A stretch of 64,000 nt of DNA from an uncultured bacterium. Its GTDB lineage: Bacteria; Krumholzibacteriota; Krumholzibacteriia; LZORAL124-64-63. This document shows, piece after piece, positions 1 through 64,000 of the stretch (the first letter of the stretch is position 1; every line of letters begins with the position of its first letter). A model generated the notes under the pieces. The model was not told the origin of the DNA and did no database searches. It worked only from the letters and a program-made list of their open reading frames with translations. A program made the translations under genes and the position numbers. Location: positions 1,440,001-1,504,000 of the forward strand of contig CAVSGO010000007.1 in NCBI GenBank assembly GCA_963727525.1, read 5' to 3'.

Positions 1-2
1 AC

Positions 3-176
3 GAGGTGGGCGACTACCTGCATGCCATCCTGGCCGCCGGTGCCACCCGCGACTGGAACCAGCTCCTGGTCGAGGCCACCGGCGAGCCGCTCAACGCCAA
101 CGCCTTGCTCGACTACTTCGCACCGTTGCAGTCGTGGCTGCAGGAGCAGAACAAGGGGCGCAAGGTCGGGTGGTGA
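3..176 (+). CDS. M2 family peptidyl-dipeptidase (ACE-like), C-terminal end; 5' partial
   Basis: Frame from position 3 reads ...LAAGATRDWNQLLVEATGEPLNANALLDYFAPLQSWLQEQNKGRKVGW*, the typical bacterial ACE-like C-terminus (LLDYFxPL..WL..QN). Confidence 0.85.
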   Translation, partial: EVGDYLHAILAAGATRDWNQLLVEATGEPLNANALLDYFAPLQSWLQEQNKGRKVGW

Positions 177-414
177 ACCCGCGCGCCATGGGCGCGACGG
201 CGCCCGAGTCCACAGCCCCAACCCGATGGCACGTACCGCGAGTACCACGTCATCGCGTCCTCGATTCTCGGGCCGGATCTCCAGACACCGCTTCCTGACC
301 TGCACACCTATCTCGCCCAGGGCGTCACCCCTCGAGCCTGCTGCGTCTCGCCACGGCGCCACGCTCGCCGGGATCCTGAATTTTCCCGCAACATTTCGTG
401 GCGTGATCCGTCAT

Positions 415-440
415 GGTGCATTAGTGTCGTAATGCACTAA
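415..440. promoter_or_regulatory. Palindromic operator, probable binding site of the downstream YtrA-type GntR regulator
   Basis: GTGCATTA (416-423) N6 TAATGCAC (430-437) perfect inverted repeat about 70 bp upstream of the GntR gene. Confidence 0.65.
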
Positions 441-509
441 GGCTCATGGGACACGGGACGCGCCCGGATCACGCGACCCATCCTGACCGCGTCGGGAGGA
501 TATGCAACG

Positions 510-905
510 ATGCTCTTCGTGGTGGATCCACATAGCGGCGTGCCCATCTTCCGGCAGCTCATGGACCAGGTGAAACTGGGCATCGCCGCGGGCAATCTCC
601 GCGGCGGCGACGCGTTGCCATCGATCCGCAGCCTGGCCGTACCCCTGGGAGTGAATCCGATGACCATCAGCAAGGCGTACAACCTGCTTGAGCGCGAGGG
701 CGTGCTCGAGCGCCGCCCCGGACTGCCCCTCGTCGTGTCCGCGGGCGTCGAAAACCAGCTCCAGGCACGGCGCCTCGAGCAGCTCGAGGCCCGACTGCGT
801 CCGGCCGCCGTGCTGGCGCGCAAGCTGGCCATACCGACCGATGACGCCGTGGCCCTGCTGCGCAAGCTTCTCGGTCCCCGGCCCGCCGACGAGACGAAGG
901 AGTGA
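510..905 (+). CDS. GntR family (YtrA subfamily) transcriptional regulator
   Basis: PIFRQL...GDALPSIRSLAVPLGVNPMTISKAYNLLEREG wHTH, short C-terminus, first gene of an ABC operon. Confidence 0.95.
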   Translation: MLFVVDPHSGVPIFRQLMDQVKLGIAAGNLRGGDALPSIRSLAVPLGVNPMTISKAYNLLEREGVLERRPGLPLVVSAGVENQLQARRLEQLEARLRPAAVLARKLAIPTDDAVALLRKLLGPRPADETKE

Positions 906-909
906 CCCG

Positions 910-1803
910 ATGGCGATCCTCGAGATGCGCGACATCCGGCGCGGATATCAGCGTGGCGCGCCCGTCCTGGACGGGATCGACCTCACGATAGAGGAGGGCG
1001 AGGTCGTGGGCCTGCTCGGACGCAACGGTGCCGGCAAGACCACCCTCCTGCGCGTGGCCTTGGGCATGCTGGCCCCCCAGCATGGCGAGGTCCGCGTCTT
1101 CGGCTGCGACCCGCGCACCGACCCTCTCGCGGTGAAACGCCGTGTGGGTTACGTGAGTGAGGACCAGGTGCTGCCCGGGTTCCTGCGCGTCGACGAAACC
1201 CTCGCCCTGCACCGCCGCCTCTTCCCCGACTGGGACGATGACCTTGCCCACTCCCTCGCCGCGCGTTTCAAGATGGATGGCCGCGCGCGCGTCAAGTCGC
1301 TGAGCAAGGGTCAGGCAAGGCAGGTGGCGCTCCTGTGCGCCGTCGCGCACCGGCCACCGCTGTTGCTGCTCGACGAGCCGGCCGGCGGCCTCGACCCCGC
1401 CACGCGGCGCGAGTTCCTGGAGACGGCGATCCAGCTCCTGGGCGAATCGGGTTCCACCATCGTCTTCTCCTCGCACCACATGAACGACGTCGAGCGCATG
1501 GCCAGCCGCCTGGTGATGCTGCACGACGGTCAGAAATGGATCGACAGCGCCCTGGACGACGTGCGCGAGGGCTACTGTCTCGCCCTGGTGCCGCGGACGG
1601 CGGGCATCTCGTCGCAGCGCCTGCTCGGCGTGCCGGCCTGCCTCTCGGCGCGCGAACGCGATGACGCCGTGCGCGCCGTCTTCGCACTCACCCCCGACAT
1701 CTGCGAGCGTACGCTTGCACACGAACTGGGTACGGGCGACGTGCGCTGCGTGGCCTTGCCGCTCGAGGAGATGTTCATCGAGCTGGTGGGAGGAAAGCCA
1801 TGA
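910..1803 (+). CDS. ABC transporter ATP-binding protein (YtrB-like)
   Basis: Walker A GRNGAGKTT, signature LSKGQ, Walker B LLLDEP, SSH switch; ATG at 910. Confidence 0.95.
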   Translation: MAILEMRDIRRGYQRGAPVLDGIDLTIEEGEVVGLLGRNGAGKTTLLRVALGMLAPQHGEVRVFGCDPRTDPLAVKRRVGYVSEDQVLPGFLRVDETLALHRRLFPDWDDDLAHSLAARFKMDGRARVKSLSKGQARQVALLCAVAHRPPLLLLDEPAGGLDPATRREFLETAIQLLGESGSTIVFSSHHMNDVERMASRLVMLHDGQKWIDSALDDVREGYCLALVPRTAGISSQRLLGVPACLSARERDDAVRAVFALTPDICERTLAHELGTGDVRCVALPLEEMFIELVGGKP

Positions 1804-3233
1804 TCGCCACGCTCGCTCGACATGACGACGCGTACCGCTATCTGCCGAAGTGGATCGCCATCATGGTATTTCTCGCCACGACGTGGCTGGGGCTGGCGAC
1901 GGCCCTTGGCGATCGGATCGAACCCTGGCTGCTCGTGGCGCTCTGCTGGCTCGGCCCCGCCAGCCACCTGGCCCTGACCAGCCGCCTCGAACGCAGCCGC
2001 GACGTGTGGCTCGCGCTGCCGATCCCCGGCCGCTCGCTGTGGGCGGCGCACGGCCTGGCGCTGCTCCTGGCCAGCGGCGCCGTGCTGGGAGCGATCCTCG
2101 TGGCAGCCTTCGGCAGCGTGATCCTGGTCGGGTCGCTCAGTGCCGAGCTCGCGAGTCGTTTCGCCCCGATCGTGCGCCTGCTGGCCGTCGCAAGCCTGCA
2201 CATGGTCGCCATGTGGCTGCTGGCTATCGCGGTGATGCAGGCCCGGCGCCCGCAGCTTGCCGGCCCGACCGTGGCGACGCGCCATGACCTCGTGTTCGCC
2301 GGCGGTCTCGTGGTGATCACGACCGCCTCCATAGTGGGCCTCGGACACTGGGGACGAGCCGCCGCGCTGCTCCCCGTGGTCCTCGCCATCGCCATCACGA
2401 CGGCGACGTGGCGGCGGATCCCCGGGGCGCTGCTGGTCGCCCCCACCGGGCTCGCGCCTGAGGATCACGGTGGCGGTCGTCGTGATATCACCGCGCCGGA
2501 CACGCGCGCCACCGTGGGCATCCCGTGGTGGCGTCTCGTATTCATCGTGCTGCGCACCACGGCCAAGAACCCGTTCATGTTCGTCCTCGCCTACCCGATC
2601 CTCGCCTGCCTCGGTCTGCTGCTCGGCGGCGGCGGCCCGGCGCGCCCGCTGGAGAGTTTCCATGGCTACTTCATCGCCGCCATCACCGCCTACACCCTCT
2701 TCGCGATGACGGTGGCCGCGCTGCAGCGGTCTGCTCGCTTCGACCACCTGCCGCTATCGCGCCGACGATTGCTCGGCATCCTGCTTCTCCCCCAGGTGGC
2801 ATGCCTCGTGCTGGGCAGCGCGACGGGGGCCGCAATCGGCGCCTGGCGCGGATCGCTCGCTGCGCCGGCCGCCTCGCCGATTCTCGCGACCCTGCTCACA
2901 GGCAGCCTCTTCCTGATCGCGCTGGGTATCTACCTGGGCTGGCTGCGCGCGGCGGTCGGCGATCGCCGACGCGGCCTCGTGTTCACCACCATCCTCATGG
3001 TGTTGCTCGCACTCCACATCGCCCCATACGCGACGGTGTTGACGCACACCGTCCACGCCGACCGGATATCCACGTTTCTGCAGATCCTCACGACTGAGGT
3101 GGTGGCAGCGGTGCCGGGAGGCACACTGTTTCTTGCCGCCGCGACCGTGGTCATCCTTGGCCTGCTGCTGCGCTGGGTAGTGGCGCGTCTCGAGCGGGCG
3201 GAACTACCGTGGACCGAGGGATGCGGTTTCTGA
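1800..3233 (+). CDS. Multi-pass membrane protein, probable ABC permease
   Basis: Many hydrophobic segments; ATGA overlap with the ATPase stop. Confidence 0.75.
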   Translation: MIATLARHDDAYRYLPKWIAIMVFLATTWLGLATALGDRIEPWLLVALCWLGPASHLALTSRLERSRDVWLALPIPGRSLWAAHGLALLLASGAVLGAILVAAFGSVILVGSLSAELASRFAPIVRLLAVASLHMVAMWLLAIAVMQARRPQLAGPTVATRHDLVFAGGLVVITTASIVGLGHWGRAAALLPVVLAIAITTATWRRIPGALLVAPTGLAPEDHGGGRRDITAPDTRATVGIPWWRLVFIVLRTTAKNPFMFVLAYPILACLGLLLGGGGPARPLESFHGYFIAAITAYTLFAMTVAALQRSARFDHLPLSRRRLLGILLLPQVACLVLGSATGAAIGAWRGSLAAPAASPILATLLTGSLFLIALGIYLGWLRAAVGDRRRGLVFTTILMVLLALHIAPYATVLTHTVHADRISTFLQILTTEVVAAVPGGTLFLAAATVVILGLLLRWVVARLERAELPWTEGCGF

Positions 3234-3343
3234 TCGACAGGACATCCCGCAGCGACGAGGCCCCCCCGCGGAAACTGGAGGTGGCCCCCAAGGGAAGTCG
3301 TCCCGGCTGCGAACGTGGGCTAGACACGCGAAAGGAGACCGGC

Positions 3344-3502
3344 GTGGACGTCTTGCGCATTCTCATCGCCATCGTATTGCCGCCCCTTGGGGTCTTCCTG
3401 CAAGTGGGCATCGGCAAGCAATTCTGGATCAACGTCCTGCTGACGATCCTGGGCTATCTGCCGGGGATCATCCATGCGATCTGGGTGATCACCAGTCGCT
3501 GA
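3344..3502 (+). CDS. YqaE/Pmp3 family small membrane protein
   Basis: GTG after AAGGAG; MDVLRILIAIVLPPLGVFL...INVLLTILGYLPGIIHAIWVI. Confidence 0.95.
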   Translation: MDVLRILIAIVLPPLGVFLQVGIGKQFWINVLLTILGYLPGIIHAIWVITSR

Positions 3503-3720
3503 GCGGGGTCATGGGTCCATGGACCTCGTGCGCCAGCGCCGGGCTCGCACGGAACACAAGTCCCACGCGCTGGAGTCGGCGTACGACGGCGGCGATCGGG
3601 AGGAATGTCGCGCCGAATCGCCACGCGGCCGACCACCACACCTTCCTGCCACGCAACGTCACGGCCGCTGCATGATCACGACCGTGACGAGCGCCGCGGC
3701 CAGTTCGAGGAAACCCCACG

Positions 3721-4572
3721 TCAGGCGCGTGGGTACCGGCTTGTTGTCGCCAGCGCGTGGATCTGCTCACCCGACGTGTAGTCGAACGTGGATCCGTGCC
3801 GGCTGTGGGGGATCATGAAGACGGCGAAGGTCACCACCGTCGCCGCCACCGCCCACCAGCGTCCAGTGGCCGGAGCCCGGCGCAGACGCCACACCGCGAG
3901 CAGCCACACCAGCACGGCGGCCGCCAGCTTGTTGTCCGTGAGATCCTCGCCCAGTGGCCAGCCGGCCCAGAACACGCCGAAGGCATACTTCTGCAGCAGC
4001 GGTCCGAGGATCAGCCCGCCGATCGCGAGGATCACGAGAGACTGGGTTGCCAGCGGCAGCAGGCGCGTTCCGCGCGCGAGCGCCTCGAGTCCCGTACGCA
4101 ACGACCAGAGCATGCCCAGGAACATCACCAGTATGTGCACCAGCAGCACGGCCAGCGGCACGGCACCCTTGAATCGCGCCACCGTGGCCTCGGTGGCCGG
4201 CACGTGCCTCGTGACGCCGCCTCCGGTGAGCGTGATGCGATACTCCACCTTGCTCGCCATCGCGTCCTGCTCCGGCAGCTCCCCCACGAGCCGATCGCCA
4301 TCGCGCCGTAGCACCACGATCTGCCAAGGTTCCTCTGTCGGAAAGCGACGCCACTGCGCCAAGCCCGCCACATCTCCCTCGCCAGACACCCGCACCGTGA
4401 TCGGCAACGCGCGCCCCACCGTCTGCGTGCGCAGCAGCTTCCCCGACGCCGTCACCCCTGCGAGCGTCTCACGAAACCGCACCGGATACGTGGGCCCCGT
4501 CACCCGCTGGTACACCCCCGACACCAGCGTTACCACCACCGCCACCACCCACAACACGACGCCACGCCTCAT
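3721..4572 (-). CDS. Hypothetical membrane protein (N-terminal TM, soluble domain, four C-terminal TMs)
   Basis: GGAGG before ATG 4572; QKYAFGVFWAGWPLGEDLTDNK loop between TM segments. Confidence 0.7.
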   Translation of the reverse strand: MRRGVVLWVVAVVVTLVSGVYQRVTGPTYPVRFRETLAGVTASGKLLRTQTVGRALPITVRVSGEGDVAGLAQWRRFPTEEPWQIVVLRRDGDRLVGELPEQDAMASKVEYRITLTGGGVTRHVPATEATVARFKGAVPLAVLLVHILVMFLGMLWSLRTGLEALARGTRLLPLATQSLVILAIGGLILGPLLQKYAFGVFWAGWPLGEDLTDNKLAAAVLVWLLAVWRLRRAPATGRWWAVAATVVTFAVFMIPHSRHGSTFDYTSGEQIHALATTSRYPRA

Positions 4573-4675
4573 CCCGCCTCCGTCTCTCATCACGAGGTGC
4601 AGACGTAGTCAGGTCCTGGCTCTCCCAACTCCGCAGCCGCGTAGCGGCGAGGACATCGGCGAGCCAGGCGCCTGG

Positions 4676-6586
4676 TCACGCCCCGTATTGCTTGATCGCG
4701 CGATCCAGCTTCGGCAGCAGCACGAAGATGAACGCCGCCACGGCGAGCGTCGCCATGGCCAGCGTGAAGAACATGCCGGCCGTCGGCGGCAGACCGCTGA
4801 TGAAGCCGCTGAGCTTGTTGCCCACGGCCGTGGCCAGGAACCAGCCGCCCATCATCAGGCCGACAAAGCGCTTGGGCGCCAGCTTGGTCACGAGCGACAG
4901 GCCCATCGGTGACAGGCATAGCTCGCCGAATGTGATGACGGCGTAGTACACGATGAGCCACGCCGCCGAGACTTTTATCGTGCCGTTGCCTCCCACCTTC
5001 GCCGACGCCGCCATGATCAACAGCGCGACCGTGGTGAGCAGCATGCCGATGAAGATCTTGCGCGCCGTCGACACCTCGTGCCCACGCGCCAGCATGCGGC
5101 CGAAGAACCACACCACCACCGGCGTGAGCAGCACCACGAAGATGGGGTTGAAGAGCGACGTGATCATCTCGGCGTTCACGAGGCCGAGGAACTTGCCGGG
5201 CGGTAGTCGCGAGTCGCCCGCCTGGTGAAAGACCTCGGCGTACATCTGGGGCGTCACGAGCATCGCCGGCACCACGGCACCATCCACGTCGGTCGTGAGC
5301 ACCACCTCATCCACGGGACTCGTCGTCTCCGGGTTGATCTGCACCGAGACCAGCGGCACGCCATGCGCATCCTGCCCCTCTGATAGCTCGACATTGGCGT
5401 CGGGATAGACCTTGCAGGCCAGGAAGCTCCAGTCGGCCGGAACGGCGCTGTCATCCGGTTGCCGCGCCGTGACGCCGGCCGTGCGCGTCACCTCGGCCAG
5501 ACCCGACTGGCTGAGCCTCCGGGCGCCGAACATCGCCTCGATGCGGGGATCGGTCTGCACGAGCTGGTGCTCGTCGGGCCGTGGCGTCGACGCCGCGGCG
5601 TTGACGAAGTAGCTGGGCATGGCCGGCTGCTCGTAAGGTCCGATCGCAAGAACAGGGACCTGGCGATCGGTATCGCGTTCGGCATAGATCGTCATCAGTC
5701 CGCCGGAGAGGTGCAGGATCATGAAGAACGTACCGCCGGCGATGAACACCGGGATGAGCGCCCCGAAGCCGGGCTTCTCCGCCGGCTTCGCCTTGACCCA
5801 GAGCATCAGGAAGTAGCCCATGATCGGGAGCATACCCACGAGGAACGCGAACGTGGTCTTGCCGATCGAGCCCTCGATGGCGCCCGAGCGACCGCCGAGC
5901 CAGTAGCCGATGGCGCCGAAAATGGCCGCCGGCAACAGGATGCGCAGACATACCTGGCCGAAGGTGATGTCTTCGGGATCGGGCTCGCTGCGGCGATCGG
6001 CACGTTCGAGCTTCTTCCAGTTGACCGAAAGCACCGTCACGCCGATCAGCAACCCCACGCCGGCGGCGACGAACGCCATGTTGAAGCTGAAGAGGTTGCG
6101 CAGGGGCGCCGAGAGCAGGGCGCTCACCGAGGCGCCGATGTTGATCCCCATGTAGAAGATGTTGAAGCCCGCGTCGCGCTTCGGGTCGCCGGGCGCGTAG
6201 AGGTTGCCGACCATGGCCGAGATGTTCGGCTTGAACAGGCCGTTGCCCAGACACAGCAGCGTGAGCCCCGCCTTCATGGTGACCACGCTTCGCACGCCGA
6301 GCAGGAAGAAACCGGAGGCCATGAGCAGACCGCCGATGAAGACCGAGCGCCGGAAGCCGATGAAGCGGTCGGCGATCATGCCGCCGATGAACGGCGTGAA
6401 GTACACGAAGGCCATGTAGGTTCCGTAGATCTCCACGGCCTGCTTGAGCGTCAGACCGAGCCCGCCGCGTTCGGTGTCGGTGGCGTAGAGCACGAGGATG
6501 CCGAGCATGAGGTAGAACGCCAGGCGTTCCCACATCTCGGTGAAGAAGAGCGGATAGAGACCGCGCGGGTGTCCTTTTTCGCTCAC
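4676..6586 (-). CDS. Proton-dependent oligopeptide (POT/PTR) MFS transporter
   Basis: HPRGL..LFFTEMWERLAFY (ExxER motif), GNGLFKPNIS, FYMGINIG, GELCLSPMGLS; GTG start after AAAGGA. Confidence 0.95.
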   Translation of the reverse strand: MSEKGHPRGLYPLFFTEMWERLAFYLMLGILVLYATDTERGGLGLTLKQAVEIYGTYMAFVYFTPFIGGMIADRFIGFRRSVFIGGLLMASGFFLLGVRSVVTMKAGLTLLCLGNGLFKPNISAMVGNLYAPGDPKRDAGFNIFYMGINIGASVSALLSAPLRNLFSFNMAFVAAGVGLLIGVTVLSVNWKKLERADRRSEPDPEDITFGQVCLRILLPAAIFGAIGYWLGGRSGAIEGSIGKTTFAFLVGMLPIMGYFLMLWVKAKPAEKPGFGALIPVFIAGGTFFMILHLSGGLMTIYAERDTDRQVPVLAIGPYEQPAMPSYFVNAAASTPRPDEHQLVQTDPRIEAMFGARRLSQSGLAEVTRTAGVTARQPDDSAVPADWSFLACKVYPDANVELSEGQDAHGVPLVSVQINPETTSPVDEVVLTTDVDGAVVPAMLVTPQMYAEVFHQAGDSRLPPGKFLGLVNAEMITSLFNPIFVVLLTPVVVWFFGRMLARGHEVSTARKIFIGMLLTTVALLIMAASAKVGGNGTIKVSAAWLIVYYAVITFGELCLSPMGLSLVTKLAPKRFVGLMMGGWFLATAVGNKLSGFISGLPPTAGMFFTLAMATLAVAAFIFVLLPKLDRAIKQYGA

Positions 6587-6829
6587 GGTGCCGTCCTTTG
6601 CATGGTGGGTGACGTGCTTCGCGGCAACCTTACACTCCGGTCGCCGGACCTGGCAAGCCCGGTAGCCAAGGGTGCATTTGAAACGAGTCGCGTCTGCCGG
6701 CTGGCGGCACATTCTGCCGGTCGCTGCGCGATCCACGCCCCTTCCGGCGCTCGGCGCGCCCAGCACGCCATCATGTCCTTATATTCAAATAACTTACACG
6801 ACACGATGCCGGCGCATCGCCTCCTGCCG

Positions 6830-6845
6830 TGGCACGCGACCTGCA
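6830..6845 (+). promoter_or_regulatory. Putative sigma-54 (-24/-12) promoter
   Basis: TGGCACGCGACCTGCA has GG-N10-GC spacing; AT-rich tract upstream at about 6777-6798. Confidence 0.55.
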
Positions 6846-6901
6846 AAGGCCGGAGCGCCGACGGAGCACGTCGGTCAGGAGGTTCCCCGCAGATCGTGAC
6901 G

Positions 6902-8602
6902 ATGCGACGCATCATCATTCTCGCCAGCAGCGGTCTGGCCGCAGTCGCCGCGGTCGTGGCCGTCGTGGCGCTGGTGACGCAGTCCCGCGCCGTGGCACCG
7001 CCCATGCAGCGCGCGGCCGAGCGGATCGCGCGCTTCGCAGCGCAAGAGGATCTCGCGCGGCGCTTGGGCGCCCTCGTGGACGAACCCGCGGCGTCGCCGC
7101 GTGATCTCACCTCTCTCGCGGTCGCGCGCGAAGCCGTGGCGCTGGTTCATGCAGTGGGAGCCAGTGCCGATCTCGATACCACGGGTGTCGGAGACACTGC
7201 CGGGCGCGTCCTCGACGGGCTCGCCGCCTGGCAGACCGCGCTGGGCGACGCGAGTGCGCTGGCGGGCGACATCGTACGCGCCAGCGATCTCGCCGCGGAC
7301 GCGTCAGCGCGGATCGGTGCCACGTTGCATGCCAGGTCGGCGGACGCACTCCAGGCCCAGCAAGCCGAGAACAGTCGCGAGGGGCGGGGCTACGCGGCGC
7401 GCGCTGCGGTCTCCGATTGCGTGGTGACGCTCATGGTTGCCGGCGATCGCCTGCAGCGCCTGGAGCACGCGCGCCTCGTGGCGATGACCACGGGCGATGC
7501 CGCGGCGCTCGTGGCGGTGCCAGCCGAGACGGCGTATCTGCGCGACCTGCTCGGACCCACACCTCCGGGTCTCGCCTCCGACCTCGCCCAGCTTGCCGAT
7601 GCGCTCGCCACGCTGCATCGCGATCTGGTGCGCGCCGCCCCGCTGGCCGCCGCGATCGCGCACGCGCGCGCATCCGTCCGCGTGGCGGCCGGCGACCTGA
7701 CCCGCGCTTGCGCCCACGATGCCGCGGCGCAGGTCGCCGCCGCGCAGATCGCGGGCCGCACGGGGAGGCGCGCCATCGCGCTGGCGCTGGCGCTCGCCCT
7801 GGCGGGCGCGATTGGACTCGTGAATTGGCTCGACCAGCGGGTCGCCATGCCCGCAGAGCGGGCCCATGCGGACCGGGAGGCCGGCGATGCTCGGTCGCAG
7901 ACACACCTGGCAGAGCTCGCCACCGCCCGTCACGAGATGGCAACGATCGCGCGGGCCGACACCCTCGGCTGGCAACGCGTGGCGACACTCCTCGAAGAAC
8001 TGTCCACGGCGGACGGTACCGTGGCCGGCATCGCCCACGACGCCACCCACGCCCTCACCCAGGGCAGCGGCGTGGCGCGGGCGCTCCCCGACGCCGCCGA
8101 TGCGCTGCGCCACGCAGTGGCCGGGGTCCGGTCGGCCGCCGCGCGGCAGTCCGACCTCATGGCCGAGATCCGCGCTCTGGCCGCCCGCACGAATGTGCTG
8201 GGCCTCAACGCGGCCATCGAGGCGGCCCGGTTCGACACGGACGGTGAGGGCATGACGGTGGTGGCCAGCGAGCTGCGCCAGGCCGGTCGTCAAGCCAACG
8301 CAGCCTTCGCCGGCTACTCGGCCGCCCTCGAGGCCGCGCAGGCGAGCGCCGCCGCGGCCGGGACCGCGGGCGATCGCGTCGCCAGCCTCGCGGCCGATCT
8401 CGAACGCCAGCTCAACGCGGCCGCCACCGGTCTGCCGGCTCTGCACCGGGCCGCGGCCACGGTGGCGGACACGGCCGATGCTTTGCGCGATACGGCGCGC
8501 GAACGCCGCGCCGTCGCCCGCACGGGCGCGACGGCGGGGCTGATCACCGGTCAAGCCGCGCCGGAACTGGCCGATAGGGCGAAGGTCGGGATGGCAGGGT
8601 AA
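6902..8602 (+). CDS. Methyl-accepting chemotaxis-like protein, degenerate
   Basis: Two TM segments; hairpin-tip-like motif IRALAARTNVLGLNAAIEAARFDTDGEGMTVVASELR. Confidence 0.65.
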   Translation: MRRIIILASSGLAAVAAVVAVVALVTQSRAVAPPMQRAAERIARFAAQEDLARRLGALVDEPAASPRDLTSLAVAREAVALVHAVGASADLDTTGVGDTAGRVLDGLAAWQTALGDASALAGDIVRASDLAADASARIGATLHARSADALQAQQAENSREGRGYAARAAVSDCVVTLMVAGDRLQRLEHARLVAMTTGDAAALVAVPAETAYLRDLLGPTPPGLASDLAQLADALATLHRDLVRAAPLAAAIAHARASVRVAAGDLTRACAHDAAAQVAAAQIAGRTGRRAIALALALALAGAIGLVNWLDQRVAMPAERAHADREAGDARSQTHLAELATARHEMATIARADTLGWQRVATLLEELSTADGTVAGIAHDATHALTQGSGVARALPDAADALRHAVAGVRSAAARQSDLMAEIRALAARTNVLGLNAAIEAARFDTDGEGMTVVASELRQAGRQANAAFAGYSAALEAAQASAAAAGTAGDRVASLAADLERQLNAAATGLPALHRAAATVADTADALRDTARERRAVARTGATAGLITGQAAPELADRAKVGMAG

Positions 8603-8637
8603 ACGCGGGCCGCGTGCGCCCGCGGGGAGTGGACGGG

Positions 8638-10101
8638 ATGACCGAGAACGTCACGCACGACGAAATGCTCGACGACACGACCGTCTCGACGCCGGCGCCG
8701 CCCCCGGTGCGCGTGCGCGTCTCACCGGACAAGCTGGCGGTGCTCGTCAGCCTGCCCGATCCCCACGAGGACCTCGAGGGCGCCGCCTCCCGCGTCATCG
8801 CCGCCATGATGTCCGACGACATTCCCGGCGCGACCGACACCGCCACCATGGCCGCGCTCATTGGCGAGGCCTGCGCACCCGGCGAGCACCTCGTCGACCA
8901 TCCGCTGATCTCCGGTACCGCGCCCGTGCAACCGCGCCACGGCAGCCTCGAGTGGACGGTCGACTTTTTTGCCGAGGGATTCGAGACCGACGAGGAGAAG
9001 GATCGCGTGAACTACCGCGAGCGCGCGGAGAACCGGGCCGTGACCGCCGACCAGGTGCTGGCGCGATTGTGGACCGCAGCCGATGGACAGGCGGGGATCG
9101 ACATCTTCGGCAACAAGATCGCCGTCGACAAGCCGCGCAAGGAGCGCTTGCGCGCCGGCAAGGGTGTACGCATCGAGCCCGAGAGCGACGCCTGCCAGCG
9201 TTTCGTCGCCGAGGTCAGTGGCCGCCTGCGCCTCACCGACGGCACCGCCTCCATCGACGAAGTCTACACGATCAAGGGCAACGTCAATCTGGCGACCGGC
9301 AACATCCACCACACCGGTACGGTGATCATCATGGGCGACATCGAGGCGGGGTGCCGCATCGAGGCCGATGGCGACGTGCTGGTGAAGGGACTCGTGGAGC
9401 CCAGCAACATCGTTTGCGGCGGCAGCCTGACGGTGAGCGGCGGCATCGTGGGCGATGCCGAGCATAGTCTGGACGTGAAAGGCACCGTCGAGGCACGCTA
9501 CCTCAACGAGGTGACGCTGCGCGCCGGCGGCGACCTGCGGGTGCAGAGCCAGATCGACCACTGCCAGGTCCGCACCCGCGGCCGCGTGCTCATCCCACAG
9601 GGGCGCATCGCCGGCGGCTCCGTACAGGCCTACAAGGGCATCGAGGTGGGTCACGCGGGCGCCGAAAGCTCGAGCGAGACGGTGCTCATCGCCGGCGTGG
9701 ACTGGCAGTTCGAGGAGCGTCTCGTCGAGCGCCGGCACCGGGTGACGCAGCTCCAGGACGCCCGCAAGAAGCTCATGGCGGCGCTGCAGCAGGCGGCGAG
9801 TCGCCTCGACAACCTCACACCGGCGGAGAAGCAGGTGCTCGAATCCCTGCGCACGAAGGTGCAACAGGTGGACGCGGTGCTGCAGCGCGAGTCGCAACAG
9901 CAGGTGGACGACGGGCAGCAGATCATCCGCGAAGCCGTGCGCGAGGTGATCATCCATCGATCCACCCACGCCGGCACCGTCTTCCAGCTCGGCACGTTTC
10001 GCGATCGCGCCTTGACCACGTTCGACAAGCCCCGACTCGTGGCCCTGCGTCAGAACAAGGTGCACATCCTGCCGCTCGGCGAGGAACCGATGGTATCCTG
10101 A
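8638..10101 (+). CDS. DUF342/FapA family protein
   Basis: VRVSPDKL N-terminus, G..P....G, GIDIFG, KGNVNLATGNI, beta-helix repeats, C-terminal coiled coil. Confidence 0.9.
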   Translation: MTENVTHDEMLDDTTVSTPAPPPVRVRVSPDKLAVLVSLPDPHEDLEGAASRVIAAMMSDDIPGATDTATMAALIGEACAPGEHLVDHPLISGTAPVQPRHGSLEWTVDFFAEGFETDEEKDRVNYRERAENRAVTADQVLARLWTAADGQAGIDIFGNKIAVDKPRKERLRAGKGVRIEPESDACQRFVAEVSGRLRLTDGTASIDEVYTIKGNVNLATGNIHHTGTVIIMGDIEAGCRIEADGDVLVKGLVEPSNIVCGGSLTVSGGIVGDAEHSLDVKGTVEARYLNEVTLRAGGDLRVQSQIDHCQVRTRGRVLIPQGRIAGGSVQAYKGIEVGHAGAESSSETVLIAGVDWQFEERLVERRHRVTQLQDARKKLMAALQQAASRLDNLTPAEKQVLESLRTKVQQVDAVLQRESQQQVDDGQQIIREAVREVIIHRSTHAGTVFQLGTFRDRALTTFDKPRLVALRQNKVHILPLGEEPMVS

Positions 10102-10114
10102 CACGGCCGACGCG

Positions 10115-11377
10115 TCAGGCAGGTGTCGCCTCGAAACCCAGCGCATTCACCGCCGCCACGAGCTGATCCACCGCGAGCTTCTCCCCCCGCACCGACGCGT
10201 GTCCCCCGGCGAGGTCCACGGCCACGCTCGTCACGCCCGCCTGCTCGCTCAGCGCCCGTTCCACGCTGCTGCTGCAGTGGGTGCAGTTCATACCCTTGAT
10301 CGTGAGTTCGACGGTCTCGTGGGACGGGGACATCGCGGTCGCTCCTTCGGGGCCCTCGCATGCGCAAGTGTGCGCGCGACGTGGTCGGTAGGCCCAGGCC
10401 AGCACCGCCAGCAGGACGCCGGCGCAGACCTGGGAAAACACGGTGACGCCCGCGGCGTGGTCGTGTGCGAGCGCGAAACCCGCCAGGTGCAGGCGCGACG
10501 CCGGCATCCAGGCGTTGAGCAGCAAGCCGCCACCAAAGGCGCTCACGGCCACCGTGGCGAGGTAGATCGCTGTGGTGCGGCGGCCCAGCACCCGCATCAG
10601 GGTGGTGAGCGTGGCCGCGTTCGTCGCCGGTCCGGCCACCAGGAATGCGAGCGCCGCCCCCGGCGACACGCCAGCGTGGATGAATCCCGCGGCCAGCGGT
10701 ACGGATCCGGTGGCGCACACGTAGAGCGGCACCCCCACCACCATCATCACCAGCACCGGCCACACGCCGCCACCCAGCACGTGGGCGAGCGATCCCGCCG
10801 GTATCAGTACCGTGATGAGCGCCGCCAGCAGGATGCCCAGCGATAGGGCGCGGCCGATGTCGCGTGGCAGCGTCTCGAACCCGTACCGCAGCGCCGCGCC
10901 GACGCGGCCGGCAGCGCTGGCCGGCGTCGCGGCAGCGGCCGCGGGCGGAGTGGACGGCTCGCGCGCGGTGAACACCTGCACGGCGCCGCCACCCACGACG
11001 CCCGTGACCAGCGCGATGAGCGGCCGGAACACGGCGAAGTACGGACCGAGCATGGCACCGGTGACGGCGATGGAATCGACACCAGTCTGCGGCGTCGAGA
11101 GCAGGAAGGCCGACGTCGCCGCGCGGCTGGCGCCGTGGCGCCGCAGCGATGCGGCCACCGGAATCACGCCGCAGGAGCAGAGGGGCAGGGGAACGCCCAG
11201 GAGCGAGGCCTTCCAGACCGGCCCCATGCCCCGGCCACCCAGGTGGCGCTCGAGCCAGCGCGCGGACACGAAGACCGAGAGCAGGCCGGCCACCAGAAAC
11301 CCGAGCAGCAGGTAAGGTGCCATCTGCGCGGTGACGTGCCAGGCGGCGAGCAGGAATTGCGGGATGGCGGCGAGCAT
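10115..11377 (-). CDS. DUF318/SO_0444-type metal permease with C-terminal HMA domain
   Basis: GVPLPLCSCGV, STPQTGVDS, PLYVCATGS, GPATN motifs; IKGMNCTHC HMA motif. Confidence 0.9.
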   Translation of the reverse strand: MLAAIPQFLLAAWHVTAQMAPYLLLGFLVAGLLSVFVSARWLERHLGGRGMGPVWKASLLGVPLPLCSCGVIPVAASLRRHGASRAATSAFLLSTPQTGVDSIAVTGAMLGPYFAVFRPLIALVTGVVGGGAVQVFTAREPSTPPAAAAATPASAAGRVGAALRYGFETLPRDIGRALSLGILLAALITVLIPAGSLAHVLGGGVWPVLVMMVVGVPLYVCATGSVPLAAGFIHAGVSPGAALAFLVAGPATNAATLTTLMRVLGRRTTAIYLATVAVSAFGGGLLLNAWMPASRLHLAGFALAHDHAAGVTVFSQVCAGVLLAVLAWAYRPRRAHTCACEGPEGATAMSPSHETVELTIKGMNCTHCSSSVERALSEQAGVTSVAVDLAGGHASVRGEKLAVDQLVAAVNALGFEATPA

Positions 11378-11490
11378 CGCGGAAAGATCACCTCGGCGTT
11401 GCGGCGCGTCGGGGCGTGGCGCGCCCGGTCGGAGTCGCCGACAGGATAGTCGCGGGGAGGCAACGCCGCGAGAAATCAGCGGTACCAGGG

Positions 11491-11838
11491 TCAGCGGCGG
11501 ACACGGATGCGCGTGCCCAGCTCCACCGAGAGACGGAGCTCGTCGGTCGCGATCTCCGGGGGGAAAAGTGCGCCCGAAATCTTGGCGCCGAAGAAGCTGC
11601 AACCGTCGAGGACGGCATTCGAAAAGTCGATGCCGCGCAGATCGGTGTCGCGGAAGTAGCTACCGGAGAAATCCAGGCCGTCGGCGTCTAGCCCGCGCAT
11701 ATCCAGGCCGCGCAGGTCGACCGCACGCAGGTCGCAGGTCTGCCCCGATTCCTTCAGGCGATTGAAACCCTTGGTGTCGTCCACGCGCAGACACTGGTAC
11801 ATCTTGTCCTTGAGGAACCGTGGCCGTTCGGCTTTCAT
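11491..11838 (-). CDS. Pentapeptide repeat protein
   Basis: DLRAVDLRGLDMRGLDADGLDFSGSYFRDTDLRGIDFSNAVL repeats. Confidence 0.9.
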   Translation of the reverse strand: MKAERPRFLKDKMYQCLRVDDTKGFNRLKESGQTCDLRAVDLRGLDMRGLDADGLDFSGSYFRDTDLRGIDFSNAVLDGCSFFGAKISGALFPPEIATDELRLSVELGTRIRVRR

Positions 11839-11901
11839 GGTCGCTGCTTCCTTCGGCAATCGCGTCGTCACAGGGTGGTGGGGTGATCGCTCCGGGTACC
11901 C

Positions 11902-13245
11902 TCATGATCGGCCGGCGGCGCCGTCGCTTGATACCCTACCTGCGGCCAGCGACTCCTCGGCCCATGCCCGCGCCTGCCCCGCTGCCAGGTCGACCCGCGC
12001 CAGAAGCCAGCCGCCGACCACGAAGAACACGCCCAGCACGAGAATGCCGGCGCGCCCCTGGCCCGTGGTCTGGCTCAGCAACCCGAAGATCAGGGGTCCG
12101 GCGATGCCGGCAAGCTTGCCACTCGAGGAGTAGAACCCGAAGAACTCGGCGCTGCGGTGGCGAGGCACCATGGTGGCGAAGAGCGACCGGCTCAGCGCCT
12201 GGCAACCACCCTGCACCACGCCCACCAGGGCGGCGAGCACCTGGAAGTGCCAGGCCGTCCGCATCAGGAAGCCGAACGCGCACACCAGCACGTAGACGCC
12301 GAGACCAGCCAGCAGCACGGGCCGCGCCCCGAGGCGCCGCGCGAGGCGGCCCAGCAGCAGCGTGCTCGGCCAGGCCACGAACTGCGTGATCACCAGGGCC
12401 ATGATGAGGTCGGAGGTGCCGATGCCGATCTCCGAACCCACCGCCGTGGCCATCTTGATGATGGTTCCAATGCCGTCGTTGTAGATCCAGTACGCCACGA
12501 GGAACTGCACGAGGGACCGGTACGACCGCACAGCGCGCCAGGTGGTGCGCAGGCGCCGCCAGCCGTCCGACCAGACCGTACCGAGCCGGAAGGCACGAAC
12601 GCCGGCGCCGACGTGGGGCTCCGGCACGCGCCGCAGCAATGGCACCGTGAACACGGCCCACCACACGGCCACGCTGAGGAACGACGCTTTCACGGCCGCG
12701 CCGGTGCCCGCCAGATGGAAGAGCGCCGGATGGGTCACCCATACCATGTTCAGGACCAGCAGCAGCCCGCCGCCGAGGTAGCCGTACGCGTAGCCGCGAC
12801 TCGAGATGGTGTCGAGATCGCGCCCCCGCGCGAGGTGCGGAAGCAGGGCCTCGTAGAAGACGATCGATGCCGCGAAGCCCACGTTGGCGCCCATGTAGAG
12901 CAACGCCGCCAGGCGCCAGCCGCCGGCCGGGATGGTGACGAACGCCGCCGTGAACGCGCAGCCGCCGAAAGCGGTGGCCGCGAGCAGGCGCTTGCGCGAT
13001 CCAGTGGCATCGGCCACCGCGCCGAGCAGCGGGCCGATAAGGGCGACGATGGCGAGGGCGAGCGCCGTGGTGTAGCCCCAGTAGGCGGTGGCGTCGGCAC
13101 TGCCCACGCCCGCGGCCACCGCCAGCTCGCGGAAGTACGGCGGGAAGAGGGCCGCCATCACCGTGCAGGCAAAGGCGCTGTTGCCCCAGTCGTAGAGGCA
13201 CCAGGCCCGGATGGCGGCTACCTGCTGGCCGTCGCGCGTCGGCAT
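11902..13245 (-). CDS. MFS transporter (UMF1/Atg22-like)
   Basis: AWCLYDWGNSAF, SSRGYAYGYLGG, YNDGIGT, QALSRSLF, EFFGFY. Confidence 0.92.
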   Translation of the reverse strand: MPTRDGQQVAAIRAWCLYDWGNSAFACTVMAALFPPYFRELAVAAGVGSADATAYWGYTTALALAIVALIGPLLGAVADATGSRKRLLAATAFGGCAFTAAFVTIPAGGWRLAALLYMGANVGFAASIVFYEALLPHLARGRDLDTISSRGYAYGYLGGGLLLVLNMVWVTHPALFHLAGTGAAVKASFLSVAVWWAVFTVPLLRRVPEPHVGAGVRAFRLGTVWSDGWRRLRTTWRAVRSYRSLVQFLVAYWIYNDGIGTIIKMATAVGSEIGIGTSDLIMALVITQFVAWPSTLLLGRLARRLGARPVLLAGLGVYVLVCAFGFLMRTAWHFQVLAALVGVVQGGCQALSRSLFATMVPRHRSAEFFGFYSSSGKLAGIAGPLIFGLLSQTTGQGRAGILVLGVFFVVGGWLLARVDLAAGQARAWAEESLAAGRVSSDGAAGRS

Positions 13246-13350
13246 CGTTTCTCCTTCAGGCGCATCCTAGCGCGGACCAGCGTCGAGGGCATGCCCAAAG
13301 GCCGGCGATAGCGTCTTTTCGTTGAGCGGTCGGCGCGCTAGAATACAGGC

Positions 13351-16125
13351 ATGATGCATCGCGCCGCCCTCGTCGCCCTGACCACCGCCGCGATCGCCGC
13401 CGCCGCGCTGGCCGTGTCGTCGCCGCCGCTGCCCCCGGCGCAGACCGCGGTGATGGACAGCCTCGTGACGTTGCACCTGTCTGCCCAGCCTGATTCGGTG
13501 TTCATCGTCGCCGCTCCGCACGTCGCGCACGCCCGGCAACGCGGCGACCGGGCCTTCCTGCGCGAGTTGCTGCTTCAGGAAGGAGGCACGGCCGCCGCCT
13601 ACGGTCGCGCCGCCCAGGCCGAGCCCATCCTCCACGAAGCCTTCGACCTGTCGGTCGCCACCGACGACACGTCCGACATGATCGCGTCTCTGCGCTGGCT
13701 GTGTAACTCCGTGCAGGTGATGGGGCGCACCGACGAGGCCGCCGTGCTCTGCGACAGCCTCGCACGCCTCGCGCTGGCGGTGGACGACTCTCTGCACTAC
13801 GCCTGGGCGCTCGTGGGCACGGCCTACACCCACCTCCTGCACGACGATCTGCGCGCCTGCGCCCTCGTCTACCGCCGCGCCGCGAAGATCTTCGCCCAGA
13901 TCGATGAGCCGCACGGCGAGATCTGGTCCCGCAACGGCCGGGCGCTCGCTCTGCGCGTGCTTGGACGATTCCGCGAGGCGATGGCCGAGTTCCGCCGCAG
14001 TGCCGCGCTGGCGCACGGCATCGACGATGCGATGAACGAGGCGATGTCGTGGAACTACCTGGGCACCCTCGAGTCCGTGGTCGGCGATCCGGCGCTGGCC
14101 GTGACGTACTTCCGCCGCGCGCATGAGATCCACGTCGCCCACTTCCACACCCGCGAAGCCGTGCCGGCGGCGATGAACATCGCGCTGGCCCTTGCCTCGC
14201 TGGGGCAGTTCGACGACGCCATCGCCGGTCTCGAGGCCGCGCTCGCCGACTGTCGCCGGGAACAGTATCCCGACCTCGAGGGCGACCTGCTGAACAGCCT
14301 GGCGGAGGTCCGTCTCCAGCGCCACCAGTACCACGAGGCCGCCGGCGCCGGCCGCGAGGTGCTTGCGCTGGAGGATCGCGTTCCGCCGCGCACGTGGGTG
14401 ACCGGGAACATCGTGCTCTCCGAAGCGCTGGCCGCCCAGGACAGCCTGGATGCCGCGCTTCGCGTGCTCGACGCGTGCGCCCGGTCGGCCCAGGGCAACC
14501 CCAACGTGCTCCTCGCCCAGGATCTTGCCCTCGCCCGGGGCCGGCTGCTGCTACGGCTCGCGCGTCCCGACGATGCGCTCGCGCTCGTCACGCCCGCCAT
14601 CGCGGTGGCCCACGCCCAGGAGATGCGCGCCCAGGAAGTCGACCTGCGCCAGGTCGCCGCTCAGGCCTGGCGCGCCCTCGCCAGCCCTGACTCCGCCCTC
14701 GCCCACGACCTGGCCGCCATCGCCGCTTGGGACGCCGACCGTAGCCTGCCCACCGATCCTCGCTGGCGCGAGCAACGCGGTGCGGCGGGCCGCGACGTTT
14801 TCGTCGATGCGGCGTCTCTCCTGCTGGAGGGTACGGCGTCCCACCCATCCGGCGATGGTACGGCCGCCGCATTCGATCTGCTGCAGCGCTACAAGGCCCG
14901 CACGCTGCAGGAGCGTATCTGGGGACCAATGCCGCGCGGGCTGACAGCCGACGCCGACACCCTCGTCACGTTGCACGAACTGCAAACTCGCGTGCTACGC
15001 ACCGGCGAGGTCTTCCTCGATGCGTACGTCGGCACCGGGGCCAGCCTGCTCTTCGCGGTGGCACGCGATACCTGCGTCGTGGCCACGCTGCCCGGTGACG
15101 AGGATCTCACGACACGGGTCGACGTGTTGGTGGATCTGTTCTCGCATGCCGGGCCCGCGTCGGAGGCGAACCGGCTCGTGCACACGGGCGCTACCCTGTG
15201 GCGCACCCTCGCCGCACCCGTCCTGCCGCTCGTGGCGCATGCGACCTCGGTGGTCTGGTCGCCTGACGGCGTGCTGCACCACTTGCCGCTGAACGCCGTG
15301 CTCCATGACCCCGGCGCCGCGATGCCGGCGCCACCCTGCGCGCGCGTCCCGGCGGCGGCCGTCCTGGCCGGGCTACGCGAGGGTGACGACACGGTGGTCG
15401 CACCGCGCGGCGTGCTGGCCGTGGCGGCGCCGCATACGGCGCGGGGCGAACCGCTGCACGGCGCCGACGCAGAGGTCGCCTGGCTGGCCCACCGATTCCG
15501 CGGTGTGTCTCGCCCCCGCCCGGCCGAGCTGGCCGTCACCGACGAGATCCCCGGCGTCTGGCTCGCCGACCATGCCGTCATCCACCTGGCCGCCCATGCC
15601 CGCCTCGACGAGCAGCGCCCCTGGAATTCGTACCTCGAGCTGACCACGCGCGGCGACTCCCTCGTGCTGCGGGCAAGCGACGTCGCGCGGCTGCACCTGG
15701 GCGCGCGCCTGGCCGTGCTTTCGAGCTGCGCCAGCGCCGGGGCGCAGGTCGTGGCCGGCGAGGGCATGCTCGGCCTGGCCACCGGTTTCCTCAGCGCGGG
15801 CGTGCCCGCCGTGATCGCCACGCTCTGGCCCGTGGACGACGCCACCACGGCCCGGCTCATGGGCGACTTCTACGAGGCGCTGGCCACCGGCGCGCCGGCC
15901 ATCGATGCGCTCGCGCGCGCCCAGGCGCGGTGCCGGCAGAACCCGGCCACGCGCCATCCGTTCTACTGGGCGGGTTTCGTGGTGGTGGGCGACGGCGCCA
16001 CGACGGTCCCCTTGCCGCCGCGGCGCCGACCGCTCTGGCCCGGGTTGCTCGGCGCGGGCGCGCTGCTCGCCGGCTGCGGCTGGCTCACCAGTAGAAGAGC
16101 AATCCGACCTGCGGCCAGGGCCTGA
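13351..16125 (+). CDS. TPR-repeat CHAT (caspase-like) domain protein with signal peptide and C-terminal TM
   Basis: TPR-like helices; SPDGVLHHLP, IHLAAH, VLSSCAS, GEGMLGL, ATLWPVDD, HPFYWAGF motifs. Confidence 0.92.
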   Translation: MMHRAALVALTTAAIAAAALAVSSPPLPPAQTAVMDSLVTLHLSAQPDSVFIVAAPHVAHARQRGDRAFLRELLLQEGGTAAAYGRAAQAEPILHEAFDLSVATDDTSDMIASLRWLCNSVQVMGRTDEAAVLCDSLARLALAVDDSLHYAWALVGTAYTHLLHDDLRACALVYRRAAKIFAQIDEPHGEIWSRNGRALALRVLGRFREAMAEFRRSAALAHGIDDAMNEAMSWNYLGTLESVVGDPALAVTYFRRAHEIHVAHFHTREAVPAAMNIALALASLGQFDDAIAGLEAALADCRREQYPDLEGDLLNSLAEVRLQRHQYHEAAGAGREVLALEDRVPPRTWVTGNIVLSEALAAQDSLDAALRVLDACARSAQGNPNVLLAQDLALARGRLLLRLARPDDALALVTPAIAVAHAQEMRAQEVDLRQVAAQAWRALASPDSALAHDLAAIAAWDADRSLPTDPRWREQRGAAGRDVFVDAASLLLEGTASHPSGDGTAAAFDLLQRYKARTLQERIWGPMPRGLTADADTLVTLHELQTRVLRTGEVFLDAYVGTGASLLFAVARDTCVVATLPGDEDLTTRVDVLVDLFSHAGPASEANRLVHTGATLWRTLAAPVLPLVAHATSVVWSPDGVLHHLPLNAVLHDPGAAMPAPPCARVPAAAVLAGLREGDDTVVAPRGVLAVAAPHTARGEPLHGADAEVAWLAHRFRGVSRPRPAELAVTDEIPGVWLADHAVIHLAAHARLDEQRPWNSYLELTTRGDSLVLRASDVARLHLGARLAVLSSCASAGAQVVAGEGMLGLATGFLSAGVPAVIATLWPVDDATTARLMGDFYEALATGAPAIDALARAQARCRQNPATRHPFYWAGFVVVGDGATTVPLPPRRRPLWPGLLGAGALLAGCGWLTSRRAIRPAARA

Positions 16126-16612
16126 TGTTGTCGGTATCCCCCTCGACGGTGAAGTCGAGGTCGGTCTTGAGGGCCCAGCGCTCGCCGATGAGTTTCTCCA
16201 CGCCCACGCCGAAGCCGTAGTTGGTGTGCGTGCGCGTGCGCCAGTACTGCGTGCCGTCGTCCCGGCGCTGTTCATCCTTGTGGTAGTCGTAGCCCACACC
16301 ACCGACGAGGAAGAGGCGCAGGTTCGGATCCTGCCGCAGGATCAGTTCCAGCTCACCGCCCAGGTTGTGACGCTTGTTCTTGCTGGTGTTCCAGATCCCG
16401 CCGGCCACCTGGAGCTGCAGGTACCACGTCAGCGGCCCCTTGAAGGCCAGCCCCGTGCCCCCGATCTTGCCCGCGTGCAGCCCGACGGCCCCCTGCATGG
16501 GATCGTCGACCCGGTTCCAATCGCCGGCCAACGCCGGCTTCACGCTGCCGCACAACGTCAGGCCCGCGACGGCGAGCCAAGCGTATCCAAGATGGGTTGG
16601 CCAACGCCGCAT
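16085..16612 (-). CDS. Small outer-membrane beta-barrel protein
   Basis: Signal peptide, alternating beta strands, C-terminal aromatic ending (VGLLFYW). Confidence 0.7.
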   Translation of the reverse strand: MRRWPTHLGYAWLAVAGLTLCGSVKPALAGDWNRVDDPMQGAVGLHAGKIGGTGLAFKGPLTWYLQLQVAGGIWNTSKNKRHNLGGELELILRQDPNLRLFLVGGVGYDYHKDEQRRDDGTQYWRTRTHTNYGFGVGVEKLIGERWALKTDLDFTVEGDTDNIRPWPQVGLLFYW

Positions 16613-16751
16613 GATTCCTCCCTGATGCGACCCATGGTGACTCCGTCCTGGATGGTTATAACGCCGCGCGCGCCCGCATGCCAGCGCATTGTGAGACGAA
16701 CGATCCATCCCCTTGATATCGTGGCATTTAAAACGATTGCCGCCGGCGCCA

Positions 16752-17711
16752 CTATGGCGCGATCATCACCACCGTACCCACCGAGTGCGCCGCGAACTCG
16801 GGCGCATACATCGCCTGCAGCGTGGCGGATTGGGCGCGGAAGGTGCCGGCCATGGCGGCGCGCAGCCGGTGCTTCAGCGTGAACTGGCCGGCGGGCAAGC
16901 GATCGAAAAAAAAGTTCGCGCCCGAGTCGCGGATCTCCTGGTAGGAGTGTACGCCCAGGTCGCAGCGATAGCTCGAGGTGGCCGACTCGGGTTCGCAACC
17001 GGCCGGACGGGGATCGCGAAGGTGCACGTACTCGGCGGCGTGCCGTGCGGTGACCTCGAGATGGACCTCGATCTCGTCGCCGACGTGCACGGTATCACCG
17101 TCGCGCCGCGGCGCAAGCACCCACGCGCCGTTCACGAGCGCGTGGCGGAAGTACGACCGCGTGACGGCCAGCAGGTCGCCGTCGGCGGCGGCCGGCGGTT
17201 GCTCGGTGGCGTAGTGCCAGGTGGCCGACGCGAAGGCCAGGCCGCGCGTCGCCTTCGACACCGTCACCGCGGGCGGCGACAACGCGCCGACCTCGTCGCC
17301 CGTCAGGACCAGGCGTTCCTGCCCCGCCGTGGGATCGCCGGGATCGGCAACGAAGGTGCGGTCATGGGACCCCACCTGCACGTGTACCGACTCGCGAATG
17401 CCCAGCGTACCGCGCACCTGCATCACCTGCACGAGCGCGCCGATCGCCTCGGCGGTGGCGCGGGGCGACTTCCAGTGCGTGAGTTGACGGTGCAGCAACA
17501 GCCACTGCACGAGACCGTCGACGCGCGGGTCTTCGGGCATGATCGTACTCACGGCGCGCAACACGAAGGCGTGGCCCTCGATCGTATCGTGATACCACAG
17601 CCAGGCCCGGTCTTCCGGCGTCCAGAACACGCCCAGGTCGGGGTCGTTCTTCGCGCTGTCGAGCACCGAGAGCACCATCTGATAATAGGGAACGAAGAGG
17701 CGCGCGTCCAA
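16752..17711 (-). pseudogene. C-terminal fragment of a bacterial alpha-2-macroglobulin
   Basis: W.WY.DTIE..A, LVQWLL..R...W.S..ATAEA, VGDEIEVHL, EYVHLRDPRPAGCEP, FFDRLPAG, QAMYAPEF; no N-terminal MG domains or signal peptide. Confidence 0.7.
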
Positions 17712-17732
17712 GCCGAACGCGCGCCGTTGTGG

Positions 17733-17780
17733 CTACTTCACGAACTACTGGACGAACTACTGAACGAGCTACTGGACGAG
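17733..17780 (-). repeat. 4 x 12-bp tandem repeat of a gene's last three codons plus TAG
   Basis: Minus strand CTCGTCCAGTAG CTCGTTCAGTAG TTCGTCCAGTAG TTCGTGAAGTAG = LVQ* LVQ* FVQ* FVK*. Confidence 0.95.
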
Positions 17781-20222
17781 CATCACGCGCCGCGTGTCCA
17801 CGCGATCCGACGTCGTCAACCGCACGACGTACGCGCCCGACGCCACGGCGCGGCCGCCGTCATCGCGTCCGTTCCACGTCACGCGATGGGCGCCCGCCAT
17901 CATTGTACCTCTCGCGAGCACGGCGACCTCGCGACCCTGCAGATCGTACACCGCGAGCTGGACCTCGTCCGTGCGCGCGATCTGCAGCTCGATCGTGGTC
18001 GACGGGTTGAAAGGGTTCGGCTGCACGCTCGCCACGCGCGATGCCTGCGGCACCGCGAGCTGCACCATACGCGAATCAAGCGTCGTCCAGCCGCCGGACG
18101 CGAGACGCTGCCGGAGCGTGTATGCGACCGGCGCGCCGGCCGGCGGCGTGTCGACGGCCGCGTACGCGCCGGCCCCTTGCGCGGTGAAAGCCACGGCCCG
18201 TACCGCATCATCGGCCCGAAGCTCGAGGTGCAGGTCGGCCGCCGGCACGTCCGCGCTGAGCTGCCAGGCGAGGCGCACGGTGCCGCCGTCGACCGTCGCG
18301 TCGAAGAACGTGAGGAGTGTCGGCACCGTATCGGCACACTGCAACCAGGCGAGTTGCAGCGTGCTGCTGGTGTCGGCGATGTAGAGCACGTCGCCCAGCG
18401 TGGCCAGGCTGGTCGCTCCGGCGGGGGTGTCGACGGAGCCGAGGATCAGCGGCGCGAGGGGATCGGTGACGCGGCGCACCTGCATGCCCGAGCTATAGTC
18501 CGCCACGTAGAGATCGTCGCCCACGCGCAAGCTCGCCATGGCCTGGTTGGGCGTGTCGGCGACGGCGACCACGTGCGGCGCCGCGGGATCGGAGATATCG
18601 ACGACCTGCACGCCCGCCTCGTAGCAAGCGAGATAGGCGAGATCGCCGTCCAGCATGACACCTCTCACCGTTGCCGGTGTCGCCACCCATCCGATCTGCT
18701 GCGGCGACGCGGGTTCGGCGAGATCCACGACCGCGAGTCCGCTGGACACGCCGACAAAGGCCAGGGGGCCTCGACCGGCCACGCAACTGGGGTACGTCAG
18801 TGCAGGCAGCGAGCCCACGACATACGCCGCGGCGGGCTCGGAAATGTCCACGATCTGCAATCCGGCGCGCCAGTCGGCCACCAGCGCCAGATCTCCGGTC
18901 GCAGCGTCGCCGGCCAGAGCCACGGCCACTGCCGTGTCGGGTGTCGCGACGGCGGCCACCGTCTGCGGGTTCGCGGGATCGCTCACGTCGATCACCCGTA
19001 GCCCCGCATCGCCATCGGCTACACAGGCCAGCGGTCCGCTCACGGCCACGCCGCTGGCGAAGTCGCCGGTCGCGAGCGTCGCCAATGGCGCCGGCACCAG
19101 AGGATCGGCGAGGCCCGCGATGTGCAGCCCGCCGCGCCCCACGGCCGCGTAGAGGCGCGCGTCCGCCACGGCGACGCCCCTGGCGATATCTGGCAACGCA
19201 TAACTACCGGCCAGGCTGGCCTCCTGCGGGTACGTGGCATCGACCACGAGCAGGGCGCCGTAGTTGGCGATGACGGCACAGCCATTGATGACGGCAACGT
19301 CGTGGCTGGTGCCATGGAAGGCGTCTATGGTGCGCACCTGAGCTCTCAAGAAGGGGTGCAGCGGGTCGCCCACGTCGATGACGTCTAGCCCCTGCGCCGC
19401 CGCGGCGTAGAGCAGGTCGCCCGCGGCCGCCAGCCCGTGCGTCCCCCACGTCGTCTCCACGAAGCCCAGCACACCCGGAGAGAGCGGATACGTCAGGTCG
19501 AGCACGATCACGCCATAGTTCCACGACGAGACATACCCGCGGTTGCCGTCCACGATGATGTCGCTACCTCCGCCCCACACCGGGAGCGACATCTGCAACA
19601 CCGGAGCGCCTGGATCGCTCACGTCGTAGACCAGGATATCCGGGGTATCCGGGTCGACGTAAGCATCGGCCACATACAGCACATCGCCGGCGAGCGCGAG
19701 ACCTTTCGCGTAGCCGGGCGTGTCGAGCGTGGCCAGGTTCACCGGCTGCGTGGGGTCGCTGATGTCGACGACACCGAAGCCGTCGAGCCCCTCCGCGACA
19801 TACGCCACGTGTCCACCAACCGCGACGTCGAGCCCGCCCGTCCCGACATCGAGCACGGCCACCTTGGCCGGTGCGGCCGGATTCGCCACGTCGAACACCT
19901 CGAAGCCGGTAACCGCGCAGGCCACGAAGGCAAAATCGCCGGACACGGCGACGCCATGGCCGACTCCGGAAGTGTCGATCTCGCCCAGCAGGACAGGGTG
20001 CCGCGGATCCTGCACGTCGACGATGCTCAGCGTGGTGTACCCTGTGCAATAATAGAGCCCATCGCGCAGGGTCCCGGCAAAGAGCTGGCGCCCGCCGATC
20101 CGGGCCGCCCAGTGCAACGTGGCGCCGTAGTCGACGCAGTCGCTCGCCAGGGCCGATGTCGCGGCGAGCCCGAGACATGCCACGATCGTCATGCGGACTG
20201 GGATTCGGAGTCGCGATTTCAT
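17769..20222 (-). CDS. Secreted LVIVD-repeat (beta-propeller) protein with C-terminal FlgD-Ig-like domain
   Basis: Signal peptide; about 13 repeats of L.VVDVSDP..P; PNPFNPSTTI...VYDLQGR.V..L...WNGRDD.GR.VASG.Y tail. Confidence 0.9.
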   Translation of the reverse strand: MKSRLRIPVRMTIVACLGLAATSALASDCVDYGATLHWAARIGGRQLFAGTLRDGLYYCTGYTTLSIVDVQDPRHPVLLGEIDTSGVGHGVAVSGDFAFVACAVTGFEVFDVANPAAPAKVAVLDVGTGGLDVAVGGHVAYVAEGLDGFGVVDISDPTQPVNLATLDTPGYAKGLALAGDVLYVADAYVDPDTPDILVYDVSDPGAPVLQMSLPVWGGGSDIIVDGNRGYVSSWNYGVIVLDLTYPLSPGVLGFVETTWGTHGLAAAGDLLYAAAAQGLDVIDVGDPLHPFLRAQVRTIDAFHGTSHDVAVINGCAVIANYGALLVVDATYPQEASLAGSYALPDIARGVAVADARLYAAVGRGGLHIAGLADPLVPAPLATLATGDFASGVAVSGPLACVADGDAGLRVIDVSDPANPQTVAAVATPDTAVAVALAGDAATGDLALVADWRAGLQIVDISEPAAAYVVGSLPALTYPSCVAGRGPLAFVGVSSGLAVVDLAEPASPQQIGWVATPATVRGVMLDGDLAYLACYEAGVQVVDISDPAAPHVVAVADTPNQAMASLRVGDDLYVADYSSGMQVRRVTDPLAPLILGSVDTPAGATSLATLGDVLYIADTSSTLQLAWLQCADTVPTLLTFFDATVDGGTVRLAWQLSADVPAADLHLELRADDAVRAVAFTAQGAGAYAAVDTPPAGAPVAYTLRQRLASGGWTTLDSRMVQLAVPQASRVASVQPNPFNPSTTIELQIARTDEVQLAVYDLQGREVAVLARGTMMAGAHRVTWNGRDDGGRAVASGAYVVRLTTSDRVDTRRVMLVQ

Positions 20223-20383
20223 GAGACGGTCTCCCCTCGTGGGCCGGTTCTGATCTCGCGGTGGGTGGCGACCACCATGGTACCAGACCGGAACGCAGAA
20301 GGGAACGCGCGCGTCCGCCACCGGCGACGCAGTCCCCGCCGGATACAGATATCCAAACGGGACTGGACGACGCCGGCATCGTG

Positions 20384-20413
20384 TTGACGTCCGCCGACCA
20401 GCGGCTGTAGTAT
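20384..20413 (+). promoter_or_regulatory. Putative sigma-70 promoter for the DUF6484 gene
   Basis: TTGACG-N18-TAGTAT. Confidence 0.45.
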
Positions 20414-20486
20414 GTGGAACGTGTTCCCCGGCCCGCGCGCACGCGCGCCCGGAGCTTTGCATGCGCCACGCACGGAACGAGAAACC

Positions 20487-20993
20487 ATGGATCGACGCGG
20501 CGAACGAGACACCTCGACCGGACACGCCGAGGCCGAGGATATGTCGCCCGAGCTGCTGGGCGAGCTGCTCCGGCAAGCACCCCGCACCCGCGACGCCGTC
20601 GGCGTCGTGGTCGGTCGACTCTGCAGCATCACCGACGAGGGCATCCCGATGGTCGAGGTTCCCGGTCGCTCCGGCGATGGGCCCGACCAGGCGCGCACCA
20701 CCGTCGCACTCGCCGCGCACCACGTGGGCGCCCAGGTCGTGCTGGTCTTCGAGGGCGACGATCTCGCGCGACCCATCGTGATCGGCGTTCTCCAGTCCCC
20801 CGCGCTCACGGCGTCCGTCACGGTGGACGACCGCGAGACCGTGATCGAGGGCCACGACCGCATCGAGCTCCGCTGCGGCAAGGCGAAGATCGTTCTGACC
20901 AGCGACGGCAAGGTTCTCGTCAAGGGCACCGACATCGTCAGCCGCTCCGAGGGCCCCAATCGCGTCAAGGGCGCCTCCGTGCAGATCAATTGA
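20487..20993 (+). CDS. DUF6484-type T6SS-associated protein (Gp5/VgrG-like fragment)
   Basis: G.QVVLVFEGDD..RPIVIG and IELRCGKAKIVLTSDGKVLVKG...SRSEGPNRVKGASVQIN. Confidence 0.85.
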   Translation: MDRRGERDTSTGHAEAEDMSPELLGELLRQAPRTRDAVGVVVGRLCSITDEGIPMVEVPGRSGDGPDQARTTVALAAHHVGAQVVLVFEGDDLARPIVIGVLQSPALTASVTVDDRETVIEGHDRIELRCGKAKIVLTSDGKVLVKGTDIVSRSEGPNRVKGASVQIN

Positions 20994-21019
20994 GCAGATC
21001 GACTGAGCAGATCAACTGA
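20981..21019 (+). repeat. 3 x 13-bp tandem repeat of the DUF6484 gene end plus TGA
   Basis: GCAGATCAATTGA GCAGATCGACTGA GCAGATCAACTGA. Confidence 0.95.
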
Positions 21020-21046
21020 TCCGTCCCCAGAGACCGGGAGCTCGTC

Positions 21047-22258
21047 GTGCCGCCTCTCCGCATCCTGACCAGCATCGTCGACGAGCACTTCCTCGAACTC
21101 GACATCCTGTGGGAGCGCCGCGAGGCGAGCCTACACGATCCCGAGCTGACCGCCGCCGATCTCGCCGCGCTCGAGCAGCGCGCCCAGCGCCACCTCGAAG
21201 GTCTGCTCCTGGCGCCGGAGTACGCGCTCGACCTCGCCCGCCGCGCCCTCGCCGCCAATGAACGCGGCGCCGCCACGGCCGCGGGTTTCGTGATGATGGA
21301 TCTGGGCGACCCGGCCCTTGCGGAGGAACTCGTCCGCACGCTGGCCACGGCAACGCCGGAGATCGCGCACGGCATCCGCATCGCCCTGCGACACCGTGAC
21401 ATCGGCAAGCAAGAGCCACTGCTGCGCGAACTCACCGCCTCGACCATCCCCCACGTGGTCGCCTGCTCGTGCGACATCCTCTCGTTCCACCACCGCGATC
21501 ACGTCCCAAGCGTACGTGAGTTGCTGACCGACGCCGATGAGGAAACCCGCACCCTCGCCATCACCGCCCTCGGCCGCTGGGCCGGCCCCTGGACCGTCGA
21601 CGATCTGCGGGCCCAGCTCTCGATCGCCGTCGCACCGGCGGCCCATCGCGCAGCCCTCGAGACCTCGGCCGTCGTCGCGTTGCCCGAGTTGCTCGACACT
21701 TGCCGCGAGGTCGGCACTCGCGACTCCGACCCGTCGCTCGAGGCCCTCGTCTTCCTTGGCGTGATCGGTGACGCCGCCGAGATCCCGATATTGCAGCGCG
21801 CGCTCGCCCGCCCCGACCTCGCCCCCGCCGCCGTCGCCGCGCTGGGCGCCCTCGGCGCACCGGAAGGCGTCCCGATCATCCTCGAGGCGCTCGCGAATCC
21901 CCTGCTGGCCCACCCCGCCGCCGTGGCATTCCTGCGCATCACCGGCGCCGAGAATGTGCAGGGCGAGCCAGTCCCACCGCCCGCCGAACTGGACGAGGAC
22001 GCCGCGGCATTCTGGGATGAGTACGTGCCGGCAGATCCGGTGCTGGCACGCCGGTGGTGGGAGGCGAACGGTTCACGGTTCGCGGCAGACACCCGGTGGA
22101 ACGCAGGCCTCGCGGCCGATGCGGCGACGACAGACGCGTTGCCTCTCGCCCTCGCCGGCGACCTCACGTTACGGACATGTTACCGTGCGTCGCCATCCGC
22201 GGCGGAGGCCCCGACGTCCTCGAACGTCAGCATCGAGAAGCCCCGATCCAGCAGGTAA
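21047..22258 (+). CDS. TIGR02270-like HEAT-repeat T6SS-associated protein
   Basis: IVDEHF.E...LW.RR....L..LEQR...HLEGL; HEAT repeats; A..AF.RITG; WW...RF. Confidence 0.8.
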   Translation: MPPLRILTSIVDEHFLELDILWERREASLHDPELTAADLAALEQRAQRHLEGLLLAPEYALDLARRALAANERGAATAAGFVMMDLGDPALAEELVRTLATATPEIAHGIRIALRHRDIGKQEPLLRELTASTIPHVVACSCDILSFHHRDHVPSVRELLTDADEETRTLAITALGRWAGPWTVDDLRAQLSIAVAPAAHRAALETSAVVALPELLDTCREVGTRDSDPSLEALVFLGVIGDAAEIPILQRALARPDLAPAAVAALGALGAPEGVPIILEALANPLLAHPAAVAFLRITGAENVQGEPVPPPAELDEDAAAFWDEYVPADPVLARRWWEANGSRFAADTRWNAGLAADAATTDALPLALAGDLTLRTCYRASPSAAEAPTSSNVSIEKPRSSR

Positions 22259-22758
22259 CGCTTCACGTCCTCGTGCACCACGATCGTCCCGAGGCTCTCG
22301 CCGAGCCGGAACATCAACGCGCCACGCGCGCGGATCGGATCGATGACCAGTTCGTCGAAGGCCACGTTGATCGTCGGGCTGGTCGATGTCGTCGTGTACA
22401 CCGATTGTTCGAGATCGGCACAGCATACCGCGCCCACCACGTTGACCAGACAGTAGTGCGGAAATTCCCGGCCCGATTCCGGCCCCTGCAACACGGCGGA
22501 GTAGATCTGGAGATTGTCGACCCCGGCCTCCACCAGCGCGTCGACGAGCCGCCGCGAGAGCACAAGTGCTTCGAGCTCGTACATCTCTCGCGGTTCTCCG
22601 GCTTCGTCCGGATCGATCTCGAGCACCAGCGGTTCCGCGACCGGGACCGTGATCGGCTGTCCGCTCATCCAGGACTCGATGCCCTCGACCTCCGGAATCG
22701 CGCCGAGCATGAGCGTGGGCTTGAAGAGCGGCCCGAAACTGTGCAACACGTGATACAT
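22180..22758 (-). CDS. Putative immunity protein (Imm11/DUF1629-like)
   Basis: LSRRLVDAL..AGVDNLQ.Y, Y.LVNVVG...C.D...S, MFRLGES...IVVHE; directly after the AHH gene. Confidence 0.75.
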   Translation of the reverse strand: MYHVLHSFGPLFKPTLMLGAIPEVEGIESWMSGQPITVPVAEPLVLEIDPDEAGEPREMYELEALVLSRRLVDALVEAGVDNLQIYSAVLQGPESGREFPHYCLVNVVGAVCCADLEQSVYTTTSTSPTINVAFDELVIDPIRARGALMFRLGESLGTIVVHEDVKRYLLDRGFSMLTFEDVGASAADGDAR

Positions 22759-22765
22759 GGACGAC

Positions 22766-23503
22766 CTACAGCCCTTCCATCGTGTCAGGTGTGTAGCCCG
22801 CGCCGACGAGCACGGCGAAGTCGGAGGTGCAATACGGAGGTTTCCATTTCGAGGTCGGGCCAGTCACGTGCTCCCGCATGCGCCCCGCCACGGCGTTGAC
22901 CATGCCGAGCAACGGGAACGGCGTATCCCAGGGTTTCTTCTCGCTGTTGTCGCATTTCTCGCATACCGAGCGCACACTGAGCATCTTGAGACGGATCTCC
23001 TCCAGCGTACGGCGCACGAACGCATTGTAATCCGCGTGCGAGGAATCCCACATGTGGAACTGTCCCCCCGTCGCCTTCATCGCTGCGTAGGCGTAGGCGA
23101 ACTGGATCTCGTAGCCACCGGTCTTGCTGAGCTGGCCCCAGCCCTTGTACTTGTGCAGGGCGGGCAACCAGGCCCCGTTCCAGACCTCATTCTGCAGGTA
23201 GCCGATATCCTCCTTCACGGTCTGGCCTGCGGTCATGTACTTGCGCAGTGCGGACGCCCCCTTGATGGCCGCGCCAGGGATGAGATGATGGGCTTGAAGC
23301 CCCAGATCCATGGACTTCTTCTCCCCACGCACCTCCATCGTGATCGTCCGGTCATCGCCACCGGTGAGATTGGTCCCGAGCGTCCCGGCGTTGTTACTGA
23401 AATCGTTAGCGAGATTACGCTTGTCTTCCTTGTGCGGAAACGGGCACTCGACGGCGACTTCGGCCGCGAGTGCCACGGCTGCGGTTTCACCGAGTTGCGG
23501 CAT
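22766..23503 (-). CDS. AHH-type HNH/EndoVII nuclease effector
   Basis: LQAHHLIPG, IGY..N...NGAWLP, QFH...H..Y, CEKC. Confidence 0.8.
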   Translation of the reverse strand: MPQLGETAAVALAAEVAVECPFPHKEDKRNLANDFSNNAGTLGTNLTGGDDRTITMEVRGEKKSMDLGLQAHHLIPGAAIKGASALRKYMTAGQTVKEDIGYLQNEVWNGAWLPALHKYKGWGQLSKTGGYEIQFAYAYAAMKATGGQFHMWDSSHADYNAFVRRTLEEIRLKMLSVRSVCEKCDNSEKKPWDTPFPLLGMVNAVAGRMREHVTGPTSKWKPPYCTSDFAVLVGAGYTPDTMEGL

Positions 23504-23536
23504 GGCTGCCTTCCTTCGGCCGGATATCCATCACCG

Positions 23537-23920
23537 TCACCCCATGATGTTCTTCTCATTATGAAATAGCGAGTCCCCCAGCCGGCACACGTTCTTGCCC
23601 TCGAACTTCACGTCGAACGAGTAGAGCATGAATTCGCAGGCGCCCTTGAACTTGCTGCTCATGACGCCGCCGCCGGCGGTGCCGGCTTCGTCGCCGGCCG
23701 ACATCTGGTACTTGGCGCCCTTGACCATGGGCATCTGGCCATCGGTCTTCACCTTCGTCGGGCCGCCGCTGGTGTCGGAAGCCTTGCCGGTGTTCGGGTA
23801 GGGGATCGGGACAGGGCCGCCCGGGCTCGGGGTCTTGCACACGTCGGGAAAGACGATGCTCATGCCACCGCTGCCCTTGTGGGCGACGCCGCGTCCGTTG
23901 GCGAAAGTCTTCTGGGACAT
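23537..23920 (-). CDS. DUF4150 PAAR-like spike tip protein
   Basis: FPDVCKTP..PVPIPYPN, S.GDEAGT.GG..S, YSFDVKFEGKNVCRLGD...HN. Confidence 0.95.
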   Translation of the reverse strand: MSQKTFANGRGVAHKGSGGMSIVFPDVCKTPSPGGPVPIPYPNTGKASDTSGGPTKVKTDGQMPMVKGAKYQMSAGDEAGTAGGGVMSSKFKGACEFMLYSFDVKFEGKNVCRLGDSLFHNEKNIMG

Positions 23921-23979
23921 GGCCTACCTCTGCTGCGAGATTCTAAATGCATTCCGCTCGGTCTGCCAACGTCGAGACG

Positions 23980-25068
23980 TCAGCGTCCTGGTTCCACGAT
24001 ATCAACGACCGCCGCACAGCGTTCGGCACCGTCGTTCGCGCACCACACGAGGGCTGGTCCGGCATACCGCCCCCGCGCGAGGCCCTCGGCAGCCAGCCCC
24101 AGCATGACCGGTCCCAGCGCCGCGCCGATGTCACCGAAGCAGTCGGCGGGATGCTCCACCATCATCTGCGGCGCCAGCGCGGCGCTCGACCTCAGGCTGG
24201 CCACGCCGTACTCCTTGGCCCCGAAGCTCTCGCCGTTGAGGCCCGCGAACATCGTGGCCATGGGGGCACGTAGTTGCGGTCCCTGCGTCAGTACGCCCAC
24301 AAAGGCGGCAGCCAGCCCTTCACCCTTGTAAGGTTCCTCGCTGTAACGATGGCCCGGCTCCGTGCCGGGTGCCACGGCGACGAGTTGAGCCAGAGGCGCG
24401 AAACCGTCCGGTGCGGGCGCGCCCGGCCGACCGAGCAGCACCACCCCCGCGCCCTCGCCCGGGATGAATCCGTCCATGACGCGAGGCCCCAGGAGGCGCC
24501 GGTCGCGATCGAGCGTGCCCAGGAGCATGAGATCGAGGAAGCTGTCCACGCCGCAGACGAGCGCGTGGTTGCCCGAATTCGTGGCCAGGAACGCCAGCGC
24601 CTCGGCGCACGCCTGCAGTCCCCCGGCCCGGCCTGCGGCCACGCGGTGGCTGCGGCGCCGGTCGAAGCGTAGGCCGAGCGGCTCGAGCTGGGCGGCGAGC
24701 CGGTCGAGAAACCCGTCGCGGACCGGCGCGGCCAGATCGGGGTGCTGCTCCGGCGTGGCGAGGAAGAGCGGGGTGCGCTCGGCCAGCCCCGCGGCCTCGA
24801 GGTCCGCGAGTACCTCCTGGAGCGCGGGCGTCGCCAGCCGCAGCAGGCGCCGTTCGCGGCTGGTGAGTCCTGTCGTGTCGCCGACCGGTTCCGGCAGCGC
24901 GTCTTCCGGCAACAACGCCATCACGATGGGCTGGAAACTCGCGTCGCAGACGGATGAGTTGGCAAACGCCGCCACGCCCGCCTGGATCGAGGTGAAGGTC
25001 TGCGCCGCGCCCATGCCGACGGCGGTGACCATGCCGGTCCGCAGCACCTGGGCGCCAGGGGCGGGCAT
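23980..25068 (-). CDS. PRK06147-like ketoacyl-synthase-fold T6SS accessory protein
   Basis: GMVTAVG, CGVDS, GFIPGEGAG, LNGE.F..KE, HPADCFGDIGAA.G; between DUF2169 and DUF4150. Confidence 0.85.
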   Translation of the reverse strand: MPAPGAQVLRTGMVTAVGMGAAQTFTSIQAGVAAFANSSVCDASFQPIVMALLPEDALPEPVGDTTGLTSRERRLLRLATPALQEVLADLEAAGLAERTPLFLATPEQHPDLAAPVRDGFLDRLAAQLEPLGLRFDRRRSHRVAAGRAGGLQACAEALAFLATNSGNHALVCGVDSFLDLMLLGTLDRDRRLLGPRVMDGFIPGEGAGVVLLGRPGAPAPDGFAPLAQLVAVAPGTEPGHRYSEEPYKGEGLAAAFVGVLTQGPQLRAPMATMFAGLNGESFGAKEYGVASLRSSAALAPQMMVEHPADCFGDIGAALGPVMLGLAAEGLARGRYAGPALVWCANDGAERCAAVVDIVEPGR

Positions 25069-26081
25069 CAGACCGACCTCCCGTCGAGCTGCATATCGGC
25101 GAGCGCAACGTGCAGCGTCTCCACCTTCAGCGCCTTCTTGTCGCAGGGGACGCCGGCGCGCCAGAGCATGGTCAGCCGTTCATCGTCCGGCTCGAGGAGC
25201 ACGGTCTCGAGGTTGGGCGTGGGTGTCTCGTCGCTCCCATCGACGCGGATCGTGACGTCGAAGGTGCACCGCGGCAACGTGCACTGCAGGCGCCCGTGCG
25301 GCGAGAGGTTCAGCAGTACCACTTGCTCGCCACCCGTCAGGTAGCCGCTGGCGATCAGGTCGGGATGCGCGGCGTTGAAGAACCGAGGATCGAAATCCTG
25401 CGGCAGGAAAGGCGCCCGCGACTTCTGCCACGCATCGTCGTAAGTGCCCGCGAAGGCGACGCGCGGCTGCCAGCTCGGCGCGACGAAGCCGTAGCAGGCC
25501 GGCGTCTCCTCGTCCTTGGAATCCGCGAGATTCGGCGCGAGCTGCCCGCTGATCTCCTGACGACGCTGGCGCGCGCGAAAACCCTGCCCCACCGGATTCT
25601 CCTCGACGGCCTTGATCTTACCCTTCTCGGCGTCGATCACATGGGTGCCGCCATACGCTCGTTCCCAGACGAGCGGCATCCGGGTGAACGGTTGCTTCGC
25701 GGTGGTCGCCGAGCCCACGGCCCGGCCCGTGTACTGCCGGTCGCCCACGACCCGTACCACCTTGCGCATCTCGCCCACGACCAGGGCCGTGTCCACCTCG
25801 TCCGCAGGTCGGCCGCCCGGCGCGTGGGCGCTGCCGACCAGGGCCACGTCGGTGGCGGGTTTCGCGAGATGGAAGTCCGCGCTGTACCGGAGGCTCGAGG
25901 CGCCCGGCTCCCCCCAGAACACGTCGGCCGCGTGGAATGGCTGCTGCTCGGGCGCCACGACGAGCGACGGGCCGAGCGTGAACGTCGCCTTGATGACGAC
26001 GAACACGGTGTCGACGCCGTCGGTGTCGGGAAAGAGGTTCATCGTGACCTGGAACGGGGTCTTGTTCGCGAGCTGGAGCAT
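25068..26081 (-). CDS. DUF2169 T6SS PAAR/effector chaperone
   Basis: NKTPF, VVIKATF, KPATDV, PLVWERAYGG, ENPVG.G, W.PR..FAGTYD..W...R.P.LP.DFD..FFNAA. Confidence 0.95.
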   Translation of the reverse strand: MLQLANKTPFQVTMNLFPDTDGVDTVFVVIKATFTLGPSLVVAPEQQPFHAADVFWGEPGASSLRYSADFHLAKPATDVALVGSAHAPGGRPADEVDTALVVGEMRKVVRVVGDRQYTGRAVGSATTAKQPFTRMPLVWERAYGGTHVIDAEKGKIKAVEENPVGQGFRARQRRQEISGQLAPNLADSKDEETPACYGFVAPSWQPRVAFAGTYDDAWQKSRAPFLPQDFDPRFFNAAHPDLIASGYLTGGEQVVLLNLSPHGRLQCTLPRCTFDVTIRVDGSDETPTPNLETVLLEPDDERLTMLWRAGVPCDKKALKVETLHVALADMQLDGRSV

Positions 26082-26123
26082 GCAGCAAGCCCTTCGTCCT
26101 ACGGTGACGACCTCATATCCGCG

Positions 26124-28049
26124 TCACGGCGTGGACTTCTGCCCATCGGGTCCGATCGGCAGGATGAGGATATCCGAGCCGCCGCGCGGCCCCGGAGCGG
26201 AGGATCCCGTCACGAGGTAACCGTTCGCCGTGGGCACGATGTCGTGCGGCACGTCGTCGTCCGCCCCGCCGACGGTGTTCTGCCAGATCAGATTGCCATC
26301 CACGTCGATCTTCAGCAGCAGCACGTCGCGATCCTGACCGAATCGCCGTGACAATGTGGAGCCGGCGATCACGAAACCGCCGTCCGGCGCGGCGGTCACG
26401 CACAGCCCCTCATCGACGTCCGCGGCCCCACCGAAGGTGCGCGTCCAGAGAGGCACGCCGGCCACATCCGTCCGCACCACGTAAACATCGCCCAGCCCGC
26501 TTCCCGCAGGGTCGGCCGACCCGACGACGAGGAATCCGTTGCCGGCTCTCACGACGGCGTGGGCCATGGCGTTGGCGTCGCCACCGTACTGGTGCACCCA
26601 GTCCTGCTGGTACTCGCCACTGAGGGAGTATTGCCGCAATGTGGCGGCCGCAAGCGACTCGAAACCCTGCTCGTAGCCGGCCAGCACAAAGGTCGTGTCG
26701 TTCAATGCCACCACGGCCAGTGCCTCCGAGTCGACGCCGAACGTGCTCGCATTGTCGTCCGCAACGTAGCCGTTCTCGTCGTAGACGACGAACGCATACC
26801 CCAGCCCGCCACTGTCGCCGCTATCGTAGCTGCCCACCACGACGCAGCCACCGCCCGGCAGGGCCACCAGGTCCCAGGCCGAATCGAGGCCCCGCTGCGC
26901 GAGGTTCTCCCGCCACTTCTCTTCGCCCGCGGCGTCGAGGCGCAGGAGAGTGCTCGTCCCGAAGTCCGCCCGTCCGCAGGCGTAGGATCCGCCGGTGGTC
27001 CCACTGGCGAATCCGGTCGTGATCTCGCCGTCGAACCAGGGCACCACCTGGGTGCTCACGACGCCGCTGTCATCGCCCAGACGCGCGAGGAAGAGCTGCG
27101 GGATGGCGTCATTGACCGTGTCGGCCAGCGTTCCCGCCAGGATCGTCTCGCCGGCGCCCACAGGAACGAGCGCCGCGCCCTCGTCGAAAAAGCTGGTGCC
27201 GATGAAGCGCGGCAACGCGCCCTGGCGGGTGATCCGTACCTGCGCCGTGTCGAGGTACAGGGAATCGAGAGGCACAGCCGTGCCGCGGAGCGCCTCCAGG
27301 CTCATCTCCGGTTCGAGCGTGGTGTCCGCGTCGGCGGCCCAGGTATCCTGCGTGCGGCAGCGCACGACGACGAGCGCCGCATCGCCGCCGGCGTCCACGA
27401 CCGGATTCGAGTTGCTCAGCGTGATGAAGACGTTGGCATCACCGCCCGGATCGTACGCGAGCGTCGTACCGCGTTCCACCTGTTCGGCCGGCAATTCCAC
27501 CGTGTCGATGATCGCACTCGTCACGCGCTTCTGGAACCCGGCGAGTGCAAGTGCGACGTCGACCCCCGTGAGCTCCGTCAGCCCGTGCGCCCGGATCGTG
27601 AACGAGAAGCCGTCACCGAGCGCCACCTGGTCGAAATGGGGAGTCAGGTACAGCATGGGCACGACGGGAGCCATGGCGATGGTCAGGTCCAGGGGCTGGA
27701 ACGCCGAGACATTCCGCACCGCGTCGCCGCGGTAGAGGACCGTGCCGAGGACATCGCGGGCCTCCACGCGGAAGTGTCGGTCCGCGCCGCTGGGGATCGT
27801 CAGCGAGGCGACCACCTGACCAGCGGCCGGCGTCATCGGCACCATCAGCGTATCGAAGTCGTCGGCGAAGACCGTCAGGAGATAGCTCGTGCGGGGCCCG
27901 GCCTTGGCTCCGAGCTGCACGGTAATGTTCGCCGTCGCGCCGGGACCCTCGATCTTCTCAGCGCACCCGCCGACGGTGACGATCAGCGCACCGAGCGCCA
28001 GAACGGCCACCCAGGCGATCACGAGGTGCCTCTTTGCCAAGCTCACCAA
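26124..28049 (-). CDS. Lipoprotein with Ig/cohesin-like region and C-terminal beta-propeller repeats
   Basis: Lipobox VGGC after a hydrophobic stretch; repeats such as DVYVVRTD..G..LW.RTFGG; TTG/GTG start after GAGGAGG. Confidence 0.7.
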   Translation of the reverse strand: MVSLAKRHLVIAWVAVLALGALIVTVGGCAEKIEGPGATANITVQLGAKAGPRTSYLLTVFADDFDTLMVPMTPAAGQVVASLTIPSGADRHFRVEARDVLGTVLYRGDAVRNVSAFQPLDLTIAMAPVVPMLYLTPHFDQVALGDGFSFTIRAHGLTELTGVDVALALAGFQKRVTSAIIDTVELPAEQVERGTTLAYDPGGDANVFITLSNSNPVVDAGGDAALVVVRCRTQDTWAADADTTLEPEMSLEALRGTAVPLDSLYLDTAQVRITRQGALPRFIGTSFFDEGAALVPVGAGETILAGTLADTVNDAIPQLFLARLGDDSGVVSTQVVPWFDGEITTGFASGTTGGSYACGRADFGTSTLLRLDAAGEEKWRENLAQRGLDSAWDLVALPGGGCVVVGSYDSGDSGGLGYAFVVYDENGYVADDNASTFGVDSEALAVVALNDTTFVLAGYEQGFESLAAATLRQYSLSGEYQQDWVHQYGGDANAMAHAVVRAGNGFLVVGSADPAGSGLGDVYVVRTDVAGVPLWTRTFGGAADVDEGLCVTAAPDGGFVIAGSTLSRRFGQDRDVLLLKIDVDGNLIWQNTVGGADDDVPHDIVPTANGYLVTGSSAPGPRGGSDILILPIGPDGQKSTP

Positions 28050-28060
28050 GACGGGCCTCC

Positions 28061-29187
28061 TCAGAACGTGCCGCTGCCCACCAGCGTGAGCTGGGTGCCG
28101 GCGAGGTCGATCGCCCCGCCATCCGTGGAACCCGTGAAGTACTCGGCGGCGCCGCGCAGGCCGATGCGCGCGGTGAGCTGGTGGCCAACCTGGCCGCCCA
28201 CGCCCACCACGCTCGACGTGCCGAAGCCGTACTCGTTTCCGGCCACGTGGTGCCAGTCGGCACGCGGGCCGAGTCGCCAGCCGGAAACGAGCTGCCACTG
28301 GGCCCCAGCACCGACCACGAGCTCGTTGCCGTAGATCTTGAGCTGCTCGAGCAGGATGCCTTGCGGATCGTAGACCTTGTTGCGCCCGCGGACGTTGTAG
28401 TACGCGTCGCCGAAGACACGCGTGGTCGCGAGCTTGCCCCGACCGCCGAGGTGAAAAGCCACCTGCTCGCCGCGGCTGAAGACGGGCTCGCTCTCCAGCT
28501 CGTCGTTGCTGTTGGCCATGAACGTCACGTCACCGTTCAATATCCAGGCGGGCCACTCGTGCTGTCCCCCAGGGTGAGGTTGAACGTGTTGCCCGGCTTG
28601 TAGCTCCCCTGGTCCCGATAGGCATCGTAGGCGCCGGCCAGGTCGAACGAGGCCGACACGCCCACACGGGTGTCGCCAAACGCCTGCGCGCCGCCCACCG
28701 TGGCGTTGAGCCCGAATCCCGCCCCGAGACGCCGCACCGGGAAGCTCAGGAAACTCTGCGCGAGGTAGTTCATGACCACCCACTCGCGGTCGAGCGAGAG
28801 GTTGCGCTGGCCGATCGGCAGGTTCACCCCCAGCCCCACGAACAGGCGGTCGGCGGCAAAGCTATGGGTGACCTGCACGCGCATGTCGGTCACACCGTTC
28901 AGATCGTAGTCCTCTCCGAGCTGCGACACCCGCGTCTTCGCGGCCGCCACGTAGACGCGCGCTTCCAGGTTGTCTCGCAACGGAACGAGCGCCGTGGCCG
29001 CGGCGGCGAACTGGTCGACCGTGACATCGTCGCTGCTGCCGGAGAGCTTCCAGTGCGTGCCGACCAGGTTCAGGTCGCCGCGCAGCGGCTGCCCGTACAC
29101 GATCTGCGCCGACGCCGGCGCCGCCAGCGCGCACACGAGCGCGAGGCCGCACACGAATCGCGCCAGCCACAGCCTAGGGTTGCCCAT
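28061..29187 (-). pseudogene. Outer-membrane beta-barrel protein split by a frameshift at a G5 run (about 28566-28570)
   Basis: ORF 28537..29187 (signal peptide, beta strands) continues in ORF 28061..28783 (ends ...LTLVGSGTF) if one G is added: LTLG-GQHEWPAW. Confidence 0.75.
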
Positions 29188-30502
29188 CGAGGTTCCCCCT
29201 CACGGTGACGCCCACCAGATTCTGGTTCTCGACGTACGGTGGCGCCTGCACCCATTGCCCGAACGACGTGAAATCGATCCCCACGGGCACGAAGCCGTTC
29301 CAGCCGGCGACGGCGGCCGGGAAGGACGCCAGACTCCCCGCGGCGACGTCCGCCACGGAAGCCGCCGCGGCCGCGGCGCTGAACTGATGAATGTCGCCGC
29401 GCGCGCGCGGGCCGGCCGACAGCACGGCCGAAAGCGTCTGCCCCTGCACGGCGGCCTGCGTGAACCCGTGATCCAGCGCGGCCGCTTTCTGGAACTGATC
29501 CCGCGCCGGCCCGAGGTTGCCCTGATCGAGGTCGTCGAGCCCGTGGCAGTAGGCGAGGAAAGCCAGGTAGTTCTCTGTGGGCACCTTCGCGATCGCGTCG
29601 CGCTCCTCGGCGGTGAGCGTGATGCCCATGGCAGTGATGACGTCGAACACGAACGCCTTCTGCACGTCGAAGATCTTCCTGAGCGAGCCGCTCGCGGGTG
29701 CGGGCGTCGCCACTGAACTGTCGACGGTGTTGACCACCGCCCCGTCGATCCGGACCTCGTCGTCGCCCAGCCCGAGCAACGCCCCGGTGACGATACGCCG
29801 GCCGCCCAGGAGCCGTCCGAGGCGCGGCGCCGTGGCCGGGTCGGCCAGCTCGGACTGGCTCAGCGCCAGTTCCTTGCGCAGCGTCTCGATCTTCAACCGC
29901 TCCACCACGCGCAGCGCGTGCACCTTGGCCAGATCCAGGGCCGTGAACTCGGCGAGTCCCTTCGTCAGGGGCTGCAGGTCCGGGGGCAGGTCGTCACCGG
30001 CAAACGCGACCACCGCGACGGTGCTCTCGGGGATCGCCGCGGTCTCGAGCGCGTGCTCGTTCGCCAGGGCCTGCGCCACCTGCCGGCGCATCCGCACGTG
30101 CACGAGGTCGCGCACGCGGGCCTCGAGCAGATCGTGCGTCTCGCCGCCGGGATGCAGCCTCAGGGCGTTGCCATAGGCGCGCAGCGCCATATCCGTGTCG
30201 CCCTCGCGTTCGGCGACCATGCCCAGATACAGATGCGTCCGAGCGTCCGGCTGGATCCTGGCCGCCTGCTCGAGGGCTTCCGTGGCTCGCGCGTCGTCTC
30301 CCTGATCGAAGAACGCGACGCCGAGTTCCCGCCAGGCGTCGGCGTGGTCGGGGTGCGCCTGGATCGCGTTGTAGTACAGCTTCTGCGCTTCGGCGTAATC
30401 TCCCGCGCGGGCGCGCTTCTGGGCCTGGGTATACACGGACGGCGCACAGGCCGCCAGGACGGTGCACGCCGTGGCTACCAGGATCGCGAAGTACCGGCCC
30501 AT
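29174..30502 (-). CDS. TPR + CsgG/HfaB-domain lipoprotein
   Basis: Lipobox LAAC, TPRs, TVAVVAF...KGLAE...DL.KV..LRVVER..I..L..EL.L..S...DP.TA.R.G.LLG. Confidence 0.88.
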   Translation of the reverse strand: MGRYFAILVATACTVLAACAPSVYTQAQKRARAGDYAEAQKLYYNAIQAHPDHADAWRELGVAFFDQGDDARATEALEQAARIQPDARTHLYLGMVAEREGDTDMALRAYGNALRLHPGGETHDLLEARVRDLVHVRMRRQVAQALANEHALETAAIPESTVAVVAFAGDDLPPDLQPLTKGLAEFTALDLAKVHALRVVERLKIETLRKELALSQSELADPATAPRLGRLLGGRRIVTGALLGLGDDEVRIDGAVVNTVDSSVATPAPASGSLRKIFDVQKAFVFDVITAMGITLTAEERDAIAKVPTENYLAFLAYCHGLDDLDQGNLGPARDQFQKAAALDHGFTQAAVQGQTLSAVLSAGPRARGDIHQFSAAAAAASVADVAAGSLASFPAAVAGWNGFVPVGIDFTSFGQWVQAPPYVENQNLVGVTVRGNLDGQP

Positions 30503-30516
30503 GGTTCCTCCCCGCG

Positions 30517-31569
30517 CTAGGACGAGAGCGCCAGCGGGCGGTAGATGTCCATCTTCCTCTTCGCAGCGGCGTACGTCTGGTCCATGGCGTAGGCCTGCTT
30601 GAAGAAGTCGTACGCCTTTGCGTACTCGTAGTGGTCGACGTAGTAGAGGCCCTTGGAGTAGAGCGTCGCGGCGTCCAGGTTCTCGCTGCCGTTGGTGTCG
30701 ATCACGGTCTTGGCGGCGGGCGAGATGGCCACGTCCAGCTTATCCGCCAGCTTCTTGACCAGGTCTTCCTCCATCGCGAAGAAGTCGGGTTTGCCCTTCT
30801 CCTCGGCGGTGGCGAGGATCTCCGACGTTTCCACCTTCACGGCCTTCACCATCATGCGGGCCGTCTTCCCATCGAGTTGCATGATGCTCCCGAACACCAT
30901 GATCTGGGCGCCGAGCAGTTTCCCGGCTTTGACGGCCGTGGCCTCGTCGACCATGCCTTCCTGCGACATCATGATCTCCTTCAGCACGAAGTCGATCTTG
31001 TCGCGCTCGACCACCTTGAGATCATCGAGGGCGCGGAAGTCGGACTCGAACGCGTCGCTCAGCCCCTTGGCGAGGAATCCGAGCTCTTCCTGGTACTTGC
31101 CGGTCGAGTAGTTATCGAACTCCATGATCGCGATGGTCCGCACCTGCGGCGACTCCGTGCTTTGGCAGGTCAGTGCGTCGTTGTCCTTGAGGATGGTGTA
31201 CCACTGCTCCCGCAGCGGCTTGACCCAGAAACTCGACGGCAGTTCATCGCGGCAGGGGCCGAGTTCGCGGATCTTCTCGAGATAGGCCCGCGCCTGCCCG
31301 AGGTGCTCGGCGCCCATCGAGTACTGGATCGTGCTCATCGCGGCATAGGCACCGATGCGATCCTCCTTCGAGAGGTCGTCTTGCTTCAGGAGCTGTGCGA
31401 CCATCGCCTGGCTCTTCTCGAGGTCGCCGTCGAAGCACACCTGCAGCGCCGCCGCGACCCGCTCCGAAATCGATTCGCCTGCCTGCGCCGGGCTCGCGGC
31501 CATCAGCATCAGGACCATTGGCACCGCCATCGCCGCCAGATAGGTCATCGCGCGTTTCGTTGTTCTCAT
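30517..31569 (-). CDS. Secreted CsgG/HfaB-domain protein
   Basis: Signal peptide; TIAIMEFDN, LKVVERDKIDFVLKE, VDEATAVKAGKLLGAQ.MVFGS, VKVETSEIL. Confidence 0.88.
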   Translation of the reverse strand: MRTTKRAMTYLAAMAVPMVLMLMAASPAQAGESISERVAAALQVCFDGDLEKSQAMVAQLLKQDDLSKEDRIGAYAAMSTIQYSMGAEHLGQARAYLEKIRELGPCRDELPSSFWVKPLREQWYTILKDNDALTCQSTESPQVRTIAIMEFDNYSTGKYQEELGFLAKGLSDAFESDFRALDDLKVVERDKIDFVLKEIMMSQEGMVDEATAVKAGKLLGAQIMVFGSIMQLDGKTARMMVKAVKVETSEILATAEEKGKPDFFAMEEDLVKKLADKLDVAISPAAKTVIDTNGSENLDAATLYSKGLYYVDHYEYAKAYDFFKQAYAMDQTYAAAKRKMDIYRPLALSS

Positions 31570-31625
31570 GCTCGGCTCCCGCGTTGGAATCCCGTGCGAT
31601 CTCATCACGCATCGTCGCCGACCCG

Positions 31626-33554
31626 TCACTTCCGCGCAAGCGGAACCTTGACGGCGGAATCCATGTCCTTGCTCACGATAACGTCGATCTCGCCGCGCCA
31701 CTGCTCCCCGTCGATGTCCGCCCTGACGGCGAAGGTGTGCTTGCCGGGGCGAAGCTGGACGCGACTCGGCGTCAGCGAGCCGATCGCCTTGCCATCGATC
31801 GAGATATGGGCGCCCGGGATGCCCTGGCCCCCGAAGAGTGCCACGACGGTGACCGGGACCGGACTCACGTCCTCTCCCTGGTCGCCTTCCGAACGGTCCT
31901 GTGACGGTCTGTCGAACGTGAGCCGCCCGAGCTTGCCGGCGACCAGGGTGACGTTCCGTGTGTCCGTGGCCGCCGGGTGGCCGAGATAGCGTACCGAGAC
32001 GACGCGGTCCCCCGGACCGAGCGTCAATGTCGTGTCCCCCCGGACCGTGCCGATCCCGCGGCCATCGACCGTGAGGCGGCCGGGGCTCGCAGGTGGCAGC
32101 GAAATCGCGAGGCGCGCCGTGGCCGGCGGGGGCGGCGGCAGGGCGGCCGCGACGCGGAAGGAATCGACGGTCGACCAGAGCAGGGGTCCGGCGGACAGGG
32201 CTTCTGTCCCGACCCGCCAGTAGTAGGTGCCGGCGGACTCCGGTCGCGCCAGGACGTGGGTGGTGCCGGGACACGCGGCCTGGAACAGAGGCGTCACGAG
32301 GTCGGCGTTGTCCGCCACGACGAGACGATAACCTCTCGCCGCCGCGGAACCGGTCCAGCGGAAGCTCACGAGCGAATCACCGATCACCTCGCCTCGCGGA
32401 GCCAGAACGACGGGCGCCACGGCCCTCGGCTCCGGAGGTTCCGGAGATTTCTGCGGCGTCAGCAGGCGCCACGCGACCACGGCGGCGACCGCGAGCACCG
32501 CGACCACGGCGATCCCCACGCGGAGCCGCACGCGTCCGCCGCCCGCGGCATCCGCCGGCGGCGTCGGGATCGTCGGAGGCGGAGGTGGCGTCGGTGCCTT
32601 CGGTGGCGGCGGCGGTGCCGTCGGCGGCAGCGTGGCCTGCGGCAGCGGGCTCGGATGCAGCACCGCCGGCCCTGGATCCAGCGCTGCATCGGGGTTCAGC
32701 GTTGCCTCGGGATTCAGCACCCCTTGACGGGGCCGGGTCGACGTGCCGGCGCCGGCACGGCCGAGCGCATCGCGCATCGCGGCCGCGGACGGGAAACGTT
32801 GCGCAGGATCCCGGGCGATGGCGCGCGACACCGCGGCTTCGACGTCCGGCGGGATCGCCGGGTTCACCGTCGCCAGCGGGATGAATGTGCCCTCGCGCTT
32901 GGCCTCGAAGATCTCGTAGGTATCCGCACCCTCGAAAGGATACCTGTGGGCAAGCATGTAATAGAGCATCACCCCGACGGCGTAGATGTCGCAGCGGACC
33001 CAGTCGACCGTCTCCGACGTGCGGAATTGCTCCGGCGCCATGTACCGCGGCGAGCCGACCGATGAGCCCACCTGGGTGAGTTCGGGATCCGTCGCCCCCT
33101 TGGCCACGCCGAAGTCGATGATCTTCACCTGGCCGTCGCGCGCGATCATCACATTGGTCGGCTTGATGTCGCGGTGGATCACGCCCTGCCGATGCGCGTA
33201 GTCCAGGATCGTCAGGACGGACTGGACGAGCGCGAGGCTGCGATCCAGGTCCGGCGGCTGGTCGGAGCGGATGAGATCGTCGAGCGTGGGCCCGTCGATG
33301 TACTCCATCGCGATGTAGAAGCGCCCGTTGGCGTCAAAAAAATCCTTGATCTGGCAGACGCCGCTGGTCCCATCGAGCACCGCGAGCTTCTCGGCCTCCA
33401 GCCGAAAGCGCTCGATCATCTGCGGGTCGCACATCTCCTTCAGGACGACGCGCAGGCTCGGGACGTCGCGATGCGCCGCGAGGAATACGGACGCCATGCC
33501 GCCCGCGCCCAGCTTGTGCAGCACGCGATACTTGCCGATGAACTCTTCCACCAT
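31626..33554 (-). CDS. Membrane Hanks-type Ser/Thr kinase with extracytoplasmic Ig/PEGA-like domains
   Basis: LGAGGMASV, VLK, HRDIKPTN, DFG, YMAPE, DIYAVG; Pro-rich linker, TM, PEGA-like (GAHISIDGK..G..TP...L.PG.H). Confidence 0.95.
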   Translation of the reverse strand: MVEEFIGKYRVLHKLGAGGMASVFLAAHRDVPSLRVVLKEMCDPQMIERFRLEAEKLAVLDGTSGVCQIKDFFDANGRFYIAMEYIDGPTLDDLIRSDQPPDLDRSLALVQSVLTILDYAHRQGVIHRDIKPTNVMIARDGQVKIIDFGVAKGATDPELTQVGSSVGSPRYMAPEQFRTSETVDWVRCDIYAVGVMLYYMLAHRYPFEGADTYEIFEAKREGTFIPLATVNPAIPPDVEAAVSRAIARDPAQRFPSAAAMRDALGRAGAGTSTRPRQGVLNPEATLNPDAALDPGPAVLHPSPLPQATLPPTAPPPPPKAPTPPPPPTIPTPPADAAGGGRVRLRVGIAVVAVLAVAAVVAWRLLTPQKSPEPPEPRAVAPVVLAPRGEVIGDSLVSFRWTGSAAARGYRLVVADNADLVTPLFQAACPGTTHVLARPESAGTYYWRVGTEALSAGPLLWSTVDSFRVAAALPPPPPATARLAISLPPASPGRLTVDGRGIGTVRGDTTLTLGPGDRVVSVRYLGHPAATDTRNVTLVAGKLGRLTFDRPSQDRSEGDQGEDVSPVPVTVVALFGGQGIPGAHISIDGKAIGSLTPSRVQLRPGKHTFAVRADIDGEQWRGEIDVIVSKDMDSAVKVPLARK

Positions 33555-33757
33555 GGGGAGGCTGACTCGATTTCTCGCCGCCAGGGCCGTCAGGGGTGGC
33601 GTATCGTGGTCCGCGCCGGATCCCGGCTACCGGAATGCCGAAGATACCACGACCGTCTGGCAGTGACAACAGGCTCTCGACGACGCGCCCGGCGATGCGT
33701 GGTAGAATGCGACCATCTCACCGGCCCCTCGGGCGCAGGCACAAGAAAGGAACGAGC

Positions 33758-33919
33758 ATGAAACAGGGCCGCCCCAGCCTGTTCCTCGGCGCCGCCGCGG
33801 CGTGGTTCCTCCTCGTCGCGTTCGCCGTCTTCCTGCGCCGGGGCATCTGGCTCGGCGGCCTGATTTTCGTGGCCACCGGAATCTCCTTCGCCATCCTCGC
33901 GCTGCGCAGACGTCGCTAG
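33758..33919 (+). CDS. Small two-TM membrane protein
   Basis: AAAGGA RBS; extended -10 TGGTAGAAT at 33700-33708; two hydrophobic helices, basic tail. Confidence 0.6.
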   Translation: MKQGRPSLFLGAAAAWFLLVAFAVFLRRGIWLGGLIFVATGISFAILALRRRR

Positions 33920-33960
33920 CGAGCGCCGGGCGCTTCCCACGGCAGGCTCGCCCCCAGGGC

Positions 33961-36087
33961 TCAATTCTGGATGACCTTCGAACCCTTGATCGCGACATCC
34001 TTACTGGCCTTGATGGCGATCGCGCCCGAGCCCTTGATCGTGATGTCCTTGCCCTCGATCACGATGGTGCCATCCTTCTTCAGCGCGATCGTCGCGTCGC
34101 CCGTCCTGAAGGTGATCGAGTCCTCCGCCTCGATGACCGCGTTCTTACCGACCGTGAGCACGTTGTCCTCGGCCACCGTGATCGTGCGCGCCTCGCCGAC
34201 CTCGATCGTCTGGTTCTTCCCGATCGACTGCGTGTGGTCCTTGCCGACGTTCTCGGCATGGTCGTTGCCGACATTCTCGTTGTGGCTACTTCCAATCGTG
34301 GTGCGCTGATGTGAGCCAACGGTGAGGGACCGCGCCGCGCCCACCGTGACCTCCTGCGCCCCACCGATGCTGACCGCCTCGTTCGCACCGACGTTGTGGA
34401 AACGCGCGAGCGCCACCGACACCGTCTCCGTCTTGCTGACCACCCGCGACCGGTCGCCGCCGACGGAAAGCGACTCGTTGCGCGCGACGGTCTCCGTGCG
34501 GTCGTTGCCGATGGAGACGGACTCGTCGTGTCCAACGCTTTCCGTCTTGTCGTTCTCGACGACGATGGTCTCGTCCTTCTGGGCATGGATCGAGAGTTCC
34601 TCGCTGCCCTTCTGGTCCTCCATCCGGATCTCGTTGAAATCGTCGGTGCCGCCGCCCTTGCTGGACCGGCTCTTGATGCCCGACTGCGTCTTGTTATCCG
34701 GCAGGCCATACGGCGGCATCTGGTCCCCGTTGTACACCTCCCCCGTGATCAGGGGACGATCGGGGTCGCCCTCGAGGAACTCGATCACCACCTCCTGCCC
34801 CATGCGCGGGATATGCACCATGCCCCAGTTCTTGCCGGCCCACGCGTGGGCGACTCGCACCCAGCAAGAACTGGATTCGTCGTTCTTGCCGTAGCGATCC
34901 CAGTGGAACTGCACCTTCACGCGACCATACTTGTCCGTCCAGATCTCCTCACCGGACGGCCCCACCACGACCGCGGTCTGCGGCCCGGCGATCATCGGTT
35001 TCGCTGTCGCGCGCGGCGACCGGTAGGGAACCTGGGCGTTGATGGCGTCGAACGTGCCGCTGTAGGACGTCTCGCCCCCCTGCCCACCGCCCGACTCGTA
35101 CGCGCCGGCCTCGAGCACGTGGTGGGCACCGACGACGAGGTACTCCTGGTTCTGGTCCTGGCGGGGATGGTCGGTCAGCTTGAACAAGCACCCGGCGACC
35201 AGACCCCGGGTCGTTCCCGACGCATGGAACGTCTCGTACGCGGCCATCAGTTCTTCCATGCGATACTTCACATACTCGTTGCCGACACCGGTCGCGACGT
35301 ACTCGCCGGGATAGTCATAGATCTTGAAGTCGGCACCGCTGTGCTTCTTCTGGGCCGTCGCGGTCACGCCAATGTCGCTTCGGGGCGACTCGAAATCGAA
35401 GTCGTCGAGCGCGTAAGCCGTGGCTTGCACCTTCTGGGACATGCGCCAGTCGAGGAACCGATCGAGATCGGCCTTGTCGCTCGATTCGTCGGGGAAGAAC
35501 GGCACGGTCTCGTATCCCGCCACGGCGCCGTGGGAACTGTAGCCATCGGCGAGCACGAGGACGTGGCGCGCGCTCTCGTGCTTGAAGTAGTAGTAGATCC
35601 CCTCCTGCTCCATGAGGCGGCTGACGAAGTTGAAGGCGGTTTCGCGATACTGTACGCAGTAGTCCCAGGCCGCGTACTGGCCGCTCAACGTGTCCTCGAA
35701 ATCGGAGAATCCGAAATCGCGAAACACGGTCTTGATGATGTCCGGAACCGTCATGCCCTGGAAGATCCGGCAATCGGCCGTGCGCGACAGAAACCATAGC
35801 CATGGCTGGAGCTTCACCTCGTAGTGTGCGTAGCGACCGACCGATCCGACCGCGGCGAGCTGGCTCACGATACCATGGAAATGCCGCTGGCTCCCGTCCG
35901 GGAGTTCAGCATGCACGGTCATCCCTTGCCCCAGCAGGGATTCCAGCTTGATCCCGTGATCGTCGCTCAGCAACTCGACGTTGTAATCGAAGAGCCGGCC
36001 GAGCGCTTCCGCCGCCGTCATCCGGAAGAAGAGCAGGACGTCATCACCCAGGGGTGTCGTGACGGAGAATGGTCTATCGGATTGCAT
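33961..36087 (-). CDS. tssI: T6SS spike protein VgrG
   Basis: YCVQYRET.FNFVSRLMEQEGIYY, GPQTAVVVG..GEEIWTDKYGRVKVQFHWDR, PR.GQEV.IEFLEGDPDRP, Gp5 beta-helix tail. Confidence 0.98.
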   Translation of the reverse strand: MQSDRPFSVTTPLGDDVLLFFRMTAAEALGRLFDYNVELLSDDHGIKLESLLGQGMTVHAELPDGSQRHFHGIVSQLAAVGSVGRYAHYEVKLQPWLWFLSRTADCRIFQGMTVPDIIKTVFRDFGFSDFEDTLSGQYAAWDYCVQYRETAFNFVSRLMEQEGIYYYFKHESARHVLVLADGYSSHGAVAGYETVPFFPDESSDKADLDRFLDWRMSQKVQATAYALDDFDFESPRSDIGVTATAQKKHSGADFKIYDYPGEYVATGVGNEYVKYRMEELMAAYETFHASGTTRGLVAGCLFKLTDHPRQDQNQEYLVVGAHHVLEAGAYESGGGQGGETSYSGTFDAINAQVPYRSPRATAKPMIAGPQTAVVVGPSGEEIWTDKYGRVKVQFHWDRYGKNDESSSCWVRVAHAWAGKNWGMVHIPRMGQEVVIEFLEGDPDRPLITGEVYNGDQMPPYGLPDNKTQSGIKSRSSKGGGTDDFNEIRMEDQKGSEELSIHAQKDETIVVENDKTESVGHDESVSIGNDRTETVARNESLSVGGDRSRVVSKTETVSVALARFHNVGANEAVSIGGAQEVTVGAARSLTVGSHQRTTIGSSHNENVGNDHAENVGKDHTQSIGKNQTIEVGEARTITVAEDNVLTVGKNAVIEAEDSITFRTGDATIALKKDGTIVIEGKDITIKGSGAIAIKASKDVAIKGSKVIQN

Positions 36088-36169
36088 GGTCTCGGCTCCT
36101 TGCAAGAGCAACGGCGATCACGCCGGATGCCGTCCATTGCGAACGATTCCCGAACACCTGCGTGCCGGG

Positions 36170-38896
36170 TCAGGCCTCGTCGTAGAGATACGCGAACGCG
36201 CCGTTCTCCACCTCGATACGGACCCTCGCGATCGGCCGTCCTTCCATCATACGCGTCAGGAGTTCCTCGCTGATCTGCGGCAGGACGCTGTTCGTCAGGA
36301 TCGCGTCGATCATGCGGCCCCCGCTCTCCAGCTCCGTGCACCGACTCACGATGAGATCGATCACGGCGTCATCGTAGGTCAGGTCGACGCCGTAACTCTC
36401 ACGCACGCGCCGTCCGACCCGCGAGAGCTGCAGGCGCGCGATCTTGCCGACAACCTCGTCGCTCAACGGGTAGTACGGGACCACGATGAGACGCCCGAGC
36501 AACGCCGCGGGGAATGTCTTCAGCAGGGGTTCGCGCAGCGTCTTCGCCAGCCCATCGGCATCGGGCATGAGATCCGGGTCCTGGCACATCGACATGATCA
36601 GGTCGGAGCCGACGTTGGAGGTCAGCAGGATCAGCGTGTTCTTGAAGTCGATGAGACGCCCCTCGCCATCCTCCATCATCCCCTTGTCGAAGACCTGGAA
36701 GAAGATCTCGTGGACATCGGGGTGGGCTTTCTCCACCTCGTCGAGCAGGACCACGCTGTAAGGCCGGCGTCGCACGGCCTCCGTGAGCACTCCGCCCTCG
36801 CCATAGCCGACATAGCCCGGCGGCGCCCCCTTCAAGGTGGAGACGGTGTGCGCCTCCTGGAACTCGCTCATGTTGATCGTGATCAGATTCTGTTCGCCGC
36901 CGTAGAGTGTCTCCGCCAGCGCGAGCGCCGTCTCCGTCTTGCCCACGCCCGAGGGGCCGGCCAGCAGGAACACCCCGACCGGCTTGCCGGGATGATCGAG
37001 CCGGGCGCGCGACGTGTGGATTCGGCGGGCGATCATCTGCAGCGCATGATCCTGTCCGATGATGCGCTGGCCGAGCGTGCGGTCGAGCTTGAGGATCATC
37101 TCGATCTCGTTGCGCACCATCCGGCCCACCGGGACACCCGTCCATTCGGCCACGATGGTCGCCACCGCCTGGGCGTCGACACTCGGCAGGATGAGCGGAT
37201 GCTCCCCCTGCTGCTGCGCGAGTTCCCCCTGCAGCTCGCGCAGGCGCGCCAGCCGCTCGGTTCGCTCCTTTGCCGTCAGCTCCGCGGTCACGGCGGCATC
37301 GGCCGCCTTCTCGAGATCGCTCTCGGTGCCCTCCACCGCCTGCGAATCGCCCCTCAGCTCGGCGCGCAGCGCGAGCACCTGCTTCACCAGTTCCTGTTCT
37401 CGAGTCCAGCGCGCCTCGATGCCCGCCAGCCGCGTTTGCTCCTCCTCGAGACGCGCCTTCGCCTCGGCCTCGCGTGCCAGGGTCTCCACGCCGATGGCCT
37501 CCTCGCGGCCGATGATCCCCAGTTCCGTCTCGAGCGCAGCGATCCGCCGGCGCGAGTCGTCCACCTCCGGCGGCACGGAGTACTGGCTGATGGCCACGCG
37601 CGCGCACGCCGTATCGAGCAGGCTGACCGACTTATCGGGGAGCTGGCGGTCGGGGATGTAACGGTGCGAGAGGCGCACGCTCGACTCGAGCGCCTCGTCC
37701 AGCACCTGAATGCGGTGGTGGGCCTCGAGTGTCGACGCCATCGCGCGCATCATGAGGATGGCTTGCTCCTCCGTGGGCTCCTCGACCTTGACCACCTGGA
37801 ATCGCCGCGTCAGCGCCGGATCCTTCTCGATGTGCTTCTTGTACTCGGCCCAGGTCGTGGCGGCGATCGTGCGCAGCGTGCCGCGTGCCAGCGCCGGTTT
37901 GAGCAGGTTGGCCGCATCGCCCGTACCCGCGGCCCCGCCCGCGCCGATGAGGGTGTGCGCCTCGTCGATGAAGAGGATGATCGGCTGCTCGGACGACTGC
38001 ACCTCGTCGATCACTTGCCGCAGACGATTCTCGAACTCACCCTTCATGCTCGCCCCGGCCTGCAGCAGACCGATGTCGAGCGTTCGCAACTGGACATTCG
38101 CGAGCGGCGGCGGCACGTCGCCCGACGCGATCCGCAGGGCGAACCCCTCGACCACCGCCGTTTTGCCCACACCGGCCTCGCCGGTGAGGATCGGGTTGTT
38201 CTGGCGGCGCCGCATGAGGATGTCGACGACCTTACGGATCTCCGGATCGCGGCCCACGATCGGGTCGATCTGGCCGGCCCGCGCCTTCGCCGTGAGATCC
38301 ACGCTGAAGCGCTGCAGCGCGTCCTGCTTGCCCATCTGGGCCGGCGCCATCGCGCCACTGGCCTCGCCGGGCTGGGCGCCCTCGCCAGGGGTGAAACCGT
38401 CCGACGCCCGCAGGCCATCCTCGGGCGAGCCGGCGCAGATCTCCGTAAATCGATCCGTGAGGGCGTCGAGCCGGATCTTGTCGAACTCCGGCGAGATACC
38501 CATCATAACGTTGCGCAACGCGCGGGTGTTGAGGATGCCCACCACGAGATGCCCCGTGCGAACTTGCGACTCGCCGAACAGCAGCGACCCGTAGACCCAG
38601 CCGCGTTCGACCGCGTCCTCGATGTGCGACGAGAGATCGGAGATGGACGTCGATCCCCGCGGGAGCCGCTCGAGGTCGTTCGTGACGTCCCGGGCGAGCC
38701 GCGCAGGTTCGAGTTCGAACTCCTTGATGATCCGGTGCAGATCCGAGTCGCGGAGCTGGAGGATCTGGTGAATCCAGTGGACGAGTTCCACGTAGGGATT
38801 GCCGCGCAGCTTGCAGAATACGGTCGCGCTCTCGATCGCCTTGTAGCCGATCGCGTTGAGCTTGCCGAATAGGGCCGTTCGCTTGATTCCCGACAT
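36170..38896 (-). CDS. tssH: T6SS ATPase ClpV
   Basis: RRRQNNPILTGEAGVGKTA, GPSGVGKTETA, GAPPGYVGYGEGG; N-terminal LFGKLN...CKLRGNPYVELVHW. Confidence 0.98.
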   Translation of the reverse strand: MSGIKRTALFGKLNAIGYKAIESATVFCKLRGNPYVELVHWIHQILQLRDSDLHRIIKEFELEPARLARDVTNDLERLPRGSTSISDLSSHIEDAVERGWVYGSLLFGESQVRTGHLVVGILNTRALRNVMMGISPEFDKIRLDALTDRFTEICAGSPEDGLRASDGFTPGEGAQPGEASGAMAPAQMGKQDALQRFSVDLTAKARAGQIDPIVGRDPEIRKVVDILMRRRQNNPILTGEAGVGKTAVVEGFALRIASGDVPPPLANVQLRTLDIGLLQAGASMKGEFENRLRQVIDEVQSSEQPIILFIDEAHTLIGAGGAAGTGDAANLLKPALARGTLRTIAATTWAEYKKHIEKDPALTRRFQVVKVEEPTEEQAILMMRAMASTLEAHHRIQVLDEALESSVRLSHRYIPDRQLPDKSVSLLDTACARVAISQYSVPPEVDDSRRRIAALETELGIIGREEAIGVETLAREAEAKARLEEEQTRLAGIEARWTREQELVKQVLALRAELRGDSQAVEGTESDLEKAADAAVTAELTAKERTERLARLRELQGELAQQQGEHPLILPSVDAQAVATIVAEWTGVPVGRMVRNEIEMILKLDRTLGQRIIGQDHALQMIARRIHTSRARLDHPGKPVGVFLLAGPSGVGKTETALALAETLYGGEQNLITINMSEFQEAHTVSTLKGAPPGYVGYGEGGVLTEAVRRRPYSVVLLDEVEKAHPDVHEIFFQVFDKGMMEDGEGRLIDFKNTLILLTSNVGSDLIMSMCQDPDLMPDADGLAKTLREPLLKTFPAALLGRLIVVPYYPLSDEVVGKIARLQLSRVGRRVRESYGVDLTYDDAVIDLIVSRCTELESGGRMIDAILTNSVLPQISEELLTRMMEGRPIARVRIEVENGAFAYLYDEA

Positions 38897-38924
38897 ATTC
38901 ACACCTCCCGGTTTTCCGCGACGA

Positions 38925-39971
38925 CTATGCGTGCGTCGACGAGGCTTCCGCTGCTACAGGGTCGAAGACGAGGTCGTCGACGTTTTCGCGGGGCCGCGTC
39001 GACGGCAACCACGCCGTCCGGCCCAGATCTCCGTGCACGCCCAGTTGCAACGGGCGGACATCGTCGCCACGCAGGAGCAATCGCAGATCCCATGCGAACT
39101 CGTCGTGGCTGTAGGTCTTCACGAGTTCGATCAAATCCGCCAGTTCCTCGCCTCCGGGCAGGAAGGCGCGATAACGAACGTACGGGAGCGGCCCCAGCGT
39201 GATGCGAATCTTCATTTGCCGGTTCCAGATCCGACTTCCGAGTACCGTGGTGCGGCCGAGCGCGCACGTGTCGGCGCCGCTGCCGAGGCGGCTGAATGCG
39301 CGCTCCGGCAGATGCAGCCAATCACCGACGAAGTCGGCCACGCGCACACCGGTCTCGAAGTAGCCGGCGAGCATCGCCTCGAGCCCGTCGACATTCCGCG
39401 TCTGCAGCGCCAGCCTGCCGGCGAAGTGGAGCCGGATCTCGTCGGCCACACCGCCGCGCGAACGCATGGCGGGCATCCCGAGGCCGAACAGCGAGCCCAC
39501 GTAGATGGCGAAGCGATCCGATTGCGGCCGGTCATAGCTCACGACCGGCTGCGCATTGGCCCAGGCCCGGTAGAAGAGGGAGAGCATGCGGTGGTGAAAG
39601 ACGTCGGCGAAACTCGCGAACGCGGTGTCGTGCGCGTTGCGAATCCGATCGTGCGCGAAATCGGTGAGGTGCAACGGCAACGGCCCCTGGGGGCCGAACA
39701 GGCCGAAGAAGTACACCGCGAGCCGGTCCGGGCGTCCGGCCGTACCGCGCTGGAACCCGGCGATGGTGGCAGGGGCGAAGGCCGCGGACGGCGTCTGCCC
39801 CAGCCTCACGGGATCCTCGGCCGCCGTGGTCGATTCGCCTAGGCGCGCCTTGTCCCGGAACTCGGCCTCGATCCGGCGAATCGCCTGGAAGAAGCCGTAC
39901 CGGTACGGCTCCGCCGCGAGCGCCGCGAGGAAATCTACAGGACCTGTCGCCGCCCGAGCCTGATCGGCCAT
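38925..39971 (-). CDS. tssG: T6SS baseplate TssG
   Basis: FFQAIRRIE, FGLFGPQGPLPLH, F.DVFHHR.LSLFYRAW. Confidence 0.97.
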   Translation of the reverse strand: MADQARAATGPVDFLAALAAEPYRYGFFQAIRRIEAEFRDKARLGESTTAAEDPVRLGQTPSAAFAPATIAGFQRGTAGRPDRLAVYFFGLFGPQGPLPLHLTDFAHDRIRNAHDTAFASFADVFHHRMLSLFYRAWANAQPVVSYDRPQSDRFAIYVGSLFGLGMPAMRSRGGVADEIRLHFAGRLALQTRNVDGLEAMLAGYFETGVRVADFVGDWLHLPERAFSRLGSGADTCALGRTTVLGSRIWNRQMKIRITLGPLPYVRYRAFLPGGEELADLIELVKTYSHDEFAWDLRLLLRGDDVRPLQLGVHGDLGRTAWLPSTRPRENVDDLVFDPVAAEASSTHA

Positions 39972-41812
39972 CGGATGATCTCCCCGCGGTCGACCGTGCG
40001 AATCACGGTCTCGGTGAACGAATTGATCGAGGCGTACCGAGCCAGGAAGCGTTCGAGCACCGAACCCAGGAGAAAGGCGCCCGTACCCTCGAAGGCTTCC
40101 TCGGCGAACGTGATCCCCACCTCGACACCGCGGCCCGGCGCACTGGGGCCGTCGCCCGTGAGCAGGCGCGTGACCGAACGCGACGCGACCGACACGACCC
40201 CGTCGATCTGCTTGCGGATCGCCGGCTCGCTGTTCTCGCCGTAGAGCGTCAGGATCTCGCGCAATGCGTCGGCTCCCACCTCCTGGTCGCGATCGACGAG
40301 CGAGAGATAGTTGAGGGTCAGGTGGCTGACGAGGCGCCACGCCGTGTCGCCCTCAGGCTGCGACGGCCGCGGCCGGCTCGGTGGCTGCAGGCAGCGCACG
40401 GTCACCACGGGCGCCCCCGCGACCAGCGAGAAACTGCTCTGGTCATCACTCGTCTGCATGAAGAGAACGAGATCGCGATTCGTGCACAGCGTCTCGACGG
40501 CGAGTTGCTTTACCTCGGGCGCGACCACGCGCTCGTGAGCATCCACGAGCGAGAGGTAGACGTCGCTGCCGATGTAGCTGGATCGCGCCGCGTGACTCGA
40601 GGCCCGTTCGGGTTGCCGGCGCGGCGAGCGCTGGACCGTGTAATACGCACGCTCCTGCGCTCGTCCCTGGCCACGTCCGAGCGAGTAGAACCTGCGGAAC
40701 TCCTGCACATGCTCGTTCTGCGCCCCGTATCCGTTCACGGATTCGACACGATAGACCTCGTAATCGAGTGGCCGCGTGCGATCCGGAATCACCTGGTACG
40801 ACTCCGTCGCGTCGGTCAGGAGAATGCGATCGGTGCGCTTGGGAAAGAGATTGATCGCCGGCGTGACATGCAGCCGGAAGGCCTTGTGATCGATCAGGGT
40901 CTTCAGCTTCGGATCCGCCTGGTTCAGCAGGATGACGATATCGAGCGTCGCACCAGCGCAGCGGCGGACCGCGGGCGCCAGCCCGACGAGTTCGAGGAAC
41001 ATGAACCGCTCCGGCAGCATGAAGTACTCCTGCAGGAGGCGGTATCCCTGAAACGACTGCGGGCCATACGGCAGCATGGCTTGCTCGTCACTGAAGCCGT
41101 ACTGCCGGACACACGTGCGGTCGAGCGAATCGTGCCACGGCGCCGGCCGTTCGCCGGGCTGGATGAGCACGCCCACGGATCTGGCGATGCATAGCTCGTA
41201 GATCCGCATGGCCAGCCCGTGCCGGCCCGCGAGGTGGATCACCAGGCGATCGAGGGCCAGCTCGCTGAACCCGCCGCTCGCGGTGGTTTCCAGGCGCAGG
41301 CGCAGCCCAGCCGCCGCCTGTCGGCCCCGGGCCGCCGCCACCTTGCCGAGGTCACCGAGGTTGTTGATGTACTCGGCCTCGGTCAGCTTGATCGGCCAGA
41401 GGGTGACGTCGTGGGCAGTACGGAACTCGCAGGGCGTGAGGTCGGTCGCCATCATCTTTGCCCGCAGCGCGCTCCCGCGCGGCACCGGGAAGCCCGCGGT
41501 GAGCGAGCCGTCGAGCATATCGGGTTCCAGCTCCACCATCGCCGCCGCGGGCACCGGCGCGAGGCACTGGGGATAGACCATCTCCAGGAGATGCTGCGTG
41601 AAACGGGGATACTCGGCGTCGATCTTCAGCTGCACCCGCGCCGCAAGGAATGCGAAGCCCTCGAGCAGGCGCTCCACGTAGGGATCGGCGCACTCGAGAC
41701 CTTCGAGGCTCAGACGTCCTGCGATCTTGGGATAGGCCTCGGCATACTCCGCCCCCATCTCCCGGACGTGCTGGAGTTCCTGGTTGTAATATTTGAGCAG
41801 GCGCGGATCCAT
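39935..41812 (-). CDS. tssF: T6SS baseplate TssF
   Basis: MDPRLLKYYNQEL, DPYVERLLEGFAFLAAR, GYRLLQEYF, WRLVSHLTLNYLSL, YASINSF. Confidence 0.98.
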   Translation of the reverse strand: MDPRLLKYYNQELQHVREMGAEYAEAYPKIAGRLSLEGLECADPYVERLLEGFAFLAARVQLKIDAEYPRFTQHLLEMVYPQCLAPVPAAAMVELEPDMLDGSLTAGFPVPRGSALRAKMMATDLTPCEFRTAHDVTLWPIKLTEAEYINNLGDLGKVAAARGRQAAAGLRLRLETTASGGFSELALDRLVIHLAGRHGLAMRIYELCIARSVGVLIQPGERPAPWHDSLDRTCVRQYGFSDEQAMLPYGPQSFQGYRLLQEYFMLPERFMFLELVGLAPAVRRCAGATLDIVILLNQADPKLKTLIDHKAFRLHVTPAINLFPKRTDRILLTDATESYQVIPDRTRPLDYEVYRVESVNGYGAQNEHVQEFRRFYSLGRGQGRAQERAYYTVQRSPRRQPERASSHAARSSYIGSDVYLSLVDAHERVVAPEVKQLAVETLCTNRDLVLFMQTSDDQSSFSLVAGAPVVTVRCLQPPSRPRPSQPEGDTAWRLVSHLTLNYLSLVDRDQEVGADALREILTLYGENSEPAIRKQIDGVVSVASRSVTRLLTGDGPSAPGRGVEVGITFAEEAFEGTGAFLLGSVLERFLARYASINSFTETVIRTVDRGEIIRWPIRLGRRQVL

Positions 41813-42327
41813 CAGGTCTCGTCTCGCTCGTCCTGACCGGTGATCGTGAACGTCCCCAGCTCGAGATCGACCGCCGTCCTCAGGTAGAGATGCCAGGGCA
41901 CCGGCTCGGCCCACAGCATGCCCTCGATATCGAACGTCAGCGCCATCGGCATCCCGGCGGTGTCGTCCCGCGTGAGTCTCACCTGAACCGTATCCCGCAA
42001 GATCCGCGGCTCGAACCGCCAGATCGCCTCACGCAGCCGTATTTCCATCTCCCGCGCTTCCACCCGCGATGGCTGTATCCCGGCGAGATGGGGAATGCCA
42101 TAGTTGAGTGTCGAGGCCGCCACCTCAGGGTAGCGCTCCAGATCCTCCACCGCGTCGAGATTACCCGTGTTGAGCAGCCAGGTCAGATCCCGCAACACGC
42201 ACTGGCGCAGTTCCTGCATCGTCAGGACCTGCCGGTCCGCCGACTCCCGTCGCTGCGTCGGCTCGTCGTCCGTGAGGCGATCGAGGAGGGACGGCTGCAG
42301 TCGATCCTGCGGCTGCAGCCTAGGCAT
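41812..42327 (-). CDS. tssE: T6SS baseplate TssE (gp25-like)
   Basis: LQPSLLDRL.D, RDL.WLLN, NYGIP, I.RFEPRI. Confidence 0.96.
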   Translation of the reverse strand: MPRLQPQDRLQPSLLDRLTDDEPTQRRESADRQVLTMQELRQCVLRDLTWLLNTGNLDAVEDLERYPEVAASTLNYGIPHLAGIQPSRVEAREMEIRLREAIWRFEPRILRDTVQVRLTRDDTAGMPMALTFDIEGMLWAEPVPWHLYLRTAVDLELGTFTITGQDERDET

Positions 42328-43153
42328 GGTACGATTCCCGATCCGCGTCGCCGGAGCCGGCCGGGACCGTATCGAGGACGATGAGGCGGGTATCCATGAG
42401 AGGATGATCACCGGCGTCGGTCGCGAACATGCGCTGCCCTAGCCCGCGAAACGCGTCTTCCCCGCACGCGGCCCATTCCGTCCGCCGCGCGAGCTGGAGC
42501 TGACCGTCGCCGCTCGTATCCGTCCCCGGATACCGCGTCGGGATCAGGCCCACCAATTCGCCCCCGTTGGCCCAGGTGAATTGCGCGGGCATCCACACGA
42601 TATCTCGCAGATCGGCGGGCGCCTCGATCTCGACCCGAGCGATACGCTGGAACGGCACCCACGCGTAGCGCCCGTTGATGATGACCTCGAGCATCGGTCC
42701 GAGCCGACTGTCGGCATCGGCGATCCAGGCGCAAGGTGACTCGTCCACCTTGCCACCGGTCGCAGGTGCCTCGGCGAACGCGCGCGCGCGCAGGTCATCC
42801 GCTTCACGCTGGTCGCCTGCCCCGAGGCGTTGGAGCGATTCGAGCAGCAATGCCATCCAGGGATCGGGTTCTCCGAAGACGACCGGCGTGCGCCGGCCGG
42901 CGAAGATCTCGGCCCTGAGCGCCTCGCACTGGATCGCAGGTCGATACGTGCCGACCATGGGCAACGACTCGTGGTCAAGGTTCTCGAGCACGCTGAGCTG
43001 CTTCAGAGCGCGGTCCCACTGGCCCAGCACGACCTGCAACTGGAAGAGGAAGATCCGGTGCTTCGGGTTGGCCGGTTCGCCGCGCACCCGCGACTCGAGC
43101 TGGGCCAGAGTCTCCGCGAGGGCGTCCGGGTGCAGCGAAAGTTCGGACGTCAT
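42320..43153 (-). CDS. tagJ: T6SS accessory TagJ (ImpE/SciE)
   Basis: LFQL..V.GQWDRA..QL, WIADADSRLGP.LE, DLRD.VW.PA, IPTRYPG, GLGQR. Confidence 0.95.
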   Translation of the reverse strand: MTSELSLHPDALAETLAQLESRVRGEPANPKHRIFLFQLQVVLGQWDRALKQLSVLENLDHESLPMVGTYRPAIQCEALRAEIFAGRRTPVVFGEPDPWMALLLESLQRLGAGDQREADDLRARAFAEAPATGGKVDESPCAWIADADSRLGPMLEVIINGRYAWVPFQRIARVEIEAPADLRDIVWMPAQFTWANGGELVGLIPTRYPGTDTSGDGQLQLARRTEWAACGEDAFRGLGQRMFATDAGDHPLMDTRLIVLDTVPAGSGDADRESYHA

Positions 43154-43200
43154 GAGTCATTCCTTCAGTATGCGGAGGCGAGCAGCCCGAAAGCGCTGGC

Positions 43201-43290
43201 GTCGCCAGGAACGGCGACTACGCGGCTGCGGCGCCGGCACGGCCAGCCGCAGAGAGCGCGGCGAAGAGAGGATCACCTCTCCTCGCGCGC
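43201..43290 (-). other. Three adjacent stem-loops between hcp and tagJ
   Basis: GTCGCC/GGCGAC, GCGGCTG/CAGCCGC and GCGCGGCGAAGAGAGG/CCTCTCCTCGCGCGC inverted pairs. Confidence 0.5.
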
Positions 43291-43319
43291 CTCCACGACA
43301 ATGTTGCCCGACGGCGCGC

Positions 43320-43802
43320 CTAGAGCTCCACGTTGCCGGGAATGTTCCACTTGAATTCCTTCGCCGCCGCGCCCGTGCCATCGGGGTTCTGCGGTGTGTA
43401 GGCGAAATCGAACTCCCCGAAGTTGAGCGTCACGTTCTCCGTCAAGCGATCCTCGCCGCCGCTGCCGCCCGTCGACACCGACGCCACGATGATCTTCCGC
43501 ATCTTCAAGATGATGTACTCGAGCGGCGTGCCGCCCGCCTTGCGCACCGTCAGGGTGCCTTCCTCGATGTGGGTACCCTTGTGGCAATGCTTGAGGAGGA
43601 TGTGCGACGACGAATCCACGTACTTCGTCACCGAGAGGTCCTGTACGGCGACCTTGCCAGCCCCGCCACCGGAACCGAGATGCATCGTACCCGACTGCGA
43701 CGCGCCCCACGACCAGGCGAGCACGTCGATATCTCCGGCATGAACCTCGTCGCTCGACTCACCATCGATGGCTTTCAGATTGAGAAACATGTCAACTGCC
43801 AT
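43320..43802 (-). CDS. hcp: T6SS tube protein Hcp
   Basis: MAVDMFL...I.GES....H..DIDVLAWSWG, TKYVD.SS, ENVTLNF. Confidence 0.98.
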   Translation of the reverse strand: MAVDMFLNLKAIDGESSDEVHAGDIDVLAWSWGASQSGTMHLGSGGGAGKVAVQDLSVTKYVDSSSHILLKHCHKGTHIEEGTLTVRKAGGTPLEYIILKMRKIIVASVSTGGSGGEDRLTENVTLNFGEFDFAYTPQNPDGTGAAAKEFKWNIPGNVEL

Positions 43803-43902
43803 GACTCGACTCCTTGCTTCTATCACCTAATGACAATCACCTGTCTACTGGCCTCGCTACGCTGTATGAGACTCAACCGGCCGCCTGCAGCCACCGCCAC
43901 CA

Positions 43903-45396
43903 TCAAGCTCCTTTCTCCGCCGGCAACTTCGACACCAGTCGCAGGGAGACGGTAAGCCCCTCGAGCTGGTAGTGAGGGCGCAGAAAGAACGCCGAATTGT
44001 AATAGCCGGGATTCTCGGGATTTTCCTCGACCCGGACCTCCGCCGCCGCCAGCGGCTTCCTTGCCTTCGTCGCCTCCGATGAATTCGCCGGGTCACCGTC
44101 GACGTACTGCGTGATCCAGGTCTGCAGGTACTTCTGTAGCGGCTCGCGCTCCATGTTGGCACCCACCTTGTCGCGCACCATGCACTTGAGGTAGTGCGCA
44201 AAGCGGCACGTCGCGAACAGGTACGGCAACCGCGCACCCAGATTGGCGTTGCTCGTCGCATCCTCATCATCGAAGACGGGCGGCTTGTGCAGCGATTGCG
44301 CGCCGATGAAGGCCGCCGCATCCGAATTCTTCCGGTGCAGGAGGGGCATGAACCCGTTCTTGGCCAGCTCCGCCTCCCGCCGGTCCGCGATCGCGATCTC
44401 CGTCGGGCACTTCATGTCCACGCCGCCGTCGTCCGTCGGGAACGTGTGTGTCGGCAAACTCAGCACCGAACCGCCGGATTCGACGCCGCGGATCCGCGAG
44501 CACCAGCCCCACTCCTTGAACGACCGCGTGACGTTCGCAGCCATCGCGTAAGCCGAGTTCGCCCAGGCGAACTTGCTGTGGTCGCCGCCGGCCGTCTCCT
44601 CCTCGAACGCGAATTCGTCCACGGGCTCGCCCCTGGCGCCGTACGGGAGACGCGAGAGGAACCGCGGCATCGCGAGACCGACGAAGCGCGCGTCGTCCGA
44701 TTCGCGCAATGAGCGCCAGGCCGCGTAATCCGGCGTGGTGAAGATCTTCGTGAGATCGCGCGGGTCGCTCAGCTCCTGCCAGCTATCCATGTTCATGAGC
44801 TTCGGGTCGGCTCCGGCGATGAACGGCGCAAAGCACGACGCAGCGATCTGCGCCATGCCTCCCAGCAGCTCGACGTCGGCGGGGCTGTGGTCGAAGTAAT
44901 AGTCGCCGACGAGGCAGCCATACGGCTCACCGCCGAACATTCCGTACTCTTCCTCGTAGACCTTCTTGAAGATCGGCGACTGATCCCAGGCCGTGCCCTT
45001 GTACTTCTTCAACGTCTTGCCGAGATCCTTCTTCGAGATGTTCATGACGCGGATCTTGAGCATCTCGTCCGTCTCGGTATTGTTGACGAGGTAGTGCAGG
45101 CCGCGCCAGGCCCCCTCGAGCTTCTGGAAATCGGGGTGATGGAGGATCTGGTTGATCTGCTCGGTGAGCTTGCGGTCGAGTTCCGCGACCATCGCCTCGA
45201 TCGTCTCGATCGCGTCGTCGGCAATCAGCGTGCTGGCCGCGACGGCCTGGGCCGCCAGAGTGCCGATGGCATTCTTCACCGCCTGATTCGCCTGGTCCGA
45301 CTTCGGTTTGAATTCCTTCTTGAGCAGGTTCTCGAACTCGCTCATCTCCAGCGTACCCTGATCCGGAGCCCCGGATTCGCGCTTTTCCTCGGCCAT
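43903..45396 (-). CDS. tssC: T6SS sheath large subunit TssC (VipB)
   Basis: ILHHPDFQKLEGAWRGL, YEEEYGMFGGEP, CPTEIAI.DRRE.EL, LPYLF...RFAHYLK. Confidence 0.98.
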   Translation of the reverse strand: MAEEKRESGAPDQGTLEMSEFENLLKKEFKPKSDQANQAVKNAIGTLAAQAVAASTLIADDAIETIEAMVAELDRKLTEQINQILHHPDFQKLEGAWRGLHYLVNNTETDEMLKIRVMNISKKDLGKTLKKYKGTAWDQSPIFKKVYEEEYGMFGGEPYGCLVGDYYFDHSPADVELLGGMAQIAASCFAPFIAGADPKLMNMDSWQELSDPRDLTKIFTTPDYAAWRSLRESDDARFVGLAMPRFLSRLPYGARGEPVDEFAFEEETAGGDHSKFAWANSAYAMAANVTRSFKEWGWCSRIRGVESGGSVLSLPTHTFPTDDGGVDMKCPTEIAIADRREAELAKNGFMPLLHRKNSDAAAFIGAQSLHKPPVFDDEDATSNANLGARLPYLFATCRFAHYLKCMVRDKVGANMEREPLQKYLQTWITQYVDGDPANSSEATKARKPLAAAEVRVEENPENPGYYNSAFFLRPHYQLEGLTVSLRLVSKLPAEKGA

Positions 45397-45401
45397 CTCG
45401 A

Positions 45402-45953
45402 TCACTCCTCGCCTGAAGGTTGCTGGGCTCCGTCGCCCGCCTCGGTCGAGCCTTGCGCCGCCGGATTCGGCGTCGACGCCAGCGCCTGCAGCAGACTCGG
45501 ATCCTTGAGCATCCGCTCGATCAGAGGATAGGTGCCACTCTTCCCATCCATGTAGGTCAGCAGGTTGGACAGTTGCTGGCGAGCATCGAGCAGCTCCTTC
45601 AATGCACCCACCCGCCGGGCCACCGCCGCCGGCGAGAAGTCCTCCATGTTCTCGAAGGTGAGATCGATGCTGAGATTGCCCTCGCCCGTGAGCGTATTCG
45701 GCACCGTGAATGCCACCCGCGGCTTCATCGCCTTCAACCGGTCGTCGAAGTTGTCCACGTCGATGGCGAGGAACTTGCGGCCCGCGACGTCGCCCGGTGG
45801 CTCCTTGGAGCTGCCCGAAAGGTCTGCCATGACGCCCATGACGAAGGGCAACTGGACCCTCTTCTCGGCTCCATAGGTCTCGACGTCATATTCGATCTGC
45901 ACCCGGGGGGCACGATTCCTCCCGATAAATTTCTGACTGCTAGGTTTCGCCAC
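45402..45953 (-). CDS. tssB: T6SS sheath small subunit TssB (VipA)
   Basis: RAPRVQIEYDVE, LPFVMGVMADLSG, DNFD, F..MEDFSP. Confidence 0.98.
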   Translation of the reverse strand: MAKPSSQKFIGRNRAPRVQIEYDVETYGAEKRVQLPFVMGVMADLSGSSKEPPGDVAGRKFLAIDVDNFDDRLKAMKPRVAFTVPNTLTGEGNLSIDLTFENMEDFSPAAVARRVGALKELLDARQQLSNLLTYMDGKSGTYPLIERMLKDPSLLQALASTPNPAAQGSTEAGDGAQQPSGEE

Positions 45954-46026
45954 GGGGCACCTCCTCCGACTACGGCAATGAAAGACGGCACACTCGAATT
46001 GTCACCGCGGCCATTCGCGCGGCCAG

Positions 46027-47037
46027 CTACTCGGATTCGCGACCGATGATCTTCTCTACCTCCTGAACGCCTGCCGGTGCGAGATCTCGGACGATGTCGA
46101 CGAACCCCTTCGAGACGAGCTTCTTGGCCCGGCGCAGGAGCAAAGGCACCGGGCTCGACGGCTCGTGCTTCTGGAAATAGTCGCAGATCTGATCCAGAAG
46201 CCGGATCGCGTCTTCCCGGGATCGGATCTCGCCAGGCGCCGCCGGCACCATGGCCTGTTCGACATCAGTCGTCACCGGACCACCTCCGTGACGCGCCACC
46301 TGGTTCGCCAGCAACTCGCTCAGGTCCTTCAACATGCCCTGCAAGGGTGCGAAGCTCACGGCCTGCGTGGGCCCTACCTTCTCCATGAGGGTCGTCTCGA
46401 TCGATTCGACGAGGCCCGGCGCCTGGCTGCTCGCTTCGGCATTCGCACGGAGCTCGTCGACATCGCCGGCCAGAAACGCCGCCTCGATATGCGAGACCTC
46501 GGGCACCGTTGCTCCATCCTGCGCCGTCGCCGGCATCTTGCCGGTCGCGACGAGGTAGTCCTGGAACGTGTAGTTGCCGATGCCCCGAGCGCTCGCCACC
46601 TGCAAACCCCGCACCGACCGTAGAGTTTCCAGGCTGCACAGATTCAGAAGGGTGTTCACGCGTAGGGTGGGATCGTTGCCGTCGCTCGGATCGAGCGCAG
46701 GATGACAGGTCTCCCAGTAGCGTTCGATCAACCCATGGACCACCGTAAGGCCGTCGCGCAAACCCGGCAGGCCGTGCGTGGCGATCAGCGCGCGCGTGAG
46801 AAAGACGGCCACGCGCAGGTCCCGAGTCCTGGTGAAGAGTTCGCGCGCGTTGCGCTCCACTGCGCGCCAGTCGGCCTCCTCGCCCGGCAGGACCGAGTCG
46901 CCGACCTTCTGTTCTTCCTTGCCGCGGGCCAGCTGCTCCATCGCGACGAAAGCATCGTCATACTCGAGATCGTCACCGCAAGGCGCCTCGGCAGACAAAG
47001 GTTGCAACATCTCGTCGGTATTGAGCACCTGAGCCAT
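46027..47037 (-). CDS. tssA: Short-type TssA (ImpA N-terminal domain)
   Basis: PCG.DLEYD..F, DW..V, T.DLRVA, W...HP.LD, I.SREDA...LD.IC.YF..HEPSSPVP. Confidence 0.95.
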   Translation of the reverse strand: MAQVLNTDEMLQPLSAEAPCGDDLEYDDAFVAMEQLARGKEEQKVGDSVLPGEEADWRAVERNARELFTRTRDLRVAVFLTRALIATHGLPGLRDGLTVVHGLIERYWETCHPALDPSDGNDPTLRVNTLLNLCSLETLRSVRGLQVASARGIGNYTFQDYLVATGKMPATAQDGATVPEVSHIEAAFLAGDVDELRANAEASSQAPGLVESIETTLMEKVGPTQAVSFAPLQGMLKDLSELLANQVARHGGGPVTTDVEQAMVPAAPGEIRSREDAIRLLDQICDYFQKHEPSSPVPLLLRRAKKLVSKGFVDIVRDLAPAGVQEVEKIIGRESE

Positions 47038-47152
47038 ATTGTGTCACGTCGTTTGAGCGAGCCCGTTCGTTCCGCCGACCGGAGTGACGGCGGCAACTTC
47101 TTGAAAAGCGCGGACTTAAACAACCGGCGCCGACTCCGCGCCCTCCCGCGCC

Positions 47153-47181
47153 AGACTAGTGGAGGGGCGTTGTCCTGTCAA
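47153..47181 (-). promoter_or_regulatory. Internal sigma-70 promoter upstream of tssA
   Basis: Minus strand TTGACA (47181-47176) N17 TAGTCT (47158-47153). Confidence 0.6.
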
Positions 47182-47225
47182 TATCGAATAACCTGTAAAC
47201 GCCGTGGCGCGAGGGACATGAGAAC

Positions 47226-48653
47226 TCAGTCGCCTCGCAGAGATACGCCGGTGCCTGCAAGAGTTTGCAAGGTCGCAACCGAGATTGCGGCGCGATCCTT
47301 GTGGCTACATAGCGGGATCAATCCCCGCGAGACGAGTCCCTGGATCGCGCGCTCACTCAACCACACCTCGGCACAAGGCTGCATGATCCTGGTCCCGTCG
47401 TGGTCATGCACGGAGAGCGGAAAGCCGTCGAGCGTGAGTTGATCGCGCGGTGTCGATACAGTCGCCATTGCGTGGCGCCGCACGAGCATGAGCGCACAGA
47501 CGTGCGCCGGATTGCCCCACAGGAATGACGTGTGCACCGGAGCCCCGGGCATCTCGTCGAAGGGAAAGGCATCGATCGGATCGGTGCCCGGACCATACGG
47601 CAACCGAAGCAATGCCCGGGGCCAGGCGAGGCCCACGCCGGCCGCTTCGGGGGCCCGGCGCAGCGATTCCCAGTCGGTCTGGAGCGTGACTTCCGGAGCG
47701 GCCCACAGCGCGTCATCCAGCCGCGCCTCGCGCGGCGAGAAACCCACCACCGCAGGATCGGCGGCCGCCAGGAAGACGCTGCCGACCCGCGCTGCGATGG
47801 CCCCGAGGCCCCGCAGGAGGAATACGTCCTCGTCGCTGTCGCCGAAAGCGTAATCGCCGATCACGAGCGACCAGCCGCGCGCACCATGCACCTCGACCTC
47901 GGGCGCGATGATGCGACGATACAGGTTGGCCTCGTCCAGGTGCCCCGAAACGGCGCGCAGATCGTCGCACAGTTCGGCCTTCGTCACGTCGCAGATCACC
48001 ACCTCGTGCTCGTCCCCGTCGTCCAGGTTCTGCACGAGCCAGGCCAGGCTCCGCCAGGTGGCCTCCACCGCCTGGAACGCGGGGTGATGCAGGATCGCGC
48101 GCATGCGGTCGGCGATCGCGCGGTCGCAGGCGGCGTCGCTGGCGTGCTGTCCGGGATCCGGAGCGGGCGCGACATGCGGTGCCACGATCTCGCGGATCAT
48201 GCGGTCCACGGGCGTGGACGGCGGGTCGTCGCCGGATTCGCGGGGCTCCCCCAGGAGCCGTGCCAGGGTCTCGGCATCGCCCTCGCCGGACACGGACCGA
48301 TCGCGCCCATCGTCGCGGCATCGTTGCAAGGCCGTGAAATCGCCCACCTGGTCGCGGAGTGCGTCGGGGTGGAAATCGTCCATTGCCGCGATGGCGATCG
48401 TGGTCGCGGGTTCGGTGGGATCCGCGGGCTCCAGCCTGATGCGGGGCGCCAGGCGCGCCATCAGCTCGTCGATGCCCAGGACATCCACCGGATGGAGCAT
48501 CGGTACCGTCGGGGCGGCCGCGTTACTGCCCGTGCCACGCCCGCGAAAATCGCCGAGTACGAGGATGCGCCCCGGCGCCTCATCCCGCTGCCGACTCCGC
48601 GCAGCGGGTCCCGGGCGTCCGAACGTGAAGCGAAATTCCGAATCGTCCCTCAT
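47226..48653 (-). CDS. TssB-TssC fusion paralogue (sheath-like protein, C-terminally shortened)
   Basis: N-terminal ILVLGDF.G, MDDFHPDAL (TssB-like) followed by ILHHPAFQAVEATWRSL, GDY.F, W.SLR, PR.LLRLPYG, WGN (TssC-like). Confidence 0.85.
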   Translation of the reverse strand: MRDDSEFRFTFGRPGPAARSRQRDEAPGRILVLGDFRGRGTGSNAAAPTVPMLHPVDVLGIDELMARLAPRIRLEPADPTEPATTIAIAAMDDFHPDALRDQVGDFTALQRCRDDGRDRSVSGEGDAETLARLLGEPRESGDDPPSTPVDRMIREIVAPHVAPAPDPGQHASDAACDRAIADRMRAILHHPAFQAVEATWRSLAWLVQNLDDGDEHEVVICDVTKAELCDDLRAVSGHLDEANLYRRIIAPEVEVHGARGWSLVIGDYAFGDSDEDVFLLRGLGAIAARVGSVFLAAADPAVVGFSPREARLDDALWAAPEVTLQTDWESLRRAPEAAGVGLAWPRALLRLPYGPGTDPIDAFPFDEMPGAPVHTSFLWGNPAHVCALMLVRRHAMATVSTPRDQLTLDGFPLSVHDHDGTRIMQPCAEVWLSERAIQGLVSRGLIPLCSHKDRAAISVATLQTLAGTGVSLRGD

Positions 48654-48664
48654 CGCGTGACCTC

Positions 48665-49651
48665 TCAGGCTCCACTGGCCCAGCGCAGGTAGTCCTCGAG
48701 ACTCGCCGACGGCGACTCGAGCACCGCACGCAGATCGGGCGCCATCCTCGCCTCCGGGGGCTGCGTGCCGTAGGGGCGATCGAGATAGCTTATCGATTCC
48801 AGGCTGGTTTGCGCATCGAGCAGGCTGACCCAGTGACTGCCCAGCGGACGCGACTGGAAGTAGAAATAGTGGCCGCGGTCCGCATCCGCCTCCGACGTCA
48901 TGCGCACACTCCAGATCCGGGACAGCGCGCGGCCAAGGTATCGCTCCGTGAGGTCGAGCCAGAAACAGCTCTCCCGCCCCCCGGCGTCCCCGATCGCGTG
49001 CGCGAGGGGATAGCGAAGTCCGCCCCGGAACGCGCGCGCGTCGCCACGCTTGGCCGGCGCGAGCGTCTCGACGAGAGCCTGGAACACCGTGAACGCCCTG
49101 CTGGCGTCCGCCGCGCCGGCGTCACCGCACAAGGCTGCGGGATCGACCCGCGTGGCCACGTATTGCCGGTAACCGCCAAGGAGCACAGCGTCATCCGGTC
49201 GCGGCAGCGCCGCCAGCGACTGCATGCGCCCACGCAGATCGGCCCGCGTTTCGCTTCCCACGATCGCCGCGAGCGAGCCTGCGATCTGCTCCTGCAGCGC
49301 ACTCATCCGCAGCATGTTCAGCACCGCCGATGACGCCCCGCCGCGCACGCTGGCAAACACCGCGAACGGGTGCTTGCGACCCGCGGCATCGCCGCTCGGA
49401 CAGATCACGCCCGCGAGCCGGCGGTCGTCGCCGACCTCCCACAGAAACCGCAACCACGGGAAGTCCATCAGCCGCCGATCGCAATCCTGGCCGAATCGCG
49501 CCTTCGCCAGCCCGATCCCTTCGCCGATCCACAGGTCGAACTGGGATTCGCCGAACCCCGGGGCATCCTCGACGATGAACTCGCGGCTCAGCGGCAGCTT
49601 GCCGAAGCAACCGAAACCCATGATCTCGTAAGCTGCGCCACCGGGACTCAT
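48665..49651 (-). CDS. tagF: T6SS-associated TagF-like protein
   Basis: GCFGKLP...EFI, GV..PS.D..GR..PF; ATGA overlap with the tssM stop. Confidence 0.85.
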   Translation of the reverse strand: MSPGGAAYEIMGFGCFGKLPLSREFIVEDAPGFGESQFDLWIGEGIGLAKARFGQDCDRRLMDFPWLRFLWEVGDDRRLAGVICPSGDAAGRKHPFAVFASVRGGASSAVLNMLRMSALQEQIAGSLAAIVGSETRADLRGRMQSLAALPRPDDAVLLGGYRQYVATRVDPAALCGDAGAADASRAFTVFQALVETLAPAKRGDARAFRGGLRYPLAHAIGDAGGRESCFWLDLTERYLGRALSRIWSVRMTSEADADRGHYFYFQSRPLGSHWVSLLDAQTSLESISYLDRPYGTQPPEARMAPDLRAVLESPSASLEDYLRWASGA

Positions 49652-52600
49652 TGGGATACCGACTCCTGGATCGAGAACGAGCGAAATATCGAGCCGCGCA
49701 GGAAGAACGGATCCACGTCCTCGAACGGCGTGAGCGTGAACTCGACCGCAACGCCCTGATCGGGGAACGTCCACGTCACCACCCGGACAGCGTTCTGCGC
49801 GTCGATCTGGTCGGCAGCATCGAAGAGCTTGCAGATGTCCCAGACCGACTCCTTGAACTGGAGACTCGCCACCGTTTCCGGCGGGTTCGAGCGCTGTAGC
49901 GCCAGCCCGCACGTCAGATCCGGATCGTCGCTGCGCCAGGTGTAGCTCTTCTCCCTCTTATTCATGTAGTCGACCAGCTCGCCGCCGTTGATCGTCAGCA
50001 CGACCTTGTCGATCTTCCGCCAATTCGCGTCGCCCCGCGGGGTGCCATCGGAGCGAACCCCGCGCGCCATGAGGGTGAAGCGCGCCTGGAATCCGCTGTC
50101 CGTCATCCGGAGGTCTTTCTGGAGGTCCTGCGCCTTCTCGATGACGGCGTTGGCCCGGCGCCCCGGATTGCCGCCGTTGCCGACCATGAAGCTGTGGAAC
50201 GCGGCCATCTTGCCGTTCGGCCCGAGGAGCCCGATCACGTCCATGGGATCGGCGTTCTTGCCGCCGATACGGAAGGGGTAATACGGTGCAAGCTGCTCCG
50301 CGTAGAGACGATACGTGTCGGTCCAGTGCTGTTGCAGGTCGCGTTGCCGGGCGCTGCGCGAGTGCGCCACGATCACACGACTCGCGGTATCCAGCGGCGT
50401 CTCCAGCAACCCGGAGATGGCGGCGGCGAGCTGGCCCTTGCGATCGGCCTCGAAGTTCTCCACCCAATTCTTGGCGTCGAGCACGGCGTTCTGTTTCGGC
50501 GTGGTGCCACCTTCCTTGCAGGCGTAAACCTCGCTCTGCACGTCGGCGAGCAGGTCGCCGTATTTGCCGGCCGGCGTCTGCTCACTGCCCTCGGGGCTCG
50601 CGAACAGCGTCGTCAGCGGTTCGAGCTGCTTGGCGATGCTCTTGATCGCCTCCGGTTGCGTCGCGCCCTTGTCCAGGCCGCCCGCCAGCGGATCGGCCGC
50701 CGACGCCGCCTGGCGCAGCATACGGAAGAGCGGCGACTCGGAGGTCGACTTCAGCTTGCGCAGGTCCTGATCGTAGTCGTCGCAGCTCTCATAGCTCCTC
50801 GCCAGACGCACGGAATCGAGGAAGCGCGTCCACTCCTGGACATAGCCCACCATGTACAGGCTCAGCAGATCGTCTGCGGACGGAACGCGGCCCGTGGGCT
50901 CCCCGCCAGCGAGCGTGATGATCGCGTTGTCCGCGTCGACGGTGTCCTTGACGTTGCGGATCTCCCGCCCCACGTACTCTCGCCACCCGTCGCGCGAGTA
51001 GCCGAAGCGCACGTCCTCGCTCGCCGCGAGGATGTCCTGGCCCGGAACCAGCGCCGACAGCGTGAGGTCGTCCTGCTCCTGGCTCGCCCCGACGATGATG
51101 CCCCGGAAGAACTCCTGCGTCTCGTGGGTGTCGCTGAGTCGACGCGCACCGCGCCCGAGTTCGCGCGACCGTTCGAGACCCGGCAACGGCCGCTCGAGTG
51201 CGAGAAATTCGGCCGCCATGGCCTTCAGCTCCCGATCGATCGCCTTGCTACTCTCCTGACCATTCAGGATGTAGGGTCGCAGGCCGGCGGCCAGGTCGGC
51301 GGCGTCCCAGCCGATCGCGTCGTGCTTCGCGGGCATCAGGAGCATCAGCTCGGTCCGCAGCGCGCTACGCACCTTGCTGGCCGGCAGCCCTCCGGACCCA
51401 TCGAGATCGCTGGCGATCGCGCGCTCCGCCGGTCCGAGGATGCGTTCCGTGATGGCCCGGTAGTAGACGTCCTGTGCCGCGCGATGGACCGCATCCGTCA
51501 CGATCAGGGGGAACGACCGCCATGACCCCTGGATCCGCTCACGCAGGGTATCCAGACGCGTGAGTTCCTCCACGGGTGTCGCCTGCGAGGAGGGCTCCAT
51601 CAACTCCTCGGCGATGTGCTGCGTGCGGTCCATCCGCGTCCGTAGCCGCACGTAGGAGGTGCCGATCCACACGCACCCGAGGAGGCCGAGCGCGAGGAAC
51701 CCCGCCGACACGAACAGAGCGAGCCGCGACCGTTTGCGCGCTGACACGCTGGTCAGCCGCACGAGGTCGCGATCGGTCTTCAGAACCTTGGCAAACAGGT
51801 CGCGGACGAAGTACGCATCGTCCTTCGGCTCCTGCTCGGCGACCGCAGACGCATCCGCCCGGGCGCCCAGCATCTCGTGGATCTTGCGTACGACCAGATC
51901 GAACGGCTTGCCCTCCTGCATGCCGCTCGAGAAGTAGGTGCCCCGGAAGATCGGCACGTCGCGACGATAGGGATTGGCCTCGAACAGGGTCTCGACGAAA
52001 AGGACCAGCCGATCCTTGAGATTGCCGTACTCCTCGGGAAACATGAAGACCCGGCCCCAGTTCTCGCTTCGCGAGACCGCGGACATGCGGCCCGGGCGCA
52101 TGGCCCGCAGATTCGCGATCAGCAGGTCGAACTCGCCGGCAAACCGTACCGCCGCATCCTGATCACCCTCCGGCTTCGGCGTGTAGACCGCGCCCCAGAC
52201 CTGGTAGCGATCGACCGGCGACAGGCGCTCGAAGTATTCCGCGAATCCCGCAACCAGGTCGCACTTGGTGAAGAGCACGTAGACCGGGAAATTCCAGCCG
52301 AGACGGTCGAGGATCTCGTCCATGCGCTGACGCAGGTCGCGCGCGCTGTTGATGAGAGCCATCTCGTCCTTCTCGTACAGATCCTCCATGCTGTAGGCGA
52401 GAATGAGCCCGTCGATCGGCCCGTGCTTACGATATGTCTTCAGCATGTCGAGGAACGCGAACCACTCGGCCTCGGTCTCGCTACGATCCACACCCTCGGC
52501 GTATCGGCCGGCGGTATCGAGCAGGATGGCGTCGGAGGAGAACCACCAGTCGCAGTTGCGCGTCCCACCGGAGCCCCGCATCAGCTTCGCCGTCGTCATG

Positions 52601-53037
52601 CCGGGAAAGTTGAGGCCGGAGTTCTTGATCGCCGTGGTCTTGCCGATGGCCGGCGGACCGATGATCAGGTACCACGGCAGGGTATAGAGCGCCTTCTTGC
52701 CCTGCGGGCCCTGCTTCAGGAGCGCCAGCGCCTCCGCGAGATTGCGCTGCAGAGCTTCCACGTTGGATCGGTTCGCCGGCGCGGCCTGCTCGACGCCCGC
52801 CTGGGCCTGGCCCATGATCCCGTCCTCGATCGCCTTGGCGCGCCGCCGTTCCACCATCCACTTCACACCGAGGAACACGGCCCAGGCCACGATCACGACG
52901 ACGACGGCCAGCACGATGGCCCAGCGCGGGATCACGCGCAGGAAGGGGAACCGCGCCCGCGCCATCATGAGGGCGATGACGATGACCAGGAGCACTCCGA
53001 AGGGAGCGAGGGTCTTCTTGAGGATCGCGAAGAACAT
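49648..53037 (-). CDS. tssM: T6SS membrane complex TssM (IcmF)
   Basis: LYTLPWYLIIG...GKTT, TRNCDWWF, LLDTAGRY, FPVYVLFTKCDL.AGF.EYF, RG.YF.S..Q.G. Confidence 0.96.
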   Translation of the reverse strand: MFFAILKKTLAPFGVLLVIVIALMMARARFPFLRVIPRWAIVLAVVVVIVAWAVFLGVKWMVERRRAKAIEDGIMGQAQAGVEQAAPANRSNVEALQRNLAEALALLKQGPQGKKALYTLPWYLIIGPPAIGKTTAIKNSGLNFPGMTTAKLMRGSGGTRNCDWWFSSDAILLDTAGRYAEGVDRSETEAEWFAFLDMLKTYRKHGPIDGLILAYSMEDLYEKDEMALINSARDLRQRMDEILDRLGWNFPVYVLFTKCDLVAGFAEYFERLSPVDRYQVWGAVYTPKPEGDQDAAVRFAGEFDLLIANLRAMRPGRMSAVSRSENWGRVFMFPEEYGNLKDRLVLFVETLFEANPYRRDVPIFRGTYFSSGMQEGKPFDLVVRKIHEMLGARADASAVAEQEPKDDAYFVRDLFAKVLKTDRDLVRLTSVSARKRSRLALFVSAGFLALGLLGCVWIGTSYVRLRTRMDRTQHIAEELMEPSSQATPVEELTRLDTLRERIQGSWRSFPLIVTDAVHRAAQDVYYRAITERILGPAERAIASDLDGSGGLPASKVRSALRTELMLLMPAKHDAIGWDAADLAAGLRPYILNGQESSKAIDRELKAMAAEFLALERPLPGLERSRELGRGARRLSDTHETQEFFRGIIVGASQEQDDLTLSALVPGQDILAASEDVRFGYSRDGWREYVGREIRNVKDTVDADNAIITLAGGEPTGRVPSADDLLSLYMVGYVQEWTRFLDSVRLARSYESCDDYDQDLRKLKSTSESPLFRMLRQAASAADPLAGGLDKGATQPEAIKSIAKQLEPLTTLFASPEGSEQTPAGKYGDLLADVQSEVYACKEGGTTPKQNAVLDAKNWVENFEADRKGQLAAAISGLLETPLDTASRVIVAHSRSARQRDLQQHWTDTYRLYAEQLAPYYPFRIGGKNADPMDVIGLLGPNGKMAAFHSFMVGNGGNPGRRANAVIEKAQDLQKDLRMTDSGFQARFTLMARGVRSDGTPRGDANWRKIDKVVLTINGGELVDYMNKREKSYTWRSDDPDLTCGLALQRSNPPETVASLQFKESVWDICKLFDAADQIDAQNAVRVVTWTFPDQGVAVEFTLTPFEDVDPFFLRGSIFRSFSIQESVSQ

Positions 53038-53038
53038 C

Positions 53039-53719
53039 CTAATCCCCCCCCAGCGCCCGTACGATGTGCGCCGCGTGCCGGTCCAGCAGGTTCCAGCTCA
53101 GGAGCCAGAGCACGATCGGCACGAGTACGGAAACGAGCACCACCGCGGGCCAGGGAAACCGTTTGATCGGCTGCAGGCGTCCGCCCTCGGGCACTGGCAG
53201 CCCGTCCGGCGCAAGGACGGACATCCGGGTGCCGATCTCGTGGGACAGCTCGTTGACGAGGTCGGCGTGCTCGCGTTCGGATTCGATGAGGCGCCCCCGG
53301 AAACCGGAGATCAGGCAGTAGTAGAACACCTCCACGACCTCGAGACGAGGCGGCACCGCCCGGCGCACTTCCGCGAGCTTGTCGAAGAAGCCGTCGCCGA
53401 CGAACTCGTCGTTGCAGTAGTGCTTGGCCAGAGCATCCGCCTGCCATTCGCCGCGACCGTTCCACGTCGCCGTGAGCAACGTCTCGTCGATGAAGGCCGC
53501 CATGGCGTAGCTTGCGTCGCGGATGTCGTCATCAGCCACACCCTCGTCGCGAGCCTGGCTGCGAAACTCGTGGAACATCCGATCGACGGATCGCCGCAGA
53601 TCGGGGAAGCCGTCGAGATCGTGGCTGCGCTTGAGGACGATCGCCAGGGAGAGGAGCGAGGCCGCACTCCGGGCTAGCCGGCCCTGCCGCTGTACGTCGC
53701 GCTGTGGAGTCGAACTCAT
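53039..53719 (-). CDS. tssL: T6SS membrane protein TssL (DotU) without OmpA domain
   Basis: YA..AF.DE, W....L, G..FF..L, EV.Y.CL..GF.G, C-terminal TM. Confidence 0.93.
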   Translation of the reverse strand: MSSTPQRDVQRQGRLARSAASLLSLAIVLKRSHDLDGFPDLRRSVDRMFHEFRSQARDEGVADDDIRDASYAMAAFIDETLLTATWNGRGEWQADALAKHYCNDEFVGDGFFDKLAEVRRAVPPRLEVVEVFYYCLISGFRGRLIESEREHADLVNELSHEIGTRMSVLAPDGLPVPEGGRLQPIKRFPWPAVVLVSVLVPIVLWLLSWNLLDRHAAHIVRALGGD

Positions 53720-55104
53720 GCGCCTCCCTCCAGCCCGAGCAGCTCGAACTGCGCTGCCAGGAGATTCCGCGGGATGTCCATCGCCAGCGCTCGGCCCGCC
53801 GCGATGGCTTCCCAGTCCTTCTGCGCCTCGGCCGTGCTGCCGCGGGTGTCGAGCTGATAGTACCACGTGTTCCGGCGGCGCGGGATCGCCGGCGGCGGCA
53901 CCGTCACCAGCTGCAGCGGCAGTCCGCGCAGATTCATGCTGAGCTTCTGCTCGATTCGATCTGGACTCGCCACGATGATGCGCTTCGCGCTCTCCAGGAC
54001 ATCGCGTTCCCCGATGCTCTCGCTAGCGATCGAGAGATAGAGCCCCGCCGTGGGTTGCAGGAGCGCGTCCTTCTCGATCTGCGCCTGGAATCGGCCCTCG
54101 CCCGTCGTCGTGAGCGGGATCACGACATAGCCGTGGCTCGCCCCGCTCTCCAGCAGCTCCACGATCATCCGCTGCAGTTCCGCGAAGACCGGCCCCGCAT
54201 CCTCGTGCACGTACGCGGGCACGTCGCGCGGATGCATGCGGCGCGCATTGAACGTCGCGAGCTGCCCCACGAGGCCGGCGAGCGTCCGGTAGAGCTGCTC
54301 CGGATGGGCGGCCGGCGTCTCCCGCAGATGCGCGAGATGCGGGATGGCGCCGTTGACCACGAGGAACCGCAGGAACTCCCGGAGATTGGCCGGCGTGATG
54401 TCGCGCCCATCGGCGCCACCCTCCGTGAAGCGCTCCGCCAGGCCGGAGGAGCGCACCACCAACCGCTCGAGCAGCGCCCGCGTCAGATGCACCAGATGCG
54501 CCGAGCCTTCGATCGCGAGCAGCGGCGGCACGTAGTCATCGACGAGCTGAAAGCCGCCGGCGGCGCTCTTCGCCACCCGAGCGATGCGCAGGCACTCGAA
54601 ATTGTCGCGCGACTCGACGCCCGTGAGCAGACGGAGGTTCAGCTCCGCGCGCTGGATCGTCCGCTCGTCGCGTCCGGTGTTCTCGTCCTCGATCGCGAAA
54701 GCCTTGGCGAGGTAGCGCACCTCGGCTCGATCCTCGGAGGCATCCTCGGCGAGCCGGCAGTTCGGCCAGCCGGTGCGCCGCAGGGGCAGGCCGAGATACA
54801 CGTCGAGAGAGTCCATCCGTAAATCGAAGGAATCCCGTATGTCGATGCTCGGCGGCGCCGGATCGATGTCTGGAAAGCACACCGAGGTCCCGCCGGGCAT
54901 CACGCCGCGGCACGAGAGCACGCGCAACGTACCCGAGGCCAGGCCCTCGGGATCGATCTCCAGCGAGCGCACGCCCCACGGATGGGGAGAACCCAGCGCC
55001 GCCCGCTCCGCCAGCTCGTATTGCTGGAAGAGCCCGGCCTGCTGGAAGTGATGGGGCGTGAGAAAGAGTCCCTCGCTCCAGAGAATCCGATGGAACCGAG
55101 CCAT
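53716..55104 (-). CDS. tssK: T6SS baseplate TssK
   Basis: W.EGLFL.PHHFQQ, WG...L.ID, G.MP.G, YVPP.L, HPE.LY..L..L.G.L.TF, Y.H. Confidence 0.96.
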   Translation of the reverse strand: MARFHRILWSEGLFLTPHHFQQAGLFQQYELAERAALGSPHPWGVRSLEIDPEGLASGTLRVLSCRGVMPGGTSVCFPDIDPAPPSIDIRDSFDLRMDSLDVYLGLPLRRTGWPNCRLAEDASEDRAEVRYLAKAFAIEDENTGRDERTIQRAELNLRLLTGVESRDNFECLRIARVAKSAAGGFQLVDDYVPPLLAIEGSAHLVHLTRALLERLVVRSSGLAERFTEGGADGRDITPANLREFLRFLVVNGAIPHLAHLRETPAAHPEQLYRTLAGLVGQLATFNARRMHPRDVPAYVHEDAGPVFAELQRMIVELLESGASHGYVVIPLTTTGEGRFQAQIEKDALLQPTAGLYLSIASESIGERDVLESAKRIIVASPDRIEQKLSMNLRGLPLQLVTVPPPAIPRRRNTWYYQLDTRGSTAEAQKDWEAIAAGRALAMDIPRNLLAAQFELLGLEGGA

Positions 55105-55152
55105 GCCGAGGGCCTCCTGTCCGATGCCGACCGCGTACCGCCGAATCCGTGC

Positions 55153-55614
55153 TCAGTCCTGGGTCACCACGATGCAATCGTCGAGCACCCTCACGCCGAT
55201 CTTCAGCTTGGCGCCGTCCTCGACCGGAATCTTGGTGCGCGCGCAGGGTTTGGCGTCGGCAAAACCCGCGGCGATGACGATCCACCGGATCTGCGGGTCG
55301 TAGTTGCTCATGTCGATCATATGCGCCTGATCACCTGGATAGAGCGGGAACACTTCCTTGTGGACGATGCCCGGCTGCGAGACGCCGTTCGGGTCGGCGA
55401 GCTGGATGTTGTCGATGTTGTTGAGTGCGGATTCCTGGCTGAGGAAATAGGCACCGACCCAGGCCGGCTGGTTCAGATCCGCAGGTCGATCCAGGTTGAT
55501 GCGGATGTAACGGCCGCCACACCCGGCCAGCCCCAGCAGGCAGACGCCAAGCAGGCAGAGTCGAAGCCGACACGCGGCCGCACGACGCCCCTCATTCATA
55601 CTGACTCCCGGCAT
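55153..55614 (-). CDS. Lipoprotein in the tssJ position, probable divergent TssJ
   Basis: Lipobox LAGC; DLN...V..Y.L, L.PG, R.I.I.A.F pattern; TGATG coupling to the upstream gene; precedes tssK. Confidence 0.65.
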   Translation of the reverse strand: MPGVSMNEGRRAAACRLRLCLLGVCLLGLAGCGGRYIRINLDRPADLNQPAWVGAYFLSQESALNNIDNIQLADPNGVSQPGIVHKEVFPLYPGDQAHMIDMSNYDPQIRWIVIAAGFADAKPCARTKIPVEDGAKLKIGVRVLDDCIVVTQD

Positions 55615-56498
55615 CAAGGCTCCTCCTCCATCTTGTCGCGGTAGGCACGCTCGAACCGACCACGGTAGTAATGGTCGATATTGCGATCGAACTGATTCCA
55701 GAACTCCTCGAAGCGTCGTTCCAGCTCCTTGACCATGGCAGGGTACTTCAGGATGCTCGTCTTCGCCGACTTCGGGTCGAGGTGCTCGAGGACTTCGCGG
55801 GTGCCGCCCTTCCACGACTGCTGCGCTCCGGCCATCAGCGCGCCGGGCAGGATCTGCAGCAACCGTAGCTGCCGCTGCACCGCGTCCATCTCCTGCCGGG
55901 AAAGCGCCTCGCCCGCCGCCAGACGGGGCAAGAGTGTCCCCAGGCTCCGCTGCGCATCGCTCGGCGAGCCCTTCCCGACGGTGTCCTGAACGGACCTCGC
56001 CGTCACCTCCTGGTTGAAGGCGAAGGCGAAGAGGAGCACCGCGACATCGACCAACATGCCCTGCGCGGCCGGCGACAGGTCCCTGGTCCGGGGCGCGCCA
56101 GCGCCATCGCGGGACGGCAACGGACCGGCGGCGGCGCCCGCGAGGCGTGCCATGTGGTCGTCGGCGAGGGCCCCCCGTTGCTGGAGCCGGTCGCGTTGCG
56201 CCGTGAGCTGCGCCACCTGGTCCTCGAGCGCGGCCAGGCGCTCCGTCATGTCCTGGTTCGAGCGATCCGTCTCGAAGACCCGGTCGGGGAACCGGTCGCG
56301 CAGCTTGCGCACCAGCTCGTGGATCTCGTCCCGGGTGAGACCCGCCGCATGCTCGTGGATGGCCAGGCGCAGCACAGCCTTGCGCTGGTCCTCGGTTGCG
56401 AACTCGCTGCTCCCCAGGACGGCACGCAGTTTCTGCGCCAGCGACCTGACGGTGAGACCGCGCTCGGCGGCCGTCCGCATTGCTGTCACCGTCTTCAT
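55614..56498 (-). CDS. Coiled-coil protein with Fha/TagH C-terminal-like domain, no FHA domain
   Basis: ALMAG.Q......VL..LDP ... F...AY C-terminal pattern (ALMAGAQQ...LEHLDP...YYRGRFERAY). Confidence 0.6.
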   Translation of the reverse strand: MKTVTAMRTAAERGLTVRSLAQKLRAVLGSSEFATEDQRKAVLRLAIHEHAAGLTRDEIHELVRKLRDRFPDRVFETDRSNQDMTERLAALEDQVAQLTAQRDRLQQRGALADDHMARLAGAAAGPLPSRDGAGAPRTRDLSPAAQGMLVDVAVLLFAFAFNQEVTARSVQDTVGKGSPSDAQRSLGTLLPRLAAGEALSRQEMDAVQRQLRLLQILPGALMAGAQQSWKGGTREVLEHLDPKSAKTSILKYPAMVKELERRFEEFWNQFDRNIDHYYRGRFERAYRDKMEEEP

Positions 56499-58717
56499 CA
56501 CGGCTTGGCCTCCCGGGGTGGGAACACCATCGTCTGGTCGAGATTGTCGGGCATGGTCCGGGTCTGGCCCGACCGGGCGGCTTCCTCGAGGTCGGCGAGG
56601 AAGTCGTCGCACACCGCCTGCACGCTCGCATTTCTACCCGCCGACCCGATCAGCGAACCGCGCGCGCGCTCGGCGAGTTCCTCGAGTTCCTGCACCACCG
56701 TCTGCAACGGTTGCGCCGGGTCGGCCGGATCGAAGTCGTCCTGCGCGCCACAGATGCTCCAGCCCGCCACGTTCGACGCCATGCGCAGGGCGAGCAGGAG
56801 CGCATCATTCCAGAGGCTCGCCGGGATGGCGGCGTCGACGGCGTCGCGATCGATGGCCCGGTACAAGACCTCGCGCGCGCCGGACGCGATCCCGGCCGAC
56901 TGCAGGGCCGCCTGCAGCCGCGCATACTCCGCGCTCACCCCACCGCCGCCCGGGGTGGCCACCGCAACGGCGAGCTCGCCTGCCAGGCGCGTGTCCACCT
57001 GGCTCAGATCCTGACCGTCGTTCGCCAGGAGGACCCGCAGCATCACCAGGCCCAGGCTCATGACGTCGGCCGGCGCCGCGAAGACATGCACCAGGGTCAC
57101 CTCGACGTTGGTCGACGTCGCGAGGTCGGTCGACTTCAACGCGGCGCACGTATCCGCGGACAGGGCGCCCGCCGTGCCGGTGAACCGAAAGCCTCCGGCG
57201 ACCGACGCCGTCTTGCGGCCAGAAAACACGATGCGCTGGTTGGCCGCGGACCCGACCACGAGCACCACGCGCACGAGATCGCGATTTCCATGGTCGGCGG
57301 CGCGATAGAGATCCGGAGCCGTCAGCCGCGCGGTGAACTGCGCGCGCCACTTGCCGGACGTCTCCTTCACATCAAGGTTCTCGAGCGCGAGGCGCATCGA
57401 GAGATGCTCGATCTGCGGCCGCCCCATCGCGGCGGGCAGGTAGGCTTCGGGGCACGGATAGGGAAGCCCGGCGACACCTGGTTCGCCCTCGATGCGATCG
57501 ACATCCAGCTCGAGGGGCCGCGCCGTGGTGAGCAGGTCTGCGATCTCCACCGCCAGCCCCCAGCGCACCGGTACGATGGCCGGACCGGGCAAGAGCCGGG
57601 CGCGCAGACGATCGGGCGTGAGGGCCAGATGCGGGTCGCCCGTCGCCTCCAGCAAGTCCTGCGCGCCGCGCGCGAGATCGGTCATGGCCGCCAGCTTGAG
57701 GTAGAGCGCCTCCAGGGCCGATAGACCGGTGGCGTCGCCCTCGAAGTAGACCTGACGACCGGCCTCCCCGAACGCAGCCAGCGCCTCGCGCCGCAGCGGC
57801 ACGTCGCGCGCGGATTCTCGCGTGGCGTCGTTCAACCCGTCCGGATCGGCACCGCCGAGGAACGCCACCGCCTCGTGGAACCCGAGGGGCGCGGGCTCCA
57901 GGGGAATCCAGTGGAAATCGTAGTAGGCGAGCGGAAAGAGCAGATCCTCCGCCGGCACGCGATCGTCGACGTGACGGTTCGCGGGATAGCACGCCGCCCG
58001 ATGTTCGCACCGGAAGCACGGATGCCGCTCGGCCGCATCCTCGCGCGCCGCCGCTTCGGAACCCGCGATGACGGCACCGAGATCCCGGTACAGCTCCGAT
58101 CGCCGCCGCACCGAGATGCCGTCGGCGATTCGCTCGAACCGCCGCAGCGAGAACGTGTAGAACACGGGCGCGCGGCCCTTCCCCTGGGAGCACGTCGGAC
58201 AGGTCAGGAACCGCACGAGGCCGTTCTCGTACGACGGCAAGCCGCTGCGCCGCAGGAGATTCTCGTCGCGGCAGGTGTGCATGACACCGAGGCACGCCGG
58301 GCAGAGGGGCGTGATGTACGCGCCGGTCTTGCGGCACCACGCCAGCGGCGCATGGCTCGGCAAGTCGCCATCGCTCGCCGAGGCCGGCAAGGCCCGCCTC
58401 TCGAGCTGCGCGACGGAGCGCGATGCGGTGCGCTGGTAGCGGCGGAACCCCTCCCGCCAGATGCGCTCGATGGAGAGGTTTCCGATAGCCGGCGAGCCCG
58501 CGGTACGCGACCCCGGGTACTCGTTCGGCTCCATCAGGATCGTGACGTGCGGCACGAACACCCGACCGTCCACCTCCACCGACGCGAGATAGGCGCGCAG
58601 CGGATGAGCGTCGGCCAGCAGGCGGATGAAGGGATCCGTCGGCATGGACCCATCCGCGGCAGAATCGGCCCGGACGTGCAACCGGATGGGCGAGGGAAAA
58701 TCCTTGTCGGCAGGCAT
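56498..58717 (-). CDS. Uncharacterised Cys-cluster protein with degenerate kinase-like motifs
   Basis: CPAC, CPTC, CFRC..R..C; HLALTP and DVMSLG motifs; GGGAG RBS; coupled to the next gene by TGATG. Confidence 0.75.
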   Translation of the reverse strand: MPADKDFPSPIRLHVRADSAADGSMPTDPFIRLLADAHPLRAYLASVEVDGRVFVPHVTILMEPNEYPGSRTAGSPAIGNLSIERIWREGFRRYQRTASRSVAQLERRALPASASDGDLPSHAPLAWCRKTGAYITPLCPACLGVMHTCRDENLLRRSGLPSYENGLVRFLTCPTCSQGKGRAPVFYTFSLRRFERIADGISVRRRSELYRDLGAVIAGSEAAAREDAAERHPCFRCEHRAACYPANRHVDDRVPAEDLLFPLAYYDFHWIPLEPAPLGFHEAVAFLGGADPDGLNDATRESARDVPLRREALAAFGEAGRQVYFEGDATGLSALEALYLKLAAMTDLARGAQDLLEATGDPHLALTPDRLRARLLPGPAIVPVRWGLAVEIADLLTTARPLELDVDRIEGEPGVAGLPYPCPEAYLPAAMGRPQIEHLSMRLALENLDVKETSGKWRAQFTARLTAPDLYRAADHGNRDLVRVVLVVGSAANQRIVFSGRKTASVAGGFRFTGTAGALSADTCAALKSTDLATSTNVEVTLVHVFAAPADVMSLGLVMLRVLLANDGQDLSQVDTRLAGELAVAVATPGGGGVSAEYARLQAALQSAGIASGAREVLYRAIDRDAVDAAIPASLWNDALLLALRMASNVAGWSICGAQDDFDPADPAQPLQTVVQELEELAERARGSLIGSAGRNASVQAVCDDFLADLEEAARSGQTRTMPDNLDQTMVFPPREAKP

Positions 58718-58880
58718 GGAGCTCCCGGAGATAACGGCACCAAGGCGCATGCGCGCGCAACCGGAGACGGATAGCGAGATTAGAACAAACGAAGACTGGA
58801 CCCGTCAAGGGGCCAGGCGGATCGATGACGGGCGACCCGAAACGGAGCGTCGCGAAGCCAAGCGCGCCATTTCCTGGGAG

Positions 58881-58909
58881 TTGCAACCGCTCCATCGTGG
58901 CGATACACT
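58881..58909 (+). promoter_or_regulatory. Putative sigma-70 promoter of the FHA gene pair
   Basis: TTGCAA-N17-TACACT. Confidence 0.55.
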
Positions 58910-58985
58910 GGGGCGGGGTCGTGTCATGCTCGGGACATCGACGGCATGCACCGCGACGAACGGGTCCACATCAGGGGCGGGTACC

Positions 58986-59609
58986 ATGGACGGTGACGAT
59001 CGCTTCCCCACTCCGCCGTCTCCCCAACGAGACGATCCGGACTCGACCCACGTGAATGCGCCGGGACCGCTGGAACCCGTCGAGCCACCCCAGGCTGCGC
59101 CCGCGGTCCCGCCCGTGCTCGGCGTGGTCGTCATCTATTCCGAAACCCACGAATCGGCGGCCGAGAACGACACGCGGCTCGGCTGCGTGTATCCACTACG
59201 CGAGGGCGAGGTTCTCGCCGTGGGCCGCACTCCGGTCCCGAAGAACGTGACGCGAAGCGACGGCGACACCGTCGCTCCCACCCACCGCCATGTCTTCCCG
59301 CACGGGGAACCATTCCGGTGCGTCTCGCGGTTACACGTCACGATCGAGTTGCAGCCCGGCGGCAAGGCCATCCTGGCGGATCACTCGCGATACGGGATCT
59401 ACCTGGAGAACGCCGAGACCTGGCACCGCCTCCCCGCCACCGAGAAGACGGCCGTGCACACCATCACCGAGCCTGAACATGTGGTGCTCATGGATCTCGA
59501 GGGCAAACCGGCCCGGCCCGACCTCGCCGATCGCCGCAGCCACTACCGCCTCTCGATCCTGCACTTCGCCTGGCTCGGCGCCGGTGCGCGCCAGGAGGCG
59601 CATTCATGA
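58986..59609 (+). CDS. FHA-domain protein
   Basis: Pro-rich N-terminus; VGR, VSRLH, DHSRYG motifs in FHA order. Confidence 0.7.
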   Translation: MDGDDRFPTPPSPQRDDPDSTHVNAPGPLEPVEPPQAAPAVPPVLGVVVIYSETHESAAENDTRLGCVYPLREGEVLAVGRTPVPKNVTRSDGDTVAPTHRHVFPHGEPFRCVSRLHVTIELQPGGKAILADHSRYGIYLENAETWHRLPATEKTAVHTITEPEHVVLMDLEGKPARPDLADRRSHYRLSILHFAWLGAGARQEAHS

Positions 59610-60148
59610 GATGTTCCGCCTGCTATGCCGAGAATCCCCCGTGGGCCACGATCTGCACGGACTGTGGCAAAGCCGTACTGCGCCTCGAGTTCTGCGCGGG
59701 CGGCCACCTCCTGCCGCCCGGAGCCCAGGAATGCCCCGTCTGCCCGCACCTGTGGCCCGAGGTCACCGCATTCGACGGCGCACCTCTCCTGCGGGGGATC
59801 CTCCTGGTTGAGAAGGGGCGGCTGACGAACGCCGACGACCCGGCCGATTACCTGCCCTACGTCGAGATCCGCGATCGCGAGCAACCGCTCGTACTGACGC
59901 ACGCACCCAATGAGCAGGTCACGATCGCCAATGACGACGCCGCCGGAACCTGCCGCGTCCTGATGCGGCCGGAGGGCGTGCAGGTCTGCGGTGCCGGCTT
60001 CGCGCACGAGCACGCGGGCCCACGCGTCTACAAGGCGCTCGGGCCGGACGACACCTTCGTTCTCGGGACCACCACGTTCCGCCACATCGCGTTCGACCCG
60101 CCCGCCTGGTCGGTGAAACTGGCGGAGAGTCGGCACCCGGACGGCTGA
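59606..60148 (+). CDS. Double zinc-ribbon protein with degenerate FHA-like C-terminus
   Basis: CSAC..ENP....CTDCG, C..GH......CPVC; LGPDDTFVLGTTTF final strands; ATGA overlap. Confidence 0.65.
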   Translation: MRCSACYAENPPWATICTDCGKAVLRLEFCAGGHLLPPGAQECPVCPHLWPEVTAFDGAPLLRGILLVEKGRLTNADDPADYLPYVEIRDREQPLVLTHAPNEQVTIANDDAAGTCRVLMRPEGVQVCGAGFAHEHAGPRVYKALGPDDTFVLGTTTFRHIAFDPPAWSVKLAESRHPDG

Positions 60149-60164
60149 GCAACCCGTCGCCGGG

Positions 60165-60608
60165 TCATGCCTCGTCGTCGCGCCGCTCAACGAGTGGCAG
60201 CAGCCGCGAATCCTCCAGCGCCGCTTGCCGGTGCCCCATCCCCGCCAGATACGCCTCGTTCGTCGCGAAGGCCAGGAAGTCCTGCGCACTGCGCTGACGC
60301 ACCAGCATCGCCGCGTCCCACCGTTCGGTGTCGGGCCCGATCAACCAGGGTCCGCCGTCGCCGAAAAATACGAGTTCCCCGCCCGACGCCTCCAGGAACG
60401 GCCGCGTGTGCGCCATGTACCGCGCATAGGCCTGCGCCCCGGTGATCGGCTCTGCCGGCGCCAGGTGCGGTGTCGCCGTGTAGTCGGCCACGGCGCGAAA
60501 ACGCAGCAGGTTCAGCATCACCACCTGCCCCTGTAGCCCCCGTGAGAAGAATGCACGCCCGGCCGTCGCGGTCGGTTCGATATAACGTAGCTCGTCATGG
60601 TCAGTCAT
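60165..60608 (-). CDS. DUF1330-type protein
   Basis: VVMLNLLRFR..ADY, G.QAY.RY, GG..VF.G, WD...LV, HR.AAL.DSRL. Confidence 0.85.
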   Translation of the reverse strand: MTDHDELRYIEPTATAGRAFFSRGLQGQVVMLNLLRFRAVADYTATPHLAPAEPITGAQAYARYMAHTRPFLEASGGELVFFGDGGPWLIGPDTERWDAAMLVRQRSAQDFLAFATNEAYLAGMGHRQAALEDSRLLPLVERRDDEA

Positions 60609-60639
60609 CACGCCTCCTCGATCGTGGTGCCGGCGCCAA

Positions 60640-61242
60640 TCAATCCCTCGCGGTCTCGTTGGCGCCGCACGAGCGCAAACGCATCAGGAACATCGCACTC
60701 AGCCCCACGAACCAGAGCGACCAGCCGGCATGAAAGAACCGCTGTTTCAGACCAGGGTACGCCGGAAACAGGTCCGGCGCGAAGGCCGTCAGCCCCAGTG
60801 CCATGACCACGAGACTGACCACGGCGATGGCCCGCAGCCCCACCAGCAACGGTGCCCGTCGCCACATGACGAGCGCCAGGGGCGGCGACAGCAGCAGCAA
60901 CCCCGACGGCGCGCCCAGCAATCCGTGAAGTCGATGGGGCATGGGGAAGATCGCCGCCCCCGCGATCGAGAACGTGAAGGACAGGATCAACAGCACGGGC
61001 GCCGCATCGATCCGCGCTCGCCGACATTCTCGCCACAGTCCCATGACGAACATCGCGCTCATCACGGCGCACACGAGCAAACCACCGGCGAACAACCACC
61101 GCGTCGGCGTCGCGGCGGCCCCCAGTTCGCTGACGAGGTTGCCGACGTGGCTGTACGTGCCGAACCGCGCCGCGCACATCCCCAACGTCATCCAGAACAC
61201 GATCGGCACGATGAAACCCGTCGCGAGGAGCGGTCTTCGCAT
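60640..61242 (-). CDS. DUF998 membrane protein
   Basis: YSH....VSELGA, FP....LH, GL.QR. Confidence 0.8.
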   Translation of the reverse strand: MRRPLLATGFIVPIVFWMTLGMCAARFGTYSHVGNLVSELGAAATPTRWLFAGGLLVCAVMSAMFVMGLWRECRRARIDAAPVLLILSFTFSIAGAAIFPMPHRLHGLLGAPSGLLLLSPPLALVMWRRAPLLVGLRAIAVVSLVVMALGLTAFAPDLFPAYPGLKQRFFHAGWSLWFVGLSAMFLMRLRSCGANETARD

Positions 61243-61265
61243 CGTGGGAACCTCGTATCCCTTCC

Positions 61266-61928
61266 TCACCACACCCCGGGCATGAGCCGATACGGCACGC
61301 GCGCGGCATACGCGGCATATCCCGGCAGATCCCGCAGCAGGAAACGATCCTCCCGGGCCGTGCGCCACACGAGAAGCCCAGCCGCCGCCACGCCCGGGAT
61401 CAGCGCCAGCCACGAACCCAGCGCCACCGGCGTGAGCAGGTTCACGGCGATCATCGCCGCATAGGCCGGATGCCGCACGGACGCATAGGGCCCGTCTGCC
61501 ACGACCACGTGCCCGCGTTCGGTCTGGATGCGCGCATGGCTCGAGAAGAACGCGTTCACCGCCATCGCCCGGTACGCCAGGAGGATCGCCGGCAACAGCA
61601 GCAAGAAGGCCAGGGCCGACATGCCGTCGGCCACCTTCCGCGCCGCGCCGAACCGGACCTCGAGCCCCGCCAGCACCACCATGGCCGGCGCCGCCAGGTT
61701 GAGCAGCGCCACGACCACGCGGTCCCAGGTCGGTGCCTGCGCGCCGGCGGTACGCCGCTCCTGTGCCAGCCCGTCGAAGCGCTCGACCGCACGGGCCGTG
61801 GCCGCCCCCAGCACGAGCATCACCGCCAGGATCAACCAGCCATTCCACCACGCGAGCGTCCCCGCGGCGCCGAACAGCAGCACCCCCATCCCCATCACGC
61901 CGACGGCGACCTTCAGACTCAGCCGCAT
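61266..61928 (-). CDS. Isoprenylcysteine carboxyl methyltransferase family protein
   Basis: N.FFS..RIQ.ERGH.VV..GPY..VRHP.Y, ED..L...LPGY..Y..RV.YRL.P. Confidence 0.9.
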   Translation of the reverse strand: MRLSLKVAVGVMGMGVLLFGAAGTLAWWNGWLILAVMLVLGAATARAVERFDGLAQERRTAGAQAPTWDRVVVALLNLAAPAMVVLAGLEVRFGAARKVADGMSALAFLLLLPAILLAYRAMAVNAFFSSHARIQTERGHVVVADGPYASVRHPAYAAMIAVNLLTPVALGSWLALIPGVAAAGLLVWRTAREDRFLLRDLPGYAAYAARVPYRLMPGVW

Positions 61929-61938
61929 GGGCCCTCGC

Positions 61939-62166
61939 TCACATCGTGTAGCCGGGTTTGCGAATCAATGTCTCGGCCTTGCCGACGATCTCGGGCCGGA
62001 ACACCTTCTCCGCCCACTCATCCTTCGGCACCTCCTCGATCGCCACCGTCACGACCTCCTCGCGACACCCGACCACCGCTACGACGTCTTTCACGATCAG
62101 ATCGGCAAGCCGCTCCATGTCTTCCGCGGTCTGCCCCGGCCACATCTTCACGATCACGTGCGGCAT
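61939..62166 (-). CDS. 4-oxalocrotonate tautomerase family protein
   Basis: N-terminal MP (catalytic Pro1) HVIVKMWPG, V.VAIEEV...W, KPGY. Confidence 0.9.
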   Translation of the reverse strand: MPHVIVKMWPGQTAEDMERLADLIVKDVVAVVGCREEVVTVAIEEVPKDEWAEKVFRPEIVGKAETLIRKPGYTM

Positions 62167-62235
62167 ACTGGTCTCCTTGGTCGCTGAACTGCAGGAACTC
62201 CACCGGCGCCCCGTCATTGCCGCGCTTCATCACAT

Positions 62236-62601
62236 TCATCCCGAGACTGCGGGCTTCACCTGCCCGATCCAGAGCCGATTGCCATCCGGATCGTCGATCC
62301 GAAATTCCACCATGCCGTAGAATGTGGTGTCGAGGTCCGGAACGGCCAGCCCGTTCCCTCGTACTTGCGCATGATACGCCTCAACGTCCTCTGGATACAG
62401 GTACAGGACCGACGAACGCAGCGACCCCGGATGTTGATTGATCGATTGATCCACCATCACCCGACACTCGTCCAGGCAAAGCATGGCCCAGCCCCAGCCG
62501 TCATCGCGCCGCTCCACGTCGAACCCGAGCTTCTGATAGAACTCCACGGCCTGCGGCATGCTCGCCACCGGCAACATGGGTATGAGTCGGTTCATCGTCA
62601 T
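62236..62601 (-). CDS. VOC/glyoxalase family protein
   Basis: P.LPV......EFY.KLGF, YGM.EF...DPDGN.L..G. Confidence 0.9.
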   Translation of the reverse strand: MTMNRLIPMLPVASMPQAVEFYQKLGFDVERRDDGWGWAMLCLDECRVMVDQSINQHPGSLRSSVLYLYPEDVEAYHAQVRGNGLAVPDLDTTFYGMVEFRIDDPDGNRLWIGQVKPAVSG

Positions 62602-62714
62602 CGGAATCCTCTCACCGTTTCGAAGTCCTCACAACGTTGCTGTAAACGTGCTGCGTCTAGCTGCGAACGGAACCGCCCCGGCAGACGACCTGGGAATCCG
62701 TCATCCCAAGCTCT

Positions 62715-62762
62715 TGCCCCACTTGACGACTGCCCCACCTGACGACTGCCCCACTTGACGAC
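62715..62762. repeat. 3 x 16-bp intergenic tandem repeat
   Basis: TGCCCCACTTGACGAC TGCCCCACCTGACGAC TGCCCCACTTGACGAC. Confidence 0.95.
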
Positions 62763-62791
62763 TATCGTCCGCTGCCCTCAATCTCAGGGAA

Positions 62792-63082
62792 TCAAAGAGG
62801 ATGCTTGTAGTCGACCTCGAAAGTCTGCTCCGTTGGAGGCGTCGTGAAGCCGCCGGACACGCCCTTCTGCAGCGCGGGCAACAAAGTCGTGTCGCGAAAC
62901 GAATCCCAGTTCTCCTTGGAATCGAAGATGGCGACGACCATCCAGCCGCCGTTCGTCGGCCCGGCAGCATGGAAGACCTGTCCCGCCGGGAGCACATCCT
63001 TGCCAGGGTGCGCGGCCGCGATCGACGCCTCGTACTGCTCCTTGGTACCACCGGCAAAGAAATGGACAATCCCGTATGCCAT
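62792..63082 (-). CDS. Small hypothetical protein (dimeric alpha-beta barrel-like)
   Basis: GAGGAGG RBS; GGT.EQY, P.G..FH.AGP...GW.VV..FDS.E.W..F. Confidence 0.7.
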   Translation of the reverse strand: MAYGIVHFFAGGTKEQYEASIAAAHPGKDVLPAGQVFHAAGPTNGGWMVVAIFDSKENWDSFRDTTLLPALQKGVSGGFTTPPTEQTFEVDYKHPL

Positions 63083-63129
63083 GTGAATCCTCCTCGTAGA
63101 CGGATTGAATGCGCAACAGGATCACGCCG

Positions 63130-63867
63130 TCAGACAATGCCGAGATCGCCCACTGGCCCTTCCCAGTCGCGCATCCGCTGTGCAGGAACGCGAGACGGAA
63201 GAATAGCGCCCCATGCCCCGTCCCGCTTCCCCCGCCTTCCCACCATCATCCGCCGAACGAATCGTCGTACAGGCACCGGCGTGGGGTCCGGCCGTCCATA
63301 GCATTGCTCGAAGAGGGACCGTTTCCATTTCTGCTCGTCGGTCATCGCCCCGCTGCGTCGCCGCTCGGCCTCGGCGAAGTGGATGATGAAGCTGGAGGGG
63401 CGATCGACGGTCGCGACGATCTCGTAGGGGAAGTACTGGGAGTGCTCGAAGGTGACGAGCCCGTCGATGGCGATGTCCACGAAGGGTGACGCCTGGGACA
63501 CCAGGTGTCGATGGAAGAGGATACAGTGTCGTCCGAGGCGAGCGAGGAGGTTGTCGACGGTCGTCGGCGAGGTGTCGAGGAACCCGGCGATCTGGCGATT
63601 GGCGGCGCCTGAGACGGCGTGCTTGTGGACCTTGGGCAGGAGATCGGCGCGTTTGAGCCAGTAGGTGGTGCGGAAGGTCTGGTCGGAGCAGGTCCTGCCG
63701 CAGGCCAGGCAGAGGTAGCGTTGGACGGTGTAGGGCGGGGACTTTCGGGAGAAGGTGCCGAAGAGCGCGAAGGGCCAGGGTTGGGGCTGAGGCTTGTGGT
63801 ATTTGCAGTTAGGGTTGGGGCAGCGGGGAGGAAGCGAGGGGCATGAAGTGAGGGTTTTGGTGTTCAT
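63130..63867 (-). mobile_element. Truncated IS1-like transposase (Zn ribbon + HTH + start of catalytic domain)
   Basis: CPNPNC..H, QRY.C..CGR, RQIA..L..S.TTV, IDG..TFEHS; family-like sequence appears to stop near GRPDP (about 63283). Confidence 0.6.
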
Positions 63868-64000
63868 GAGGACGGGTCCAGGCAAGCGCTGGACCCGTCA
63901 ACATTCTTCGTGGCACGTTATATCAAGAGACGCAAACGGCAGCAGCGATACTCGCGATATATTGAGCCTTGTCGACCAACCCGGCCTCGACCACGGCCCG

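Follow-up and report, generated by a model that had tools for sequence, protein, structure and literature searches.

A predicted pseudokinase, an FHA-less TagH homolog, and a divergent FHA-fold gene pair at the head of a T6SS operon in an uncultured member of the Krumholzibacteriota

Gene content of the operon head

The window analyzed here is a 64,000-nucleotide stretch of DNA from an uncultured bacterium of the phylum Krumholzibacteriota. It carries a T6SS-i cluster, in which the tssJ-K-L-M-tagF operon (tssJ to tagF, 48665..55599, minus strand) is headed by two genes, designated A and then B. Gene A (56501..58717, minus strand) encodes a soluble kinase-fold protein of 739 aa, predicted to be a pseudokinase, and gene B (55617..56498, minus strand) encodes a TagH/Fha homolog of 294 aa without an FHA domain. 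The start of A was placed at 58717, not at the upstream ATG at 58750, by homolog alignment. The stop codon of A (TGA, 56500-56498) and the start codon of B (ATG, 56498-56496) share one base, giving TGATG on the minus strand. The following genes, all on the minus strand, are tssJ (55153-55599; weak Pfam TssJ match, 23.1 bits vs. the cut-off of 27), tssK (53716-55104; Pfam TssK, E 1.7e-102), tssL (53039-53866; Pfam TssL/DotU, E 2.1e-38), tssM (49648-53037; Pfam TssM, E 1e-70), and tagF (48665-49912; Pfam TagF_N, E 1.4e-18).

Genes C and D lie on the opposite strand and diverge from A. Gene C (58926..59609, plus strand) encodes about 207-227 aa, with a low-complexity N-terminus and an FHA domain, and gene D (59606..60148, plus strand) encodes 180 aa, with a double zinc ribbon and an FHA-fold domain. 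The stop of C and the start of D overlap as ATGA at 59606-59609. The divergent spacer between the starts of A and C covers 58718..58925, or reaches 58985 if C uses its second ATG, and is thus 208-268 bp long depending on the choice of C start. Promoter and repeat scans of the spacer found no sigma-70-like promoter and no repeat. The remainder of the T6SS-i cluster lies farther along and includes TssA, TssC, TagJ, TssF, TssG, ClpV, and VgrG genes, as well as a gene for a Hanks-type Ser/Thr kinase of 642 aa (31626..33554, minus strand; Pfam Pkinase, E 2.1e-41).

All four genes named in an earlier note on this DNA were recovered where it had placed them. Its claim that A and B are translationally coupled at the head of the tssJKLM-tagF operon agrees with the TGATG overlap and the Pfam calls downstream, and its description of the two as non-standard fits their scores, which fall below every Pfam and NCBIfam cut-off. 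It is well supported that these four conserved genes stand in for the usual single Fha/TagH regulator. No description of such a four-gene Fha layout was found in the literature searched.

Predicted properties of the encoded proteins

The AF2 model of A (pLDDT 78.2, pTM 0.81) was compared with known structures. With VIA-align, kinases or pseudokinases filled all 50 best rows (Z 13.2-15.9), the top match being IRAK1 (6bfn_B; Z 15.9, rmsd 3.2, 271/294 residues); the IRAK3 pseudokinase and PknB gave Z 15.8 and 14.3, respectively. Foldseek searches of the PDB with the same model returned no match at E <= 1e-3, and the best rows were unrelated helicases and gyrases. The feature neighbors of A in the ESM Atlas were Pkinase clusters (scores 0.92-0.95). 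At the sequence level, A matched no Pfam family at E <= 0.1, with the curated cut-off of Pkinase (PF00069) not reached, and had no match in NCBIfam or among PDB sequences. A member of its family, P0116, matches Pfam Pkinase at E 6.8e-6 (26.1 bits, below the cut-off of 31.7) and carries VALK, HLDLKPEN, DLA, and DIYSMG motifs. The alignment of the A family to 15 kinase domains of its own genome (hhalign; probability 30%, E 5e-4) was confident at the helix-F motif only, and the catalytic columns were therefore mapped via P0116. On the basis of one aligner (VIA-align) and sequence-level motifs, A is predicted to have the bilobal protein-kinase fold.

At the mapped columns (profile HMM and secondary-structure order, not a residue-level structural alignment), A reads VTILM / HLALTPDR / ADLL against VALKV / HLDLKPEN / IDLA in P0116; at the four catalytic columns, it has Leu for the beta3 Lys, Ala for the catalytic Asp, and Arg for the Asn, and it retains the DFG-type Asp. 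This pattern was common to all close homologs (P0002-P0019) that cover these columns. It occurred in 22 of the 96 A-family representatives covering all four columns; another 21 of the 96 retain K, N, and D without the catalytic Asp, and 11 retain all four catalytic residues. In the homolog alignment, the DFG-type Asp (D394) is invariant, as are R370, D328, E336, and K341; a nearly invariant T-T directly follows the DFG-like Asp, and no glycine-rich loop is visible. The kinase fold of A is interrupted by an insert between helix C and strand 4 (about aa 120-245), containing nine invariant Cys residues (128, 139, 142, 149, 173, 176, 234, 237, and 243), and by a beta-rich insert in the activation segment (about aa 400-545). 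The Cys insert probably binds zinc at two sites. Judged from model and sequence, A is most likely a pseudokinase with a zinc-type insert. The designation of A as a Zn-finger pseudokinase in the earlier note is thus borne out by the kinase fold, the missing catalytic residues, and the conserved Cys cluster.

Gene B was compared by hhalign with an alignment of five planctomycete TagH proteins, which gave a probability of 91% and E 1.1e-6 in the local mode and 94% and E 2.3e-8 in the global mode, with B 1-294 placed on TagH 106-417. B and the post-FHA part of planctomycete TagH share an L-x-AG-x-Q ... LDPK motif. Against the single fused protein P0020, the B family reached E 0.11, and the comparison was significant only against the five-TagH alignment. 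The recognizable parts of B are the post-FHA helical linker, a coiled coil, and a T6SS_FHA_C-like C-terminal domain. Pfam T6SS_FHA_C (PF20232) had no match in B at E <= 1 and was weakly matched by 4 of 27 B relatives (best E 0.031), and 24 of the 30 ESM Atlas matches of B belong to the PF20232-bearing set. A search of PDB sequences with B gave only noise (E > 0.06). No FHA domain was matched by Pfam in B or its relatives, and the relatives listed within the search band of 161-515 aa (n = 30, including the query) were all 249-322 aa long. The open reading frame of B extends just 38 codons upstream, and therefore there is no space for an FHA domain. Elsewhere in the genome, a canonical TagH (PF20232) was represented only by one chance-level match of 11.6 bits. 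By these profile comparisons, B is most likely a TagH without FHA, and its position is that of TagH in two planctomycete loci (L008 and L009), between an A-like gene and tssJ. The proposal that B is part of a split Fha holds in that B shows homology to TagH's C-terminal body, with the FHA domain absent.

The match of C to Pfam FHA (PF00498; E 0.0025, 18.6 bits) was below the cut-off of 20.7, and 4 of 5 members of the C family matched this domain, with a best E of 5.8e-6. NCBIfam had no match for C. Aligned to the TagH FHA (hhalign, E 3.6e-4), the protein has GR, S-x-H, and the S-T-N-G loop in register; its FHA domain carries a 16-residue insertion and retains GR, SRxH, and S-x-x-G. Ser-Arg-x-His is invariant in all five family sequences, and the GR position is Arg or Lys in all five, with Arg replaced by Lys in three. 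The loop Asn is Tyr in C of the window and of L002. In the whole genome, C is the sole Pfam match to FHA. From its sequence, C is probably an FHA protein retaining the Arg/Ser/His phosphate-binding positions.

Residues 1-47 of D form a double zinc ribbon (Pfam DZR, E 3.3e-4; Zn_Ribbon_1, E 4.1e-4; both below cut-off), and residues about 60-165 form an FHA-fold domain. Pfam FHA had no match in D, and hhalign against the TagH FHA (E 0.021) aligned the last strands only. In Foldseek searches with the AF2 model (pLDDT 83.7), nearly all rows listed were FHA or FHA-like (probability up to 0.99, best E 0.047), none of them at or below E 1e-3. VIA-align placed FHA or FHA-like domains in all 50 best rows (Z 4.7-7.4, residues 57-167), and the EssC FHA (5fwh_A) was among the structural matches at Z 4.9. 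In the D-family alignment, read by eye, the GR, SxxH, and NG motifs were not among the invariant residues. Modeled in this way, D has the FHA beta-sandwich fold with middling scores and without the canonical phosphate-binding motifs. The two divergent FHA-type genes of the earlier note are accordingly upheld in their divergence and for C, by Pfam and by its relatives, and for D at the fold level only. The same applies to its expectation that the proteins would match FHA or the TagH C-terminal fold, which holds for B (TagH) and C (FHA) and extends to D by fold alone.

The cluster kinase at 31626..33554 has intact HRD and DFG in its alignment row and is a candidate writer of any pThr mark, in a genome that encodes at least 15 Hanks-kinase domains. 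When three related clusters were extended, one (L051) contained a kinase with homology along most of its sequence; L052 had only a distant kinase-domain match, and the closest relative (L050) had no cluster kinase in the 20 kb examined. No PP2C phosphatase gene, the mark of PppA/TagG, was found in the T6SS cluster, and none of the PP2C type was matched by PF13672 or PF00481 in the genome (96.67% complete). Five SpoIIE-type matches (PF07228) were found in the genome, all outside the window.

Complex prediction for A (residues 10-715) with B gave a weak result, with a median score of 0.35 (runs 0.47, 0.35, and 0.27) against 0.00 for the best of three controls. The contacts of the runs agreed to at least 66%, and the partner pLDDT was at least 70. 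Of 80 solved complexes, 58 reached the mark used, as did 2 of 110 mismatched pairs; at scores <= 0.60, only 7 of the 80 solved complexes reached it, together with both passing mismatches.

Relatives, fusions, and distribution

The A family comprises at least 1072 representative clusters at 50% identity; therefore, the system is not unique to the window. In three planctomycete loci (L010, L011, and L012), A-like, FHA, and T6SS_FHA_C parts are joined in one polypeptide of 1111-1146 aa, with FHA_C matched at E about 1e-25 and canonical FHA domains at Pfam E about 1e-19. Other A-like proteins (P0020, P0082, and P0089) are fused to TagH parts as well. In L008 and L009, an A-like gene is directly followed by a complete TagH gene and then tssJ. 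The fusions support the view that the window has a single module divided among several genes.

A neighborhood survey, which the earlier note had proposed, covered 13 loci. Genes A and B followed by tssJKLM-tagF were found in four of them (L002, L004, L005, and L006), and an A-like gene stood ahead of tssK and tssL in five more. L013 and L014 have only the N-terminal half of an A-like protein, and their flanks yielded no T6SS gene. In a sample of 401 Planctomycetota genomes, the A family was found in 25, of which 24 have TssK. In 18 of the 25 carriers, tssK lies within 10 kb of A on the same contig, and the earlier note's concern that homologs might lack a T6SS link was not substantiated. The exceptions were one A homolog located 480 kb from tssK and one carrier genome without tssK.

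Among 208 genomes of the window's own phylum, searched for A, B, D, and TssK, A was found in three, B and D in two each, and TssK in 22; B and D occurred only in carriers of A. The C-D pair is adjacent in all six genomes of the FHA-less A-B type and lies divergently beside A in five of them. In the sixth (G612), the pair is at the end of another contig, not beside A. The pair was absent from five planctomycete loci in which FHA is kept inside TagH. Upstream of A in L005 are BNR and FlgD_ig genes, not C-D.

The main proposal of the earlier note, that Fha function is spread over four proteins, is well supported: B lacks FHA, C and D are separate FHA-type proteins, the parts are fused in relatives, and the genes co-occur. 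Its further proposal, that the four may assemble via pThr-FHA contacts, stands as a hypothesis: no PP2C gene was found in the cluster, a cluster kinase recurred clearly in one of three related clusters, and D has no canonical phosphate-binding motifs. A reading of A and B as an effector-immunity or chaperone pair was rejected, as the genes lie upstream of tssJ and away from vgrG and DUF2169, and relatives have the family joined to TagH.

Comparison with known systems and interpretation

Canonical TagH (Fha1; PA0081 in P. aeruginosa and VCA0112 in V. cholerae) combines Pfam FHA with PF20232 T6SS_FHA_C and acts at membrane-complex assembly. B resembles it in occupying the place of TagH immediately ahead of tssJ or tssK, in its collinearity with planctomycete TagH after the FHA domain, and in sharing an operon with tagF, but it has no FHA domain, and the FHA-type domains are on two separate, divergently transcribed proteins. 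The planctomycete fusions and gene pairs have the same Cys-insert kinase-fold family in the same head position before tssJKLM or tssK. They differ in keeping FHA inside the TagH part, and most retain the beta3 Lys, the Asn, and the DFG-type Asp and are without the catalytic Asp only, whereas in the clade of the window K, D, and N are lost, FHA is lost from TagH, and C-D is added. With the PpkA (TagE) / PppA (TagG) pathway, the locus shares a cluster Hanks kinase, an FHA reader, and TagF; unlike PpkA, A is without the catalytic residues and has no other Pfam domain, the window's cluster yielded no PP2C phosphatase, and the reader and the TagH body are separate proteins.

Pseudokinase domains are combined with FHA domains in other systems as well. 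In mycobacteria, the phosphorylated pseudokinase domain of MviN is reportedly read by the FHA protein FhaA, in work attributed to Gee et al. 2012; the logic is the same as that proposed for A and C, but the process under control is the synthesis of the cell wall and not secretion. The domain order of D is that of double-zinc-ribbon and FHA proteins such as FraH of Anabaena, in which DZR is followed by FHA, except that the FHA of D is degenerate. We know of no T6SS link for proteins of this type. In T7SSb, the pseudokinase domain of YukC/EssB is described as binding YukB/EssC through degenerate FHA domains of the latter, with no need for phosphorylation (PMC9600267). A pseudokinase domain paired with degenerate FHA domains within a secretion machine is common to both, but the two secretion systems are unrelated, EssB is anchored in the membrane, its FHA partners are part of an ATPase, and no sequence relationship to A-D emerged.

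The region is best explained as a lineage-specific, disassembled Fha/TagH assembly-regulator module of the T6SS, with A as scaffold, B as body, C as reader, and D as adaptor (probability roughly 0.55). This reading is based on folds, homologies, the loss of catalytic residues, gene order, fusions, and co-occurrence; all binding, the site of phosphorylation, and the sense of the regulation are inferred. A would be a non-catalytic kinase-fold scaffold with a probable two-site zinc insert, and B the TagH body (linker and TagH C-terminal domain) that has lost its FHA reader. C would act in trans as an FHA reader competent for phosphothreonine, and D would contribute a degenerate FHA domain joined to a zinc ribbon. 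Coupled translation would yield A and B at 1:1, and the two may associate in the cytoplasm where TssJLM/TssK is assembled. Thr on A, B, or TssL would be phosphorylated by a Ser/Thr kinase, in the window possibly that encoded at 31626-33554, the T-T directly after the DFG-like Asp of A being a candidate phosphosite. Reading of the mark by C would license assembly, D would act as a phosphorylation-independent adaptor, and TagF would oppose assembly by holding B.

The four proteins could instead serve constitutively, and regardless of phosphorylation, as a structural adaptor of the membrane complex or baseplate; this pseudokinase-FHA scaffold would resemble EssB-EssC and have no threonine-phosphorylation switch. 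We regard this as rather unlikely, although several observations agree with it: D is without phosphate-binding motifs, Lys replaces Arg at the GR position of C in three of five homologs, PP2C genes were found neither in the cluster nor, by PF13672 or PF00481, in the genome, and the cluster kinase is missing from the examined part of the closest relative's cluster. The T7SSb precedent (PMC9600267) is phosphorylation-independent, too. Against these stand the Ser-Arg-x-His of C, invariant in all five sequences together with Arg or Lys at GR, the intact Hanks kinase in the window's cluster and the cluster kinase in L051, and the canonical FHA domains of the fused planctomycete forms (Pfam E about 1e-19).

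It is improbable that C and D are general-purpose cellular FHA signaling proteins and mere neighbors, with only A and B belonging to the T6SS. The genome has at least 15 Hanks-kinase domains and C as its only FHA protein detectable by Pfam, which would suit such a role, and the pair is not beside A in G612. However, D is found in just 2 of 208 genomes of the phylum, both with A and B, when 22 have a T6SS; the pair accompanies FHA-less A-B in six of six genomes, divergently beside A in five, and was not found where TagH retains its own FHA. Still more improbable is that A works as an atypical active kinase or as a nucleotide-dependent switch with non-canonical residues, replacing or supplementing PpkA. 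The replacement of the beta3 Lys, catalytic Asp, and catalytic-loop Asn in A and its whole subfamily, the lack of a visible glycine-rich loop in the alignment, and the canonical kinase already in the cluster all speak against this activity, which would be in line with the invariance of D394, R370, D328, E336, and K341 and with the 11 of 96 active-looking representatives that have all four catalytic residues.

Beyond the disassembled module preferred here for the window, a broader reading is put forward tentatively. The Cys/Zn pseudokinase together with FHA may be a widespread, unnamed core accessory of the T6SS outside the Proteobacteria, namely a cytoplasmic platform for TagH nucleation of the membrane complex that converges on the logic of T7SSb and that is dismantled in the window, with C and D in trans. 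If so, the locus would be a naturally separated system in which each Fha function could be studied alone.

In a 2026 review of accessory genes (PMC13584744), TagF is presented as the sequestering factor of TagH, the way in which Fha/TagH triggers T6SS assembly is described as still unclear, and the words 'pseudokinase', 'kinase-like', and 'zinc' do not occur. No description of a T6SS pseudokinase was found in the literature searched. The locus has the reader domain of TagH on a different protein from the body, together with a kinase-fold partner that looks obligate and whose family adjoins tssK in most of the carriers examined. Should the four proteins act together, they would represent an unrecognized T6SS accessory family and a natural split system for dissecting which part of Fha does what, and the pseudokinase-FHA pairing of T7SSb and mycobacterial cell-wall control would reach the T6SS.

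The T6SS cluster and its upstream end

The G+C content was about 68% across the window, and a complete T6SS-i cluster was identified on its minus strand by Pfam. The cluster comprised genes for VgrG, ClpV, TssG, TssF, TagJ/ImpE, TssC, TssA, TagF, TssM, TssL, TssK, and TssJ (weak match), together with DUF2169, TPR, and CsgG-like lipoprotein genes and a Hanks kinase gene (31626-33554, minus strand, E 2.1e-41). A TssC-like paralogue of 475 aa was located between tagF and tssA (47226-48653, minus strand; VipB E 1.5e-50, weak VipA-like N-terminus E 1.4e-5), separately from the canonical TssC (43903-45405), and similar matches followed tagF in the related loci L002, L004, L005, and L006. Two genes with CsgG-like regions, one of which also had TPR repeats, were found immediately downstream of the cluster kinase (29174-32274, minus strand). 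Their position is comparable to that of TagQRST, and a role as an envelope-side sensor for the kinase is possible.

The upstream end of the cluster was formed by four genes, designated A to D. A (58717-56501, minus strand, 739 aa) and B (56498-55617, minus strand, 294 aa) are translationally coupled, the stop of A and the start of B having one base in common (TGATG). C (plus strand, from 58926 or 58986, the two candidate starts, to 59609) and D (59606-60148, plus strand) overlap by ATGA, the start of D lying across the stop of C. The C-D pair is transcribed away from A, and no sigma-70-like promoter or repeats were found in the A-C spacer (208-268 bp). An earlier note had described four genes at the head of the T6SS operon, with coupling and a divergent C-D pair, and the coordinates and overlaps confirmed this layout as written.

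Kinase fold and catalytic residues of A

A had no match in Pfam, NCBIfam, or PDB sequences. It was modeled with AlphaFold2 from an alignment of 16 homologues (42-61% identity), and the model was confident (pLDDT 78.2, pTM 0.81). A Foldseek search with the model returned nothing at E <= 1e-3. With VIA-align, which is independent of Foldseek and was run against 48,161 chains, all of the best 50 rows were protein kinases or pseudokinases (Z 13.2-15.9) and covered residues of about 4-686, including IRAK1 (Z 15.9, rmsd 3.2, 271 of 294 residues aligned), the IRAK3 pseudokinase (Z 15.8), and PknB (Z 14.3). The ESM Atlas feature neighbors of A, obtained independently of the model, were Pkinase clusters (scores 0.92-0.95). 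In a profile search of 1.84 billion representatives, the A family had 1072 members at the E <= 1e-3 threshold, of which 312 reached E <= 1e-30. One of its representative proteins, P0116, matched Pfam Pkinase (E 6.8e-6, below cut-off) and had the textbook-like motifs VALK, HLDLKPEN, DLA, and DIYSMG.

At the corresponding alignment columns, VTILM, HLALTPDR, ADLL, and PADVMSLG were found in A and throughout its subfamily. The substituted residues are therefore the beta3 Lys, the catalytic Asp, and the catalytic-loop Asn, and the DFG-type Asp alone is kept, according to a mapping that used a profile HMM and secondary-structure order rather than residue-level structural superposition. The four residues were tallied in those 96 of the 150 best A-family representatives that cover all four columns. 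The pattern of the window was present in 22 of the 96, and in 21 the K, N, and D were kept and the catalytic Asp was absent, as in the inspected fused planctomycete forms (P0082, P0089, P0102, and P0115, for example). All four residues were kept in 11 (P0116, P0124, P0132, P0163, P0098, and six others, with VALK, HLDLKPEN, and DLA/DLG), which are candidates for active non-RD kinases. Among the 11, four are 1070-1142 aa long, and P0116, the only one scanned, had no Pfam FHA or T6SS_FHA_C match.

The model placed a Cys insert between helix C and strand 4, and the activation segment contains another insert, which is beta-rich and about 110-150 residues long. Nine Cys were invariant in the 16 close homologues and kept in 72-95 of the 95 A-family representatives covering them, and the insert looks like two putative zinc sites. 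As modeled and aligned, A has a kinase fold but no catalytic centre. With this fold, the replaced catalytic residues, and the conserved nine-Cys insert with its predicted zinc sites, it is fairly described as the "Zn-finger pseudokinase" that had been proposed earlier.

TagH and FHA-type proteins at the cluster head

B had no significant Pfam match, and T6SS_FHA_C (PF20232), the C-terminal domain of the canonical T6SS regulator TagH/Fha, was touched weakly by 4 of 27 B relatives (best E 0.031). In five Planctomycetota loci, an A-like gene stood at the operon head, ahead of tssK and tssL. Three of them (L010, L011, and L012) had one ORF of 1111-1146 aa in which an A-like region was joined with a canonical FHA domain (E about 1e-19) and with T6SS_FHA_C (E about 1e-25). 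In the other two (L008 and L009), an A-like gene of about 731-735 aa preceded a complete TagH encoded separately (429-456 aa), with tssJ next. Given the location of TagH in these fusions and gene pairs, the TagH slot is occupied exactly by B. One in-frame TGA was observed in the A-like part of the fusion gene at G210:C2:47999-50098 (L011/L021/L044), and could stem from a sequencing error, gene breakage, or recoding.

When profiles of the B family and of the five planctomycete TagH proteins were compared, the probability was 91% (E 1.1e-6) in local and 94% (E 2.3e-8) in global alignment. Residues 1-294 of B were collinear with TagH 106-417, the whole post-FHA part, with the L-x-AG-x-Q ... LDPK motif in common. 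In the ESM Atlas, B fell within clusters of 250-320-aa proteins: all 30 matches listed for it (length band 161-515 aa, query included) were 249-322 aa long, and 24 of its 30 hits were in the PF20232-bearing set, although only 10% of the named cluster's members bear this domain. With these lengths, and with only 38 codons available upstream of the B start, the absence of FHA is the normal state of the family. On these sequence comparisons, B is a TagH without its FHA domain.

C scored 18.6 bits against Pfam FHA, just under the cut-off of 20.7, and four of the five C-family members matched it (best E 5.8e-6). When C was aligned to the TagH FHA domain by hhalign (E 3.6e-4), the GR, S-x-H, and S-T-N-G positions corresponded around a 16-residue insertion. 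The Ser, Arg, and His of SRxH were invariant in the five sequences of the family; the GR Arg was Lys in three of them, and the loop Asn was Tyr in the window and L002. D starts with a double zinc ribbon with eight ligands, and the rest of the protein was modeled at pLDDT 83.7. Nearly all rows listed by Foldseek for the D model were FHA or FHA-like (probability up to 0.99, E no better than 0.047), as were all of the best 50 rows in VIA-align (Z 4.7-7.4), T3SS YscD-type domains and the T7SS EssC FHA included. The canonical phosphate-binding residues were absent from D in the alignment, read by eye, and the modeled domain is read as a degenerate FHA. The assignment of both proteins to the FHA type was thus supported, by Pfam and hhalign for C and by structural matches for D. 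The C homologue of L004 (630-1274, minus strand) has its own N-terminal CxxC...CxxC zinc ribbon (weak DZR match, E 0.076, in this one of five C-family members), so a ribbon is possible on either FHA protein of the pair.

Co-occurrence and possible mode of action

The order A-B-tssJ-tssK-tssL-tssM-tagF with C-D divergent from A was repeated in L002, L004, and L006, and D, C, and A were found at a contig end in L007. L005 had A-B-tssJKLM-tagF with no C-D within 3.7 kb upstream, and an adjacent C-D pair was located at the end of a different contig of the same genome. The pair was present in all six genomes with the FHA-less A-B type, beside A in five, and no such pair was found in the five planctomycete loci with an FHA-retaining TagH. 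Across these loci, C-D thus mirrors the loss of FHA in TagH.

The 208 genomes of the window's phylum were searched for TssK (found in 22), A (3, one on a 1.5-kb contig), B (2), and D (2), and those with B or D were always A carriers. Four loci fetched from the 19 T6SS carriers lacking A (L015-L018, from G083, G102, G104, and G019) were without A, B, C, and D. They had three or four canonical FHA matches beside tssK, and three (L016-L018) also had a Hanks kinase match there; multi-FHA regulation seems common in the phylum. No canonical TagH or further FHA match was found in the window's genome.

The A family was detected in 25 of 401 sampled Planctomycetota genomes, 24 of which had TssK. The two genes were on the same contig within 10 kb in 18 carriers (within 3 kb in 16), on different contigs in five, and 480 kb apart in one; one carrier had no TssK. 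The linkage of homologues to T6SS loci, which the earlier note had named as a check, held for most carriers, but not universally, since two of the 13 first-scan loci (L013 and L014) had A-like N-terminal halves only and no T6SS gene detected nearby. Their ORFs (L013 5928-8117, 730 aa; L014 9790-12078, 763 aa) match A residues of about 60-395, have no Pfam match, and may be a T6SS-independent branch of the family. The comparative evidence suggests that the four genes form one system.

Complex prediction with A(10-715) and B gave a median score of 0.35 (runs 0.47, 0.35, and 0.27), whereas the best of three controls scored 0.00; contact agreement between runs was at least 66%, and partner pLDDT was at least 70. 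Of 80 solved complexes, 58 reached the mark, as did 2 of 110 mismatched pairs; at scores of 0.60 or under, it was reached by only 7 of the 80 and by both passing mismatches. An A-B complex is weakly supported by the prediction. A and B would together make up a cytoplasmic platform at the site of TssJLM/TssK assembly, with B as a TagH body open to sequestration by TagF, as described for TagH in the main text of PMC13584744. C would read a phosphothreonine mark placed by a Hanks kinase, in the window the intact one of the cluster, and the nearly invariant T-T immediately after the DFG-like Asp of A is a candidate phosphosite. D may serve as a phosphorylation-independent adaptor.

The phospho-switch part of this proposal is weakened by several observations. 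Searches of the genome with PF13672 and PF00481 found no PP2C genes, and its five SpoIIE-type matches are all far from the window. The cluster kinase is not always conserved: of three related clusters that were extended, only one (L051) had a kinase with similarity over most of its length, and the 20 kb fetched from the closest relative contained none. In addition, the GR Arg of C is frequently Lys. A constitutive scaffold of pseudokinase and FHA proteins is therefore the main rival, by analogy with T7SSb, where the YukC/EssB pseudokinase domain binds the degenerate FHA domains of YukB/EssC without phosphorylation (main text of PMC9600267).

With the phosphothreonine-reading platform as the proposed mode of action, the four-gene system would work like the PpkA-Fha-TagF pathway, yet it is not a member in the usual sense, because B lacks the FHA domain by which a TagH is recognized, A lacks the catalytic residues of a kinase, and PppA is missing. 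No description of a T6SS pseudokinase or comparable protein was found among the listed main-text matches (T6SS with pseudokinase, Fha, Planctomycetota, or zinc ribbon), and the words pseudokinase, kinase-like, and zinc are absent from the main text of a 2026 review of T6SS accessory genes (PMC13584744). What is new in the window is that a fully degenerate pseudokinase is combined with a TagH lacking FHA and with two stand-alone FHA-type genes that form a conserved, divergent pair.

Follow-up and report, generated by a model that had tools for sequence, protein, structure and literature searches.

Post-translational control of firing by type VI secretion systems (T6SS) has so far been worked out for one circuit alone, PpkA/PppA/Fha/TagF of a few Proteobacteria. 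A module that pairs a pseudokinase with FHA is new for T6SS, but such pairing is already known elsewhere. For instance, in work by Gee and colleagues from 2012, a genuine kinase, PknB, reportedly phosphorylates the mycobacterial pseudokinase MviN on Thr, after which MviN recruits FhaA, a protein with an FHA domain. In the T6SS circuit, phosphothreonine formed in a PpkA-dependent manner at Thr362 of Fha1 or Thr14 of TssL is recognized by the Fha protein's FHA domain and sets off assembly of the machine (PMC3953482). In type VIIb secretion, the EssB/YukC pseudokinase does not bind ATP, and the interaction of YukC with the FHA domains of YukB, which lack the residues for phosphothreonine binding, is independent of phosphorylation (10.1101/2020.05.09.085852).

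Here we describe a pseudokinase encoded in a 64,000-nucleotide stretch of DNA, referred to as the window. Its gene stands at the head of the TssJ-K-L-M operon in a complete T6SS, a position retained across the related loci, and the cluster also encodes a Ser/Thr kinase, TagF and a homologue of the Fha C-domain (Table 1). The gene product is the N-terminal module, here detached, of a lineage-specific T6SS Fha/TagH scaffold, the main context that an earlier note on this DNA had missed, and the large unannotated family to which it belongs is, as judged from sequence, the N-terminal partner of that scaffold. T6SS genes were found in all eight related genome loci, with TssK-TssL downstream in all seven that extend past the pseudokinase gene. 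The family comprises 779 clusters at 50% identity (E<=1e-3) from Planctomycetota, Eisenbacteria-like bacteria and other uncultured bacteria; neither Pfam nor NCBIfam has a model for it, and a full-text literature search found no paper describing it. In a sample of the phylum, the family is present in 3 of 201 genomes and TssK in 20 of 201, and it therefore marks one T6SS variant.

Table 1. Positions in the window of the pseudokinase gene, its parts and the neighbouring genes.
Feature	Position	Strand	Basis
Pseudokinase gene, stop codon included	56498..58717	-	ORF and translation; 739 aa, as in database copy P0002
N-lobe remnant, residues about 29-96	58430..58633	-	beta1-beta3 and alphaC-like helix in model secondary structure
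Cys-rich insert, residues 124-245, after the alphaC helix	57983..58348	-	invariant Cys, covariation
Degenerate catalytic loop HLALTPDR, residues 363-370	57608..57631	-	hmmsearch, hhalign
DFG remnant D394-L-L	57530..57538	-	aligned to DFG of the window Ser/Thr kinase (hhalign)
Beta-rich insert, residues about 436-545, activation segment to alphaF	57083..57412	-	strands 436-543 in model
Subdomain IX remnant DVMSLG (D551...G556), start of alphaF	57050..57067	-	aligned to DLWSMG of ULK3
Disordered C-terminal tail, residues 717-739	56501..56569	-	pLDDT <50
Fha/TagH C-region homologue without FHA domain, 294 aa from ATG 56498	55614..56498	-	hhalign
Downstream operon: TssJ 55153-55620, TssK 53716-55104, TssL 53039-53866, TssM 49648-53037	49648..55620	-	Pfam, NCBIfam
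Stand-alone FHA-like protein, about 207 aa, start uncertain, divergently transcribed	58986..59609	+	weak Pfam FHA, E 0.0022
Double zinc-ribbon protein, 180 aa	59606..60148	+	Pfam DZR E 3.3e-4; seven invariant Cys
Canonical Ser/Thr kinase, far end of T6SS cluster, candidate tail-Thr kinase	31626..33554	-	Pfam Pkinase E 2.1e-41

The longest open reading frame spans 56498-58750 on the reverse strand, and the start at 58717 corresponds to its Met12. The ATG at 58717 is the likely true start, because orthologues begin with MPxxxxFP and a GGGAG sequence lies upstream (58722-58726, 4 nt 5' of the ATG). All motif strings listed in the earlier note (CPAC...C, CPTC, CFRCEHRAAC, HLALTPDR, DVMSLG and GQTRTMPDNLDQTMVFPP) occur in the translation of 56498-58750. 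The encoded protein, which matches neither Pfam (E<=0.01) nor NCBIfam models, combines a kinase fold, into which two large modules are inserted, with a disordered tail. Its features exceed chance, as judged from their conservation across homologues: H363, L364, P368, D551, L555 and G556 are each conserved in at least 90% of 61 diverse family members.

The AlphaFold2 model (pLDDT 81.8, pTM 0.85) displays the N-lobe and C-lobe of a bilobal kinase fold, and the kinase-like lobe proposed in the earlier note is thus present in the predicted structure. When the model was compared with 48,161 PDB representatives using VIA-align, the best 50 matches were all protein kinases or pseudokinases, headed by the IRAK3 pseudokinase (6ruu_A; Z 16.1, rmsd 3.4, 268/285 residues, model range 6-685), with further matches to PknB (1mru_A, Z 14.5) and the Rv3910 pseudokinase (3uqc_A, Z 14.1, 223/246 residues aligned). 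Foldseek, the comparison proposed in that note, recovered no kinase for the whole model and nothing at E<=1e-3, and the fold assignment therefore depends on VIA-align and on weak sequence signals. Thirteen of the 14 hits of the family profile against PDB sequences (hmmsearch, E<=10) are kinases, aligned over the catalytic loop and subdomain IX, and comparison with the window's own Ser/Thr kinase (hhalign, E 1e-4, prob 57.8%) aligns the catalytic loop, DFG and APE. In addition, 6 of the 61 family members give weak Pkinase hits, and all ESM Atlas neighbours with a Pfam family are of kinase type (Pkinase or APH, scores 0.92-0.94). Judged by model and sequence, the product of 56498-58717 is a Hanks-type kinase-fold protein that is predicted to be catalytically dead.

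The connection to Fha takes different forms across the family, namely, fusion, adjacency and fission. Among the six long relatives scanned, five contain an FHA domain and four of these also T6SS_FHA_C, the fused proteins being ordered pseudokinase, FHA, linker motif and T6SS_FHA_C. In all three Planctomycetota loci, the next gene encodes FHA and T6SS_FHA_C (E about 1e-26). No FHA domain (PF00498) was detected by Pfam in the window protein itself; its stop codon overlaps the start of the translationally coupled next gene as TGATG. Orthologues of the product of that gene align with the portion of Planctomycetota Fha that comes after the FHA domain (hhalign, prob 95%, E 3.8e-8, 207 columns, Fha residues 126-349), and two of the five give weak matches to Pfam T6SS_FHA_C (PF20232; best E 5.4e-4, below the cut-off), the window copy remaining unmatched. 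The fused form appears to have lost its FHA domain in the window lineage and to have been cut just past the linker motif, which leaves a pseudokinase with a DQTMV tail, the TGATG overlap and an Fha C-domain protein, with the Fha linker motif having become the pseudokinase tail.

This tail carries the motif D-Q-T729-M-V-F-P-P, with the Thr codon at 56531-56533. The earlier note had made its docking proposal depend on conservation of the tail threonine, and T729 proved to be conserved in at least 90% of the close homologues (alignment A1), with the Thr-hydrophobic-hydrophobic motif in 23 of 26 subclade members (strict matches). The same motif lies 8-30 residues past the FHA domain in all seven of the fused or adjacent Fha forms that could be located, and some relatives (P0115, P0117) have three tandem copies. 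It is plausible that the tail Thr is a candidate phospho-docking site for FHA proteins, a proposal strengthened by the location of the same motif in the fused and adjacent Fha relatives, where it comes straight after the FHA domain.

A candidate reader is encoded next door. The 4.66-Mb genome contains a single FHA match, this FHA-like protein, which scores under the curated Pfam cut-off and whose gene adjoins the pseudokinase gene in four loci (L001, L002, L004 and L005). All five orthologues keep G-[RK], S-R-x-H and S-x-x-G, with Lys for the phosphate-binding Arg in three of the five; the window copy reads S-R-Y-G versus S-T-N-G in the other three. The zinc-ribbon gene, conserved in the same four loci, is co-transcribed with the FHA-like gene and starts within its last four bases. 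Locus L003 lacks the FHA/zinc-ribbon pair in its 3.7 kb of upstream sequence, although the Thr tail is there. As to the kinase, no clearly conserved orthologue of the cluster enzyme was found beside the pseudokinase gene in relatives; a Ser/Thr kinase lies near that gene only in L006 and on the same contig in G203, and the window's genome holds 25 Pkinase matches.

Alternatively, the tail motif could be a conserved Fha linker without a phospho-site, a short beta-strand or peptide docking element directed, for instance, at the Fha C-domain, the beta-rich insert or TssK/TssL, in which case the pseudokinase would be a purely structural adaptor of T6SS assembly, independent of Ser/Thr kinase signalling. 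FHA domains usually read the residue at +3 after the Thr, where only about 11 of 20 close homologues have a hydrophobic one, as read from the alignment; what is conserved is the Thr and two hydrophobic residues. Moreover, the motif always lies just ahead of the FHA_C region, with or without an FHA domain, and no phosphatase of the PP2C_2 family searched was found in the genome. The YukC report provides a precedent for a pseudokinase that binds FHA domains without phosphorylation (10.1101/2020.05.09.085852). Nevertheless, the Thr is nearly invariant and preceded by acidic residues, relatives carry tandem E-x-T-[LVI]-[VI]-L repeats typical of multi-site phospho-acceptor regions, and the cluster includes a canonical Ser/Thr kinase and a neighbouring FHA protein that retains S-R-x-H and G-[RK]; we consider the purely structural reading rather unlikely and retain the tail as a candidate phospho-acceptor.

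The first of the two inserts holds nine Cys that are invariant in 21 close homologues and are Cys in 111-144 of about 150 family sequences. They fall into site A (C128, C149 and C234-x2-C237-x5-C243) and site B (C139-x2-C142 and C173-x2-C176), the four Cys of the latter covarying. All nine are present in 91 of 150 sequences, whereas 32 of 150 combine all five site-A Cys with at most one of site B. Modelled alone (residues 96-320), the insert reaches a pLDDT of 87.4; no analogue was found in the PDB (VIA best Z 3.0, Foldseek best E 0.94). From this pattern, we infer a two-site predicted metal-binding module, with sites that may be structural or sensory. Zn binding is plausible because the Cys are conserved and covary; an Fe-S cluster would likewise be compatible with the Cx2Cx5C spacing. 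FNR and WhiB-like proteins space their [4Fe-4S] ligands as Cx2Cx5C plus a remote Cys, and the resemblance of site A to this arrangement, its complete retention in 123 of 150 sequences, including some that have lost site B, and the lack of a structural analogue among PDB Zn modules could mean that the five family-wide Cys hold Fe-S rather than Zn, as a redox, O2 or NO sensor gating T6SS assembly. However, site B (CPxC...CxxC) is spaced like a classical zinc ribbon, the protein gave no match to an Fe-S family profile and Cys4 structural Zn sites are far commoner in cytoplasmic scaffold proteins, so that we regard an Fe-S sensor as quite unlikely; slightly less likely still is the specific version in which the cluster is O2- or NO-labile and the T6SS is fired via a redox-sensing pseudokinase-Fha switch. 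Were this specific version true, the kinase fold would be a conformational relay from a metal cofactor to a phospho-Thr/FHA assembly module. The second, beta-rich insert contains D480, invariant in 61 of 61 sequences, and resembles FAD-binding beta-barrels only weakly in Foldseek (E 0.03-0.06).

The pseudokinase scaffold advanced in the earlier note is well supported by the substitutions in the active site. Leu61 occupies the position of the VAIK (beta3) Lys, Ala365 that of the catalytic Asp and Arg370 that of the Mg-binding Asn, and because all three canonical residues are gone, the protein is classed as a pseudokinase. The lack of a Gly-rich loop also stands: neither the window protein nor the family has GxGxxG, and the beta1-beta2 region reads PFIRLLADAHPLRAYLA. 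The DFG motif, by contrast, had been called unrecognizable, and its remnant was in fact identified by hhalign; the D394 column is Asp in 37 of 61 family members, with D-L-G in 30 of 61, and in 93 of 169 in the larger set. HLALTPDR aligns to IHRDIKPTNV of the window's own kinase (hhalign), and the family consensus PHLdLsPenv to HLDLKPQN of ULK3 (hmmsearch, PDB sequences), with Asp and Asn in the respective catalytic-loop columns of 18 and 22 of the 61 members. LPA is what remains of APE in the activation segment, and D551 is Asp in 133 of 133 non-gap sequences. Column 61 is Lys in 78 and Leu in 39 of 169 sequences, and the beta3 block reads VTILME in the window protein versus [VF]ALK[IL]Q in distant members. 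Across 118 family members, 9 keep the K+D+N+D set and 29 only the DFG-Asp, which is the pattern of the window protein. Because the full K / HLDLKPEN / DLG set survives in distant members, the family descends from active kinases, and some residual binding of nucleotide or metal may persist, given that D394 and H363 are conserved. These conserved residues, together with D551 and the intact sets of distant members, could suggest an atypical active kinase that itself phosphorylates Fha-module proteins, by analogy with WNK and CASK, kinases with exceptional catalytic residues, but this is highly improbable since the window subclade lacks the beta3 Lys, catalytic Asp, Asn and Gly-rich loop at once, the best structural match is itself a pseudokinase and the protein, absent from the 25 PF00069 matches of its genome, falls under every Pkinase threshold.

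With moderate confidence, we favour the reading in which the window protein is a catalytically dead Fha-partner pseudokinase that acts through a phosphorylated tail Thr as a non-catalytic scaffold or receiver in T6SS control. It probably helps to switch the T6SS on. Control would be exerted post-translationally, at the level of T6SS assembly: the Ser/Thr kinase at 31626-33554 would phosphorylate the tail Thr, the stand-alone FHA protein would bind the phospho-tail, and the pseudokinase and Fha-C module would thereby be brought to the TssJLM/TssK complex, licensing firing. The family physically joins a dead kinase fold with conserved predicted metal sites to the T6SS Fha scaffold and offers a concrete candidate acceptor in the tail Thr. 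Its members also grade naturally from kinases that are near-canonical (K / HLDLKPEN / DLG) to pseudokinases that are fully degenerate, and its fused, adjacent and split arrangements, the last with the FHA domain lost, amount to a natural gene-fission experiment.

Several described proteins share individual traits with the window protein. PknG, an active kinase, has a rubredoxin-like Cys4 metal module attached to its Hanks domain; this module is N-terminal, whereas the Cys module described here is inserted in the fold. GarA/OdhI carry an acceptor of the acidic-T-x-V-F type (the ETTS phospho-switch), the phosphorylated form of which is bound by the FHA domain of the same module, but GarA, unlike the window protein, is a small metabolic regulator. 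No homology of PknG or GarA/OdhI to the window protein was detected in this analysis. MviN of Mycobacterium tuberculosis (Rv3910) likewise contains an intracellular bacterial Hanks-fold pseudokinase domain, the structure of which matches our model, with no detectable sequence relationship beyond the fold; MviN is, however, linked to a membrane flippase, regulates cell-wall synthesis and has neither Cys-rich or beta-rich inserts nor a T6SS link.

EssB/YukC is also a core or accessory secretion-machine pseudokinase that pairs with FHA domains (EssC/YukB), but it belongs to another secretion system in other phyla (Bacillota), is membrane-anchored and has no metal-binding insert. The threonine-phosphorylation pathway of T6SS (PpkA, Fha1/TagH, TssL, TagF) concerns the same machine and follows the same logic as that proposed here. 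As described, that pathway involves no pseudokinase, whereas the window cluster has one; Fha of the window lineage is split three ways, into the pseudokinase-tail, FHA_C and stand-alone FHA proteins; and the candidate acceptor Thr lies in the pseudokinase tail rather than in Fha1 or TssL. For the PP2C_2-type PppA of the pathway, no counterpart was found in the window's genome. The parallels with EssB-EssC of the type VIIb system and mycobacterial MviN-FhaA suggest, by analogy, that pseudokinase-FHA modules could be a recurrent solution for controlling envelope machines.

A complete T6SS cluster lies on the minus strand of the window and is headed by the gene of a putative pseudokinase, which is followed by a 294-aa gene, TssJ, TssK, TssL, TssM, TagF, a sheath-like paralogue, TssA, TssC, Hcp, an ImpE-family protein, gp25-like TssE, TssF, TssG, ClpV, VgrG and, further on, a canonical Ser/Thr kinase (cluster STK). 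In the longest open frame of the pseudokinase gene, Met12 corresponds to the start adopted in an earlier, sequence-only note on this DNA and yields a 739-aa product, equal in length to the identical database copy P0002; this start matches the MPxxxxFP beginning shared by the orthologues and is preceded by GGGAG 4 nt 5' of the ATG. All sequence strings quoted in that note were found in the translation. Neither Pfam (E ≤ 1e-2) nor NCBIfam yielded a match to the ORF. A word-indexed search, with 8000 candidates scored, recovered 24 relatives at E ≤ 1e-3, each unnamed or annotated as ‘hypothetical protein’; these homologues, the confident fold described below and a GC3 of 0.86, similar to that of the adjoining genes, led us to reject the possibility that the frame stays open by chance in GC-rich DNA.

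The protein belongs to a large family. When 1.84 billion representatives were searched exhaustively with phmmer, 779 relatives had E ≤ 1e-3, of which 515 reached E ≤ 1e-10 and 80 reached E ≤ 1e-30. Across 61 diverse members, L155, E336, D480, D551 and W636 are invariant, and H363, L364, P368, L555 and G556 are at least 90% conserved. No curated family in Pfam or NCBIfam covers this group, and a full-text literature search found no paper describing such a protein.

The AlphaFold2 model, for which a 21-row alignment was used as input, has a pLDDT of 81.8 and a pTM of 0.85, with the tail (residues 717-739) below 50. The kinase fold proposed in the earlier note fared differently in two structural comparisons. 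Foldseek searches of the PDB with the whole model had no match at E ≤ 1e-3, and kinases were absent from the matches listed, the best of which were Sen1/Upf1 helicases and FAD-binding barrels (E 0.008-0.06), hits that probably reflect the beta-rich insert of the protein. By contrast, when VIA-align was run against 48,161 PDB representatives, all 50 matches listed were protein kinases or pseudokinases, including the IRAK3 pseudokinase (6ruu_A; Z 16.1, rmsd 3.4, 268/285 aligned), PknB (1mru_A; Z 14.5, rmsd 3.7, 250/269 aligned) and the Rv3910 pseudokinase domain (3uqc_A; Z 14.1, rmsd 3.2, 223/246 aligned). Because model residues 6-685 align to kinases, the kinase core spans the whole protein and accommodates large inserts. 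Sequence comparisons, which do not depend on the model, point the same way as VIA-align. In all, 13 of the 14 matches of the family profile to PDB sequences at E ≤ 10 are kinases (best, ULK3, E 0.063), with the family consensus PHLdLsPenv pairing with HLDLKPQN and pcDlysLG with DLWSMG. Alignment of the family to cluster STK with hhalign (E 1e-4, probability 57.8%, 83 columns) pairs PHLALTPDRL with IHRDIKPTNV, IADLL with IIDFG and AYLPA with YMAPE. Weak Pkinase matches are present in 6/61 family members (best E 6.3e-4), and all ESM Atlas neighbours listed at ranks 2-26 (scores 0.92-0.94) carry a kinase-type Pfam family, namely, Pkinase or, at rank 8, APH.

According to the earlier note, neither a Gly-loop nor HRD nor DFG was recognisable. 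This holds for the Gly-rich loop, which the family alignment lacks in all members, and for HRD, the catalytic loop being HLALTPDR with Ala365 and Arg370, but not for DFG, the position of which can be located through the pairing with cluster STK and reads D-L-L. In addition, VTILME stands where distant relatives have [VF]ALK[IL]Q. Of 169 aligned sequences, 118 have a residue at every key column; nine of these keep the full K, D, N and D set, for example, HLDLKPEN with DLA or DLG, and the family therefore descends from real kinases. In 29 of the 118, only the DFG Asp is left; this is the pattern of the window protein, the subclade of which is fully degenerate.

Two inserts, delimited by our reading of the secondary structure of the model, interrupt the kinase core (see the table). 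The nine Cys of the first are invariant in 21 close homologues and all present in 91 of 150 family sequences, whereas in 32 of the 150 the five Cys of site A are kept and at most one of the four in site B is left; this covariation as two units defines the two sites. The spacing in site A is that of the 4Fe-4S ligands in FNR and WhiB. Residues 96-320 folded alone gave a pLDDT of 87.4, and no PDB analogue of this model was found with VIA-align (best Z 3.0, the match falling on a helical end piece) or Foldseek (best E 0.94). We therefore refer to the insert as a module that has no detectable analogue in the PDB, short of a proven new fold.

Features of the pseudokinase, its T6SS cluster and compared loci
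Feature	Position	Strand	Remarks
Pseudokinase gene, longest ORF	56498..58750	minus	750 aa
Cys-rich module	residues about 124-245		after alphaC-like helix
Site A	C128, C149, C234, C237, C243		Cx2Cx5C plus two remote Cys
Site B	C139, C142, C173, C176		two CxxC knuckles, zinc-ribbon-like
Beta-rich domain	residues about 436-545		between APE remnant and alphaF
Overlap of pseudokinase stop and next-gene ATG	56500-56496	minus	tgatg
FHA-like protein (FHA neighbour)	58986-59609	plus	divergent from pseudokinase
Zinc-ribbon protein	59606-60148	plus	180 aa; double zinc ribbon at the N-terminus, with 7 invariant Cys
Sheath paralogue	47226-48653	minus	475 aa; Pfam VipB N-terminal E 1.5e-50 (175-463), weak VipA (22-114)
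TssC	43903-45405	minus	normal TssC
Cluster STK	31626-33554	minus	Ser/Thr kinase
CsgG-like pair	29174-31620	minus	two proteins with CsgG-like segments, one also with TPR repeats
TPR + CHAT (caspase-like) protein	13351-16125	plus	924 aa; outside T6SS cluster
PEGA-domain Ser/Thr kinase, locus L012 (G046:C4)	4183-6678		830 aa
PEGA-domain Ser/Thr kinase, locus L013 (G056:C25)	4120-6609		830 aa

Eight related loci were identified in public genomes labelled as Eisenbacteria, ‘Fibrobacteraceae’, Planctomycetota or unclassified. T6SS genes are present in all eight, TssK-TssL lie downstream in all seven that reach past the 3' end of the pseudokinase gene, and the divergent FHA and zinc-ribbon pair recurs in four (L001, L002, L004 and L005). 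In a sample of 201 genomes from the phylum of the window, the family was found in three and TssK in 20, indicating that the pseudokinase family marks one T6SS variant. Two pseudokinase-less T6SS loci of the same phylum (L012 and L013) encode an active-looking PEGA-domain kinase, with two short ORFs between it and the downstream TssK; FHA-domain proteins, one of which carries an SLT transglycosylase domain, precede the kinase. Searches for an orthologue of cluster STK in five related genomes had dozens of paralogous kinases among the matches listed; the CsgG-like proteins encoded directly downstream of this kinase in the window may be its envelope-side partners. The additional sheath gene between TagF and TssA looks like a fused TssB-TssC-like paralogue; L001 has a conserved copy (36% identity), and conservation is weaker in other related loci.

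Several lines of evidence connect the pseudokinase to Fha, the T6SS scaffold with FHA and T6SS_FHA_C domains. Of six long relatives scanned (1090-1135 aa), five have an FHA domain on the C-terminal side of their kinase-like part, and four of the five also have T6SS_FHA_C. In all three Planctomycetota loci, a canonical T6SS Fha is encoded by the next gene (FHA E about 1e-20, T6SS_FHA_C E about 1e-26). The profile of orthologues of the 294-aa next gene aligns to residues 126-349 of the Planctomycetota Fha, that is, its post-FHA part (hhalign probability 95%, E 3.8e-8), and Pfam T6SS_FHA_C is matched, weakly, by two of five orthologues; a BLASTP comparison of the next gene with a fused relative was not significant, so that the homology is seen with profiles only. 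The end of the FHA domain could be located in seven of 11 fused or adjacent Fha sequences, the pattern failing in four, and all seven have a T-hydrophobic-hydrophobic motif after it and before the FHA_C region (EDQTLVV, DRTVVA, EQTVVL, EQTMVH, GRTMAF, GGTIAA and SATVVP). The tail of the window protein, LDQTMVFPP, thus corresponds to the Fha linker motif. The arrangement in the window looks as if a fused ancestor had lost its FHA domain and been split behind the linker motif, a direction of change that we infer.

The Thr of this tail, T729, had been proposed as a phospho-docking site for FHA proteins, and its conservation, at least 90% in the 21 close homologues, was borne out. Among 26 subclade members, T[MVILY][VIM] is found in 23 tails, and TRV, TKV and TVS take its place in the remaining three; it also occurs in 7/31 other stand-alone members. 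Two of the latter, P0115 and P0117, carry three tandem E-x-T-[LVI]-[VI]-L copies, which points to multi-site variants of this linker or acceptor element. The sole FHA match of the 4.66-Mb, 96.7%-complete genome is the FHA neighbour, at a below-cut-off E of 0.008; G-[RK], S-R-x-H and S-x-x-G are kept in all five of its orthologues, and its hhalign match to the Fha FHA domain is weak (probability 33.8%, E 4e-4). Complex prediction for the full pseudokinase and this neighbour, run without controls (score 0.01, mark 0.32), speaks neither for nor against binding. The zinc-ribbon gene starts inside the final four bases of the FHA-like ORF, and the two genes are always found together; the C-terminal domain of its product, about 110 aa, is conserved and without a family match. 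With 25 Pkinase matches, mostly in open frames of 800-1100 aa, one sub-threshold FHA and no match to PP2C_2, the signalling set of this genome is unusual, kinase-rich and reader-poor.

We rate the pseudokinase-FHA regulatory module, with its putative metal-binding insert without a structural analogue, as new for T6SS. MviN-FhaA, PknG, GarA and FNR/WhiB are further systems with which it can be compared. Two published studies provide precedents for its parts: in T6SS activation, pThr is read by the FHA domain of Fha (PMC3953482), and, in YukC-YukB, a secretion-system pseudokinase binds FHA domains (10.1101/2020.05.09.085852).
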